From positions 1 to 45,401 of the forward strand of contig DATAOL010000027.1 in NCBI GenBank assembly GCA_036265755.1: 45,401 bases of DNA. The letters run 5' to 3'. The notes under the pieces were generated by a model. The model was not told where the DNA came from and made no database searches. It saw only the letters and a list, made by a program, of their open reading frames with translations. A program made the translations under genes and the position numbers. Origin of the DNA: Gaiellaceae bacterium (GTDB lineage: Bacteria; Actinomycetota; Thermoleophilia; Gaiellales; Gaiellaceae). Within the stretch, counting starts at the first letter, position 1. Each line of letters opens with the position of its first letter. Below, in pieces: positions 1 to 45,401 of the stretch.

Positions 1-837
1 TTCCGTGAGCTCTGGAGGCAGATCGAGCCCTTCGGGCCACCCGATCGCCGCGTTGCCTGCGAGCGCGAGAACCGACCTCGTGTGGTGCGAGAGACCGCGG
101 TGCCGCTCGCGCGGGTCCCCTTCCGAATAGCGGACGGCCAGTACCGGGTTTCCCCCGAGGGTGGCGGCCGTAGCGACCGCCTCGGCAACGGCGAGGCCGC
201 CGTGGCCCCAGGGGCTGGCGGTACCGACGATCCCCGGCCCGACGGAGCAGACGACCGCGTCGTAGGCCTGCTCGGCCGCCCAGACGAAGGCTGCCGCCGC
301 CGAGACCGCAGCGACGTCGCCTTCGACGCAGGGGCCGACGGCGATCGTCGTCTCGATCAGCGCGCGCTCGCGCAATGCGCGCAGCGTGTCCGATAGCGAT
401 ACCGGGAGCGCGCCGCCGGGAACCTGGACGTAGGCGACCCGCAGGCCCTCGCCCAAGCCCACGCAGGCGGGGGCCAACTGGCTGTGCAAGGAGCAACAGA
501 CGACCGGCAGTCCACCCAGCGAGCCGAGCCCGGCGCCGTCCTCTTCCACATGCCGGACGGCGTGCTGAAGCGGCGTGTACGGCAGCTTCATGACGTGGGC
601 ATCGGGAGACGCCGCCAGGTCGAGGCCGCGCGTGAGGTTCGCATGCAGGACGTCGAAGCCGCCGGTGCCGAGCCCGAGCTCGACCGCCTGGACGTTGACG
701 AGCACGTCGTCGCCAAGTGCGACCGCGCCGGTGAGGCCCGGATAGGCAACGCACGGACGTCCATCCACCTCCAGCCGGACGAACCGTTCGTGCCGCTCCG
801 TCACGGCGGTGACGGAGCCGCGTCGGAGGCTAAGCAT
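1..837 (-). CDS. Conserved hypothetical protein (DUF3866-like), partial; its 3' end lies beyond the left window edge
   Basis: Absent from the ORF track because it has no stop inside the window. Translating the minus strand from ATG 835-837 gives an uninterrupted 279-codon frame down to nt 1 (MLSLRRGSVTAVTERHERFVRLEVDGRPCVAYPGLTG...GGFDVLHANL...PWGHGGLAVAEA...RGLSHHTRSVLAL) with strong GC at third positions. The start overlaps the upstream M20 stop by 8 nt. The family name is from memory only. Confidence 0.6.
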   Translation of the reverse strand, partial: MLSLRRGSVTAVTERHERFVRLEVDGRPCVAYPGLTGAVALGDDVLVNVQAVELGLGTGGFDVLHANLTRGLDLAASPDAHVMKLPYTPLQHAVRHVEEDGAGLGSLGGLPVVCCSLHSQLAPACVGLGEGLRVAYVQVPGGALPVSLSDTLRALRERALIETTIAVGPCVEGDVAAVSAAAAFVWAAEQAYDAVVCSVGPGIVGTASPWGHGGLAVAEAVATAATLGGNPVLAVRYSEGDPRERHRGLSHHTRSVLALAGNAAIGWPEGLDLPPELTE

Positions 838-1936
838 TCCGGGCGGCGTCGACGAGCCCGAGCGTGACGTTGAGCATCGCGTCGAGGTCGGCGACGGCGA
901 TGTGCTCCGCCGGCGTGTGCACCTGCATCATCCCGTTCGCGAGGTTGACGCACGGCACACCGCGCGCGTTGAAGACGTTCGCGTCGGCACCCCCGCCGAC
1001 GTCGAGCGGCCGCGGCTCGAGGCCCGCGCTGCGGATGGCTTCCGTCGCAAGTGCGAAGACCGGGTCGTCCGGCCTGAAGCGGTAGCCGGCATACGTCTCG
1101 GAGATCCGCGTCTCCACCTCGCATTCGGCGACGCCCGCCGCGAAGGAGAACGCGTCGAGCATCTCCTGCACGAGGTCGGCGAGCTTCACCTCGTCGCGTG
1201 AGCGCGCCTCCGCGGCGAGCTCGCAGCGGTCCGGGACGACGTTCCGCCCCGTCCCGCCCTGGATGAGGCCGACGTTCGCCGTGGTCTCCTCGTCGATGCG
1301 CCCCAGCCGGAGATCGGCGATCGCTCGCCCAGCCGCTGCGACCGCGGAGCGGCCTTCCTCCGGCGAGAGGCCCGCGTGGGCGGAGCGCCCCTTGAAGACG
1401 ACGTCGATCGTCTTCCCGTACGGCGCCGACCTGACCACCCCGCCGACCGGCCCGCTGCAGTCGTAGACGAAGCCCAGCTTGGAGCGCAGGCGCGTTTGAT
1501 CGAAGGCCTTCGCTCCCTCGAGGCCGACCTCTTCCTTGACGGTGAAGAGGAGTTCCACGCCGCTGTGCGGTCGCCCCTCCGACAAGAGGAGCCGGGCGGC
1601 TTCGAGGAGCACGGCCACGGTCGCCTTGTTGTCGGCGCCGAGGATCGTGCCGGCGCCGTTGCGCACGAGCCCGTCCTCGCCGACCACCGGCTCGATCGGC
1701 CCGACCGGCGGGACGGTGTCCATGTGGGCGCAGAGGAAGATCGACGCATCCCCGTTTTCCTCGGGAGCATCGAGGCGCGCAAGCAGGTTGCCCGCCTCGT
1801 CCGCCTCGCTCGCGACGCCGAGATCGGCCAGGTACTTGGCGATCACTGCGGCGACTGCGTCCTCCTCCCCGGACGGGCTCGGAATCGCCGCGAGCTCGAG
1901 GAACAGGTCGAGCACGCCGTTTGCCCACGTCGCCAT
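830..1936 (-). CDS. M20 family metallopeptidase (PepT-like tripeptidase)
   Basis: This is the 3' 368 codons of tracked ORF 830..2761, starting at ATG 1934-1936 (MATWANGVLDLF...). M20 motifs HMDTV, GADNKA and KEEVGLEGA are present. The 5' part of the tracked ORF runs through pyrG in another frame and is rejected. Confidence 0.85.
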   Translation of the reverse strand: MATWANGVLDLFLELAAIPSPSGEEDAVAAVIAKYLADLGVASEADEAGNLLARLDAPEENGDASIFLCAHMDTVPPVGPIEPVVGEDGLVRNGAGTILGADNKATVAVLLEAARLLLSEGRPHSGVELLFTVKEEVGLEGAKAFDQTRLRSKLGFVYDCSGPVGGVVRSAPYGKTIDVVFKGRSAHAGLSPEEGRSAVAAAGRAIADLRLGRIDEETTANVGLIQGGTGRNVVPDRCELAAEARSRDEVKLADLVQEMLDAFSFAAGVAECEVETRISETYAGYRFRPDDPVFALATEAIRSAGLEPRPLDVGGGADANVFNARGVPCVNLANGMMQVHTPAEHIAVADLDAMLNVTLGLVDAARNA

Positions 1937-1943
1937 GGGCGCG

Positions 1944-1949
1944 ATTCTA
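1944..1949 (-). promoter_or_regulatory. Putative -10 box TAGAAT, 7 nt upstream of the M20 peptidase ATG (leaderless-type arrangement)
   Basis: The minus strand reads CTAGAATCGCGCCC-ATG. There is no Shine-Dalgarno sequence. The extended motif CTAGAATCGC also occurs upstream of the efp and ruvX starts. Confidence 0.45.
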
Positions 1950-1953
1950 GGAG

Positions 1954-3600
<1,647 letters not shown>

Positions 3601-4806
3601 CTAGCTCCTTCCCATCCGGTCGAGCTCTGCGAGGCCAGGCGTCCGCTCGATCAAGTCGCCCAGCGAGCGGCGCTCACCCGCAACGTTGAGAGCGACGACC
3701 CCGGCCACGACGGCCCAGCGACCCCATCCGTGGAATCTGTCCACGGACTTGAAGCCTAGCATGGCCCCAAAGGCATTCGATCCCGCGTCCCCCAGCATCA
3801 CTCTCTCGCGGAGATCGTAGGGAAGTAGCAGGACGGCGAGAGCGAGCGGCGCGTCGAGCGCGACCGCGGCCGCGATGTACGCCTTGAGGGCCCGGCCGGG
3901 CTTCGTGTCGAGCTGGTTCATGAAGTTGGCCGTGCCCGCGACGAGTACCGTGCCGGAGAGGCTTCGGGTTCGCGCGAGCGCCACCAGCGGGATCCCGGCG
4001 AGCTTGAGAATCCCCGTGGTCCTGCCCGCGGCGAGATGCGCCTTGAAGCCGCGCTCCCCTCCGCTCCAGAGATCGTCGGCGAGCCCGATCGCCGTGACCG
4101 CCGCGACTCCCGGATCGGGGCGCAGGCCGGCGAGCCAGCCGACGAGCGGCAGCCTGAGGCCGCGGTGGTTCACCGCCAGCGGGCCCGCCGCGAGTAGGGC
4201 GTCGAGAAGCTGCCGCCCGCGGTGCGCGAAGCCGGCGGGATCGCGGGCGGTCACGCGGTGGTCCAGATCGACCTCGACCTCCTCGACCTGAAGCCCTGCG
4301 CGGAGCGCGTCGACGGTCATCCGGAGCTCGCAGCCGAACCCGGGCGCAAGCGGAAAGCAAGCCGCGCGTGCCCGTGCGCTCACCCGGCGCTGACCTGAAA
4401 GGGGCTCCCTGGGTCGAAAGCCGGTGCGCAGTCGGATGAGCTCGCCCGCTATCCGCTTGGCGATCCCGAAGCCGCCCCCAACGTGCCGGCTGAAGGCGGC
4501 GATACGAAGGTCTGCTTCTCCTTCTGCCAGCGGCGCTAGCGAGCCACGGAGGTCCGCGTCGCAGAGCAGAAGGGGGCCCGGAGCGGCGAGGCGTTCACCC
4601 GCGGAGAGCGCTTCGCCCTTCCCGCGGCGGTCGATCCTGAGGACGATCGCTCCCGCCTGCTCGGCGACCTCCGCGGTGCGGTCGCCGGAGGCGCCGTCGA
4701 CGACGAGGATCTCCGTGTCGTCGAACTCCGCGCGCAGCGCGCCGACCGTTTCCGCGATCCGCTCCTCCTCATTGCGCGCGGCAATGAGGATCGTCAGGTC
4801 AGCCAC
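3601..4806 (-). CDS. Fusion protein: N-terminal GT2 (GT-A fold) glycosyltransferase plus a C-terminal compact MraY/WecA-like (PNPT-like) membrane domain
   Basis: 401-aa ORF. The N-terminal ~200 aa carry ILIAARNEEERI, VVDGASGDRT, GKGEAL and LLLCDADL (DxD). The C-terminal ~190 aa are hydrophobic and carry GLADDLW (DD), NFMNQLD (NxxNxxD) and MLGDAGSNAFG (GDxGS) in the canonical PNPT order. The start overlaps the mctB-like stop by 8 nt, and the stop abuts the pyrG start codon. Confidence 0.8.
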   Translation of the reverse strand: MADLTILIAARNEEERIAETVGALRAEFDDTEILVVDGASGDRTAEVAEQAGAIVLRIDRRGKGEALSAGERLAAPGPLLLCDADLRGSLAPLAEGEADLRIAAFSRHVGGGFGIAKRIAGELIRLRTGFRPREPLSGQRRVSARARAACFPLAPGFGCELRMTVDALRAGLQVEEVEVDLDHRVTARDPAGFAHRGRQLLDALLAAGPLAVNHRGLRLPLVGWLAGLRPDPGVAAVTAIGLADDLWSGGERGFKAHLAAGRTTGILKLAGIPLVALARTRSLSGTVLVAGTANFMNQLDTKPGRALKAYIAAAVALDAPLALAVLLLPYDLRERVMLGDAGSNAFGAMLGFKSVDRFHGWGRWAVVAGVVALNVAGERRSLGDLIERTPGLAELDRMGRS

Positions 4807-5713
4807 CGGGAACGGGCACCGGGACCGGAGGAGCGACGCCGTCGGTCGCCGAGTCCTTCACGCCGTAGTGACCCGGGGTCCCGCCTGCAAGGACGAGCGC
4901 AAGCGCGATGCGGCCGGCCAGGGTCTCGACGTCGTCGACGCTGGACACGCCCTGTGTCCGGTAAAGGTCGATCGCGGAGGCGTCCTCGGTCGTGGTCTCG
5001 ACGCCGACCACGGGGACGCGCGCCTCTCGCAGGCCGCTCAAGAGCCCGTCGACGAGGGTCTCCGTCGGGCGCGCCTGAGCTTCCTGCTCGGCGGTCGGAT
5101 CCTCGGGAGGAGCCCAGGAGCGCACGACGACGACTCCGTCGAGCGGCGGGGTGGTCGCGCCGGACCGCTCCTCGACGAGGTTGCTCGAGAGAGAGCTCCA
5201 CGTCGGCGTCCCCTCCCCGTCGACCAACTCCCGGCCCAGGGCTGTCCCGAGACTCCCGAAGTCGTCGCCGCTCTCCGCGTACTGGGCCAGCGCCTGGTCG
5301 CCGTTCAGCGCGGCGTCGAGGTCGGTGGCGTCCACCGGCGTGTCGACCGCGATCAGGCGCAGCGGGCTCCCGGCGCCCGCGTCGGAGAGGGTGCGCTCGA
5401 TCGCCGAGCGGACGCTGCCGTCCACGGGGCCGACGAAGAGCACCCCGATGTTCTTGCCCTCGAGCCGGTTCTCCATCAGAGCGGGATAGCTGACCTCGAG
5501 GAGCTCCTCGGCCGCGTCGTTTCGCCGCCCGATGATGTCGGCCCGCGCGTTGGCCTGCTTCAGCTGGTCGTTGAGCTGGTTGATCCGGTCGTGGGCGATC
5601 GCGTTGTCGGCGGCGGAGAGCTTCCCGGAGATGGCGACGCCGAGGAGGATCCCCACCGCGAGCGCGATGAAGACCGCCGCGAGCGAGGCGAGGTGGTAGC
5701 GAAGGTCGAACAT
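4799..5713 (-). CDS. Copper transporter MctB-like protein (DUF3186 family)
   Basis: Trimmed from ORF 4799..5794 to ATG 5711-5713. The N-terminus MFDLRYHLASLAAVFIALAVGILLG closely resembles the start of mycobacterial MctB as I recall it, followed by a coiled segment and an extracytoplasmic domain. It sits in the mycobacterial steA-mctB-pyrG position. Confidence 0.7.
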   Translation of the reverse strand: MFDLRYHLASLAAVFIALAVGILLGVAISGKLSAADNAIAHDRINQLNDQLKQANARADIIGRRNDAAEELLEVSYPALMENRLEGKNIGVLFVGPVDGSVRSAIERTLSDAGAGSPLRLIAVDTPVDATDLDAALNGDQALAQYAESGDDFGSLGTALGRELVDGEGTPTWSSLSSNLVEERSGATTPPLDGVVVVRSWAPPEDPTAEQEAQARPTETLVDGLLSGLREARVPVVGVETTTEDASAIDLYRTQGVSSVDDVETLAGRIALALVLAGGTPGHYGVKDSATDGVAPPVPVPVPGG

Positions 5714-5714
5714 C

Positions 5715-6140
5715 TCAAAGGCCTGAAGCAGTCTGGCAGAGGTCGTGCAGCCGGGCGAGAGCCTGCCGCGGCAGCGCATGGCCTCCTTCGGCATAGAAAC
5801 GCCACCACGAGCCCGACACCCAGGCCGTCGCCAGCGTCTGCCGGCCCTCGTCCTCCAGGCGGATGCCCATGTCGAGCTTCTGCGCCAGGTCGTGCCACGC
5901 GAGCTCGCGGCCGGGCTCGACGCGGCGGATGAGCACGAGGCCGGTGCCGAGCGGCTTGCGCATGAACCCGGGACGACGGCTGCGCACGACCTCCCAGCGC
6001 GCGTTCTCGGCGAGTCCGCGCCGGTCCGGCTCGACCCCGGTGTAGGCGGGCCACCAGTCAGGTAGATGGAACGGCTCGGCGACGAGCGCCCACACGTCCT
6101 CGCGGGGCGCGAGCAGGACCCGCGTTTCCTCTTCGGTCAC
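5715..6140 (-). CDS. SRPBCC (START/polyketide-cyclase-like) family protein
   Basis: 141-aa ORF. The GTG start forms a GTGA overlap with the steA stop. The N-terminal pattern ...APREDVWALVAEPFHLPDWWP... is typical of SRPBCC ligand-binding proteins, and GC3 bias is high. Confidence 0.6.
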   Translation of the reverse strand: MTEEETRVLLAPREDVWALVAEPFHLPDWWPAYTGVEPDRRGLAENARWEVVRSRRPGFMRKPLGTGLVLIRRVEPGRELAWHDLAQKLDMGIRLEDEGRQTLATAWVSGSWWRFYAEGGHALPRQALARLHDLCQTASGL

Positions 6141-7270
6141 AGCCCGAGGAGGGACTGCACCCGCTGCGCGAGCAGCTCGATGAAGCGCTGCAGGTCGGAC
6201 GACACCGCGACCGCCGCGACGATCGCGCCGATCCCACCGACGGCGAAGAGCACCATGGGGCCGATGCCGGCGCGACCGCGGAAAAGGCTCGAGACGCCTC
6301 GCGCGTCGATCAGCTTGTCGCCGACCTTGAGCCGCGTGAAGAAGGTCGAGGACATCCCAGCGCGGTTCCTTTCGAGGAACTCGAGCAGGTTGAAGTGCGT
6401 CCCGACAGCGACGATGAGCTCGGCGCCCTTCTCGTGCGCGAGCAGGATGGCCACGTCCTCGCTGATCCCGGGCGACGGGAGCACGGCCGAGGGCAGCCCG
6501 AGGGAGTCGACCCGCTCGCGTCCCGGGGCAGTGCCGTCCGCGTAGGCATGAACGACGAGCTCCGCGCCGCTCCCGAGCGCGCGGTCGGAGACGGAGTCCA
6601 TGTCCCCGACGATGACGTCGGGCTTGTAGCCGGCCTCGATGAGCGCGTCTGCACCGCCGTCAACGCCGACCAGCACCGGGCGGAAGTCCCGGATGTAGCT
6701 CCTGACGATGCGAAGGTCTCGCTTCATCCCCGGGCCGCGGGCGACCACGAGCGCATGGCGGTCGCGGAACCGCGTCTTCACCTGGGGGAGCCGCACGCCC
6801 TCGGTGAGGAGCTTGGCCTCCTCGCGAAGATACAGGAGCGTGTTCTCGGCGAAGCTTTCGAGCGCCTCGGTGACGCGCCCGCGCTGCTCGGCGAGAGCCG
6901 CCACGAGCTCGTCCTCGGTCAGGGCTCGCCCCGCCGCCAGCCTCGAGCCGTTCCGGAAGAGGCTGGAGCCGCGCACGACCAGCGACTCGCCGTCGCGCAC
7001 CTCCTCGAAAAGGTCCGAGTCCCCGTTCACGTCGATGAGCCGCACGCCGCCGCGCACCAGCTCGAGCGGGCCCGCGTTCGGGAACCGGCCGCTCATCGAA
7101 GGCGAGACGTTCACGACCACTCGGACGTTCGTCGCCAGGAGCTCCTCGGCGGAAACGCGGTCGAGGTCCTTGTGGTCGATGATGGCGATGTCGTCCGGGC
7201 CCAGCCGGCGGACGAGGCGCTTCGTGCGCTTGTCCAGGCGCGCGGTGCCGGTGAACTCCACGAAGCTCAC
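6137..7270 (-). CDS. steA: Putative cytokinetic ring protein SteA
   Basis: 377-aa ORF (GTARLDKRTKRLVRRLGPDDIAIIDHKDLDRVSAEEL...; thiamine-pyrophosphokinase-like middle region VGDMDSVSD; C-terminal TM helix). It lies directly downstream of recN as in other Actinobacteria. GTGA overlap with the recN stop. Confidence 0.8.
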   Translation of the reverse strand: MSFVEFTGTARLDKRTKRLVRRLGPDDIAIIDHKDLDRVSAEELLATNVRVVVNVSPSMSGRFPNAGPLELVRGGVRLIDVNGDSDLFEEVRDGESLVVRGSSLFRNGSRLAAGRALTEDELVAALAEQRGRVTEALESFAENTLLYLREEAKLLTEGVRLPQVKTRFRDRHALVVARGPGMKRDLRIVRSYIRDFRPVLVGVDGGADALIEAGYKPDVIVGDMDSVSDRALGSGAELVVHAYADGTAPGRERVDSLGLPSAVLPSPGISEDVAILLAHEKGAELIVAVGTHFNLLEFLERNRAGMSSTFFTRLKVGDKLIDARGVSSLFRGRAGIGPMVLFAVGGIGAIVAAVAVSSDLQRFIELLAQRVQSLLGL

Positions 7271-8910
7271 TGCCGGACCGCCTCGATGAACTCCGCTCCG
7301 CCGAGCATCCGCTCCACCTCTTCCCTTCGTGCGGATTCTGCCAACCGTTCGATCCGCGTGTGGGTCGGGTCGCCGGGCACCTTCTCGACGCGGAAGTGGG
7401 TCTCGGCCGCGCTCGCGATCTGCGGAAGGTGCGTGATCGTCAGCACCTGGGCCCGTTCGGCCAGGCGGCCGAGCGCCTCCGCGACCGCATGCGCCGTACG
7501 ACCGCCGATGCCGGCGTCGATCTCGTCGAAGACGATCGTCGGCTCGCCCGCGCCCGCGTGCGCCACGGCGCGCAGGGCGAGAGCCACGCGCGAGAGCTCT
7601 CCTCCCGAAGCGGTCTCGGCAACGGGGGCAAACGGGAGGCCCGCATTCGGGCGGATGAGGAAGGCGACCTCGTCGCGGCCGCTCGGGCCGTGCTCGCGAT
7701 CCGAGACCCTCGCCTCGAACTCGCCGTCTCCCATGCCGAGCCCCTGCAGTTCGCCGGCCACCGCTTCGCCGAAGGCAGCCCCGGCCGAGCGGCGCGCCTG
7801 GGAAAGCCCGTCCGCCAGCCCCGTCGCGCGGCGCTCCGACTCGGCAACCACCTGCTCGGCGGACGCCAGCGGGTCGATCCCGGCTTCGTGGCCCTCGAGC
7901 TCGGCCCGCGCGGCCTCGGCACGGCCGAGAAGCTCCTCGTAGCTCGATGCACCGAAGCGCCTGCGCGCGTCGGCGATTCGCTCGAGCTCGCCCTCCACCT
8001 CTTCGAGCCGGCCCGGCTCGGCCTCGAGCGCGGCCAGGAAGCCGCGAAGCGCCGAAGCGGCATCCTTCACCCGGAGCTCCGCCTCGCCGAGGTTGACGTA
8101 CTCCGCCTGGAGCTCGGGCGCGAGGTTCGTCACGGGCATGAGCGCGTTGGCGGCACGGGCCACCAGATCGGCCGCACCGCCCTCACCGTGCTCCGGGGTG
8201 AGCGCCTCCGCTGCCTCCGCGGCAGCTTCGGCCAGCTCGGTCACGTGTCGCAGCCGCTCCCGCTCGGCGCGCAGCGAATCCTCGGTGTCCGGCGCGAAGC
8301 CTTCCGTGCGTGCGACGAGCTGCCGCAGCTCCTCGAGCCGCTCCGTTCGGCCTGCCTCCGTGCTCATGAGCTCGTCGCGGTGGCGGCGGGCCATCCCCAT
8401 CTCCCGCCACGCGCGCCCATGCTCGGCGCGAAGCCGGAGCTGTTCCTCCCCGACAAACGCGTCGAGGACGTCGAGCTGGAATGACGGCCTGGCCAGGCGG
8501 CGCTGCTCGAACTGGCCAGACATGGCGAGCAAGCGCTCGACGAGTGCGGCCAGTTCCTCGCGGGGAACGGCGCGACCCCACGCATAGGCGCGCGTCCGTC
8601 CGTCCGCGAAGACGCGCCTTGCAGCGACGAGGCCGTCCTCGTCCTCAGGCTGGAGCTCGGCGAGCGTGGCGAGCGACTCGTCGTCGAGGATTCCCTCTGG
8701 GAGGTCGAAGTCGGCCTCGACATAGGCCTCCGCGGCCCCGGGGCCGAGGTAGCCCGCGTCGCCCGGGGCGCCGAGGAGCAGCCCGATCGCCTGCGCCAGG
8801 ATGGTCTTGCCCGCACCGGTCTCGCCCGTGACGGCGTTCAGCCGGGGGCCGAAGACGAGCTCGGCCTCGCGGATGAGCACGAAGTTCTCGATGCGAAGGC
8901 TGCGGAGCAC
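7267..8910 (-). CDS. recN: DNA repair protein RecN
   Basis: 547-aa ORF. N-terminus MLRSLRIENFVLIREAELVFGPRLNAVTGETGAGKTIL (Walker A), long coiled coil, and C-terminal SGGELSRVALAL...FDEIDAGIGG. Confidence 0.95.
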   Translation of the reverse strand: MLRSLRIENFVLIREAELVFGPRLNAVTGETGAGKTILAQAIGLLLGAPGDAGYLGPGAAEAYVEADFDLPEGILDDESLATLAELQPEDEDGLVAARRVFADGRTRAYAWGRAVPREELAALVERLLAMSGQFEQRRLARPSFQLDVLDAFVGEEQLRLRAEHGRAWREMGMARRHRDELMSTEAGRTERLEELRQLVARTEGFAPDTEDSLRAERERLRHVTELAEAAAEAAEALTPEHGEGGAADLVARAANALMPVTNLAPELQAEYVNLGEAELRVKDAASALRGFLAALEAEPGRLEEVEGELERIADARRRFGASSYEELLGRAEAARAELEGHEAGIDPLASAEQVVAESERRATGLADGLSQARRSAGAAFGEAVAGELQGLGMGDGEFEARVSDREHGPSGRDEVAFLIRPNAGLPFAPVAETASGGELSRVALALRAVAHAGAGEPTIVFDEIDAGIGGRTAHAVAEALGRLAERAQVLTITHLPQIASAAETHFRVEKVPGDPTHTRIERLAESARREEVERMLGGAEFIEAVRQ

Positions 8911-8913
8911 TCT

Positions 8914-9702
8914 CTACGGGAAGACGGCGTGGTAGCGGGTGAAGAAGCTCACCTCGGGGAGAACGGCGAGCGCGGCGGTCTGCTCACCCAGCGAGACGGT
9001 GAGGCGAGCTTCCGGCGAGAGGTCACCCACCGAGGTGCCGTCCACGAGGACGGTCACGTGCTGGGCGCGCGAGCGGTTGGTGACCGTCAGGTCGTGGCCC
9101 CGGGGCAGTACGAGTGGACGCGCATGGAGCGAATGCGGCGCGACGAACGTGATCGCCATTGCCTCGAGGCCCCACATCATCACCGGCCCGCCGTTCGACA
9201 GGTTGTACGCGGTGGAGCCGGAGGGCGTGCAGCAGATCAGGCCGTCGCACGGCTGCCAGCCGAGCTCCTCGCCGCCGACCTCCCAGCCGAGCTCGACCAT
9301 GCGCCCGGGCGTCGCGCTCGTGACGACGACGTCGTTGACCGCGACCTCGCTCCCGTCGGCGAGCGAGGCGGCGAGGGTGCAGAGCTCGACAATGCGGAAA
9401 TCGCCCGCAAAGACGCGCCTGAGCGCCTGGTCGAGACGATCGCCCTCGGCGCTCGTGAGAAAGCCCATGCGCCCGAAGTTCACGCCGAAGACCGGCGTCG
9501 ACGTGCCGAGCGTCGCGCGAAGCGCCCGCAGCATCGTGCCGTCGCCGCCGAGCGCGACCACGATGTCGGGGGTGCCGTCGTCGAGCGAGCCCAGCTCGAC
9601 GCCTGTCTCCGCCGCGAGCCGCTCCACGTGGCTCTCCGCGTCTCCGATCCGCTCGGCCTGGCCGTGCGTGAAGACGGCCGCGCGCGCGATCTTCTCCCCC
9701 AC
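8914..9702 (-). CDS. nadK: NAD(+) kinase
   Basis: Trimmed from ORF 8914..9831 to GTG 9700-9702, 1 nt after the tlyA stop. Contains GGDGTMLRA, GVNFGRMGFL and the C-terminal STAYNLS motif. Confidence 0.9.
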   Translation of the reverse strand: MGEKIARAAVFTHGQAERIGDAESHVERLAAETGVELGSLDDGTPDIVVALGGDGTMLRALRATLGTSTPVFGVNFGRMGFLTSAEGDRLDQALRRVFAGDFRIVELCTLAASLADGSEVAVNDVVVTSATPGRMVELGWEVGGEELGWQPCDGLICCTPSGSTAYNLSNGGPVMMWGLEAMAITFVAPHSLHARPLVLPRGHDLTVTNRSRAQHVTVLVDGTSVGDLSPEARLTVSLGEQTAALAVLPEVSFFTRYHAVFP

Positions 9703-9703
9703 C

Positions 9704-10465
9704 CTACGCCGCCGCGACGAGGTAGAGGAAGAACTCACGGTTTCCCTTCGGGCCCGGCAGGCCGGAGTCGACACTTCCCTCGACCCGGGCGCCCCAGCCC
9801 CCCGCCTGCTCGGCGACAGCATCGACGGCACGCTGCTGGACCTGGGGGTCGCGCACGACCCCGCCCTTGCCGACCTCCGCCCTCCCAGCTTCGAACTGCG
9901 GCTTCACGAGAACGAGCGCGCGCCAGCCGTCGGCGGCGCAAGCGAGCGCCGGAGGAAGCGCCTTCGTCAGCGAGATGAACGACACGTCGCAGGTGACGAG
10001 CGTCGGCCGGAAGGGAAGCTCTTCGCACTCGAGATTCCGGACGTTGACCCGCTCCATCACCATCACACGCGGGTCGTCGCGGAGCTTCGGGTGAAGCTGG
10101 CCGTAGCCGACATCGAGTGCGCAGACGCGGGCCGCACCGGCCTGAAGGAGGCAGTCGGCGAATCCACCGGTCGATGCGCCCACATCGAGGCAGTCCTCGC
10201 CCGTGACGTCGACGCCGAACGCCTCCAGGGCATGGGCGAGCTTCTCGCCTCCCCGCGACACGAACCGCGGGCCGGACTCGATCTCGAGCTCGGCCGACTC
10301 CTCCACCTGCTCGCCTGCTTTCTGGTGGCCGCGCACCCGGCCCGCGAGGACAAGCGCCTGCGCCTGCGAGCGCGTCTCGGCCAGGCCGCGCTCGACCATG
10401 AGGACATCGAGCCGCTTCTTGGTCACACGGAGAGCGTAACGGGTGCTCTGCGCCGCATTCGTCAC
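9704..10465 (-). CDS. tlyA: TlyA family rRNA (cytidine-2'-O)-methyltransferase
   Basis: 253-aa ORF with an S4-like N-terminus (RLDVLMVERGLAETRSQAQALVLAGRV), SRGGEKL and the SAM motif LDVGASTGGF. The start is uncertain: GTG at 10465, or GTG at 10426 (VTKKRLD...). Confidence 0.9.
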   Translation of the reverse strand: MTNAAQSTRYALRVTKKRLDVLMVERGLAETRSQAQALVLAGRVRGHQKAGEQVEESAELEIESGPRFVSRGGEKLAHALEAFGVDVTGEDCLDVGASTGGFADCLLQAGAARVCALDVGYGQLHPKLRDDPRVMVMERVNVRNLECEELPFRPTLVTCDVSFISLTKALPPALACAADGWRALVLVKPQFEAGRAEVGKGGVVRDPQVQQRAVDAVAEQAGGWGARVEGSVDSGLPGPKGNREFFLYLVAAA

Positions 10466-10468
10466 GGC

Positions 10469-11308
10469 TTAGGCGCGACGGTCGCGGATGGTCGCGACGA
10501 GCTCGGCCAGGACGGTCGTGTCAGCGGGAAGCGCCGCGAGGCGCTCGTTGACGCGGGCGCGCGCGGCATCTGCGAGCTCCCTCGCGCGATCGAGCCCATG
10601 GAGGGAGACGTACGTGACCTTCCCCGCCGCCTCGTCCTTGCCGGGGGTCTTGCCTAGCTCCACCGCGGTACCGGTCGCGTCGAGGATGTCGTCGACGATC
10701 TGGAAGAGCAGCCCGAGCTCCTCCCCGAAAACCGCCCAGGGGGCACGCTCCGCCTCCGAAAGCCCGGCGACCGCGGCCGCGCAGGTGACCGATGCGCGCA
10801 GGAGTCGGCCCGTCTTCAACTCGTGCAGGTGGACGAGCCCGTCGCCGTCGAGCTCACCGTTCGTGGTCACGTCGACGTACTGGCCGCCGATCATGCCGAG
10901 CGTCGCCGCGGCGAGCTCGCGGGCGGGCTCCGGGGTCGGATAGGCGAGCACGAGCCGGAAAGCCTCGGTGAGAAGCGCGTCGCCCGCGAGGATCGCCACA
11001 CCCTCGCCGAAGCGCACGTGGGAGCTCGGCTGGCCGCGCCGCAGGTCGTCGTCGTCGAGCGCAGGCAGGTCGTCGTGCACGAGGCTGAACGTGTGCACGA
11101 GCTCGAGGGCGCAGGCCGCAGGCAGGAGCTCTTCCGGCGCGCGGCCGAGCGCCTCGCCCGTCGCCAGGCACAACACCGGCCTGATCCGCTTGCCGCCGCC
11201 GAGCAGGGAATATCGGAGCGCCTCCTCCAGATCGCCGAGCTCGTCGGCGAGGGGCAGCTCTGCGAGGTGTTCCTCGACGAGCTCTCGCAGCTCGTCGGCG
11301 GAGCTCAC
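10469..11308 (-). CDS. Polyprenyl diphosphate synthase (IspA/GGPPS-type, short-chain trans-prenyltransferase)
   Basis: Trimmed from ORF 10469..11572 to GTG 11306-11308 (GTGA overlap with the xseB stop). Contains GGGKRIRP, FARM motif LVHDDLPALDDDDLRRG and SARM motif FQIVDDILD. Confidence 0.9.
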   Translation of the reverse strand: MSSADELRELVEEHLAELPLADELGDLEEALRYSLLGGGKRIRPVLCLATGEALGRAPEELLPAACALELVHTFSLVHDDLPALDDDDLRRGQPSSHVRFGEGVAILAGDALLTEAFRLVLAYPTPEPARELAAATLGMIGGQYVDVTTNGELDGDGLVHLHELKTGRLLRASVTCAAAVAGLSEAERAPWAVFGEELGLLFQIVDDILDATGTAVELGKTPGKDEAAGKVTYVSLHGLDRARELADAARARVNERLAALPADTTVLAELVATIRDRRA

Positions 11309-11493
11309 TCCGGCCCCTCCCTGCGGGCGCGGTCGATCTCGGCCTGGATCTCCTTGGCGAGCTCGGCCAGGCTCTGGAGGACGTCGACCGCCTGCTCGGG
11401 ATCCTCCGTCGCCTCGAGCTGTGCCCGTGCCTGCTCGAGGCGGTCGAGCAGGTCTTGCAGCCGCGCAACCGACTCGGGCTCCTGGGTACTCAT
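11305..11493 (-). CDS. xseB: Exodeoxyribonuclease VII small subunit
   Basis: Trimmed from ORF 11305..11685 to ATG 11491-11493 (ATGA overlap with the nusB stop). 62 aa, helical, MSTQEPESVARLQDLLDRLEQARAQLE...LAKEIQAEIDRA, typical XseB. It sits in the classical xseB-ispA position. Confidence 0.85.
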   Translation of the reverse strand: MSTQEPESVARLQDLLDRLEQARAQLEATEDPEQAVDVLQSLAELAKEIQAEIDRARREGPE

Positions 11494-11870
11494 CGCTTCG
11501 CCTCCTTTGCGACCTTGCCGAGGATGCCGTTGACCAGCTTCGCAGCGTCGTCCGACGCGTACCGCCGTGCAAGGCGCACTGCCTCGTCGATCGCGACCTC
11601 GAGCGGGACCTCGTCGCGCTCCAGCTCGAAGAGGGCGATCCGGAGGATGTTGCGCTCGAGCGCGCCGAGCCGGTCGGGCCGCCACTCGGTGGAAGCCTCC
11701 CCGATGGCAGCGTCCAGGTCAGCCGCCTCCGCCGCCACGCCTTCGGCGAGCTCCTGCGTGTACGGGTCGAGCTCGCCCTCGTAGAGGGAGGCGAGCGGTT
11801 GCCCTGTCACATCCGACTGGTAGAGGACGAACAGCGCCGCGCGGCGAGCTGCGCGCCGCCCCGTGCTCAT
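11490..11870 (-). CDS. nusB: Transcription antitermination factor NusB
   Basis: Trimmed from ORF 11490..12065 to ATG 11868-11870 (ATGA overlap with the accC stop). RRAARRAALFVLYQSD...LERNILRIALFEL...AIDEAVRLARRY...KLVNGILG. Confidence 0.9.
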   Translation of the reverse strand: MSTGRRAARRAALFVLYQSDVTGQPLASLYEGELDPYTQELAEGVAAEAADLDAAIGEASTEWRPDRLGALERNILRIALFELERDEVPLEVAIDEAVRLARRYASDDAAKLVNGILGKVAKEAKR

Positions 11871-13231
11871 GCCGCGCCCCCGTGCAGCGCCTCGAGGGAG
11901 GCCGCCGCGTCCACAAGGAAGGACGTCGAGTAGTCGCCGCTTGCGAACTCCTCGCTGGAGACGATGTCGAGCGCGAGATCCTTCGTCGTCGGTACTCCTT
12001 CCAGCTCGAGCTCGGTGAGGGCGCGCCGGCCGCGTGAGAGGGCAACCTCTCGGTCCTCGCCCCACACGATCACCTTCGCGATCAGAGAGTCGTAAAAGGG
12101 CGGGATCGTGTAGCCCTCCTCCACGTGTGTGTCCACGCGCACGCCGGGCCCGAGCGGAGGGTGGAAGCGCGTGACTTGGCCCGGCGCGGGCCGAAAGTCG
12201 TCGCCGGGATCCTCGGCGTTGATCCGAAACTCGATCGCATGCCCACGGAGCGTGGCCCGGCCTTCCTGCGGCAGGCCCTCACCGGCCGCGACTGCGAGCT
12301 GCCCGTGGGCGAGGTCGATGCCTGTGACGAGCTCGGTGACCGGATGCTCGACCTGCAGGCGGGTGTTCATCTCGATGAAGTAGAACTGCCCGTCCGCGTC
12401 GAGGAGAAATTCCATCGTCCCCGCTCCGCGGTAACGGAGGGTCTCGCAGGCGCGCTGCCCCGCTCCCTCCATCTCCGCGCGGATCTCGGGCGTGACCGCG
12501 GGCGAGGGCGACTCCTCGACGAGCTTCTGATGACGGCGCTGGATGGAGCAGTCGCGCTCGCCCAGCGTGAGAACGGCACCCTCCCCGTCCCCGAGAACCT
12601 GGATCTCGACGTGCCTGGCCCCGACGACGGCCTTCTCCACGTACAGGGAGCTGTCCCCAAAGGCCGACTGGGCTTCGGACGCAGCGGTGCGGTAGGCGGC
12701 CTCGAGCTCGCCCGGGGCCTCGACGAGCCGCATGCCGCGGCCGCCACCGCCCGCCGAAGCCTTGAGGAGGAGCGGGTAGCCGATCTCGCCCGCAACGTCG
12801 CGCGCCCCGTCCAGATCGACGGCTCCGTCCGACCCGGGCACGAGCGGCACGCCAGCCTCCGCCATCGCCTCCTTCGCCGCGATCTTGTCGCCCATCGTCT
12901 CGATCGTCTCAGCGCGCGGCCCGATGAAAACGAGATCGTTGTCCTCGCAGGCGAGCGCGAAGGCCACGTTCTCGGCAAGGAATCCCCAGCCGGGGTGAAC
13001 CGCGTCGCACTCGGTCGTCGTCGCGGCCGCGACGAGGGACGGGATCCGCAGGTAGCTTTCGGCCGGAAGCGGCGGGCCGATTTGGACAGCCCGGTCGGCC
13101 ATACGGGTGTGAAGGCTGTCGCGGTCCGCGGTGGAGTAGACGGCGACGGTCTCGATGCCGAGCTCGCGGCAGGCGCGGATGACGCGGACGGCGACCTCGC
13201 CACGGTTTGCAATCAGGACGCGCCGAAGCAT
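11867..13231 (-). CDS. accC: Biotin carboxylase subunit (acetyl-CoA carboxylase type)
   Basis: 454-aa ORF. MLRRVLIANRGEVAVRVIRACRELGI, ATP-grasp region [32 protein letters not shown]. Confidence 0.95.
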   Translation of the reverse strand: MLRRVLIANRGEVAVRVIRACRELGIETVAVYSTADRDSLHTRMADRAVQIGPPLPAESYLRIPSLVAAATTTECDAVHPGWGFLAENVAFALACEDNDLVFIGPRAETIETMGDKIAAKEAMAEAGVPLVPGSDGAVDLDGARDVAGEIGYPLLLKASAGGGGRGMRLVEAPGELEAAYRTAASEAQSAFGDSSLYVEKAVVGARHVEIQVLGDGEGAVLTLGERDCSIQRRHQKLVEESPSPAVTPEIRAEMEGAGQRACETLRYRGAGTMEFLLDADGQFYFIEMNTRLQVEHPVTELVTGIDLAHGQLAVAAGEGLPQEGRATLRGHAIEFRINAEDPGDDFRPAPGQVTRFHPPLGPGVRVDTHVEEGYTIPPFYDSLIAKVIVWGEDREVALSRGRRALTELELEGVPTTKDLALDIVSSEEFASGDYSTSFLVDAAASLEALHGGAA

Positions 13232-13277
13232 CGCTTTCCATTCGCCCTCGGCACATTTCGCGCACCACTCGCGCAGT

Positions 13278-13296
13278 TTTCAGCGATAGGCTGAAA
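13278..13296. promoter_or_regulatory. Perfect AT-rich inverted repeat TTTCAGC-N5-GCTGAAA in the AccB-fusion/accC intergenic gap
   Basis: tttcagc gatag gctgaaa has 7-bp arms and a 5-nt spacer. It lies in the only sizeable gap (115 nt) of the efp-to-pyrG gene chain. It could be an RNA hairpin or a dimeric-regulator operator. Confidence 0.3.
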
Positions 13297-13346
13297 GTGG
13301 AGGGAGGCCCGCGGCGGCCCCGAAATCTCCTCGTCGCGAAAAGACA

Positions 13347-15167
13347 CTAGAGGGCGTCGAGGGGGCGGCCGTTCAGAGGCTCCAGCTCGAAGAGGAGCTG
13401 GCCATACTCGACCGGCTGCGCGTTCTCCACGCAGACCTTGCGCACGACCGCCTCCACGTCCGCCTTCACCTCGTTCATGAGCTTCATCGCCTCGAGGATG
13501 CAGAGCGTCTGCCCCGGCGCGACGGGATCGCCCTCCTCGACGAACGGCTCGGCTCCGGGCTCGGGCGCCCGGTAGAAAGTGCCGACCATCGGCGACTCGA
13601 CCCGGATCGTGCCGTCGGCCGGCGGCGCGATCGAAGCCGCGGCCTCGTCGGTGACTCCCCCGGCGACCGGCGCGCCGACCGCTGCCCCGGCCATCGCCGC
13701 GGTCTCGTCGCTTCGCCGCACCGTAACGCGCGTCTCGCCTTCCTCGATCGTCACTTCACCGATCCCCGACTCCTGCACGATGCGGATGAGCTCGCGGATC
13801 CTGTCGGCCTCAGCCTGCTCGATTCCCGCGCCCGCGAGGCTCTCGGCGTCGCCGCCGCGACTTCGGATCGAGCGGAGCAGCGGCTCGGCCTCGTCTCCGA
13901 AGAGCGCGAGGAGAAGAAGCTCCTCGTCACTCGTAGCCAACCCCTCGGCAGCATCGCGGACCTCGTCGATCTCCATGGGCTCGTCGTTGCGGGTGGCACC
14001 CTCGCCGATGAGCTGGACTGCCCGGCGGACGACCGGGTCGATCTCTCCGGGCGGCGAACCGAACCGCCCCTCGATGAGGTCGCGGAGCTCGTCGACGACG
14101 ATCTGCCAGCGCTGCGCGGAGAGGACGTGCAGCACCGCCTGGGAGCCGAAGATCTGCCCGATCGGCGAAGCGAGCGGCGGCCAGCCGCACTCGCGCCGGA
14201 GCTCGGTGAGCTCGTCGAGCACCTCATCCAGCCGATCGGAGAACCCATGTGCCCGCAGGTTCGCGTCGAGCTCGGCGACGAGCCCTGCCGGAAGACTGTG
14301 CTCGGCGGCCCGAACCGCAACCCGCGGCGAGAGTGGCGGAACCGGCGCGTCGCCGAGCGCGTCGTCGACCAGCTCGGAGCCTCGCCAGAGCGTCTCGAGG
14401 TCGACATTCGAGTCGACGTCGAGCCCGGCCAGGGACTGGGTCAGTGACTCGGCCGAAACTCGATGCAGCGAGAGTGCGATCGGATACAGGGCGCACGCGA
14501 TGACGTCGGCACCTGCCCGCGCCGCTTCGAGCGACGACGCGAGTGCAGCGCCTCCCGCGCCCTGGCAGTAGAGACCGACCGGAAGCGAGCTGGCCTCCCC
14601 CACCCGCTCGACGAGCTCCCGCGCCATGGCCGGGTGCAGCGAGCCCGACGGATCGTGGATGAGGACGCGCGAGGCGCCTAGCTCGCTCAGGTGGTGCGCG
14701 CGCTCCATGAGGACGTCCGCGTCGCCGCCCGGCCCCGGGCTGTGCACGAGGCCCACGGCGAGCTCCTTGCCGGCGTCGCGAACTCCGTCAGCGGCATCCC
14801 GGAGGTTGGCGAGGTCGTTGAGCGGGTCGTGGATGCGGAAGATGTCGATGCCGCTCTCGGCCGCGCTCGCCACGAAACGCGTCACGAGCTCGCGCGAGAG
14901 CGGCCGCGACCCGACGAGCAGTCGGCCCCGCAATGCCATGCCGAGAGGCGTCGAGCAGCGCGAGCGGATGGCGCGGATGCGCTCCCACGGGCTCTCGAAC
15001 CCACGCCGGACGGCCGAGTCGAAGCAGCCTCCTCCGGAGACCTCGAGATACGCGAAGCCCGCGGTGTCCAGGATCCGGGCGAGTTCGAGCACGCGTGAGG
15101 ACTGCATGCGCTGTGCGAGCGGCTCCTGCGAGAGAAGGCGGATGCTGGTGTCGACGAGAGCCGGCAC
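13347..15167 (-). CDS. AccB-type biotin carboxyl carrier protein with an N-terminal OadA/PycB-like carboxyltransferase domain that appears to lack its metal ligands
   Basis: 606-aa ORF with a GTG start 3 nt after the efp stop. Residues ~1-450 are colinear with HMGL-like plus PYC_OADA domains (LEVSGGGCFDSAVRRGFESPWERIR, IDIFRIHDPLNDLANL, SDRLDEVLDEL...SPIGQIFGSQAVLHVL). Residues ~455-606 are a complete AccB (IRELIRIVQESGIGEVTIEEGETRVTVRR; SPMVGTFYRAPEPGAEPFVEEGD; CILEAMKLMNE with biotinyl-Lys562 at nt 13482-13484). Confidence 0.9.
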   Translation of the reverse strand: MPALVDTSIRLLSQEPLAQRMQSSRVLELARILDTAGFAYLEVSGGGCFDSAVRRGFESPWERIRAIRSRCSTPLGMALRGRLLVGSRPLSRELVTRFVASAAESGIDIFRIHDPLNDLANLRDAADGVRDAGKELAVGLVHSPGPGGDADVLMERAHHLSELGASRVLIHDPSGSLHPAMARELVERVGEASSLPVGLYCQGAGGAALASSLEAARAGADVIACALYPIALSLHRVSAESLTQSLAGLDVDSNVDLETLWRGSELVDDALGDAPVPPLSPRVAVRAAEHSLPAGLVAELDANLRAHGFSDRLDEVLDELTELRRECGWPPLASPIGQIFGSQAVLHVLSAQRWQIVVDELRDLIEGRFGSPPGEIDPVVRRAVQLIGEGATRNDEPMEIDEVRDAAEGLATSDEELLLLALFGDEAEPLLRSIRSRGGDAESLAGAGIEQAEADRIRELIRIVQESGIGEVTIEEGETRVTVRRSDETAAMAGAAVGAPVAGGVTDEAAASIAPPADGTIRVESPMVGTFYRAPEPGAEPFVEEGDPVAPGQTLCILEAMKLMNEVKADVEAVVRKVCVENAQPVEYGQLLFELEPLNGRPLDAL

Positions 15168-15170
15168 GGC

Positions 15171-15737
15171 CTACGCCCGCGAGATGTAACGCGCCTCGCG
15201 CGTGTCGACCTTGATGCGGTCGCCGACGTTCACGAAGAGCGGCACCTGGACGACGGCGCCGGTCTCCAGCGTGGCGGGCTTGGTCACGTTCGAGACGGTG
15301 TCGCCCTTCACGCCGGGCTCCGTCTCGACGACGGCAAGCTCCACCGAGGCCGGAAGGTCGACCCCGGAAGGACGGCCGTCCACGAGCAGGAGCATGAGCT
15401 CGCTCGACGGCTGCATGTAGGGGAGCTGGTCCTCGAGCTCTGCGTGCGGCAGCGAGATCTGCTCGTAGTTCGAGTTGTCCATGAAGACGACCTCGTCGCC
15501 CGCGTCGTAGAGGTACTGCACGCTCTTCGTCTCGGTATGGACGCGCGGCATCTTCTCACCCGCCCGGAAGGTTCGGTCGACGACGGAGCCCGAGTCGAGG
15601 CTCTTCAGCTTCGTACGCACGAACGCGCCGCCCTTGCCGGGCTTGACGTGCTGGAACTCGACGATCCTCCATACCTGGCCGTCGAGCTCCACATGCATGC
15701 CGTTCTTGAACTGGTTGGTGGAGACGGTTTCCGCCAA
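15171..15737 (-). CDS. efp: Elongation factor P
   Basis: 188-aa ORF with a TTG start at 15735-15737. STNQFKNGMHVELDGQVWRIVEFQHVKPGKGGAFVRTKLK is classic EF-P. Confidence 0.95.
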   Translation of the reverse strand: MAETVSTNQFKNGMHVELDGQVWRIVEFQHVKPGKGGAFVRTKLKSLDSGSVVDRTFRAGEKMPRVHTETKSVQYLYDAGDEVVFMDNSNYEQISLPHAELEDQLPYMQPSSELMLLLVDGRPSGVDLPASVELAVVETEPGVKGDTVSNVTKPATLETGAVVQVPLFVNVGDRIKVDTREARYISRA

Positions 15738-15745
15738 GGCGAGCG

Positions 15746-15751
15746 ATTCTA
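15746..15751 (-). promoter_or_regulatory. Putative -10 box TAGAAT, 8 nt upstream of the efp TTG start; its TAG is the pepP stop codon
   Basis: The minus strand reads AACTAGAATCGCTCGCC-TTG with no SD. The 13-nt string gcgattctagttg (15743-15755) is repeated exactly at 21821-21833. Confidence 0.4.
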
Positions 15752-16804
15752 GTTGAGGGTGGTCAGGTCCTTGCCGAACCCGCTCAGGACTTCCGCTCCG
15801 TCCTCCGTGACGACGGCGAGGTCCTCGATCCGCACACCTCCGCGCCCGGGGAGATACACGCCGGGCTCGACGGTGACGACGTTCCCGGCGGCGAGCTTGG
15901 CAGCGGCGGTCTGGCGGAGGACGGGCAGCTCGTGCACCTCGAGGCCGACTCCATGGCCGAGCCCGTGCAGCACCTCGTTACCCGAGGCCTCGATCTCCAT
16001 CCTCGCGATCGAGTCGATCCCGCGCGCGTCGGCGCCGGCGCGCACCTCGGCGAGGGAAGCCGCCTGCGCAGCCTGGCACACGTCGTAGGCCCGCCGAAGA
16101 TCGTCCGGCAGCTCTCCCGTCGCAAACGTCCTCGTGCAGTCCGAGCAGTATCCCTCCACCCTTGCTCCGAGGTCGACGATCACTGTTTCCCCGGTTCCGA
16201 TCTCCCGCTGCCCGGGATGGTGGTGCGGCAACGCTGCATTCGGCCCTGAAGCGACGGTCGGATCGAAGGAGACGTCCTCCGCGCCGCCCTCGTGGATGGC
16301 CTGCACGATCCACCAGGCCACCTCGGCCTCCTTCCGGCCGACGAAGGGCTGCCACCTCAAGGTCTCCAGCACGTCGTCGACGATCTGGGCCGCGCGGCGG
16401 ATCGCGTCGAGCTCCCCCGGCTCCTTCACCGCCCTCAGCGCGAGAACGACTCCGGCGGTCGCAACGAGATCGACACCCGTCGTCAGGAGATCGGCGTGCC
16501 GGGCGACGGTGAGATGGTCGGACTCGAAGCCCACCGGAGAATCCGCGAGACGGCCGAGGTTGGCCGCGATGCCGGGCAGGAAGTCGCGCTCGACCATGAC
16601 CACGTCGACGCCTTCGACCGACCGAGCGGCCTCCGCATAGCGCCCGTCCGTCATGAGCACCACCTCGTCAGGCGCCACGAGGATGAACGCGTTCGAGCTC
16701 TCGAACCCGGTCAGATAGCGGACGTTGATCGGATTCGACACGAGGTACGAGGCGACCTGGAGCCGCTCGAGCTCGGCGCGGAGCCGGTCGACGCGGCCGT
16801 TCAC
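15749..16804 (-). CDS. M24 family Xaa-Pro peptidase (PepP/PepQ-like)
   Basis: Trimmed from ORF 15749..16915 to GTG 16802-16804 (GTGA overlap with the aroQ stop). Has a creatinase-like N-domain and the M24 core (DLGARVEGYCSDCTRT, HGLGHGVGLEVHE, TVEPGVY). Confidence 0.9.
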   Translation of the reverse strand: MNGRVDRLRAELERLQVASYLVSNPINVRYLTGFESSNAFILVAPDEVVLMTDGRYAEAARSVEGVDVVMVERDFLPGIAANLGRLADSPVGFESDHLTVARHADLLTTGVDLVATAGVVLALRAVKEPGELDAIRRAAQIVDDVLETLRWQPFVGRKEAEVAWWIVQAIHEGGAEDVSFDPTVASGPNAALPHHHPGQREIGTGETVIVDLGARVEGYCSDCTRTFATGELPDDLRRAYDVCQAAQAASLAEVRAGADARGIDSIARMEIEASGNEVLHGLGHGVGLEVHELPVLRQTAAAKLAAGNVVTVEPGVYLPGRGGVRIEDLAVVTEDGAEVLSGFGKDLTTLN

Positions 16805-17238
16805 GAGCCCTTCCCTTTGCCCACGAGGAACACGAGAGCCTCGCGGTATCCGTCCGGACCGTGTCCGATGACGCGATGGTCGACCACGTCCTCGATCACG
16901 GACACGCGCCGCCACTCCTCACGTTTGGCGATGTCGGAGAGGTGCACCTCCACGACGGGAACCGAGAAGAGCTCGAGCGCGTCCCGAATCGCGTAGCTGT
17001 AGTGCGTCCACGCGCCCGGGTTGACGACGAGGCCGTCCGCCCAGCCGCGGGCCTCGTGGCAGAGGTCGATGAACTCGCCCTCGTCGTTTGTCTGGTGGCA
17101 GCGAACGGAGCAGCCCACCTCCCGTGCCCACTCGTAGATGCGCGTCTCGAGCTCGGGATAGGCCATCCCTCCGTAGAGGGCCGGATCGCGGTGCGCGAGC
17201 GCGTTCAGGTTCACCCCGTTCAGGACCAGGACCTGCAC
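16801..17238 (-). CDS. aroQ: Type II 3-dehydroquinate dehydratase
   Basis: 145-aa ORF. VLVLNGVNLNALAHRDPALYG..., HQTNDEGEFID, NPGAWTHYSYAIRDAL, VEVHLSDI. Confidence 0.95.
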   Translation of the reverse strand: MQVLVLNGVNLNALAHRDPALYGGMAYPELETRIYEWAREVGCSVRCHQTNDEGEFIDLCHEARGWADGLVVNPGAWTHYSYAIRDALELFSVPVVEVHLSDIAKREEWRRVSVIEDVVDHRVIGHGPDGYREALVFLVGKGKGS

Positions 17239-17247
17239 CGGCCGAGT

Positions 17248-18642
17248 CTACTTCCGGATCAGGGCGTCGAGAGCCTCGCGTGCTGGCTCGTCCGCGACGG
17301 TCGTGACGATCGGCCGGCCGGGCCCCTCGAGGAGGACGAAGACGCCCTCGCCTTTCTTGTCGCGCTTGAGCGCAGCCCAGGCGGCCTCCCGGTCGGCCGA
17401 GACCGGCTCCGGGCGCAGCACTTCGTCGACGGGATCGGTCGGCTGGCCCGAGAGACGCAGCGCCGCCAGCAAGCCGAGCGCCACGGCGTCCCCATGGGAA
17501 ACCGTGTAGCCCGATCCCGTCTCGAGCGCGTGAGCGAACGTGTGCCCGAGGTTGAGCACGGTTCGGCGGCCTTCCCGCTCGAACGGATCCGAGAGGACGA
17601 CGCCGGCCTTGTAGGCGGCACAAGCCCGGATCATCTTCTCCTCGCCGAGCGCCCAGACATCCTCGCCTGCGAGGAGTCCCGTCTTCACGACCTCGGCCAT
17701 ACCGGCCCGCCGCTCGGTCTCCGGGAGGGTCTCGAGATAGGCGCGGTCGATGATGACCCCGGCCGGGAAATGAAAGGCGCCCGCGAGGTTCTTGCCCTCC
17801 GCCGTGTCGATACCGGTCTTCCCGCCGATGGCGGCATCGACCATGCCGGTGAGCGTCGTCGGGACCGCTACCCACGGGACGCCGCGCAGATGCGTCGAGG
17901 CCGCGAATCCGACGACGTCGGTCGTCGAGCCGCCGCCGAAGGCGAGAAGCCAGCCGTCCCTCCCGATGTCGAGCTCCCTCCAGAGCCGCTCGACCACCGC
18001 GAGCGTCTTGGCGGCCTCGCCGGCCGGGAGCGAGAGGGAGGGACCCGGGACGGGCGGCGAATGGAGCTGCAGCACCCGCTCGTCGGCGACCACGACGGAC
18101 GGGCCGGCGAGGCGGAAGGAGCCCCCGCCGAAGCCGATCCGCAGGGCGCCAAGGAGAACGCCGTCCGGGTCGTCTGCCGTCCACTGCGCGACGGCGGAGT
18201 AGACCTTCCCGCGGTCGTCGTAGAGACGCCTGAACGCAGCCTCGTCCCGGGCCAGAGGCCGGTTCGAGCCACGCACGCGCTCCCATGCACTGTCGACGTC
18301 CACGTCGAGCAGGACGGTGTACGCGTGGGCCGAAAGCCGCTCTCGCGTCCTCGCGGAGAGGACCGCGCCCCCGCCCAGCGCGAGAACCGCGGGCGGACCG
18401 GCGAGAGCCTCGGCGACGACCTGCTCCTCCAGTCGGCGGAACTCCTCCTCCCCGCCCTCGAAGAGCTCGGGAATCGGGCCGTGGCGACGCTCGATGTCGG
18501 CGTCCGTGTCCACGAAGGGCCGGTGGATCCGCTCGGCGACGGCGCGGCCGACGGTCGTCTTGCCCGCCCCCATGAACCCGATGAGGGCGAGGTGCTTGCC
18601 TAGCGCCCCGACCACGGGATGCGCTCCAGGTACGCGCGCCAC
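17248..18642 (-). CDS. aroB: Bifunctional shikimate kinase / 3-dehydroquinate synthase (AroK-AroB fusion)
   Basis: 464-aa ORF. The N-terminal ~150 aa are shikimate kinase (LIGFMGAGKTTVGR, DTD, GGGAV). The remainder is DHQ synthase (FGGGSTTDVVGFAAS, VPTTLTGMVDAAIGGKTGI, GKNLAGAFHFP, LNLGHTFAHALE, HGDAVALG). The start is GTG at 18642 (43-nt overlap with aroC) or GTG at 18615. Confidence 0.9.
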   Translation of the reverse strand: MARVPGAHPVVGALGKHLALIGFMGAGKTTVGRAVAERIHRPFVDTDADIERRHGPIPELFEGGEEEFRRLEEQVVAEALAGPPAVLALGGGAVLSARTRERLSAHAYTVLLDVDVDSAWERVRGSNRPLARDEAAFRRLYDDRGKVYSAVAQWTADDPDGVLLGALRIGFGGGSFRLAGPSVVVADERVLQLHSPPVPGPSLSLPAGEAAKTLAVVERLWRELDIGRDGWLLAFGGGSTTDVVGFAASTHLRGVPWVAVPTTLTGMVDAAIGGKTGIDTAEGKNLAGAFHFPAGVIIDRAYLETLPETERRAGMAEVVKTGLLAGEDVWALGEEKMIRACAAYKAGVVLSDPFEREGRRTVLNLGHTFAHALETGSGYTVSHGDAVALGLLAALRLSGQPTDPVDEVLRPEPVSADREAAWAALKRDKKGEGVFVLLEGPGRPIVTTVADEPAREALDALIRK

Positions 18643-19679
18643 GCGGCGACGAAGTCGCCGAGCGCGTCGCCGCCGAACTTCTCACGGGCGGCCCGGGCGA
18701 GCTCGAAGGCCACGCCCGCCTCGGCGACGACGGCGAGAGCCTCCACGGCGGCCACATCGGAACGCTCGACGAGCGCCTGGGCGGGCTCGCCGCTTTCCAG
18801 GTCTGCAGAGCGCAGCGGGCGCATGAGCGTCGGGAGCGGCTTCATCGCCGCCCGGATGACAATCTCCTCGCCGTTCGAGATCCCCGCCTCGATCCCGCCC
18901 GCGCGGTTCGTCTCGCGGTGGTAGCCGCCCTCGTCGCGAAGGATCTCGTCGTGAGCCTCGGAGCCGCGCAGGGCTGCAAGGGCGAAGCCGTCGCCGATCT
19001 CCACGCCTTTGACCGCCTGGGTCCCCATCAGCGTCCACGCGAGGCGGGCGTCGAGTCGCTCCTCCTTCGTTGCGTACGAGCCCAGTCCGGGCGGGACCCC
19101 GGTCGCGCGTACCTCGACGATCCCGCCGACGGTGTCTCGGTCGGCGCGCGCCGCGTCGATCCGCTGCTCGAGGTCGTCGCCGACGACTGAGCTCGACAGC
19201 TCGACCCCGATCGCGCGCAGGAGCGCTTTCGCGACGGCGCCCCCGGCGACGGTTGCGGCCGTGTGCCGCGCGCTCGCCCGCTCGAGGGCGTTGCGGGCAT
19301 CGTCGAGGTCGTACTTCATGACGCCCGCGAGATCCGCGTGCCCGGGGCGCGGGAGCGTCACGGGTTCCTTGCCTTTGCCGGCCGGATCGCCCTCAGGCGG
19401 CCACGGGCTCATGCCCCACTCCCAGTTCGCGTGGTCGCGGTTGCGGATCAGGAACGCGAGCGGCGTGCCGAGTGTCCGACCGTGGCGCAGGCCCGCGACA
19501 ACCTCGATCGTGTCGGTCTCGATCTGCTGCCTCGGACTGCGCCCGTACCCCTGCTGGCGGCGGCGGAGATCCTCCTCGATGGCACCCCGGTCGAGCTCGA
19601 GCCCGGCGGGCAGGCCCGTGACGACGCCCACGAGCGCAGGGCCGTGGGACTCACCGGCCGTGATCATCCTGAGAGACAC
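18600..19679 (-). CDS. aroC: Chorismate synthase
   Basis: 359-aa ORF with a GTG start. LRMITAGESHGPALVGVVTGLPAG, RRQQGYGRSPRQ, PRPGHADLAG. Confidence 0.95.
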   Translation of the reverse strand: MSLRMITAGESHGPALVGVVTGLPAGLELDRGAIEEDLRRRQQGYGRSPRQQIETDTIEVVAGLRHGRTLGTPLAFLIRNRDHANWEWGMSPWPPEGDPAGKGKEPVTLPRPGHADLAGVMKYDLDDARNALERASARHTAATVAGGAVAKALLRAIGVELSSSVVGDDLEQRIDAARADRDTVGGIVEVRATGVPPGLGSYATKEERLDARLAWTLMGTQAVKGVEIGDGFALAALRGSEAHDEILRDEGGYHRETNRAGGIEAGISNGEEIVIRAAMKPLPTLMRPLRSADLESGEPAQALVERSDVAAVEALAVVAEAGVAFELARAAREKFGGDALGDFVAAWRAYLERIPWSGR

Positions 19680-19685
19680 GCGAGA

Positions 19686-19691
19686 AGCCTA
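19686..19691 (-). promoter_or_regulatory. Putative -10 box TAGGCT, 6 nt upstream of the aroC GTG start
   Basis: The minus strand reads TTTAGGCTTCTCGC-GTG in the 49-nt aroE-aroC gap. No SD. Confidence 0.35.
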
Positions 19692-19728
19692 AAGTCTTGG
19701 ACCCCAAGCATCGCGGGCCCGTGCGCGT

Positions 19729-20535
19729 TCAGCGCGACAGCGCAGCCCGCATCACGGGGACCGGAGCCTCGTGCCCCGTCCACCGCTCGAAGGACGCGGC
19801 CCCCTGGGCCAGCAGGACTTCCAGTCCGTCCACGACGGTCGTACAGCCTGCCTTGCGCGCCGCCGCGACGAGCGCCGTGTCCTTCCCATCGGGCCGGTAG
19901 GCGAGGTCGACGACTTGGTGCTCCGCCGCCGGCTCGACGAGAACCTCGTCGCGGACGGGCGTCGCATTGACGATCAGTCCCGCCCGCTCGCCGTTCGGCG
20001 GCCAGTCGGTCTCGGAGCAGACATCGCGTTCCGGGAAGATGGTGCGGAGGCGAACCGCCAGCGCATGCGCGCGTTCGGCGTCGCGTGCCGCCACGGCAAT
20101 CGCCTCCGCGCCCGCATCGCCGAGCGCGGTCGCGACGGCCTGCGCGCCGCCCCCGGCCCCGAGCACGAGCACCCGCGTCCCTTCAGGATGGACGAGGCTC
20201 GTCACGGCCGGCCCGTCGGTGCTCGAGCCGAGCACGCGGCCGTCGCGGACGAGGAGGGTGTTCACCGAACCGGCGCGGGCGGCCACATCGTCCAGGTCGT
20301 CGCAGAAGGCGACGACCCCTGTCTTGTGGGGGATAGTCACGTTCGCCCCCGCGAAACCGAGCGCGACGAGACCCTCGATCGCCTCTTCGAGCCGCTCACG
20401 GCTCACGGGCAGGGGAACGTACGCCCAGTCGAGTGCGAGCGCCGCGAAAGCCGCGTTGTGCATCGCCGGCGAGAGCGAGTGCTCGACCGGGTCGCCGATC
20501 AGCCCCACCAGCCGGGTTGCGCCGCCGAGCGTCAC
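19729..20535 (-). CDS. aroE: Shikimate dehydrogenase
   Basis: Trimmed from ORF 19729..21477 to GTG 20533-20535 (GTGA overlap with the mltG stop). GLIGDPVEHSLSPAMHNAAF, ANVTIPHK, VLGAGGGAQAV. Confidence 0.9.
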   Translation of the reverse strand: MTLGGATRLVGLIGDPVEHSLSPAMHNAAFAALALDWAYVPLPVSRERLEEAIEGLVALGFAGANVTIPHKTGVVAFCDDLDDVAARAGSVNTLLVRDGRVLGSSTDGPAVTSLVHPEGTRVLVLGAGGGAQAVATALGDAGAEAIAVAARDAERAHALAVRLRTIFPERDVCSETDWPPNGERAGLIVNATPVRDEVLVEPAAEHQVVDLAYRPDGKDTALVAAARKAGCTTVVDGLEVLLAQGAASFERWTGHEAPVPVMRAALSR

Positions 20536-21443
20536 CCGCAGTTGAGCCCGCCGCGCGGGTAGTTGTTGAACTCCTGCAGGCTGGAGGTGAAGAAGTGGCT
20601 CTTGCAGTCCGGCTTGCGCACGTAATAGAGGTATTTCGCCTTCGCCGGATGGGCGGCCGCCTGCATGGAGGCGAGCCCCGGGTTCGAGATCGGCGTCGGC
20701 GTCAGGCCGGGGAACCTGCGCGTGTTGTACGGGTTGTCCGACTCGATCTGGCTCTCGAGTATCGCCTGGGTCGGAGGGATGTTGAAGCCGTAGCGGAGCG
20801 TCGCGTCGATCTGCAGCGCCATGCCGAGGTGGAGCCGGTTGTAGATGACCGCGGCGACGAGTGGCCGCTCCTTCGGTACTTGAACCTCCTTCTCGATCAT
20901 CGAGGCGATCGTCAGGACGTCGTACGGGGTGAGGTTCTTCGACTTGGCGTAGCGGAGGTCGATCTGGCTCCAGTTGCGGTCGAACGCGTCGAGCTGCTCG
21001 TCGACGAGCTCCCGCGTCGTCGTGTCCTCGGTGAACTCGTAGGTCGCGGGGAAGAGAAAGCCCTCCAGGTGTGGGACGTTCTTCGGGAAGCCGGCCGGCG
21101 CATTCATCGTCTTCGTCAGCCGCATGTACTCCTGCGCCGAGAGCTTCGGCGTGACGTTGCGCTTGTCCTCGGCGATCTTGTTGACGGCGGTGATCCTGTT
21201 CGCCATCTCGGCGCGCGTGAAGCCCTCCGGGAAGATGATCCGGAGCACGGGCTTGGGCGGCGGCCCCGTAGTCGTCGGCTGGGAGGGCGTGGGCGACGAG
21301 TCGTCGCCGCCCCGGCCGACGACGGCGAAAGCGATCGCCGCGAGCACGCCGAGGCCGAGGATCAGCCCTCCTGCTGCGGCGAGCACGCGCGTCGCGGGCG
21401 ACGTCTGCCGATGACGACCTAGCTCGGGAGGGCGCTCTTCCAT
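20532..21443 (-). CDS. mltG: Endolytic murein transglycosylase MltG (YceG family)
   Basis: 303-aa ORF with an N-terminal TM helix followed by the YceG domain (LTIASMIEKEV, AAVIYNRL, LQIDATLRYG, PYNTRRFPGLTPTPISNPG). Confidence 0.9.
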   Translation of the reverse strand: MEERPPELGRHRQTSPATRVLAAAGGLILGLGVLAAIAFAVVGRGGDDSSPTPSQPTTTGPPPKPVLRIIFPEGFTRAEMANRITAVNKIAEDKRNVTPKLSAQEYMRLTKTMNAPAGFPKNVPHLEGFLFPATYEFTEDTTTRELVDEQLDAFDRNWSQIDLRYAKSKNLTPYDVLTIASMIEKEVQVPKERPLVAAVIYNRLHLGMALQIDATLRYGFNIPPTQAILESQIESDNPYNTRRFPGLTPTPISNPGLASMQAAAHPAKAKYLYYVRKPDCKSHFFTSSLQEFNNYPRGGLNCG

Positions 21444-21814
21444 TCCAGGTATGTCGACAGAAGGTGCGCCGCGGCAACCGCGTCCGGCTCGGCCCGGGTG
21501 GGTCGGGACTCGGCGAGCTTGGTCGTAAAACGCTCGTCGAAGCTCTCGACCGGCACGTCGGTCACGCTGCGGAGCGCGGCCACGAACCGATCCGTCTCCT
21601 CCGCCTGCGCGCCGCGCTCTCCGTGCAGGGTGACTGGCAGACCGACCACGATTGCCTCCACCGCCTCCCGCTCGATGAGCCCGGCGAGACGGCGAAGGCC
21701 GGCCGGCGAGGATGCGCTCTCCACGACTTCGAGGGGGCGGGCGAGCGTGCCGGTCGGATCCGATACGGCGACGCCGGTCCGCGCCGAACCGTAGTCGAGG
21801 GCGAGCACCTTCAC
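21419..21814 (-). CDS. ruvX: Holliday junction resolvase-like protein RuvX (YqgF)
   Basis: 131-aa ORF with a GTG start. KVLALDYGSARTGVAVSD, IVVGLP, DERFTT. Confidence 0.9.
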   Translation of the reverse strand: MKVLALDYGSARTGVAVSDPTGTLARPLEVVESASSPAGLRRLAGLIEREAVEAIVVGLPVTLHGERGAQAEETDRFVAALRSVTDVPVESFDERFTTKLAESRPTRAEPDAVAAAHLLSTYLEWKSALPS

Positions 21815-21823
21815 AGGCGGGCG

Positions 21824-21829
21824 ATTCTA
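21824..21829 (-). promoter_or_regulatory. Putative -10 box TAGAAT, 9 nt upstream of the ruvX GTG start
   Basis: The minus strand reads AACTAGAATCGCCCGCCT-GTG with no SD. It lies immediately downstream of the alaS terminator-like hairpin. Confidence 0.45.
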
Positions 21830-21836
21830 GTTGGGC

Positions 21837-21862
21837 GTCCGAGCGCCGGGCGGCGGTCGGAC
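21837..21862 (-). terminator. GC-rich stem-loop immediately after the alaS stop codon (terminator-like, no U-tract)
   Basis: The minus strand reads GTCCGA-C-CGCC-GCCC-GGCG-C-TCGGAC: 6 bp, an internal mismatch, 4 bp, and a 4-nt loop. It is the only clear hairpin between minus-strand transcription units in the window. Confidence 0.35.
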
Positions 21863-24405
21863 TAGGCGAGCGCCTCGAGCAGCGCCTTCTCCGCCTGCGC
21901 GAGAACCTCGGGCAGCTTCTCGGGGTCGCGGCCGCCGGCCCGTGCCATTGTCGGCCGGCCTCCCCCTCCCCCGCCCATGAGCGCGGCGGCCTCGCGCACG
22001 ACCTGCACCGCGTCGAGTCCGCGCTCCTCGAGCGAGCGGTCGAGGTTGACCACGAGGTGGACTCGTCCGTCCTCGCGTGCGCCGAGGACGACCGCGGCCG
22101 GCGCGTGCTGCTGCTTGAGCCGGTCGGACAGCTCGAGCATGTCGTCGGGAGTCGATTCCGCGAGCTCCATGACGATCACCTCCACTCCGCCGGCCTGGTT
22201 TCGGCGCTCGGCGACCACCTCGGGGCCGGCCGAGGCCTCAGGCTTTCGCTTCGCGTCCTTCCGGGCCTCCACGAGCTCGGCGCGCAGGGCGCTCGCCTCC
22301 TCCGCCTGCGCGCGCACGAAGGCGAAGGCCTCGCCGGAGGTCACTGCCTCGATACGACGGACGCCCGAACCGACGGAGCCCTCCGAAAGGACGGCGAACG
22401 CGCCGATCTCTGCCGTCGAGCGCACATGCGTGCCGCCGCAGAGCTCCCGCGAGAAGCCCGGAATCTCGACGACACGCACGACGTCTCCGTACTTCTCGCC
22501 GAAGAGCATCATCGCGCCGAGGTTCCTGGCCTCGTCGATCGGCGTCAGAAACGTGTGCACCGGGAGGTTCTCGAAGATGCGCTCGTTGACGATCTTCTCC
22601 ACGCGCTCGCGCTCCTCGTGGCCGAGCGCCTGCGGATGGGTGAAGTCGAAGCGGAGCTTGTCCGGGCGCACGGCCGAGCCGGCCTGGCGAACGTGATCGC
22701 CGAGCACCTCCTGCAGCGCCTTGTGGAGGAGGTGCGTGGCCGTGTGGTTGGCCATCGTCGGGAAACGCGCTTTCCACGGCACGACGGCCTTGACGCGGTC
22801 GCCGACGGAGAAGCCCTCGCCTCGGAGCTGAAGGGCCTGGTCCTCGCCGAAGCGAAACGCCGCGACGAGCTCGGCACGCCGTCCGTCGGCCTCGATCCAC
22901 CCCTGATCGCTCACCTGGCCCCCGCCCTCGGGATAGAAGGGCGACTCCCGCAGCTTGGCGAGGAAGGACCCGTCGCCGAGCTCCTCGAGCGCGCCCACTT
23001 GCGTGAGCACCTCTGTCTTCTCCCACCCGACGAAGTCCGTCTCGAAGCCCGCAAGCCGTGCGAAGTCGGCCGCGCGCTGGAGCTCATTCCGCTCTCCGCC
23101 GGCGCGCGAGATCTCGCGGTGTTCCTCCATCAGCTTCGCGAAGCGATCCTCGTCCACCGCGAGACCGCGCTCCCGCGCGAGCTCCGAGGTGAGCTCGACC
23201 GGGAATCCGTACGTGGCGGTGAGCGTGAACGCGTCCTCGGCGGACACGTTGCCCTTCGCGGCCACCTCCTCGAAGAGTCGCATGCCGCGCGAGAGCGTCT
23301 CGGAGAAGCGCTCCTCCTCGCCGCGGAGGACTTCCTGGATGTTGCCGCGGTTCTCGTCGAGCTCCGGGTACCACGGGCTCATCTGGTCGACAACGACATC
23401 GGAGAGCCGCCACAGGTCGTCGAGGCCGATCTTCCGCGCCTGTTGGACAGCCCGGCGAATGATGCGCCGGAGGACATAGCCACGGCCCTCGTTGGAAGGG
23501 ATGACCCCGTCGCCGACCAGGCAGGTCATCCCGCGCCCGTGGTCCGCGAGCACGCGGTGCGCCTTCGTCGCCGTCTCGTCAGCGTCCCACGCGACGCCGC
23601 TCTCCTCCTCGATCCAGGCCATAATCGCCTGGTAACCGTCGGTCTCGTAGACGGAGCGGGAGCGCACGTCCTGCACGATGGCGGACAGGCGCTCCAGGCC
23701 CATGCCGGTGTCGACGTTCTGCTGCGGCAGCGGCGTGAGCGTGCCGTCGGGATGGAGCTCGTACTCCATGAAGACGAGGTTCCAGAACTCGAGGAACCGG
23801 TCGCAGCGCGGGCAGGCCGGAGCGCAACCGGGGTCGCCGCAGCCGAACTCCTCGCCCCAGTCGTAGTAGATCTCGGAGTCGGGGCCGCACGGGCCCGGGC
23901 CGCCGACCGACCAGAAGTTCTCGCTGCTCGGGAGCGGGACGATGCGCTCGCGGGGAACTCCGATCCCCTCCCAGAGCTCGACGGCGACCGTGTCCTCCCC
24001 GAGCTCGAGCTGCGGATCGCCCGCATGGACGGTCACCCAGATCCGTTCCCACTCGAGGCCCAGGTGGTCCCGGATGAACTCGCTCGCGTGCTCGATCGCG
24101 CCCTGCTTGAAGTACTGGCCGAACGAGAAGTTGCCGAGCATCTCGAAGAAGGTCAGGTGGTGCCCGTCGAGCCCGACCTCGTCGATGTCGGGGGTCCGGA
24201 AGCACTTCTGCACCGTCGCCGTGAGCGGGGCGGGCGGCTGCTCCCGGCCGAGGAAGTACGGCATCTGCGGCTGCATCCCCGCCGAGGTGAGCAGCGTCGA
24301 GTGGTCCTCGGGCCTCGGAACGAGGGACCATGAGGGCAGGCGTCTGTGGCCCTTCGACTCGAAGTAGCCGAGAAAGCCCTCGCGCAGCTCGGCGGAGGTC
24401 CGCAT
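21862..24405 (-). CDS. alaS: Alanine--tRNA ligase
   Basis: 847-aa ORF. LREGFLGYFESKGH, class II core FEMLGNFSFGQYFK, editing domain HTATHLLHKAL and CGGTHV, C-terminal DHHA1 with GGGGGRP. Confidence 0.97.
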   Translation of the reverse strand: MRTSAELREGFLGYFESKGHRRLPSWSLVPRPEDHSTLLTSAGMQPQMPYFLGREQPPAPLTATVQKCFRTPDIDEVGLDGHHLTFFEMLGNFSFGQYFKQGAIEHASEFIRDHLGLEWERIWVTVHAGDPQLELGEDTVAVELWEGIGVPRERIVPLPSSENFWSVGGPGPCGPDSEIYYDWGEEFGCGDPGCAPACPRCDRFLEFWNLVFMEYELHPDGTLTPLPQQNVDTGMGLERLSAIVQDVRSRSVYETDGYQAIMAWIEEESGVAWDADETATKAHRVLADHGRGMTCLVGDGVIPSNEGRGYVLRRIIRRAVQQARKIGLDDLWRLSDVVVDQMSPWYPELDENRGNIQEVLRGEEERFSETLSRGMRLFEEVAAKGNVSAEDAFTLTATYGFPVELTSELARERGLAVDEDRFAKLMEEHREISRAGGERNELQRAADFARLAGFETDFVGWEKTEVLTQVGALEELGDGSFLAKLRESPFYPEGGGQVSDQGWIEADGRRAELVAAFRFGEDQALQLRGEGFSVGDRVKAVVPWKARFPTMANHTATHLLHKALQEVLGDHVRQAGSAVRPDKLRFDFTHPQALGHEERERVEKIVNERIFENLPVHTFLTPIDEARNLGAMMLFGEKYGDVVRVVEIPGFSRELCGGTHVRSTAEIGAFAVLSEGSVGSGVRRIEAVTSGEAFAFVRAQAEEASALRAELVEARKDAKRKPEASAGPEVVAERRNQAGGVEVIVMELAESTPDDMLELSDRLKQQHAPAAVVLGAREDGRVHLVVNLDRSLEERGLDAVQVVREAAALMGGGGGGRPTMARAGGRDPEKLPEVLAQAEKALLEALA

Positions 24406-24412
24406 GCGATCG

Positions 24413-24418
24413 ATTCTA
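24413..24418 (-). promoter_or_regulatory. Putative -10 box TAGAAT, 7 nt upstream of the alaS ATG
   Basis: The minus strand reads GTAGAATCGATCGC-ATG in the 20-nt gap after the sigma-factor stop. No SD. Confidence 0.45.
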
Positions 24419-24425
24419 CGCGGGG

Positions 24426-25202
24426 CTAGCCGCGGCTCTGGGAGGCGCGCCGGGGCTCGGGCTCCGTCGCGATCTCCTCCCGCATCTTCTCGATCGAGCG
24501 CCGGATCAGACGCGAGACGTGCATCTGGGAGATGCCGACCTGCTGCGCGATCTGGGACTGCGTCAACCCCTCGAAGAACCGCAGGTGCAGGATTCGCCGC
24601 TCGCGCTCGTCGAGGGCTGCGAGGCCGGGCGCGAGCACCGCGCGATCCTCGCTGACCTCGTACTCGTGCTCCAGCGTGCCGAGTGACTCGAGCGGGTCGA
24701 GATCCGAGTCGTCGTCGCCGCCGGAAGGCGCGGAAAGCGAGAGGGTGGCGTACGCCTGTCCGCTCTCGAGGGCCTCGAGAACGTCCTCCTCCTCGACGTC
24801 CGCAGCTTTCGCAAGCTCCGGGATCGTCGGCGAGCGCTCGAGCTGGACGGTCAGCTCCTCGAGCAGGTGCGAGAGGCGGACGTTGAGCTCCTGCAGGCCC
24901 CTCGGGACGCGGATCGACCAGCCCTTGTCACGGAAGTGGCGCTTGATCTCGCCGATGATGTTCGGCGTCGCGTAGGTCGTGAGCTCGACACCGCGGTCGA
25001 TGTCGAAGCGGTCGATCGCCTTGATCAGGCCGATGCAACCCACCTGGACGAGGTCTTCCAGCTGCTCGCCGCGGTACGAGTAGCGGCGGGCCAGCGAGCG
25101 GACGAGCGGGAGGTACTGCTCGATCAGCTGCTCGCGCGCCTCGGTGTCTCCGCGCTGGTGATACCGGCGCAGCAATTCCTTGTCGTTGCGTTCCTCAGAC
25201 AT
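24426..25202 (-). CDS. Group 3 RNA polymerase sigma factor (SigB/SigF/SigG family)
   Basis: Trimmed from ORF 24426..25313 to ATG 25200-25202. Region 2 reads DLVQVGCIGLIKAIDRFD...TYATPNIIGEIKRHFRDKGWSIRVPR; region 4 reads LRFFEGLTQSQIAQQVGISQMHVSRL. Confidence 0.9.
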   Translation of the reverse strand: MSEERNDKELLRRYHQRGDTEAREQLIEQYLPLVRSLARRYSYRGEQLEDLVQVGCIGLIKAIDRFDIDRGVELTTYATPNIIGEIKRHFRDKGWSIRVPRGLQELNVRLSHLLEELTVQLERSPTIPELAKAADVEEEDVLEALESGQAYATLSLSAPSGGDDDSDLDPLESLGTLEHEYEVSEDRAVLAPGLAALDERERRILHLRFFEGLTQSQIAQQVGISQMHVSRLIRRSIEKMREEIATEPEPRRASQSRG

Positions 25203-25599
25203 TGGACCCGGTCGGCTTGATGCCTCGGACGCGCTTGGAGAGCCGCAGCCACGCGCCGTCCTCGCGCGCGTCGACTTGCACGTCCTCCACGAGGGTAGCG
25301 AGAAGGCGGCCAAGGCCCAGCTCCTCTCCTCCGGAGGAGTCGAGGCCTGTCTGCAGGGCGTCCCGATCGAGCGGCCCGATCGACATCGTGATCCCGTCTT
25401 CGGTCACGTCCAGCTCGACCCGGACCTCCTCTCCGACGGCGTATTCGGCGCCCTCGAGCACGGAGACCAGGGCGAGCTGGAGATCCTCGAGCGTCTCGTA
25501 CGAGAGGTTGTGGCGGGCGGCGAGGCCCCCGACCACGAGGCGCGCGACCCCGTGGAAGGGGCGCGTGTTCGGTATGCGGAGCTCGATAGCGCTCGTCAC
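25195..25599 (-). CDS. RsbW/SpoIIAB-like anti-sigma factor with degenerate ATP-binding motifs
   Basis: 134-aa ORF. The GTG start forms a GTGA overlap with the DUF948 stop, and the 3' end overlaps the sigma ATG by 8 nt. The N-terminal half (IELRIPNTRPFHGVARLVVGGLAARHNLSYETLEDLQLAL) is colinear with RsbW-type anti-sigma kinases. Where the N-box (E..xN.A..H) is expected it reads SVLEGAEYA. Confidence 0.7.
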   Translation of the reverse strand: MTSAIELRIPNTRPFHGVARLVVGGLAARHNLSYETLEDLQLALVSVLEGAEYAVGEEVRVELDVTEDGITMSIGPLDRDALQTGLDSSGGEELGLGRLLATLVEDVQVDAREDGAWLRLSKRVRGIKPTGSNV

Positions 25600-26060
25600 G
25601 GTCCCTCAGCGCCGTGCTCGAGCTCGTCCGCGATCTCCTGCTCGCGCCGTGCAGCCGCCTTCCGGCCGGCGCCCATGGCCTGCCGCGGGTCCTTCGAGAC
25701 GCGCAGAGCGGCAATGCCGTGGGACACGCCCTCGAAGAAGCCCGAGAGCTTTTGCACCGGCCGTGTGATTGCGAGCGAAACCGCCCGCACGGCCGTGTCG
25801 ACGCTGTCGGCAGCGTCGACGGCGCTGTCAGTGACGCGATCCACCTTGTCCAGCTGAGTGTTCACGCGGTCGACCGTCCCTCCGGCCTTGTTGATCACAG
25901 GGAGGACTTCTGTTTCCAGTCCTTGGATGAACGAAGAAAGCCGCCGAACGGTTCCGCTGAGGTGGAAGAGAACGAACGCGAGCCCGAGGCCCACGACGAC
26001 GAGAAAGGCGCTCAGCGCGATCCACAGGACGTCGAGGGTGCTCAGGTCGGCGAGAGGCAA
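25596..26060 (-). CDS. DUF948 (YtxG/UPF0478-like) membrane-anchored protein
   Basis: This is the 3' 154 codons of tracked ORF 25596..27056. The proposed TTG start at 26058-26060 lies 14 nt after the mnmA stop. It has one N-terminal TM helix (VLWIALSAFLVVVGLGLAFVLF), then a helical repeat-like region (VDRVNTQLDKVDRVTDSAVDAADSVDTAVRAV) typical of DUF948. The start codon is uncertain. Confidence 0.7.
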   Translation of the reverse strand: MPLADLSTLDVLWIALSAFLVVVGLGLAFVLFHLSGTVRRLSSFIQGLETEVLPVINKAGGTVDRVNTQLDKVDRVTDSAVDAADSVDTAVRAVSLAITRPVQKLSGFFEGVSHGIAALRVSKDPRQAMGAGRKAAARREQEIADELEHGAEGP

Positions 26061-26067
26061 GACGAAG

Positions 26068-26073
26068 ATCCTA
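26068..26073 (-). promoter_or_regulatory. Putative -10 box TAGGAT, 7 nt upstream of the proposed DUF948 TTG start
   Basis: The minus strand reads AACTAGGATCTTCGTC-TTG. The same AACTAG(A/G)ATC context occurs at efp and ruvX. Alternatively, the AGGA could serve as a weak SD. Confidence 0.35.
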
Positions 26074-26074
26074 G

Positions 26075-27364
26075 TTAACGCGACGTGGTGATGAGGCCGG
26101 CGCCGACGACGGCATCGCCCTCGTAGAGGACCGCCGCCTGGCCCACGGCGACACCGTACACGGGCTCGTCGAGCGTGAGCCGGAAGCCGCGCGCGAGCGG
26201 GGCGACGCTCGCCGCGGCGGCGGACGAGCGATAGCGCAGCTTCGCCTCGACCCGTTGGGCGGGGACGAAGAGACGTCCCGTCCCCGCGCTGACCTCCTTG
26301 CGCGCGAGCGACGCCCGCGGCCCGACGACCACGGCGTTCGTCCCCGGGTCCGTTCGCAGCGCGTAGACCGGCTCCCCGGTCGCCACGCCGAGGCCGCGTC
26401 GCTGGCCCGTGGTGAAGCGCCAGAAGCCGTCGTGCCGGGCAACCTCCTCCCCGCGCTCGTCGACGACGGGACCCTCGCGTGGAGCAAGGCCGTGCCGGCC
26501 AAGGAAATCGCGGTAGTCGCCGCCCGCGAGGAAGCAGGCCTCCTGGCTCTCCGCGCGGGTCGCGGCTTCGAGGCCGGCGGCGGTCGCCTCGGCCCGGGTC
26601 GCGTCCTTCCCCTGATTCCCGAGCGGGAACCAGAGCCGGTCGAGATAGCGAGGGTCGAGACGGGCGACCATGTACGACTGGTCCTTGTCCGCGTCCGCGC
26701 CGCGGGCGAGGAGGAGTCGGCCGCGGTGCTCGACGATTCGGGCGTAGTGCCCTGTGACGACTTTCGCCGCTCCGACCCGGCGCGCGAAGGCCAGCAGCGC
26801 CGAGAAGCGGAAGCTTCCGTTGCAGCGCACGCAGGGATTCGGCGTTTCTCCTCGCGCGTACCCCTCGACGAACGGCGCAACTACTGCCTTCCGGAAGGGG
26901 TCGCGCAGGTCGAGCGTCACGTGTGGGAGGCCGAGTCGGTGGCAGGCCTCCCGCGCCGCGATCACCGCCTGCGGAGAGCAGCACACTCGTTCCGAAGCCT
27001 GCCCCGCGGGATCCGTCCAGAGACGGAGCGTGACTCCGACCGGGTTGTGTCCCCAATCCCGGGCGCGCAGGAGCGCGACGGCGCTGTCGACGCCGCCGCT
27101 CATCGCCACAGCGACGCGGGCGGGATCGTCCTGCGCGGCGACGGCGCCGCCGATGGCGTCGTGTAGCGCGTCGGCGGCCAGCCTGCCGCCCGGCACCGCA
27201 GCCGCTTCGAGGAGCGGCAATCCTTCGACCGCACGGCAGAGGCCCCTAACACCGGGCCCTTCCCCTCTCGCAGACATGATGCGCTGTCCGCACACGGCGA
27301 GCCGGACCCAGGCCAGGTCCCCGTCCTGGGCCGCGTTGCCGATCAACTCACGCGTCGCCGTCAT
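26075..27364 (-). CDS. mnmA: tRNA 2-thiouridine(34) synthase MnmA with an ~80-aa N-terminal extension
   Basis: Trimmed from ORF 26075..27481 to ATG 27362-27364, where GC3 bias becomes strong. PP-loop VAVAMSGGVDSAV, CCSP, NPCVRCN, GHYAR and DQSY motifs are present. The PP-loop begins ~88 aa after this start, whereas it is normally within the first ~15 aa. Confidence 0.88.
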   Translation of the reverse strand: MTATRELIGNAAQDGDLAWVRLAVCGQRIMSARGEGPGVRGLCRAVEGLPLLEAAAVPGGRLAADALHDAIGGAVAAQDDPARVAVAMSGGVDSAVALLRARDWGHNPVGVTLRLWTDPAGQASERVCCSPQAVIAAREACHRLGLPHVTLDLRDPFRKAVVAPFVEGYARGETPNPCVRCNGSFRFSALLAFARRVGAAKVVTGHYARIVEHRGRLLLARGADADKDQSYMVARLDPRYLDRLWFPLGNQGKDATRAEATAAGLEAATRAESQEACFLAGGDYRDFLGRHGLAPREGPVVDERGEEVARHDGFWRFTTGQRRGLGVATGEPVYALRTDPGTNAVVVGPRASLARKEVSAGTGRLFVPAQRVEAKLRYRSSAAAASVAPLARGFRLTLDEPVYGVAVGQAAVLYEGDAVVGAGLITTSR

Positions 27365-27557
27365 GCGAAAAAGTGCGGCTCCACCCCGCCGATGAAGCTC
27401 CGTACGTGAGGAACCTGGCGAACCAGGTGGGTGCCCTGCCGGCCTTCGCCAAGGCTCAGCCGGACGCAGGCTCCCTCTCATGTGGTGTTGGTTCTACATT
27501 GCGCACGGAGCCACGCACGGGGTCGAGCACGCGCTACGCACTCTACCGAACGGGCTC

Positions 27558-28202
27558 TCAATACAGACCCTCGCGCCGCGCGTAGCGCTCGGCACGCGCG
27601 CGATCGTATTCCTCGGCGTCGAGCTCGGGGTCTGCGAGTGAGCGAAGGATCTCGCCCGAGCTCGGGAGCTCCGAGCGCTCGATGTGCCGTTCCGGGTTCC
27701 AAAGGTCCGAGCGGATGAGCGCCTTCGAGCACTGCGTGTAGGCCTCCTCGACCGTGACGAGAACGCCCAGCTGCGGGACCTTTCCCTCGACCCCGCTCGG
27801 CCCGAGCAGCTCAGGATCGTCGACGACGACGGCGCGTCCGTTGACCCGAAACGTGTCCCCCACTCCCGGGATGAGAAAGAGGAGCGCGATCCGCGGATCG
27901 GCGAGCAGATTCGTGAGCGTGTCGGCGAGCCGGTTGCCCTGCCGCTCGGGAACGAGGAGCGTACGCTCGTCGAGGATCCGGACGAATCCCGCCGAGTCGC
28001 CCCGCGGCGAGACGTCCAGGCCTCCGTCCGGCCGGCCCGTCGCGACACAGACGAACGGCGATCGCTCGACGAACTGCCGCGTGAGGGCGTTGAGCCGGTC
28101 TGCCACCTTCCCGGCGACGAGCTCGGACGGCGAGCCGAGCACCTCGCGGAGCGCCGTCTCGTCCGGAATCGCGCTTGGCTCGGACACAACGCGAGGATAC
28201 AA
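27558..28202 (-). CDS. Pyridoxamine 5'-phosphate oxidase family (FMN-binding split barrel) protein
   Basis: 214-aa ORF. ...FVERSPFVCVATGRPDGGLDVSPRGD...VPERQGNRLADTLTNLLADPRIALLFLIPGVGDTFRVNGRA is typical of PPOX-related proteins. The start is TTG at 28202 or GTG at 28187. Confidence 0.8.
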   Translation of the reverse strand: MYPRVVSEPSAIPDETALREVLGSPSELVAGKVADRLNALTRQFVERSPFVCVATGRPDGGLDVSPRGDSAGFVRILDERTLLVPERQGNRLADTLTNLLADPRIALLFLIPGVGDTFRVNGRAVVVDDPELLGPSGVEGKVPQLGVLVTVEEAYTQCSKALIRSDLWNPERHIERSELPSSGEILRSLADPELDAEEYDRARAERYARREGLY

Positions 28203-28233
28203 GCGTGCTCTCAGAGCAGCCCGCGCAGGCCGC

Positions 28234-28239
28234 TAAGGT
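28234..28239 (+). promoter_or_regulatory. Putative -10 box TAAGGT, 9 nt upstream of the lepB GTG start
   Basis: The plus strand reads gcTAAGGTctttggcgcGTG in the 46-nt divergent gap. No SD. Confidence 0.3.
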
Positions 28240-28248
28240 CTTTGGCGC

Positions 28249-28851
28249 GTGCGAAATCCACTCGATCGCCTCACGAGCCGCGTCCCGGAGCCCTGGCGGA
28301 GCGCCCTCGACTGGGTGCTCTCGATCCTGCTCGCGGTCGCCTTCGTGCTGGCCGTGAAGGTCGAGGTCGCGAACCCCTACCGCGTACCCTCGTCTTCCAT
28401 GGAGCCGACGCTGCATTGCGCCCGGCCCGCGACCGGCTGTCAGTCGGGCCACTCGGACCGGGTGATCGCCAACCGGTTCATCTATCGCTTCCGCGATCCA
28501 CGCCGCGGCGAAATCGTCGTCTTCGACGCGCCGGCGAAGACGCGCTCCGTCTGCGACGAGGGCGGGACGTTCGTCAAGCGCATCGTCGGGCTTCCCGGCG
28601 AGGTGGTCTCGGAGCGGCACGGGTTCGTCTACATCGACGGGCGCAGACTCTCGGAGCCGTATGTCGAGCCTGCTCTTCGCGATCACCGCACGGGCTCATG
28701 GCCGCGGGTCCCACCGGATCACTACTTCATGATGGGCGACAACCGGAGCCGCTCCTGCGACTCCCGGTCGTGGGGAACGGTGACCCGATCGAGCCTGATC
28801 GGCCCCGTGTTTCTCACGTACTGGCCGCTCGGACGCGTCGGCAGTCCCTGA
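28249..28851 (+). CDS. lepB: Signal peptidase I
   Basis: 200-aa ORF with a GTG start. It has a TM helix, catalytic SSSMEPTL with an actinobacterial-style Cys-containing insert (HCARPATGC), VKRIVGLPGE and MGDNRSRSCDSRSWG. Confidence 0.9.
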   Translation: MRNPLDRLTSRVPEPWRSALDWVLSILLAVAFVLAVKVEVANPYRVPSSSMEPTLHCARPATGCQSGHSDRVIANRFIYRFRDPRRGEIVVFDAPAKTRSVCDEGGTFVKRIVGLPGEVVSERHGFVYIDGRRLSEPYVEPALRDHRTGSWPRVPPDHYFMMGDNRSRSCDSRSWGTVTRSSLIGPVFLTYWPLGRVGSP

Positions 28852-28855
28852 GGCC

Positions 28856-29266
28856 CTAGCCGGCGAACCGCCAGCGGATCGTCTCCCGCCCGCGGACGCC
28901 GAGATCGTCGGCGAGCGCCGGAGAGAGGGAGAACTGCGTCCGGGTGCCAGCAGGGCCGCGCTCGACCACCTCGGTGCGCACCTCCCGCCCGTGGAGGGCG
29001 ACCACGAGGGCGGCACCGCATGGGAGTACCGGGTGGGCAATGCCCTGCATCTCCTGGGTGAGGACGACTCCGCATGAAGTCGTCTCGCCGAGCCGCCCTC
29101 GGCCGAACACGCCGACCAGGGCGTTCTCCCAACGCGCTTCGGACACGGGCGGCTGGGCGGCAGCGGCGGGCTCCTGAACGGAGCGGTGGAGGACGACGAC
29201 CAGGAGGATCGCCAGGAGCGCCGCTCCCGCCAGCGCGGCCTGGCGCTGGAGGGCGGCCGGGCTCAC
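28856..29266 (-). CDS. Membrane-anchored RlpA-like double-psi beta-barrel (DPBB) domain protein
   Basis: 136-aa ORF (GTGA overlap with the upstream stop). It has an N-terminal TM helix, then GETTSCG...GIAHPVLPCGAALVV...VRTEVVERGPAGTRTQFSLSPALADDLG, which follows the RlpA/DPBB pattern (TA.GE / AH..LP.G / V.DRGP...IDLS.AA...LG). Confidence 0.6.
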   Translation of the reverse strand: MSPAALQRQAALAGAALLAILLVVVLHRSVQEPAAAAQPPVSEARWENALVGVFGRGRLGETTSCGVVLTQEMQGIAHPVLPCGAALVVALHGREVRTEVVERGPAGTRTQFSLSPALADDLGVRGRETIRWRFAG

Positions 29267-30132
29267 CGGCCGGACTGTCTATCGAGCAGGCCTCCGAACG
29301 ACTCCCTGACGAGCCCATCGAACTCGGTCGGAAGCTCACCGCCCGCGTTTGCGAACTGTCGAAGGTGCACGAAGAGAAATGCCCATTCGTCTCGACGCTC
29401 TGGGTGCGACGGGGCCTCCGCGCGCGCCAGGCGCTCCAGATCCCAGATGTTCCACTGGCGCGCTACGTAGCTTCGCTGCTGGAGGGCGACGACCGGCGCT
29501 TCCGCGGGGGGCGGCGGTGACGGGGCGGCGGCGGGCTCGACAGGAGGCGGCACCGCGCGCAGGCGCCTGCGCCGCGCCCAGCGGGGCCGCTCGGACTCCG
29601 GGACCATGGGTCGCTCGGAAGCCGGTCGCTCGGAAGCCGGCGACTCCACAGCCTCCAGCGCCGGCTCGCGCGCCGGTTCGGGCTCCGGCTCGGCCTCGGG
29701 CTCTGATCGCCGCTCGAACTCCGGTTCCGGCTCTGGCTCCGGTTCCGGAGGCCCTTCCGTCTCGATGGGTGCCTCTGGCTCCTGGTCGGCTTGTGTCTCC
29801 GGCTCCACGGCTTGAGCCTCTGGCTCGGGCTCGAACCGCGCCTCGGCGGGCGGCGCGAGATCGGGGATCGGCGCCGGCTCGGGCGGCGCCTCGGCCGCCG
29901 GCGGGGCTGGAGGCGGGGAAGCGACCGCAGCCGAGCCGGATTCGACCGCCGCTACGGGCCCGCGCGCGGAGCGCCACGCGAGCCACTCGATGGTCGCTGC
30001 AATGAGCCACGCTAGCCCGACGAGCGGTAGAGCCACTGCGAGACGGAGGTCGGCCAGCCAGACGGCCACCGCCACGAGGGCGATGAAGATCATGAGCGCG
30101 ACGAGGCGCAGAGACGAGACGAACGGCGGCAC
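29263..30132 (-). CDS. Membrane protein with a long acidic Pro/Glu/Ala-rich linker and a conserved-looking C-terminal domain (hypothetical)
   Basis: 289-aa ORF with a GTG start. It has two N-terminal TM helices, ~160 aa of low complexity (PEPEPEPEPEFERRSEPEAEPEPEP, ASERPASERP), and then a globular tail (YVARQWNIWDLERLARAE...WAFLFVHLRQFANAGGELPTEFDGLVRESFGGLL). Confidence 0.65.
   Translation of the reverse strand: MPPFVSSLRLVALMIFIALVAVAVWLADLRLAVALPLVGLAWLIAATIEWLAWRSARGPVAAVESGSAAVASPPPAPPAAEAPPEPAPIPDLAPPAEARFEPEPEAQAVEPETQADQEPEAPIETEGPPEPEPEPEPEFERRSEPEAEPEPEPAREPALEAVESPASERPASERPMVPESERPRWARRRRLRAVPPPVEPAAAPSPPPPAEAPVVALQQRSYVARQWNIWDLERLARAEAPSHPERRDEWAFLFVHLRQFANAGGELPTEFDGLVRESFGGLLDRQSGR
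29609..29638. repeat. Perfect 2 x 15-bp tandem duplication (ggtcgctcggaagcc) inside the acidic linker of the 29263..30132 CDS
   Basis: The duplication is visible directly in the sequence and encodes ASERP-ASERP on the minus strand. It is embedded in a GAGCC/GGCTC-rich low-complexity tract. Confidence 0.9.
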
Positions 30133-30150
30133 GCTTCGGTGCCGAAAAGC

Positions 30151-31056
30151 CTACGTGCTCGGCGGGTTCGCGTCCGGCTCGCCGCCCTCATCGTCCTCCG
30201 CGGCCTCCGCAGCAGCGGAGGGGCCTCCCGGAGAACTGGGCGGTTCGGACGTCGTTTCGGGCTCGTCCTCGGTCTCGGGCTCGCTCGGCGTCGGCACGGC
30301 GACGGGCTCTGCAGCGGTGACGCCGCTCGGCTTGGGGACCGAGCTCTCGGCAGCGCGGACGATCGCATCGACGGCCTCGTGGATCGCAGCTTCGCCGTGT
30401 CCCGCGGCGGAGAGCAGCTGCTCGGCGCCCATGCGAGCGCGCTGGACGATGACGTCGGCCTGGGCGCGTGCCCACTCGAGCGTCTGCTCGACCTCGGCGC
30501 GTGCCGAGTTCGTGAGCTCCGTCGCCTGGTGGCGCGACTGCTCGAGCAGGCGATTGCCCCTAGTCTCGGCGTCGTGCAGCTCCGAGCTCGAGTCTCGGTT
30601 CGCCTTCGTGAGGATCTCACGAGCCTCGTTACGGGCTGCGTTCAGGATCTCGCCGCGCTGGCGCTCCGTCTCCTGGCGGATGCGCGCGATCTCGGCCTCG
30701 CGCTGCTGGAGCTCCATCTGCGATTCGCGGATCTCCTGCTCGGCCTTGCCCACCTGCTTGGCGGCGGCTTCCTGCGCGTCGCGCTCGATCGTGTCGGCGA
30801 ACTCGGCGGCGGAGCGGATGAGGTGGAGGGCGTCCATGCGCACCGCATGACCGGAAGGCTCCGTGATCGCGCTCCGCGGAGCTGCTTGCAGCACGCGCAG
30901 CTGCGCTTGCATCGCGGTCACGTGCCGGCGGAAGGCATCGAACGCCTCGCTGACCTTCTCGCGGTCGTATCCCTCGCCTGCCCGCGGGATGTCCTCCAGA
31001 CGGGGCAGCGGCGTGAGGGACGGCCCGCCTGCGCGACTTGGATCTTGACTCGACAT
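30151..31056 (-). CDS. DivIVA domain-containing coiled-coil protein
   Basis: 301-aa ORF with an ATG start preceded by GGAGG 10 nt upstream. It has the N-terminal DivIVA-type motif (GEGYDREKVSEAFDAF), a long heptad-rich central region and an acidic Pro-rich tail. Confidence 0.7.
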   Translation of the reverse strand: MSSQDPSRAGGPSLTPLPRLEDIPRAGEGYDREKVSEAFDAFRRHVTAMQAQLRVLQAAPRSAITEPSGHAVRMDALHLIRSAAEFADTIERDAQEAAAKQVGKAEQEIRESQMELQQREAEIARIRQETERQRGEILNAARNEAREILTKANRDSSSELHDAETRGNRLLEQSRHQATELTNSARAEVEQTLEWARAQADVIVQRARMGAEQLLSAAGHGEAAIHEAVDAIVRAAESSVPKPSGVTAAEPVAVPTPSEPETEDEPETTSEPPSSPGGPSAAAEAAEDDEGGEPDANPPST

Positions 31057-31102
31057 CAGCTCTACGCCTCCACTCCCCCGTACACCACGGGTCTCGCCAG
31101 AA

Positions 31103-31108
31103 AGTATG
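31103..31108 (-). promoter_or_regulatory. Putative -10 box CATACT for the DivIVA-like gene (leadered; SD GGAGG at 31067-31071)
   Basis: The minus strand reads TCATACTTTC...GGGGGAGTGGAGGCGTAGAGCTG-ATG. This is one of only two or three TU-first genes in the window with a canonical SD (dppA-like is another; the ABC gene has a weak G-run). Confidence 0.3.
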
Positions 31109-31114
31109 ACTAGC

Positions 31115-32881
31115 TCATCGGCCGGCGGGGCCGCTTTCTTGACGTGCTTCTGGCCGGATCTGAATTCCGAGCTCCCGCAGCTGTTCCTCCTCGACCTCCG
31201 ACGGTGCGCCGCTCATCGGATCGACGCCAGCCTGGTTCTTCGGGAAGGCGATCACATCGCGGAGATTCGGCTCGCGCGCTAGCACCATCAACATCCGGTC
31301 GATCCCGAAAGCGATGCCGCCGTGCGGCGGGGCTCCCATGGCGAGCGCGTCGAGCAGGAAGCCGAACTTCGTCCGCTGCTGATCGGGCGTCAGCTGCAGC
31401 AGTGAGAAGACGCGGGCCTGCAGATCCGCCTCGTGGATCCTGAAGGAGCCGCCGCCCAGCTCCTGACCGTTGCCGATGAGGTCGTAGGCATAGGCGAGCG
31501 CGTCAGCGGGGTCCTGGTCGAATGTCTCCTCGAACCCTGGCGCCGGCCGGGTGAAGGGATGGTGCACGGCAGCCCAGCGGCCGTCCTCCTCGGACCACTC
31601 GAACATGGGGAAGTCCGTGACCCAGACCCAGTTCCACGCTTCCTGGTCGACGAGGTCGAGCTCGCGGCCGAGATGCAGGCGGATCGCCCCCAGGACGCGC
31701 GAGACCATCGCGGACTCGTCGGCGCCGAAGAGCACCGTGTATCCGGGCTCGCAGCGGAACACGCCCAGCTCTTCCTCCGAGAGGAACTTCGCGATCGGAG
31801 AGCGCACCTCGCCCTCTTCGTCCCAGACGAGGTAGGCGAGCCCCTTCGCCCCCCACTCCTTCGCCACCTCCTCGAGCCGCTCGAGCTCCGTGCGCGAGAA
31901 GGCCTGCGGCACGCGCAGGAAGCGGACGCACGGGGCGTTCGCGAAGACGCCGAATTGCGAAGAGCGGGTGAGCTCAGTGGCGTCCTCGATCTCGAGCCCG
32001 AAGCGAAGGTCCGGCTTGTCCGACCCGTAGCGAAGGTCGGCCTCGTGAGCGCTCATGCGCGGGAAGGGGATCTCGAGCTCGACATCGAGACAATCACGCC
32101 AGACGGTCTGCACCATCTGCTCCATCAGCGCGAACAGGTAGTCGCGATCCGGGAAGGCCATCTCGACGTCGAGCTGGGTGATCTCCTGCACCCGGTCGGC
32201 CCGGAGATCCTCGTCCCTGAAGCAGCGCGCGATCTGGAAGTAGCGGTCGAAGCCGGCGATCACGAGCAGCTGCTTGAGAATCTGCGGGGACTGCGGCAGC
32301 GCGAAGAACCGGCCCGGCTGCAGGCGGCTCGGGACGATGAAGTCGCGCGCGCCCTCGGGCGTGGGCTTGAAGAGAATGGGCGTCTCGATCTCCAGGAAGC
32401 CCGCGTCCTCCATCGTGCGCCGGATCGCGGAAACCAGCCGGCTGCGCAGGCCGATGTTCCGCTGCATCTTCGCCCGCCGCAGGTCGAGCCAGCGGTACCG
32501 GAGACGGAGCGTCTCGTCCACTCCCTCCTCGTCGAGCTGGAAGGGCAGCGGCGTGGACGGCGAGAGGATCTGCAGTGTGTCGACCTGGAGCTCGACCTCA
32601 CCGGTCGGGATGTTGGGGTTGACCGCCTCGGGCGCGCGCTTCACCACCTCGCCCTCGGCCCGGAGAACGAACTCGTTCCGGACCGCGTGGGCGCTCTTCG
32701 CGGCTTCGGGCGCGCGCTCGGGATTCATGACGAGCTGACAGATCCCCGTGCGGTCGCGCAGGTCGACGAAGACGAGCCCGCCGTGATCCCTCCGCGAGTC
32801 CGCCCACCCGGCCAGCGTGAGCCGCTTTCCCACATGCTCCGGCCGGATCTCGCCGCACATCAGGTCGCGCCAGGTCGTCAC
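31115..32881 (-). CDS. aspS: Aspartate--tRNA ligase
   Basis: Trimmed from ORF 31115..32959 to GTG 32879-32881 (GTGA overlap with the hisS stop). OB-fold N-domain (LAGWADSRRDHGGLVFVDLRDRTG), class II motifs (FRDEDLRADR, GGGSFRIH, GIAFGIDRL). Confidence 0.95.
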   Translation of the reverse strand: MTTWRDLMCGEIRPEHVGKRLTLAGWADSRRDHGGLVFVDLRDRTGICQLVMNPERAPEAAKSAHAVRNEFVLRAEGEVVKRAPEAVNPNIPTGEVELQVDTLQILSPSTPLPFQLDEEGVDETLRLRYRWLDLRRAKMQRNIGLRSRLVSAIRRTMEDAGFLEIETPILFKPTPEGARDFIVPSRLQPGRFFALPQSPQILKQLLVIAGFDRYFQIARCFRDEDLRADRVQEITQLDVEMAFPDRDYLFALMEQMVQTVWRDCLDVELEIPFPRMSAHEADLRYGSDKPDLRFGLEIEDATELTRSSQFGVFANAPCVRFLRVPQAFSRTELERLEEVAKEWGAKGLAYLVWDEEGEVRSPIAKFLSEEELGVFRCEPGYTVLFGADESAMVSRVLGAIRLHLGRELDLVDQEAWNWVWVTDFPMFEWSEEDGRWAAVHHPFTRPAPGFEETFDQDPADALAYAYDLIGNGQELGGGSFRIHEADLQARVFSLLQLTPDQQRTKFGFLLDALAMGAPPHGGIAFGIDRMLMVLAREPNLRDVIAFPKNQAGVDPMSGAPSEVEEEQLRELGIQIRPEARQESGPAGR

Positions 32882-34071
32882 GGTCGCACCTCGGAGAGAT
32901 CCGTGTCGGGCCCGACCACGACGACCCGCTCGGCCCCGAGCCGGCCGGCTTGCGTCCACTGCCCCTTCACCGAGCGGCCGGCGAAGTCCGCGTCTGCCTG
33001 GACGCCGGCCGCGCGGAGCTCCGCGAGCTTGGCGAGCACCGCGGCGCGGTCGGCGCCGTCATCGCAGATGAAGAAGACGTCGATGCCCGCGCGCTCCGGC
33101 ACGGCAACGCCGGCCTCGTCAAGGGCGAGGATCAGCCGCTCGATCCCGGCGCCGAACCCGACTCCCGGAGTGGGCTGCCCGCCGAGCGCCTCCGCCAGGC
33201 CGTCGTAGCGCCCGCCGCCGCTGAGGGTGCTCTGCGAGCCCCTCTCCGGCCCGACGAACTCCCACGTGGTCCGAGTGTAGTAGTCGAGGCCGCGGACGAG
33301 CGTCGGCACGAGCTCGTGGCGGACTCCGGCAGAGTCGAGATAGCGCCGCACCTCGGCGAAGTGCTCACGACACGCATCGCAGAGCGAGTCTCCGATCGTC
33401 GGCGCCTGCCGCAGGACCTCCTGCACGGCGGGCGGCTTCGCTCCGATGTTGTCGAGCGCGCGCAGGGGGTTGCGCGACGCCTGCTCCCGAGTGGCCTCGT
33501 CCAGCTCGCGCGCGTGCTCCTCGAGCCAGGGGCTCAGCCGCTCGAGGTAGGCGGGGCGGCACTCGGCGTCGCCGATCGAGTTCAGCTCGAGCCGGTATTC
33601 GGTCACGCCGAGGCGCCCCAGCAGAGCGTCGTAGAGCTGGATGACTTCGGCGTCGAGCGCGGGATCCTCCGACCCGATCGCTTCGGCGTCGAGCTGCCAG
33701 TGCTCGCGGTAGCGCCCCTTTTGCGGGCGCCCGTAACGGTAGATCGTCTCGTGCGTGTAGAGCTTCTGCGGCTGGGGCTCGCGGTGGAGGCCGTGCTCGA
33801 GGTACGCGCGCACGATCGGCGCGGTCGCCTCCGCGCGAAGCGTGAGCGAGCGGTCGCCACGGTCCTCGAACGTGTACATCTCCTTCGTGACCACGTCCGA
33901 CCCCTGCCCGGAGGTGCGTGCGAAGAGCTCCGTGTCCTCGAAGACCGGCGTGTCGATCCGCCGGTAGCCGTAGAGGTCGCAGAGGCGTTCGAACTCGTCG
34001 ATCACCTGCCGCCAGCGGGGCTGTTCGGACGGGAGGATGTCGTGCGTGCCGCGCGGCGCTTCGAACTTCAC
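32878..34071 (-). CDS. hisS: Histidine--tRNA ligase
   Basis: 397-aa ORF with a GTG start (GTGA overlap with the MBL stop). PRGTHDILP, MYTFEDRGDRSLTLRAEATAP, YRYGRPQKGRYREHWQ, GGGRYD. Confidence 0.95.
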   Translation of the reverse strand: MKFEAPRGTHDILPSEQPRWRQVIDEFERLCDLYGYRRIDTPVFEDTELFARTSGQGSDVVTKEMYTFEDRGDRSLTLRAEATAPIVRAYLEHGLHREPQPQKLYTHETIYRYGRPQKGRYREHWQLDAEAIGSEDPALDAEVIQLYDALLGRLGVTEYRLELNSIGDAECRPAYLERLSPWLEEHARELDEATREQASRNPLRALDNIGAKPPAVQEVLRQAPTIGDSLCDACREHFAEVRRYLDSAGVRHELVPTLVRGLDYYTRTTWEFVGPERGSQSTLSGGGRYDGLAEALGGQPTPGVGFGAGIERLILALDEAGVAVPERAGIDVFFICDDGADRAAVLAKLAELRAAGVQADADFAGRSVKGQWTQAGRLGAERVVVVGPDTDLSEVRP

Positions 34072-34703
34072 GTGCGGAGCTCTGCGAGGAAGGGGTTCCG
34101 TGCCAGCTCGTCGCCCAGCGTCGTCGGCGGGCCGTGTCCCGAGTAGACGACGGTCTCGGGCGGAAAGCGCTCGAGCAGGCGGGAGATCGAGTCGAGGAGC
34201 GTCGCCCAGTCGCCGTCGGCCCGATCGGTGCGGCCGACGGAGCCGGAAAAGAGCACGTCACCCGAGAAGAGCGCGCCGTCTGAATAGAAGGCGAGGTGCC
34301 CCGGCAGGTGCCCGGGGACGCGCATCGTCTCGAACTGGATCCCGGCGAGGTCGAGCGGCTCGTCCCCCTCGAGCAGGACATCCGGCGCGAACGGCTCGAA
34401 GGTCACCCCCGCCTCGGGATAGAGCTCGTCGATGCGCTCGGCGCGTTCGCTGTCCACCTCCCCCATGTAGACGGGCGCACCCGTCGCGCGCTGAACCTCC
34501 GCGACCCCGCCGATGTGGTCGATGTCCGCGTGCGTGATGAGGATCGCCGCGCAGCGCGCCCGGCCAAGACCCTCCTCGATGTTGGCGAGCTCACCTGGCC
34601 AGCCCGGGTCGATCACCACCGCCTCCTCCGCGTCCGGACGGCGGACCACGTAGCAGTTCATCGCAAACGGGCTCAGTTCGATTCTCTTGACGTCGAGGGC
34701 CAT
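34068..34703 (-). CDS. MBL-fold metallo-hydrolase (glyoxalase II-like)
   Basis: 211-aa ORF. NCYVV, ILITHADIDHIGG, VPGHLPGHLAFY, FSGDVLFSGSVGRTD, YSGHGPPT. Confidence 0.9.
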   Translation of the reverse strand: MALDVKRIELSPFAMNCYVVRRPDAEEAVVIDPGWPGELANIEEGLGRARCAAILITHADIDHIGGVAEVQRATGAPVYMGEVDSERAERIDELYPEAGVTFEPFAPDVLLEGDEPLDLAGIQFETMRVPGHLPGHLAFYSDGALFSGDVLFSGSVGRTDRADGDWATLLDSISRLLERFPPETVVYSGHGPPTTLGDELARNPFLAELRT

Positions 34704-34712
34704 CGGGCGCTG

Positions 34713-34718
34713 AGTCTA
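34713..34718 (-). promoter_or_regulatory. Putative -10 box TAGACT, 9 nt upstream of the MBL-hydrolase ATG
   Basis: The minus strand reads GTTAGACTCAGCGCCCG-ATG in the 44-nt divergent gap. No SD. Confidence 0.35.
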
Positions 34719-34733
34719 ACGGCGCGTCCCGGT

Positions 34734-34739
34734 TACACT
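34734..34739 (+). promoter_or_regulatory. Putative -10 box TACACT, 8 nt upstream of the cupin ATG
   Basis: The plus strand reads ggtTACACTggcccgccATG with no SD. It is back-to-back with the MBL -10 box. Confidence 0.35.
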
Positions 34740-34747
34740 GGCCCGCC

Positions 34748-35074
34748 ATGGAGAGCTGGCGCCTGCCGGAAATCTCGACCCCGGACGGGAAGCGCTCGCC
34801 GGTCGTACTCAAGAGCGAGGACGAGGCGCGCGCCGTCCTCATCGGCATCGATGCGGGCCAGTCTCTCGGCGATCACCAGGTCAAAGAACATGCCTGGCTG
34901 CTCGTGGTCGAAGGAGCGGCGCGGATCGCGACCGGCGACGGGGAGATCGAAGCTCCCGCCGGCACGCTCGCGCACTTCGAGCCGAACGAGCGGCATTCGG
35001 TCGCGAGCGAGGAAGGCGCCAAGATCCTCCTTCTGCTTGCTCCCTGGCCTGGCGAGGGCCATTACCGCGGCTAG
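34748..35074 (+). CDS. Cupin domain protein
   Basis: 108-aa ORF. The small beta-barrel pattern G.SLGDHQVKEHAWLLVVEGAARI...G.LAHFEPNERHSV is typical of cupin_2 proteins. Confidence 0.75.
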   Translation: MESWRLPEISTPDGKRSPVVLKSEDEARAVLIGIDAGQSLGDHQVKEHAWLLVVEGAARIATGDGEIEAPAGTLAHFEPNERHSVASEEGAKILLLLAPWPGEGHYRG

Positions 35075-35817
35075 CGCTCGAAGAGGAAGAGGGCGAAACC
35101 GAGCACGTCGCGCCCGCCGAGCTCGCGGTAGCGCTCACGCCCCGCCGCGATCCACTCCCTGAGCTCGTCGACCCCTTCTTCACCCTCGTGCGCATCGGCG
35201 TAGCGCTCGCCGTTCCGCGCCCAGGCGTCCTCGTAGGCGTCCCAGTCCTCGACGCTCGTCGTGACCGCGCGCTTGAGCTCGAGCCCGACGTCCTGCGCCG
35301 CTTCGATCGTCCCCTCGTAGCCCTTCAGCTCCTCCCGCGCCGCCCCGAGAGCGACGAGGTACTCGGCGCTGGGCTCGTCGCGCCAGTAGCCCTCGCCGAA
35401 GAGGAGCTTCCCGCCCGGTGCGAGGTACCCGGAGAGCACGGCCAGCGAGCCGCCGACGCCCCCGCGGAAGGAGACGCCTCCCGTACTGACCACGAGATCG
35501 AAGGCGCCCGGCTCGGGCGCGTACTCGCGTACGTCCTGCTCGAGCAGCGCGACCCTGGCCTCCGGGACCCGCTGCTCGGCCTGCCGGCGTGCCTCGGCGA
35601 GAACGGCCGCTGAGCGGTCCAGCCCGGTGGCGCGGACATCGGCATAGCGCTCGACGATCCGGATGAGCACCTCCGCCTTCCCGCAGCCGAGGTCGAGCAC
35701 ATGCGCGCCCGGCTCGAGCTCGAGCGCCTCGATCATCTCGTCGACGTCCTCCTCCGCGAGGGGATTCATGAACGCCAGGCCCTCGTGCGCGATCGCGGAG
35801 AAGTCGGGGCTGTCCAA
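35071..35817 (-). CDS. Class I SAM-dependent methyltransferase
   Basis: 248-aa ORF. Motif I is HVLDLGCGKAEVL, post-I is TGLDRS, followed by FDLVVSTG. Confidence 0.85.
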   Translation of the reverse strand: MDSPDFSAIAHEGLAFMNPLAEEDVDEMIEALELEPGAHVLDLGCGKAEVLIRIVERYADVRATGLDRSAAVLAEARRQAEQRVPEARVALLEQDVREYAPEPGAFDLVVSTGGVSFRGGVGGSLAVLSGYLAPGGKLLFGEGYWRDEPSAEYLVALGAAREELKGYEGTIEAAQDVGLELKRAVTTSVEDWDAYEDAWARNGERYADAHEGEEGVDELREWIAAGRERYRELGGRDVLGFALFLFER

Positions 35818-36213
35818 CTATGCGGAGCTCGACCGCTGCTGACGCCGTGAGTAGATCCGGTACATGAGCATGTCGACCAGGTAGCTGAAGGGGATGAAGA
35901 ACGCGATCAGCGCGACCGCGTTGATGATCCTCGCGGCGGTGCCGACCGACGCGTCGCTGAACACCCAAACGATGATGATGATCAGCGGCGCGAAGATGGC
36001 CGTTCGGCGCGCGACTCGTCTGAGTGACGGCTTGGGAACCTCGCGACCGCCTCGTACCGGGCGCGGTGAGCTCTTGGCGGAGGTCTTGCCTTCCCTCCGC
36101 TCGGGCTCGGGCCTCTCGATCGGGATCTCCTCGCCCTCGTCCGTCTCGATCACGTACTCGTACTCGTGACGCTGGAGCTTCTCCCGGCGGCGGCGCTGCT
36201 TCTTGCTCGGCAT
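35818..36213 (-). CDS. Hypothetical small membrane protein (highly charged N-terminus, two predicted TM helices)
   Basis: 131-aa ORF with an ATG start. MPSKKQRRRREKLQRHEYEYVIETDEGEE... followed by IFAPLIIIIVWVF and AVALIAFFIPFSYLVDMLMY. G+C looks slightly lower than the neighbours. I recognise no family. Confidence 0.55.
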   Translation of the reverse strand: MPSKKQRRRREKLQRHEYEYVIETDEGEEIPIERPEPERREGKTSAKSSPRPVRGGREVPKPSLRRVARRTAIFAPLIIIIVWVFSDASVGTAARIINAVALIAFFIPFSYLVDMLMYRIYSRRQQRSSSA

Positions 36214-36219
36214 GCCGCG

Positions 36220-36225
36220 ATTATG
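36220..36225 (-). promoter_or_regulatory. Putative -10 box CATAAT, 6 nt upstream of the small membrane protein ATG; overlaps the hutI stop codon
   Basis: The minus strand reads GGCATAATCGCGGC-ATG. No SD. Confidence 0.3.
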
Positions 36226-37435
36226 CCGGGAGGGTGCCGCCGTGGACGACGCGGGCGACGTGATTTCCGCCGAGGTGGTATGCCAGGTCGCGCCAGTCGG
36301 AGGTGTCCAGCAGGACGACGTCGGCGGCGAATCCCGGAGCGAGGCGGCCGACGCGGTCCGCGCGTCCGAGGACGTGGGCGGCGTTGACCGTGCAAGCGAC
36401 GAGCGCTTCTGCGGGGCTCAGCCCCATCTGGGTGCAGGCGAGCGCACACGTGACGGAAAGGCTCTCGCAGTAGGCGCTGCCCGGATTGAAGTCCGTCGCG
36501 AGCGCAACGATCGCACCCTCGTCGACGAGCGCACGCGCCGGCGGCATCGGCCGTCCAAGGAAGAGCGCCGCGACCGGAAGCAGTACGGCCGCGACCTCGC
36601 TCCTCGCGACCGTCAGGACGCCCTCCGGTCCAGTGGCCTCGAGGTGGTCGACGCTGGCTGCTTCGAGCTCGACGGCAAGCGGGAGGCCTCCGCCCTCCGT
36701 GAACTGGTCCGCGTGCAGCCGAAGGCGTAACCCGGCGTCGCGGCAGGCCTCGAGATAGCGGCGGGCCTGAGCCGCGTCGAACGCGCCACGCTCGAGGAAA
36801 ACATCGGCCATCTCGGCGATTTGCGCCGCCTCGGGGAGGACCTCGGCCAGCGCGAAGTCGAGGTAAGCGTCGGCGTCCTCGAACTCGGGCGGAACCGCGT
36901 GTGCGCCGAGCCAGGTCGGGGCCCCACCGGCTTCGCGGACGACTCGGAGCATCGCGAGCTCGGTTTCTCGATCCAGCCCGTAGCCCGACTTCGCTTCGAA
37001 CGTCGTCGTCCCGCAGGCCAGCATCCACGCCCGGTGCTCCGTGAGTACGGCGCGCAGGCCCTCTTCGCCCGCGGCGCGCGTCGCCTCGACCGTGGACAGG
37101 ATGCCGCCGCCGGCTGCGTGCAACTCCTCGTAACTCGCCCCACCCGACCGCAGCTCGAACTCCCCCGCGCGCGAGCCGGCGAAAACAGCGTGCGTGTGGC
37201 AGTCGACGAGGCCCGGGATCGCCGCATGGCCGCGTCCGTCCACCTCGACGACGTCGCCGTCCAGCGGGCCGAGGTCCGACATGCGCCCCATCGCGGCGAT
37301 CAGCCCGTCCTCGCAGAGCACGTACGCGTCTTCGACGACGTCGAGCGCCCGCATCGCGTCCCGACCGCGGACGGGGGCACGGTCTTCGGCAGGGGTGACG
37401 GCCTGCGCCAGGTCGCGAACGAGGAGGCGGTTCAC
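36221..37435 (-). CDS. hutI: Imidazolonepropionase
   Basis: Trimmed from ORF 36221..37525 to GTG 37433-37435, 7 nt after the hutU stop. PGLVDCHTHAVFAG, GGGILSTV, TTFEAKSGYGL, HADQF, ATDFNPGS. Confidence 0.9.
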   Translation of the reverse strand: MNRLLVRDLAQAVTPAEDRAPVRGRDAMRALDVVEDAYVLCEDGLIAAMGRMSDLGPLDGDVVEVDGRGHAAIPGLVDCHTHAVFAGSRAGEFELRSGGASYEELHAAGGGILSTVEATRAAGEEGLRAVLTEHRAWMLACGTTTFEAKSGYGLDRETELAMLRVVREAGGAPTWLGAHAVPPEFEDADAYLDFALAEVLPEAAQIAEMADVFLERGAFDAAQARRYLEACRDAGLRLRLHADQFTEGGGLPLAVELEAASVDHLEATGPEGVLTVARSEVAAVLLPVAALFLGRPMPPARALVDEGAIVALATDFNPGSAYCESLSVTCALACTQMGLSPAEALVACTVNAAHVLGRADRVGRLAPGFAADVVLLDTSDWRDLAYHLGGNHVARVVHGGTLPA

Positions 37436-37442
37436 ACGAAGG

Positions 37443-39137
37443 CTAGGAGCCCGGCACTTCCAGGCCGTGCTCGCGCGCGGCCTCCTTCGCCTCGTCGTAC
37501 CCCGCGTCGAGATGACGGAGGACACCGATTCCCGGATCCGTCGTCAGCACCCGCTCGAGACGCTCCGCCGCATCGTCGGTTCCGTCCGCGACGACCACCA
37601 TGCCCGCGTGGATCGAGTTGCCGATCCCGACCCCACCACCGTGGTGCACGCTGACCCAGGTCGCGCCCGCCGCCGTGTTCAGCAGTGCATTCAGGATCGG
37701 CCAGTCCGCGATGGCGTCGGATCCGTCGGCCATGGCCTCCGTCTCGCGGTAGGGAGAGGCTACGGAGCCGGAGTCGAGATGGTCGCGCCCGATCACGACC
37801 GGCGCCGACACTTGCCCTGAGCGGACGAGGTCGTTGATCGCCAGCCCCGCCTTGGCGCGATCCCCGTAGCCGAGCCAGCAGATGCGGGCAGGGAGACCCT
37901 GGAACGCGACTCGTTCCGGGGCGAGGTCGAGCCAGCGCTGGAGGAGGCGGTCGTCCGGGAAGAGACGTCGCAGCGCCCTGTCGATCGCTGCGATGTCTTC
38001 CGGATCGCCCGACAGCACCGCCCAGCGGAACGGGCCGACGCCGCGGCAGAAGAGCGGCCGGATATAGGCCGGGACAAAGCCCGGGTATGAAAACGCGTCC
38101 GCTACGCCGGCCTGTTCTGCCTCCCCTCGTAGGTTGTTGCCATAATCGAAAACATAGCTCCCGGCTCGGACGTACTCGAGCATGCCTTCTACGTGCCGCG
38201 CGATCGAAGCGGAGGCCTGGCGCAGATACTCGTCGGGGTCGGCCGCGCGCAGGCGCCCGGCGTCCTCCACGGTGAAACCGGAGGGGACATAGCCGTTCAG
38301 CGGGTCGTGCGCGGCGGTCTGGTCCGTGACGAAGTCGAAGTGCTCCCCGCGACCGGCGAGGTCCGGAACGATGTCGGCCGCATTGCCGAGGAGGCCCACC
38401 GAGAGGGCACGACCCTCCGCGGCCGCCGCGCGCACGCGGGCAAGCGCATCCTCCAGGGAGTCCGCGGTCTCGTCGAGATAGCGAGTCTCGAGGCGCCGCT
38501 CGATCCGTGCCGGGTCGACCTCGATGCACAGGATCGCAGCGCCCGCCATCGTGGCGGCGAGCGGTTGCGCGCCACCCATTCCGCCGAGCCCGGCGGTCAG
38601 GATCGTCTTGCCCGACAGGTCAGGCGAGCCGAAGTGCTTCTCGCCTGCGGCGGCGAAGGTCTGGTACGTGCCCTGCAGGATCCCCTGCGTGCCGATGTAG
38701 ATCCAGCTGCCGGCCGTCATCTGTCCGAACATCGTCAGCCCGAGAGCTTCGAGCCGGCGGAACTCGTCCCATGTCGCCCACCGCGGGACGAGGAGCGCGT
38801 TCGCGATCAGCACGCGGGGCGCGCCCGGGTGCGTGCGAAAGACGCCGACCGGCTTGCCGCTCTGCACGAGCAGCGTCTCGTCTTCCCCGAGAGCGAGCAG
38901 CGAGCGGACAAGCGCCTTCAGCGCGTCGTGGTTTCGCGCCGCCTTGCCCGACCCGCCGTAGACGATGAGCTCCTCGGGCTTCTCCGCAACCTCGCGGTCG
39001 AGGTTGTTGAGGAGCATCCGCAGAGGTGCCTCCGTCTGCCAGCTGCGGGCATTCAGCGTCTGACCCCGTGGAGCACGAATTGTCCCCAGGTCGCCGCAGA
39101 GCTCCTCGACGACGGCTTCCACCTCCTGGACGCTCAC
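37443..39137 (-). CDS. hutU: Urocanate hydratase
   Basis: 564-aa ORF (GTGA overlap with the hutH stop). [61 protein letters not shown]. Confidence 0.97.
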
Positions 39138-40681
39138 GCGAGGTCACCCACCTCGGACTCGACCGCGTCGACGAGCTCGCCCGAGCGGATCGCGTCCGCC
39201 ACCCGCTCGATGTCGGCGGCGAGCGTCCGGTCCTCGATCACGGTCGGCGAAACCGAGCGGACGAAGTCGTGCGTCGCGCGGGCGCCGGCACCGGGCTCGA
39301 GTGGCGCAAGAAACTCCACGCCCTGCGAGGCGGCGAGCAGCTCGATCGCGAGCGCGTGCTCGACATTGCCGAGCACGGTCCAGCACTTGAGTGCAGCGGC
39401 GTTGCCCATCGACACGTGATCCTCCTGTCCGGCGCTGGTCGGGATCGAATCCACGCTCGCGGGATGACACAGCACCTTGTTCTCGCTGACAAGGGCGGCC
39501 GCGACGTACTGCGGGATCATGAAGCCCGAGTTGAGCCCCCCGTCGTGGGTGAGGAACGCGGGCAGGCCATCCGAAAGGGACGGGTTGACCAGCCGCTCGA
39601 CACGACGCTCGGAGATGGACGCCAGCTCCGCGAGGGCGAGGGCCATCGAGTCGAGCGCGAGCGCGACCGGCTGCCCGTGGAAGTTGCCGTTCGAGACCAG
39701 CTCGCCCCTCTCGACGAGGACGAGCGGGTTGTCGGTCGCCGCATTCACCTCGACGGCGACCGTCCCCTCCACGTAGTCGAGGAGGTCGCGGCTTGCTCCG
39801 TGCACCTGCGGCGCACAGCGAAGGGAGTACGCATCCTGCACCTTGTCGCACCAGCGATGCGCCTCGTTGATGGCGGAGCCCTTGAGCAGGCGGAGGACGT
39901 TCGCCGCGACGTCCCTCTGCCCACGCAGAGGACGAAGCTCCTGGATTTCTGGCATGAAGCTGACGCGGGAGCCCTGCAGTGCCTCGACCGAGAGCGCGCA
40001 GGCGATGTCCGAGGTCTTGGCGATCCGGCGTGCCCTCACCACGCCGAGCGCGCCGACCGCGCCCATGAACTGCGTGCCGTTCACGAGGGAGAGACCCTCT
40101 TTCGCCTGCAGCCGGACCGGCTCGAGCCCCGCCCGGGCAAGCGCTTCCTCCCCGGACAGCACCTCGCCGTCGTATGCGGCCGCTCCTTCGCCCACGAGCG
40201 GCAGGGCGAGATGGGCGAGTGGCGCGAGGTCTCCGGAGGCGCCGACCGACCCGCGGCTCGGGACCACCGGCAGGACGCCCTGGTTCAGGCAGTCGAGGAG
40301 CAGCTCGACGGTCACGACCCGGGCGCCCGAGAAGCCCTTGGCGAGTGCGTTCGCCCGCAACACCATCGCGGCGCGCACGATCTCGTCCGGATACGGCTCG
40401 CCGACGCCGCAGGCGTGGCTCCGGAGCAGCCGGAGCTGCAGCTCCTCGGAGAGCTCGGGCGGAATCGCCTTCGACACGAAGCGGCCGAAGCCCGTGTTGA
40501 TCCCGTACGTGTGCTCACCGGAGGACTGGGACGCGGCGCGGTCGACGAGCTCCCGGGCAGCCGCCATTCTGGTTCTGCCCTCGTCGGAGAGCGCAGCCGT
40601 CGCACCCTCGACTGCGACCGACCAGACGTCCCGGATCGTGAGATCGTCTCCGTTGAGCTGCACCGAGGTCGCGACGGCCAT
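39134..40681 (-). CDS. hutH: Histidine ammonia-lyase
   Basis: 515-aa [11 protein letters not shown], the MIO-forming [35 protein letters not shown]. Confidence 0.97.
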
Positions 40682-40688
40682 CGCGGTC

Positions 40689-40694
40689 AGTCTA
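40689..40694 (-). promoter_or_regulatory. Putative -10 box TAGACT, 7 nt upstream of the hutH ATG
   Basis: The minus strand reads TTCTAGACTGACCGCG-ATG in the 56-nt divergent gap with no SD. The divergent dppA-like gene does have GGGAGG. Confidence 0.4.
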
Positions 40695-40737
40695 GAACGC
40701 GCCGGAGGCAGGCTCCGGCCTGACGAAGGGAGGCTGG

Positions 40738-41553
40738 ATGCGGGTACACATCATCAGCGACATCGAGGGGGTCGCGGGCGTGGTCAAGTCGGAGCAGGGC
40801 GACGGCGGCGAGTCGCTCTTCGAGGAAGCACGGCGCCTCTACACGGAGGAAATCAACGCGGCGATCCGCGGCTCCTGCGCGGCCGGAGCGAACGAGGTCG
40901 TCGTCATGGACTGCCACGGAGCCGGGAAGGGCTGGGACTTCAACTCGCTCCTGCCGGAGGCGCTCGACGAGCGCTGCGAATGGGTCGTCCAGCGCGAGTG
41001 GACGGAGTACACCGGCTTCCTCGAGGAGGGCTGCGACGCGGCGCTCTTCATCGGCATGCACGCGCGCGCCGGCGTCGCCGACGGCGTTCTCAACCACACG
41101 ATCTCCGGTTCGGACATCTACGAGCTTCGCTTCAACGGGACTCCGGTCGGCGAGACCGGGATCAACGCGGCTCTCTGCGGGAGCTTCGGGTGTCCGGTCC
41201 TCCTCGTCACGGGCGACCAGGCCGTCTGCCGCGAGGCCACCGAGCTCCTCGGCGACGGACTGACGACCGTCGCCGTCAAGCAGGGGCTCGGGCGCGAGAG
41301 CGCCCGCAATCTCGCCCCGAAACGGGCCCGAGCGATGATCGAGGAAGGCGCCAAGCGGGCACTTGCCGATCTGAATGCAGTTTCGCCATACGACCCCGGC
41401 CAGCCCTGCGAGATCGAGGTGGCGATGATGGGCTCCCATCTCGTGGAGGCGTACCGGCGCCGACACGGTGTCGAGGTCGTGGACGGCCGCCGCATGGTCT
41501 CGCGCGCAGACGACTGGTGGACGGCCTGGAGGCAGTTCTGGCCGATGTACTGA
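40738..41553 (+). CDS. M55 family D-aminopeptidase (DppA-like)
   Basis: 271-aa ORF with an ATG preceded by GGGAGG. MRVHIISDIEGVAGV, VVVMDCHG, FIGMHARAG, PVGETGINAALCGSFGCPVLLVTGD, TVAVKQ. Confidence 0.85.
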   Translation: MRVHIISDIEGVAGVVKSEQGDGGESLFEEARRLYTEEINAAIRGSCAAGANEVVVMDCHGAGKGWDFNSLLPEALDERCEWVVQREWTEYTGFLEEGCDAALFIGMHARAGVADGVLNHTISGSDIYELRFNGTPVGETGINAALCGSFGCPVLLVTGDQAVCREATELLGDGLTTVAVKQGLGRESARNLAPKRARAMIEEGAKRALADLNAVSPYDPGQPCEIEVAMMGSHLVEAYRRRHGVEVVDGRRMVSRADDWWTAWRQFWPMY

Positions 41554-42842
41554 CGCGAGAACGCGAGGAGGCGCTTCCGCACGCTGAGCGGCCACCGCGG
41601 AGCCGTGCCTTCCATCTCCTGCAGCGCCGGGACTTCCGGCTCGCGTACGGCGCCATTGCGACGAGCGAGCTCGGCGATGCCTTCCAGTACATCGCGCTCA
41701 TGTGGTTCGCGCTCGAGGCGGGCGGACCGGTCGGCGTGCTGGTCGTCCGTCTCGCGGACAGCGTGCCCGCACTTCTCTTCGGCCTCCACGGAGGCCTCGT
41801 AGCGGACCGCTTCGAACGGCGGCGGACGATGATCGCGGCCGATCTCCTGCGAGGCGCGGTGCTCGTCCCCGTCGCGATCGCGGGGCTCGCGGGCCATCTG
41901 CCGCTCTGGGGGCTCGTCCTCGCCGCCTTCATCCTCACGGCCGCGACGAGCTACTTCGACCCGGCCTACGGCGCGCTCCTGCCGGCCCTCGTCGAGCGCG
42001 AGAACGTGCAGCAGGCGAACGCACTCGTCCGGGCGAGCGCGGACGCGATCGGGGTCGGAGGGTGGGCTCTCGCCGCAGGCCTGCTCATCTTCATCCCGCT
42101 CAGCGCGCTCTTCGCCGTCAACGCGGCGACCTTCTTCGTGTCCGCGGCCCTCATCGCTCGGATATGCGCGCGTCCGGCCGCAGCCGTCGCCGAAGGCACG
42201 TCGTGGGCGCAGACCCGCGAGGGGCTCGCCGCGCTCCGCCTCCTCCCGGTGCTCGCGGTGGCCGTCGTCGTCCTGGGCATCGCGATCACGATCGAATCCG
42301 GCACGTGGATGGTCGGGGTTCCGGAGCTCGTGCGCAGCGAGCTCGGGCACGAGGCGGGCGGATTCGCGCTCGTGATGATGGGCTACGCGGTGGGCTCGAT
42401 CGCCGGCGGCATCTACCTCGCGCGACGCCCCGTGCGCCGGAAGGCGTACGCAAGCCTGCTCGCCTGGTCGCTCTATCTTCCCGCCTACCTGCTCATGGGC
42501 CTCGCCGGGGTGCTCTCCGTGGCGGTGCTCGGAGCGTTCTGCGCAGGGCTCGGCCAGGGCTCGTCGGTCGTCCTTCTCCACTCCGCCGCGCAGCAGGACG
42601 TCCCCGACAACGTGCTGGGGCGCGTCATGGGGCTCATCAACCTCGTCCACCGCGGGGCCCATGCAACCGGGCTCATCTTCGTCTCGCCGCTCTTCGCCTT
42701 CTTCTCACCGCGGCCGATCTTCGTCGCTGCGGCACTCGCCGCGCCAATCGTCGGGATCGGCGGCGCCGTGGTCGCCCTCGCGCTCAGTCGTCGAGGAGGC
42801 GAAGCTCGAGGACGTGCCGCGAGTCGAAGCCCTCGATCCTGA
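41517..42842 (+). CDS. MFS transporter (MFS_3/EntS-like)
   Basis: This is the 3' part of tracked ORF 39843..42842. The first in-frame start downstream of the hutH-antisense region is GTG 41517, which overlaps the dppA-like end by 37 nt, so the start is uncertain. RDFRLAYGAIATSELGDAFQYIALMWF..., LHGGLVADRFERRR, and ~12 hydrophobic segments. Confidence 0.8.
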   Translation: MDGLEAVLADVLTREREEALPHAERPPRSRAFHLLQRRDFRLAYGAIATSELGDAFQYIALMWFALEAGGPVGVLVVRLADSVPALLFGLHGGLVADRFERRRTMIAADLLRGAVLVPVAIAGLAGHLPLWGLVLAAFILTAATSYFDPAYGALLPALVERENVQQANALVRASADAIGVGGWALAAGLLIFIPLSALFAVNAATFFVSAALIARICARPAAAVAEGTSWAQTREGLAALRLLPVLAVAVVVLGIAITIESGTWMVGVPELVRSELGHEAGGFALVMMGYAVGSIAGGIYLARRPVRRKAYASLLAWSLYLPAYLLMGLAGVLSVAVLGAFCAGLGQGSSVVLLHSAAQQDVPDNVLGRVMGLINLVHRGAHATGLIFVSPLFAFFSPRPIFVAAALAAPIVGIGGAVVALALSRRGGEARGRAASRSPRS

Positions 42843-43671
42843 GGAGGCTGCCCGCGGCTTCGACGGCCGCTCCGGCCGGCATCAGACCGACGAGCTCGCT
42901 GCCCGCGACCTCGGCGCCCCGGGCCTCCGCCTCCTCGACGATCGTCTGCACGATCTCGTGCAACGCCGCCGCCTCCCAGTCGGTGACGTTCATGCTCACC
43001 TGAACGAAACCCGCCTTGGGGAGATCGAGCCCGAGGGCCCGCACGCCGGGGAAACCGCCGTCGCGTTCCCGAACCCGCTGCGCGATCGCCCGTGCGTCGT
43101 CGACAGTCGCGCCGCGCAGGTTGACGTTGAAGGCGATCAGGGGCTGCCGGACGCCGATCAGGACTCCGCCCGCGCTCGGGTGCAGCGTGGTCGGCCCACG
43201 ATCGGGCGCGAGCTCGCCGGCGTCGATCCTCCGCTGCAGCTCGCCGGGGCCGCCACGGCGAAAGAAGGCCGGCTCACGTCCGCCCTCCGTCAGGCGCGCG
43301 TAGAAGAAGACCGGCAGACCGAGCTCCTCGCCGACCCGCTCCCCGAGCGCGAGCGCTGCCGCTTTCGCCGCCGGCTCGTCCTCCGGGCGAAGCGGGACGA
43401 GCGGGACGACATCGGCGGCCCCGATGCGCGGGTGGGCGCCTTCGTGCTTGCGGAGGTCGATCCGCTCGGCCGCGAACGCGATTCCGGCGAGCAGGGCCTC
43501 GACGAGCTCCTCCTCGGAGCCCACGAGCGTGAAGACGGAGCGATGGTGATCCCAGTCGGTGTGGACGTCGAGGAGCCGGGCGGGCTCGGAAAGGCAGCGC
43601 TCGAGCCCGGCGAGCGCCTCGGCGTCGCGACCCTCCGAGAAGTTGGGCACTGCTTCGAGCGGTAAGCGCAC
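42784..43671 (-). CDS. ftcD: Glutamate formimidoyltransferase (FtcD formiminotransferase domain only)
   Basis: Trimmed from ORF 42784..44025 to GTG 43669-43671. LEAVPNFSEGRD, HHRSVFTLVG, HEGAHPRIGAADVVPLVP, LIAFNVNL, GSELVGLMP are colinear with the FT domain of FTCD. There is no cyclodeaminase domain. Confidence 0.85.
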   Translation of the reverse strand: MRLPLEAVPNFSEGRDAEALAGLERCLSEPARLLDVHTDWDHHRSVFTLVGSEEELVEALLAGIAFAAERIDLRKHEGAHPRIGAADVVPLVPLRPEDEPAAKAAALALGERVGEELGLPVFFYARLTEGGREPAFFRRGGPGELQRRIDAGELAPDRGPTTLHPSAGGVLIGVRQPLIAFNVNLRGATVDDARAIAQRVRERDGGFPGVRALGLDLPKAGFVQVSMNVTDWEAAALHEIVQTIVEEAEARGAEVAGSELVGLMPAGAAVEAAGSLLRIEGFDSRHVLELRLLDD

Positions 43672-43677
43672 CGGTGC

Positions 43678-43683
43678 AGGATA
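43678..43683 (-). promoter_or_regulatory. Putative -10 box TATCCT, 6 nt upstream of the ftcD GTG start
   Basis: The minus strand reads TTTTATCCTGCACCG-GTG in the 58-nt divergent gap. A TACACT box (43707-43712, plus strand) faces the ABC gene. Confidence 0.3.
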
Positions 43684-43729
43684 AAAGCGAGCGGGAACCC
43701 CGTCGATACACTCGGCGTTGGGGGTACCC

Positions 43730-45401
43730 GTGGACCGCGCGAAGCATCCAAACCTGCACACATTCGGCCGTCTCGTCGGCTTTCTGCGCCCGTACCGCTG
43801 GTCGTTGATCGTGTCCATCGTCCTCGCGGTCGCCGCCCAGGCCGCCTCGATCGGGCTCGTCCGGCTGACGCAGAGCGTCATCGACTCCGCGATCCGCCCT
43901 CGAGACGAGCGGATGCTGTGGATCCTGATCGGGGTGATCCTCGGAGTGGGGCTCGCCAAGGCGCTGCTCATGGTCGGGCGGAGGTTCATCTCCGGCCGGC
44001 AGGCGCTTGGCGTCGAGTTCGACATGCGAAACGCGCTCTACGCGCATCTCCTCCGCCTGTCGTTCGGGTTCTACGACCGCCACCAGACCGGCCAGCTCAT
44101 GTCGCGCGCGACCGTCGACCTGCAGGCGGTGCGGTTCTTCCTCGGCTACGGGCTCATTTTCTTCTTCCAGCACATCCTCACGATCGTCGGCGTCACGGCG
44201 ATCATGTTCTGGACGAACTGGAAGCTGGCGCTGATCACGCTCGCGATCACGCCGATCATCGTCGCGCTCGCGTATCGGTACTCGCACGTCTCGCACCCGG
44301 TGCTTCGCGACGTCCAGCAGAAGATGGCCGACGTGGCGACCGTCGCGGAGGAGAACATCGTCGGCGTCCACGTCGTCAAGTCGTTCGCCCAGGAGGCTCA
44401 GGAGCAGGCGAAGTTCCAGCGCCGGTCCGATGCGGTGTTCGACCAGAGCGTCCTCGCGAACCGGCAGCGGTCGCTCTACGTGCCGGTCCTGAGCTTCGTG
44501 CCGCTCCTCGCGCAGGCCGCCGTGCTCCTCGTCGGCGGCTGGATGGTCGTGCACGCGACCCTCACGGTCGGCGAGTTCTTCGCCTTCAACCTGTACGTGA
44601 CGATGCTGATCATGCCCCTGCGGATGCTCGGCATGTGGATCGGGCAATCACAGCGGGCGACGGCGTCCGGCGAGCGCATCTTCCAGATCCTCGACGAGCC
44701 GGAGGAGATCGCCGAGCGACCGGATGCGCAGGAGCTTCCGCCCGGTCCCGGGCGGGTCGACTTCGAGAGCGTCTCGTTCGGCTACGACCCCGAGCGCCTC
44801 GTCCTCTCCGGCGTCGACCTCGGGATCGCGCCCGACCAGAACGTCGCGATCATCGGGCACACCGGGTCGGGGAAGACGACCCTCACCGCGCTCGTGCCGC
44901 GCTTCTACGACGCAACCTGGGGGCGCGTCCTCATCGACGGCGTCGACGTGCGCGACGTCACGCTCTCCTCGCTCCGGTCGCAGATCGCGGTCATCTCGCA
45001 GGACCCCTTCCTCTTCTCGACCACCGTGCGCGAAAACATCGCCTTCGGCGCGCCGGCTGCGACCGACGACGAGATCGAGTCGGCCGCGCGCCTCGCCCAG
45101 GCGCACGATTTCGTCGCCGCCCTCCCGAACGGCTACGACACCGTCATCGGCGAGCGCGGGATCACGCTCTCCGGCGGGCAGCGGCAGCGGATCGCGATCG
45201 CGAGGGCGATCGTCCTGAACCCGCGGATCCTCATCCTCGACGACGCGACCGCCTCGGTCGACGCGACGACCGAAGCGCGCATTCGGCTCGGGCTCCGCGA
45301 GGCCATGCAGGGCCGGACGACGCTGATCGTGGCGCACCGGCTCTCGACGATCTCCCTCGCGGACGAGGTCGTCGTCCTCGACCACGGGCGGATCGCGGCG
45401 C
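43730..45401 (+). CDS. ABC exporter, fused permease/ATPase (MsbA/MdlB type), partial; runs off the right window edge
   Basis: Not in the ORF track because it has no stop in the window. The frame is open from GTG 43730 to the end. TMD: FLRPYRWSLIVSIVLAV..., FDMRNALYAHLLRLSFGFYDRHQTGQLMSR. NBD: Walker A GHTGSGKTT, Q-loop ISQDPFLF, signature LSGGQRQRIAIARA, Walker B ILILDD, H-loop VAHRLS. Confidence 0.9.
   Translation, partial: MDRAKHPNLHTFGRLVGFLRPYRWSLIVSIVLAVAAQAASIGLVRLTQSVIDSAIRPRDERMLWILIGVILGVGLAKALLMVGRRFISGRQALGVEFDMRNALYAHLLRLSFGFYDRHQTGQLMSRATVDLQAVRFFLGYGLIFFFQHILTIVGVTAIMFWTNWKLALITLAITPIIVALAYRYSHVSHPVLRDVQQKMADVATVAEENIVGVHVVKSFAQEAQEQAKFQRRSDAVFDQSVLANRQRSLYVPVLSFVPLLAQAAVLLVGGWMVVHATLTVGEFFAFNLYVTMLIMPLRMLGMWIGQSQRATASGERIFQILDEPEEIAERPDAQELPPGPGRVDFESVSFGYDPERLVLSGVDLGIAPDQNVAIIGHTGSGKTTLTALVPRFYDATWGRVLIDGVDVRDVTLSSLRSQIAVISQDPFLFSTTVRENIAFGAPAATDDEIESAARLAQAHDFVAALPNGYDTVIGERGITLSGGQRQRIAIARAIVLNPRILILDDATASVDATTEARIRLGLREAMQGRTTLIVAHRLSTISLADEVVVLDHGRIAA

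Follow-up and report, generated by a model that had tools for sequence, protein, structure and literature searches.

The closest described relative of the protein examined here is PycB of the two-subunit pyruvate carboxylase (PC) from Methylobacillus flagellatus (PDB: 5KS8), a polypeptide of ~600 aa in which a carboxyltransferase (CT) TIM barrel, a funnel subdomain, a linker, and a biotinyl domain follow one another; its gene lies beside that of a separate biotin carboxylase (BC) of ~450 aa. The linker between the CT domain and PycB's biotin carboxyl carrier protein (BCCP) part forms a BT-like four-stranded sheet with HGE. Its partner, an alpha subunit of ~471 aa, ends in an Ala-rich helix of 19 residues on which the BT-like domain nucleates (PMC5059739), and CT domains of this type dimerise in the two-subunit enzyme (Choi et al. 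2016, PMC5059739). In L. lactis PC, the metal site of the CT domain consists of Asp534, carboxy-Lys703, His732, and His734 (PMC9581989). Vibrio cholerae oxaloacetate decarboxylase alpha (OadA; 2NX9) and transcarboxylase 5S (1RQB) have the same CT fold, 5S with no fused carrier. The AccB subunit of E. coli acetyl-CoA carboxylase (ACC; 4HR7 chain B, 1BDO) is a carrier of 156 aa lacking a CT-like domain, and its gene lies directly upstream of accC, as does the gene described below in its efp-nusB neighbourhood.

The window, by which we mean the whole 45,401-nucleotide stretch that was analysed, comes from a soil actinobacterium of the order Gaiellales. The product of its accB slot, at 606 aa, follows the domain order of PycB and is likewise encoded beside a separate biotin carboxylase, but all four metal ligands of its CT domain are replaced, the catalytic Thr is a Ser, an AccB N-terminal segment stands in place of the BT-like sheet, and the biotinyl domain has an ACC-type thumb. 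The protein has its CT fold in common with OadA and 5S and differs from both in the missing ligands and the AccB-type carrier, which, unlike the situation in 5S, is fused. Compared with E. coli AccB, it has 450 extra N-terminal residues, while the N-segment, Ala/Pro linker, thumb, and EAMK motif are common to its residues 453–597. The features of the locus are as follows.

11867..13231 (-): accC, biotin carboxylase of 454 aa, 115 nt downstream of the long AccB gene; Pfam Biotin_carb_N, CPSase_L_D2, Biotin_carb_C
13347..15167 (-): long AccB gene, 606 aa, GTG start; pseudo-carboxyltransferase domain plus AccB
13377..13610 (-): ACC-type biotinyl domain with thumb and EAMK, aa 520–597; PF00364, alignment to 1bdo/4hr7, pLDDT 85–92
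13482..13484 (-): Lys562, predicted biotinylation site (EAMKLMNE), opposite the Lys that carries biotin in E. coli BCCP (EAMKMMN)
13545–13568 (-): thumb, A534–P541, APEPGAEP opposite E. coli TPSPDAKA
13611..13712 (-): Ala/Pro-rich flexible AccB linker, aa 486–519; pLDDT <50 for residues 467–516
13713..13811 (-): AccB N-terminal segment ADRIRELIRIVQESGIGEVTIEEGETRVTVRR, aa 453–485; aligned by phmmer to 4hr7_B residues 23–55
13848..14357 (-): helical PYC_OADA 'funnel' subdomain, aa 271–440; PF02436 at aa 289–435, AF2 helices
14358..15167 (-): HMGL-like (DRE-TIM) eight-stranded barrel of the PC/OadA/5S CT type with remodelled active site, aa 1–270; AF2, Foldseek (2nx9, 1rqb, 5ks8), PF00682
14562..14570 (-): Tyr200-Cys201-Gln202 at the His-x-His position; clade residue 200 H in 100 and Y in 51, residue 202 Q in 151/151; H and H in intact homologues
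14655..14657 (-): His171 at the carbamylated-Lys position (KDM reads HDP); clade H 145, L 6; K in 126/126 intact homologues
15135..15137 (-): Leu11 at the metal-ligand Asp position (RD reads RL), from HMMER; L in 150/151 clade members, D in 126/126 intact homologues
15171..15737 (-): efp, directly upstream; Pfam EFP_N, EFP, Elong-fact-P_C; marks the conserved efp-accB-accC-nusB slot

We use 'long AccB' informally for a CT-like domain, an AccB N-segment, a thumb, and EAMK in one ORF between efp (or spoIIIA genes) and accC-nusB, all of which the window protein has. Its gene is one unbroken ORF whose GTG start lies 3 nt past the efp stop codon and agrees in position with homologues (MPALVDT...), and its GC3 of 0.88 is similar to that of the neighbouring genes. 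ORF, domains, and synteny thus agree with the preliminary description of a 606-aa fusion in the accB slot, and the codon coordinates which it gave for Leu11, His171, Tyr200/Gln202, and Lys562 are all correct against ORF arithmetic. The neighbouring AccC retains the catalytic motifs GGGGRGM, EMNTRLQVEH, and EFRINAED; it scores 652 against a cutoff of 597 with NF006367 and 623.4 against 626.5 with TIGR00514. Its C-terminus reads ...VDAAASLEALHGGAA, without the 19-residue Ala-rich helix of the PC alpha subunit. In agreement with the earlier claim, no Carboxyl_trans/ACCA (accA/accD-type) domain was detected in any scanned ORF of the window, and no oadB/oadG-like or 12S/1.3S genes were found there.

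The C-terminal portion proved to be a complete ACC-type BCCP, as first described by eye. Residues 453–597 comprise the putative BC-binding segment, the thumb, and Lys562 of EAMK, and the protein passes the AccB/BCCP equivalog TIGR00531 (135.8 bits against a cutoff of 115.2), with aa 456–596 covering model positions 5–155 of 156. In the phmmer alignment, residues 23–173 of 4hr7_B are matched over the full length of the last 150 aa, and the biotinyl domain matches PF00364 (aa 523–595) with E=6.6e-20. The N-terminal segment is homologous to the part of E. coli BCCP seen in the BC-BCCP complex structure and is predicted to contact BC. Between this segment and the biotinyl domain, the linker is the least conserved part of the protein (30% identity among clade members). 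An ungapped alignment pairs YRAPEPGAEPF with E. coli YRTPSPDAKAF, the thumb insertion, which we take to be ACC-specific and missing from PC, propionyl-CoA carboxylase (PCC), and transcarboxylase carriers; thumb residues are missing in the classic PycB/OadA representatives (PMQG..KV). Lys562 is invariant in 151/151 clade members and 126/126 intact homologues.

Residues 1–440 adopt the PycB/OadA/5S-type CT fold, in line with the earlier assignment, and the evidence comes from Pfam (PF00682 at aa 121–267, PF02436), phmmer, an AlphaFold2 (AF2) model, and Foldseek. Against PDB chains, phmmer returned 5ks8_C with E=1.3e-66 and 1rqb with 6.8e-54; the 5ks8_C alignment spans aa 6–433 and 539–597 only, the region between aligning to AccB. 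The AF2 model (mean pLDDT 79.9) contains barrel strands at residues 3–6, 40–44, 75–80, 109–113, 135–141, 167–172, 197–202, and 222–226, with pLDDT mostly 80–97. Superimposed by Foldseek, it gave a TM score of 0.81 and rmsd of 3.5 Å with OadA 2nx9 and a TM score of 0.79 with 5S 1rqb (rmsd 3.5–3.8 Å over ~460 columns for the OadA/5S structures), and 5ks8_D was matched with E=9.6e-39, so that 5KS8 is both the best structural and the best sequence match. The protein stays below the cutoff of every PycB, OadA, and 5S model: NF006761, the best of them (383.1 against 402), NF010644 (226.5 against 734), NF010645 (212.8 against 1182), the OadA equivalog TIGR01108 (307.9 against 756.5), and the 5S model NF008984 (215.6 against 827).

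The loss of the Asp/carbamyl-Lys/His-x-His metal site in the window protein is confirmed. The by-eye register behind this claim was re-examined by HMMER and on the AF2 model, and both led to the same columns. Specifically, in the alignments to 5ks8_C and 1rqb, RDxHQS stands opposite RLLSQE, KDM opposite HDP, and HxH opposite YCQ; the ligand spacing of 160/29/2 agrees with the family, and in the model His171 ends strand 6 while Tyr200 and Gln202 end strand 7. The four positions are invariantly D/K/H/H in 126 ligand-intact homologues, which argues that the substitutions are not alignment noise. Across the Gaiellales clade (151 sequences) the state is L/H/(H or Y)/Q. The replacement of four ligands therefore holds for the window protein, which belongs to the L-H-Y-Q minority (51/151), but not as a rule for the clade: the commonest state, L-H-H-Q (100/151), retains the first His and has lost three of four. 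In place of His171, one subfamily has Leu, and fragments have Asn, Asp, or Val. Among NCBIfam models and PDB chains, a search for a previously characterised family returned no curated or solved one with these substitutions.

The survey of relatives which the preliminary description had proposed revealed the same fusion in Gaiellales. Between efp and accC-nusB it is also present in Coriobacteriia, in some Clostridia, and in other Thermoleophilia, where all four ligands are intact. The order aroC-aroK/B-aroQ-pepP-efp-X-accC-nusB-...-tlyA-nadK-recN is shared by the window, 13 Gaiellales-type genomes, Firmicutes, Coriobacteriia, and other Thermoleophilia; the efp slot was seen in loci L001–L030, L081, L083, and L084, the last three from other Thermoleophilia, and accC directly follows the long AccB in all syntenic loci. 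Other phyla have an ordinary accB of ~150 aa at the same place (L027–L080). Full-length orthologues of 601–608 aa, with 75–98% identity, occur on many (hundreds) of contigs independent of one another, and the species-level genomes that carry them number at least 13. A few 'short' database versions also exist, such as P0178, whose first 41 residues look out-of-frame, suggesting that P0178 is itself the artefact.

Intact long AccBs, among them WP_135547679.1 of Desulfosporosinus fructosivorans, WP_165247632.1 of Adlercreutzia sp. ZJ141, and P0340 (GCA_016235065.1), have the architecture, AccB-type carrier, and synteny of the window protein, to which they are 31–40% identical. Like it they pass TIGR00531; with NF006761 they score 741–884 bits against its 383 (cutoff 402). 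They retain D/K/H/H as well as the catalytic Thr and the Tyr628 and PGGM equivalents, which the window protein does not, and they are presumably active pyruvate carboxyltransferases while the window protein presumably is not. The suspected novelty of the architecture stood in part: we found no description in the literature, but the fusion is an old orthologous long AccB and not peculiar to this genome. Ligand loss, not architecture, sets the Gaiellales protein apart.

Firmicutes, Coriobacteriia, and the Thermoleophilia family P0147 all retain D/K/H/H, and to judge from these comparisons the Gaiellales clade is in a derived state, the ligand-intact form being ancestral. The biotinyl domains of Gaiellales, Firmicutes, and Coriobacteriia are equidistant (55–57% identity), whereas the CT domains are 50–55% identical between Firmicutes and Coriobacteriia and 31–35% between Gaiellales and either, which points to a spell of rapid change along the stem of Gaiellales. 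Ligands have been lost in different ways in several other AccB-type long fusions; one of these, a second family within Thermoleophilia, occupies the same slot. This repeated loss suggests a role of the CT domain that outlives catalysis.

To read what remains of the active site, we take Thr882 (R. etli numbering) as the catalytic Thr and Tyr628 and QxPGGM as the biotin pocket, roles that we draw from the literature on R. etli and S. aureus PC. The equivalent of Thr882 is Ser334 in the window protein (S, Q, or A across the clade), that of Tyr628 is Ser87 (S, T, A, or P), and QVPGGM reads SLPAGL. In contrast, Arg10, Gln14, and Arg80, the equivalents of pyruvate-binding residues in PC, are invariant in 151/151 clade members, and their presence in the window protein bears out the statement that Arg10, Gln14, and the LRG arginine were kept; Arg82, Pro173, Gln202, and Gly203 are newly invariant pocket residues. 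In terms of clade entropy, the biotin/Thr882 half of the old site (1.06 bits) is at background relative to the domain mean (0.93 bits; P=0.70), while the metal/pyruvate floor varies far less than the domain as a whole (0.19 bits; P about 0.001); positions 11 and 202 helped to define the clade, making the low entropy partly circular, and the floor result stands without both. Both halves are near zero bits in intact homologues. By this measure, the biotin/proton-shuttle half has decayed and the Arg/Gln/Arg floor is invariant. So strongly conserved a floor would be easier to reconcile with binding, or even with catalysis, than with structure alone. The dN/dS of the TIM domain was 0.09–0.25 in six pairs, comparable to that of the biotinyl domain, although with dS at 0.4–1.1 in a 70% GC genome the absolute values are rough; within-clade identity is 69% for the TIM domain and 73% for the biotinyl domain. 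On these estimates the Gaiellales CT domain is now under purifying selection.

We consider it somewhat better than an even bet that the window gene encodes a working orthologous AccB whose CT pseudoenzyme is kept as a non-catalytic scaffold module. AccC would charge the C-terminal ACC-type carrier, and carboxybiotin would then be handed to a CT encoded elsewhere; the intact AccC motifs and Lys562 argue for the upkeep of a working BC/BCCP pair, and such a pair implies that an acceptor enzyme acts in trans. The N-terminal 440 residues derive from a functional PC-type CT that lost its metal site and biotin/proton-shuttle residues on the Gaiellales stem, so that metal-dependent carboxyl transfer to pyruvate would no longer be possible, and purifying selection has kept the domain as a folded, most likely non-catalytic module. 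Since the domain lost its metal residues and is strongly conserved nonetheless, it is most likely a non-catalytic structural or regulatory part. The role most likely for it is that of a dimerising or assembly scaffold which keeps a pair of carriers together and gives the AccC-AccB complex its organisation, and the pocket floor of Arg10, Gln14, Arg80, and Arg82 may bind a small anion. The data themselves establish the architecture, the orthology, the loss of ligands, the fold, and the selective constraint, while ACC function, the scaffold role, and ligand binding are inferred from them.

An analogy can be drawn to BADC proteins of the plant plastid ACCase, non-biotinylated BCCP look-alikes that regulate the enzyme (PMC12706156). 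There too, a catalytically dead copy of a biotin-enzyme component is retained in the ACC machinery or as its regulator. The likeness is one of analogy only: in BADC the dead part is the carrier, on a separate polypeptide in another lineage and with no homology to the window N-domain, whereas here the CT is dead.

The pocket floor could also mean that the domain is a regulatory pseudoenzyme that would bind a 2-oxo acid or dicarboxylate (pyruvate, oxaloacetate) and alter the cycling of the carrier between AccC and the CT, coupling malonyl-CoA synthesis to the pyruvate/oxaloacetate node. This would be consistent with the invariant triad, the newly invariant residues, and a floor conserved far above the domain average when the biotin-side residues are not. 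However, Arg, Gln, and Asp may be invariant simply as structural parts of the C-terminal face of the barrel, residue 171 varies within the clade (Leu in one subfamily; Asn, Asp, or Val in fragments), and other degenerate families (S-K-D-D etc.) remodelled the pocket quite differently, which argues against a common ligand. We regard such a sensor as possible, if unlikely.

Doubtful, in our view, is an AccC/long-AccB pair outside housekeeping ACC, that is, a dedicated carboxylase whose cis CT is dead and whose carrier serves a PccB/AccD-type acyl-CoA CT in trans, as in actinobacterial or archaeal enzymes. In transcarboxylase, the 5S subunit attaches to a 12S core, and the 5S-like domain (TM 0.79 to 5S) may dock onto a 12S-like core. 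In most Actinobacteria the E. coli-type ACC subunits are missing, and a BC-BCCP alpha subunit works with a PccB-like beta subunit (Lombard and Moreira 2011, PMC3199775), which also speaks for this alternative. Against it, the carrier has the ACC-specific thumb and AccB N-segment and lies above the AccB equivalog cutoff, the gene occupies the ancestral accB-accC slot, and neither the window nor any of the examined syntenic loci contained a CT gene of any type.

Equally doubtful to us is a broader proposal, in which intact long AccBs would form an unrecognised class of biotin-enzyme subunit in which one AccC/BCCP pair serves both the pyruvate CT in cis and an acetyl-CoA CT in trans. Gaiellales and, independently of them, other lineages would then have turned the cis CT into a pseudoenzyme that senses 2-oxo acids or dicarboxylates through the Arg/Gln/Arg pocket and gates malonyl-CoA synthesis. 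If true, the intact long AccB would be a shared-carrier pyruvate carboxylase/acetyl-CoA carboxylase.

We find it very unlikely that the N-domain is still a catalyst, i.e., a neofunctionalised CT or decarboxylase with new ligands (His171/His200/Gln202/Asp172) or metal-free, acting on pyruvate or another acceptor. Strong purifying selection would agree with this, as would the conservation of Gln202 and the Arg/Gln/Arg triad (invariant), His171 (145/151), and His200 (100/151), and the presence of His200 in two thirds of the clade, near His171, Asp172, and Gln202, may mark another, weaker metal site. Yet Leu is unable to ligate metal and the carbamyl-Lys bridge is gone; Tyr200 in the window and Leu171 in one subfamily leave no ligand set conserved clade-wide. 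In addition, Ser, Gln, or Ala stands where the catalytic Thr was, the equivalents of the biotin contacts Tyr628, Gln, and PGG are free to vary at background entropy, and the window protein falls under every PycB/OadA/5S cutoff. That an assembly or sequencing frameshift made one ORF of accB and a pycB-like gene, or that the gene is a pseudogene in decay, is refuted by the independent full-length orthologues, the unbroken frame, the uniform GC3, and dN/dS well below 1, with no evidence found in its favour, and is practically ruled out.

These results bear on annotation. In JGI annotation the clade as a whole goes under OadA, named 'oxaloacetate decarboxylase (Na+ extruding) alpha subunit', and in PGAP annotation it goes, together with the intact long AccBs, under AccB, 'acetyl-CoA carboxylase biotin carboxyl carrier protein'. 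Gaiellales proteins with these labels number in the thousands in soil and environmental metagenomes, where the group is well represented. The former label predicts an activity that is almost certainly absent from the Gaiellales protein, and the latter conceals 450 of its residues. Metabolic reconstructions of the pyruvate/oxaloacetate node in Gaiellales would go wrong under such labels. The ligand-intact orthologues imply that a housekeeping BC/BCCP pair is fused to a pyruvate carboxyltransferase in several Gram-positive lineages, an arrangement outside the published classifications of biotin-dependent carboxylases that were consulted (PMC3199775, PMC5059739). With the same orthologous gene present in an intact and at least two differently degenerate forms in one bacterial class, and with the dead domain under purifying selection, the long AccB is a natural experiment, and a clean one, on the use for which a catalytic domain is retained once catalysis is gone.

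The gene between efp and accC encodes a protein that we refer to as a long AccB, in which a pyruvate carboxylase (PC)-type carboxyltransferase (CT) domain is fused to an AccB-type biotin carrier. The reading frame and its Pfam domains are as follows:

13347..15167, minus strand: long AccB ORF, 606 aa, GTG start, uninterrupted translation
aa 121-267 of the window protein: HMGL-like
aa 289-435 of the window protein: PYC_OADA
aa 523-595 of the window protein: Biotin_lipoyl

The gene starts 3 nt past the efp stop and ends 115 nt short of accC, and its third-position GC of 0.88 is similar to that of the adjoining genes. The codon positions assigned in the preliminary description to Leu11, His171, Tyr200/Gln202, and Lys562 are arithmetically correct against this ORF. 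TIGR00531, the AccB equivalog, was the sole NCBIfam model passed by the window protein (135.8 vs. a cutoff of 115.2, aa 456-596); no PycB, OadA, 5S, or PC model was reached, the best being the PycB model NF006761 (383 vs. 402). With this PycB model, long AccBs that retain the metal ligands (loci L013-L028 and L081) score 741-884 bits and degenerate ones 370-383, while all long AccBs scored, intact and degenerate, pass the AccB model.

Against PDB chains, phmmer matched the window protein to M. flagellatus two-subunit pyruvate carboxylase (beta subunit, 5ks8_C, E=1.3e-66), to subunit 5S of transcarboxylase (1rqb, 6.8e-54), and to OadA from V. cholerae (2nx9, 5.4e-53). These alignments pair RLLSQE with RD(A/G)HQS, HDP with KDM, and Y-C-Q with H-x-H. 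In L. lactis PC the metal ligands are Asp534, carboxylysine 703, His732, and His734, the family set being Asp, carboxy-Lys, and two His (PMC9581989), and the residue spacing of 160/29/2 in the window protein is consistent with this set. An AlphaFold2 model built from an 80-sequence alignment (mean pLDDT 79.9) displayed a clean eight-stranded barrel in which strand 6 ends at His171 and strand 7 at Tyr200/Gln202. Its top Foldseek match was 5ks8_D (E=9.6e-39), and it superimposed on OadA 2nx9 with a TM of 0.81 and an rmsd of 3.5 Å, and on 5S 1rqb with a TM of 0.79. Asp, Lys, His, and His are invariant at the four columns in 126 ligand-intact homologues. The replacement of all four ligands, which had been read by eye from the sequence, is thus borne out by phmmer, by the structural model, and by the intact homologues. 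An error of register is ruled out, as the phmmer alignments to PDB chains, MAFFT, hmmalign with an intact-family HMM, and AlphaFold2/Foldseek are concordant.

Among 151 Gaiellales-type sequences, position 11 is Leu in 150 and Val in one, position 171 is His in 145 and Leu in six, position 200 is His in 100 and Tyr in 51, and position 202 is Gln throughout. These counts place the window protein in a sublineage in which all four ligands are lost, the clade overall having lost three. Further substitutions at catalytic or biotin-pocket sites of the Gaiellales-type proteins are Gln82 to Arg, Met173 to Pro, Tyr203 to Gly, and Ser337 to Gly; the Tyr628 equivalent becomes Ser, Thr, Ala, or Pro, the Thr882 equivalent becomes Ser, Gln, or Ala, and QVPGGM becomes (R/S)xPAGL. 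In the R. etli and S. aureus PCs, Thr882 (R. etli numbering) is the catalytic Thr, and Tyr628 and QxPGGM belong to the biotin pocket. Invariant in all 151 sequences are Arg10, Gln14, Arg80, Asp114, Asp172, and the biotinyl Lys562. What remains in the N-domain is a folded barrel of the CT type, devoid of both the metal site and the biotin-side catalytic residues.

The carrier half is of a different kind. Residues 453-597 match E. coli BCCP over its full length (4hr7_B residues 23-173, E=1.1e-26), and the alignment spans the N-terminal segment (ADRIRELIRIVQESGIGEVTIEEGETRVTVRR in the window protein) and the Ala/Pro linker. The ACC-type thumb APEPGAEP pairs with E. coli TPSPDAKA, and the EAMK biotinyl lysine is also aligned; this end-to-end match confirms the earlier view of the C-terminal part as a complete AccB-type carrier. 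The gene 3' of it encodes an accC-type biotin carboxylase (BC; NF006367, 652 vs. 597) whose translation displays the glycine loop, EMNTRLQVEH, and EFRINAED. As far as motifs and alignments can tell, every hallmark of function is kept in the carrier and in the adjoining AccC.

The gene lies in a housekeeping order of aroE, aroC, fused aroK-aroB, aroQ, pepP, efp, the 606-aa gene, and accC, followed by nusB, ispA, tlyA, nadK, and recN; pyrG, alaS, aspS, hisS, and a histidine-utilisation cluster lie farther out. The window ORFs that were scanned contain neither a Carboxyl_trans nor an ACCA domain, in agreement with the preliminary description, which reported no accA/accD-type gene in the window. 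Several other features of the neighbourhood were recorded. A single 464-aa ORF (17248..18642, minus strand; SKI aa 24-157, DHQ_synthase 204-311, DHQS_C 314-400 with only 101/144 profile positions matched) joins shikimate kinase to 3-dehydroquinate synthase; loci L081, L083, and L084 of other Thermoleophilia carry them as individual genes (~175 and ~363 aa). The longest nusB ORF (11490..12065, minus strand, 191 aa) runs ~200 nt into the 3' end of accC (11867..13231, minus strand); as its Pfam NusB hit and its homologues are confined to aa ~68-189, the true start is probably just past the accC stop. In the histidine-utilisation cluster, ~1.2 kb (41553..42784) between a D-aminopeptidase gene (40738..41553, plus strand) and a formiminotransferase gene (42784..44025, minus strand) contains long ORFs on both strands with no Pfam match or clear GC3 signal. 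Two adjoining minus-strand ORFs, 29263..30132 (289 aa) and 30151..31056 (301 aa), have coding-like GC3 (0.80-0.85) and no Pfam family at E<=1e-5.

Relatives of the window protein number in the thousands in databases. The best 120 are full-length (601-608 aa), 75-98% identical, and spread over many independent contigs; relatives are named 'oxaloacetate decarboxylase alpha subunit' by JGI and 'acetyl-CoA carboxylase BCCP [Gaiellaceae/Gaiellales]' by NCBI. A scan of genomes, one per species, revealed the full-length gene in 13 Gaiellaceae/Thermoleophilia-type genomes (56-87% identity), which share with the window the order aroC...efp-X-accC-nusB...recN. Full-length matches of 31-37% identity were found in Clostridia (Peptococcaceae, Syntrophomonas, Desulfosporosinus fructosivorans, and Thermincola) and Coriobacteriia (Adlercreutzia and Eggerthellaceae), placed between efp, or sporulation genes after efp, and accC-nusB. 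In many other phyla (L027-L080) this slot holds a conventional accB of ~150 aa, and the 606-aa gene is the accB orthologue. An assembly or frameshift artefact is ruled out by the full-length orthologues on many contigs and in many genomes, the uniform GC3, and the low dN/dS. P0178, a 200-aa protein 87% identical to window aa 447-606, could pass for a separate short AccB of a close relative but is more likely the product of a frameshift or miscall, since its first 41 residues are rich in Arg, Cys, and Ser and resemble an out-of-frame translation. One Gaiellales-type gene (63% identity, full aroC-recN order) lies on L018 (JBLMYA010000075.1), a contig titled Verrucomicrobiota bacterium MAG241 that is probably mis-binned or from a mislabelled MAG.

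Every fusion from Firmicutes or Coriobacteriia retains RD(A/G)(H/Q)QS, IKDMAG, and H-x-H, in place of which all Gaiellales-type fusions have RLL(S/G)QE, HDP, and (Y/H)-x-Q. The nearest intact relatives, 40% identical, are the P0147 family from Thermoleophilia MAGs, of which one member (GCA_016235065.1, locus L081) has a gene order identical to that of the window. As the nearest intact relatives are themselves Thermoleophilia, one of them with this gene order, the fusion predates the divergence of the class, and the metal site was lost on the Gaiellales branch. The biotinyl domains of Gaiellales, Firmicutes, and Coriobacteriia are equidistant (55-57% identity), while the CT domains are 50-55% identical between Firmicutes and Coriobacteriia and 31-35% between Gaiellales and either; since the CT but not the biotinyl distances are unequal, a burst of CT change on the Gaiellales stem is indicated.

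Ligand loss is not confined to this clade. Among 433 representatives (50% clustering, E<=1e-30), those with classic PycB/OadA-type carriers have D-K-H-H at the four ligand columns almost without exception, and fusions with AccB-type carriers display numerous states beyond D-K-H-H and L-H-(H/Y)-Q, among them S-K-D-D, D-M-H-H, D-N-H-R, D-T-H-R, and D-K-S-K, with replacement motifs such as IMDE, INDI, LTDV, HxR, and SAK. Alignment guided by the intact-family HMM confirmed these varied states. Thumb-carrier fusions with one to four ligands replaced include P0166, P0175, P0179, P0181, P0182, P0188, P0206, P0217, P0222, P0227, P0245, and P0248. The S-K-D-D family, also from Thermoleophilia, occupies the slot efp-X-accC-asp23-nusB and is represented by two genes on MAG contigs (P0176 and P0447):

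L083:10001-11842: S-K-D-D long AccB
L084:10001-11872: S-K-D-D long AccB

Here RSL.. replaces RDxHQS, the Lys is kept and followed by Thr, DLD replaces HxH, and the Pfam HMGL-like match is often lost entirely. In a neighbour-joining tree of one protein, AccC, Thermoleophilia and the Gaiellales clade are each monophyletic at 100%, and the S-K-D-D family falls with the intact Thermoleophilia rather than Gaiellales (bootstrap 67% vs. 16% for the alternative). This position, which is modestly supported, and the completely different replacement residues suggest at least two independent losses. The S-K-D-D loss is probably separate from the Gaiellales loss, the residues being a stronger argument than the tree.

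Inside the Gaiellales clade, the barrel (69% identity) is nearly as conserved as the biotinyl domain (73%), and six sequence pairs, with high dS and extreme composition, give the barrel a dN/dS of 0.09-0.25, which does not exceed that of the carrier. Judged from these rates, the CT-like domain is not a decaying remnant and is under purifying selection. Among 14 clade sequences of <80% mutual identity, the biotin/proton-shuttle half of the pocket is at background, with 1.06 bits compared with 0.93 for the domain on average (P=0.70). The metal/pyruvate floor, which includes Arg10, Gln14, and Arg80, has only 0.19 bits (P about 0.001) and so is much better conserved than the domain average; two of its nine positions served to define the clade, and the remaining seven give the same average. 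Both halves are essentially invariant in intact homologues.

A BC/carrier pair under selection must feed some CT, and the CT in cis is dead; therefore, the acceptor should act in trans. Acetyl-CoA carboxylase (ACC) is the candidate suggested by the thumb, the AccB N-segment, and the genomic slot, and we infer that the carrier would feed the CT of that enzyme. In the PC family, CT domains dimerise obligately and make up the holoenzyme core (PMC5059739), so a dead N-domain dimer would still pair two carriers. Most simply, the surviving role would be structural, the dimer holding two carriers and organising the AccC-AccB complex. The carrier-BC contact would follow the ACC pattern and rely on the AccB N-segment; the PC pattern would not apply, because the BT-like sheet and the Ala-rich helix on AccC are absent; the BT-like domain of two-subunit PC was looked for in the window protein and AccC and not found. 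A second reading, in which the N-domain retains an anion-binding or sensor function, draws on the invariant Arg/Gln/Arg floor, joined by Arg82. Residual or new catalysis is unlikely, as no single ligand set holds throughout the clade and variation at the biotin-contact positions is unconstrained.

The window protein is ruled out as a true OadA, PycB, or 5S by model cutoffs, ligands, and neighbouring genes; it lacks the metal site, catalytic Thr, BT-like domain, above-cutoff scores, and partner genes that define them. It qualifies as an AccB by each criterion for this family that can be judged from sequence, and would work like one. Full-text literature searches turned up neither a CT-AccB fusion occupying the accB slot nor a CT domain lacking its ligands. 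The biotin carboxylase evolutionary survey (PMC3199775) and the two-subunit PC paper (PMC5059739) mention neither form of long AccB, and a paper on Thermoleophilia markers (PMC6544083) mentions nothing beyond an AccC indel. We class the window protein as an ACC biotin carrier bearing a putative pseudo-carboxyltransferase domain. Closest to it are the ligand-intact long AccBs from other Gram-positive lineages, uncharacterised proteins that PGAP labels only 'AccB', for example:

L019:9986-11884: intact long AccB, Desulfosporosinus fructosivorans WP_135547679.1
L026:10001-11875: intact long AccB, Adlercreutzia WP_165247632.1

Because these intact forms pass both the PycB and AccB models and occupy the housekeeping accB slot, the data suggest that in such organisms a single BC/carrier pair may be shared by pyruvate and acetyl-CoA carboxylation.
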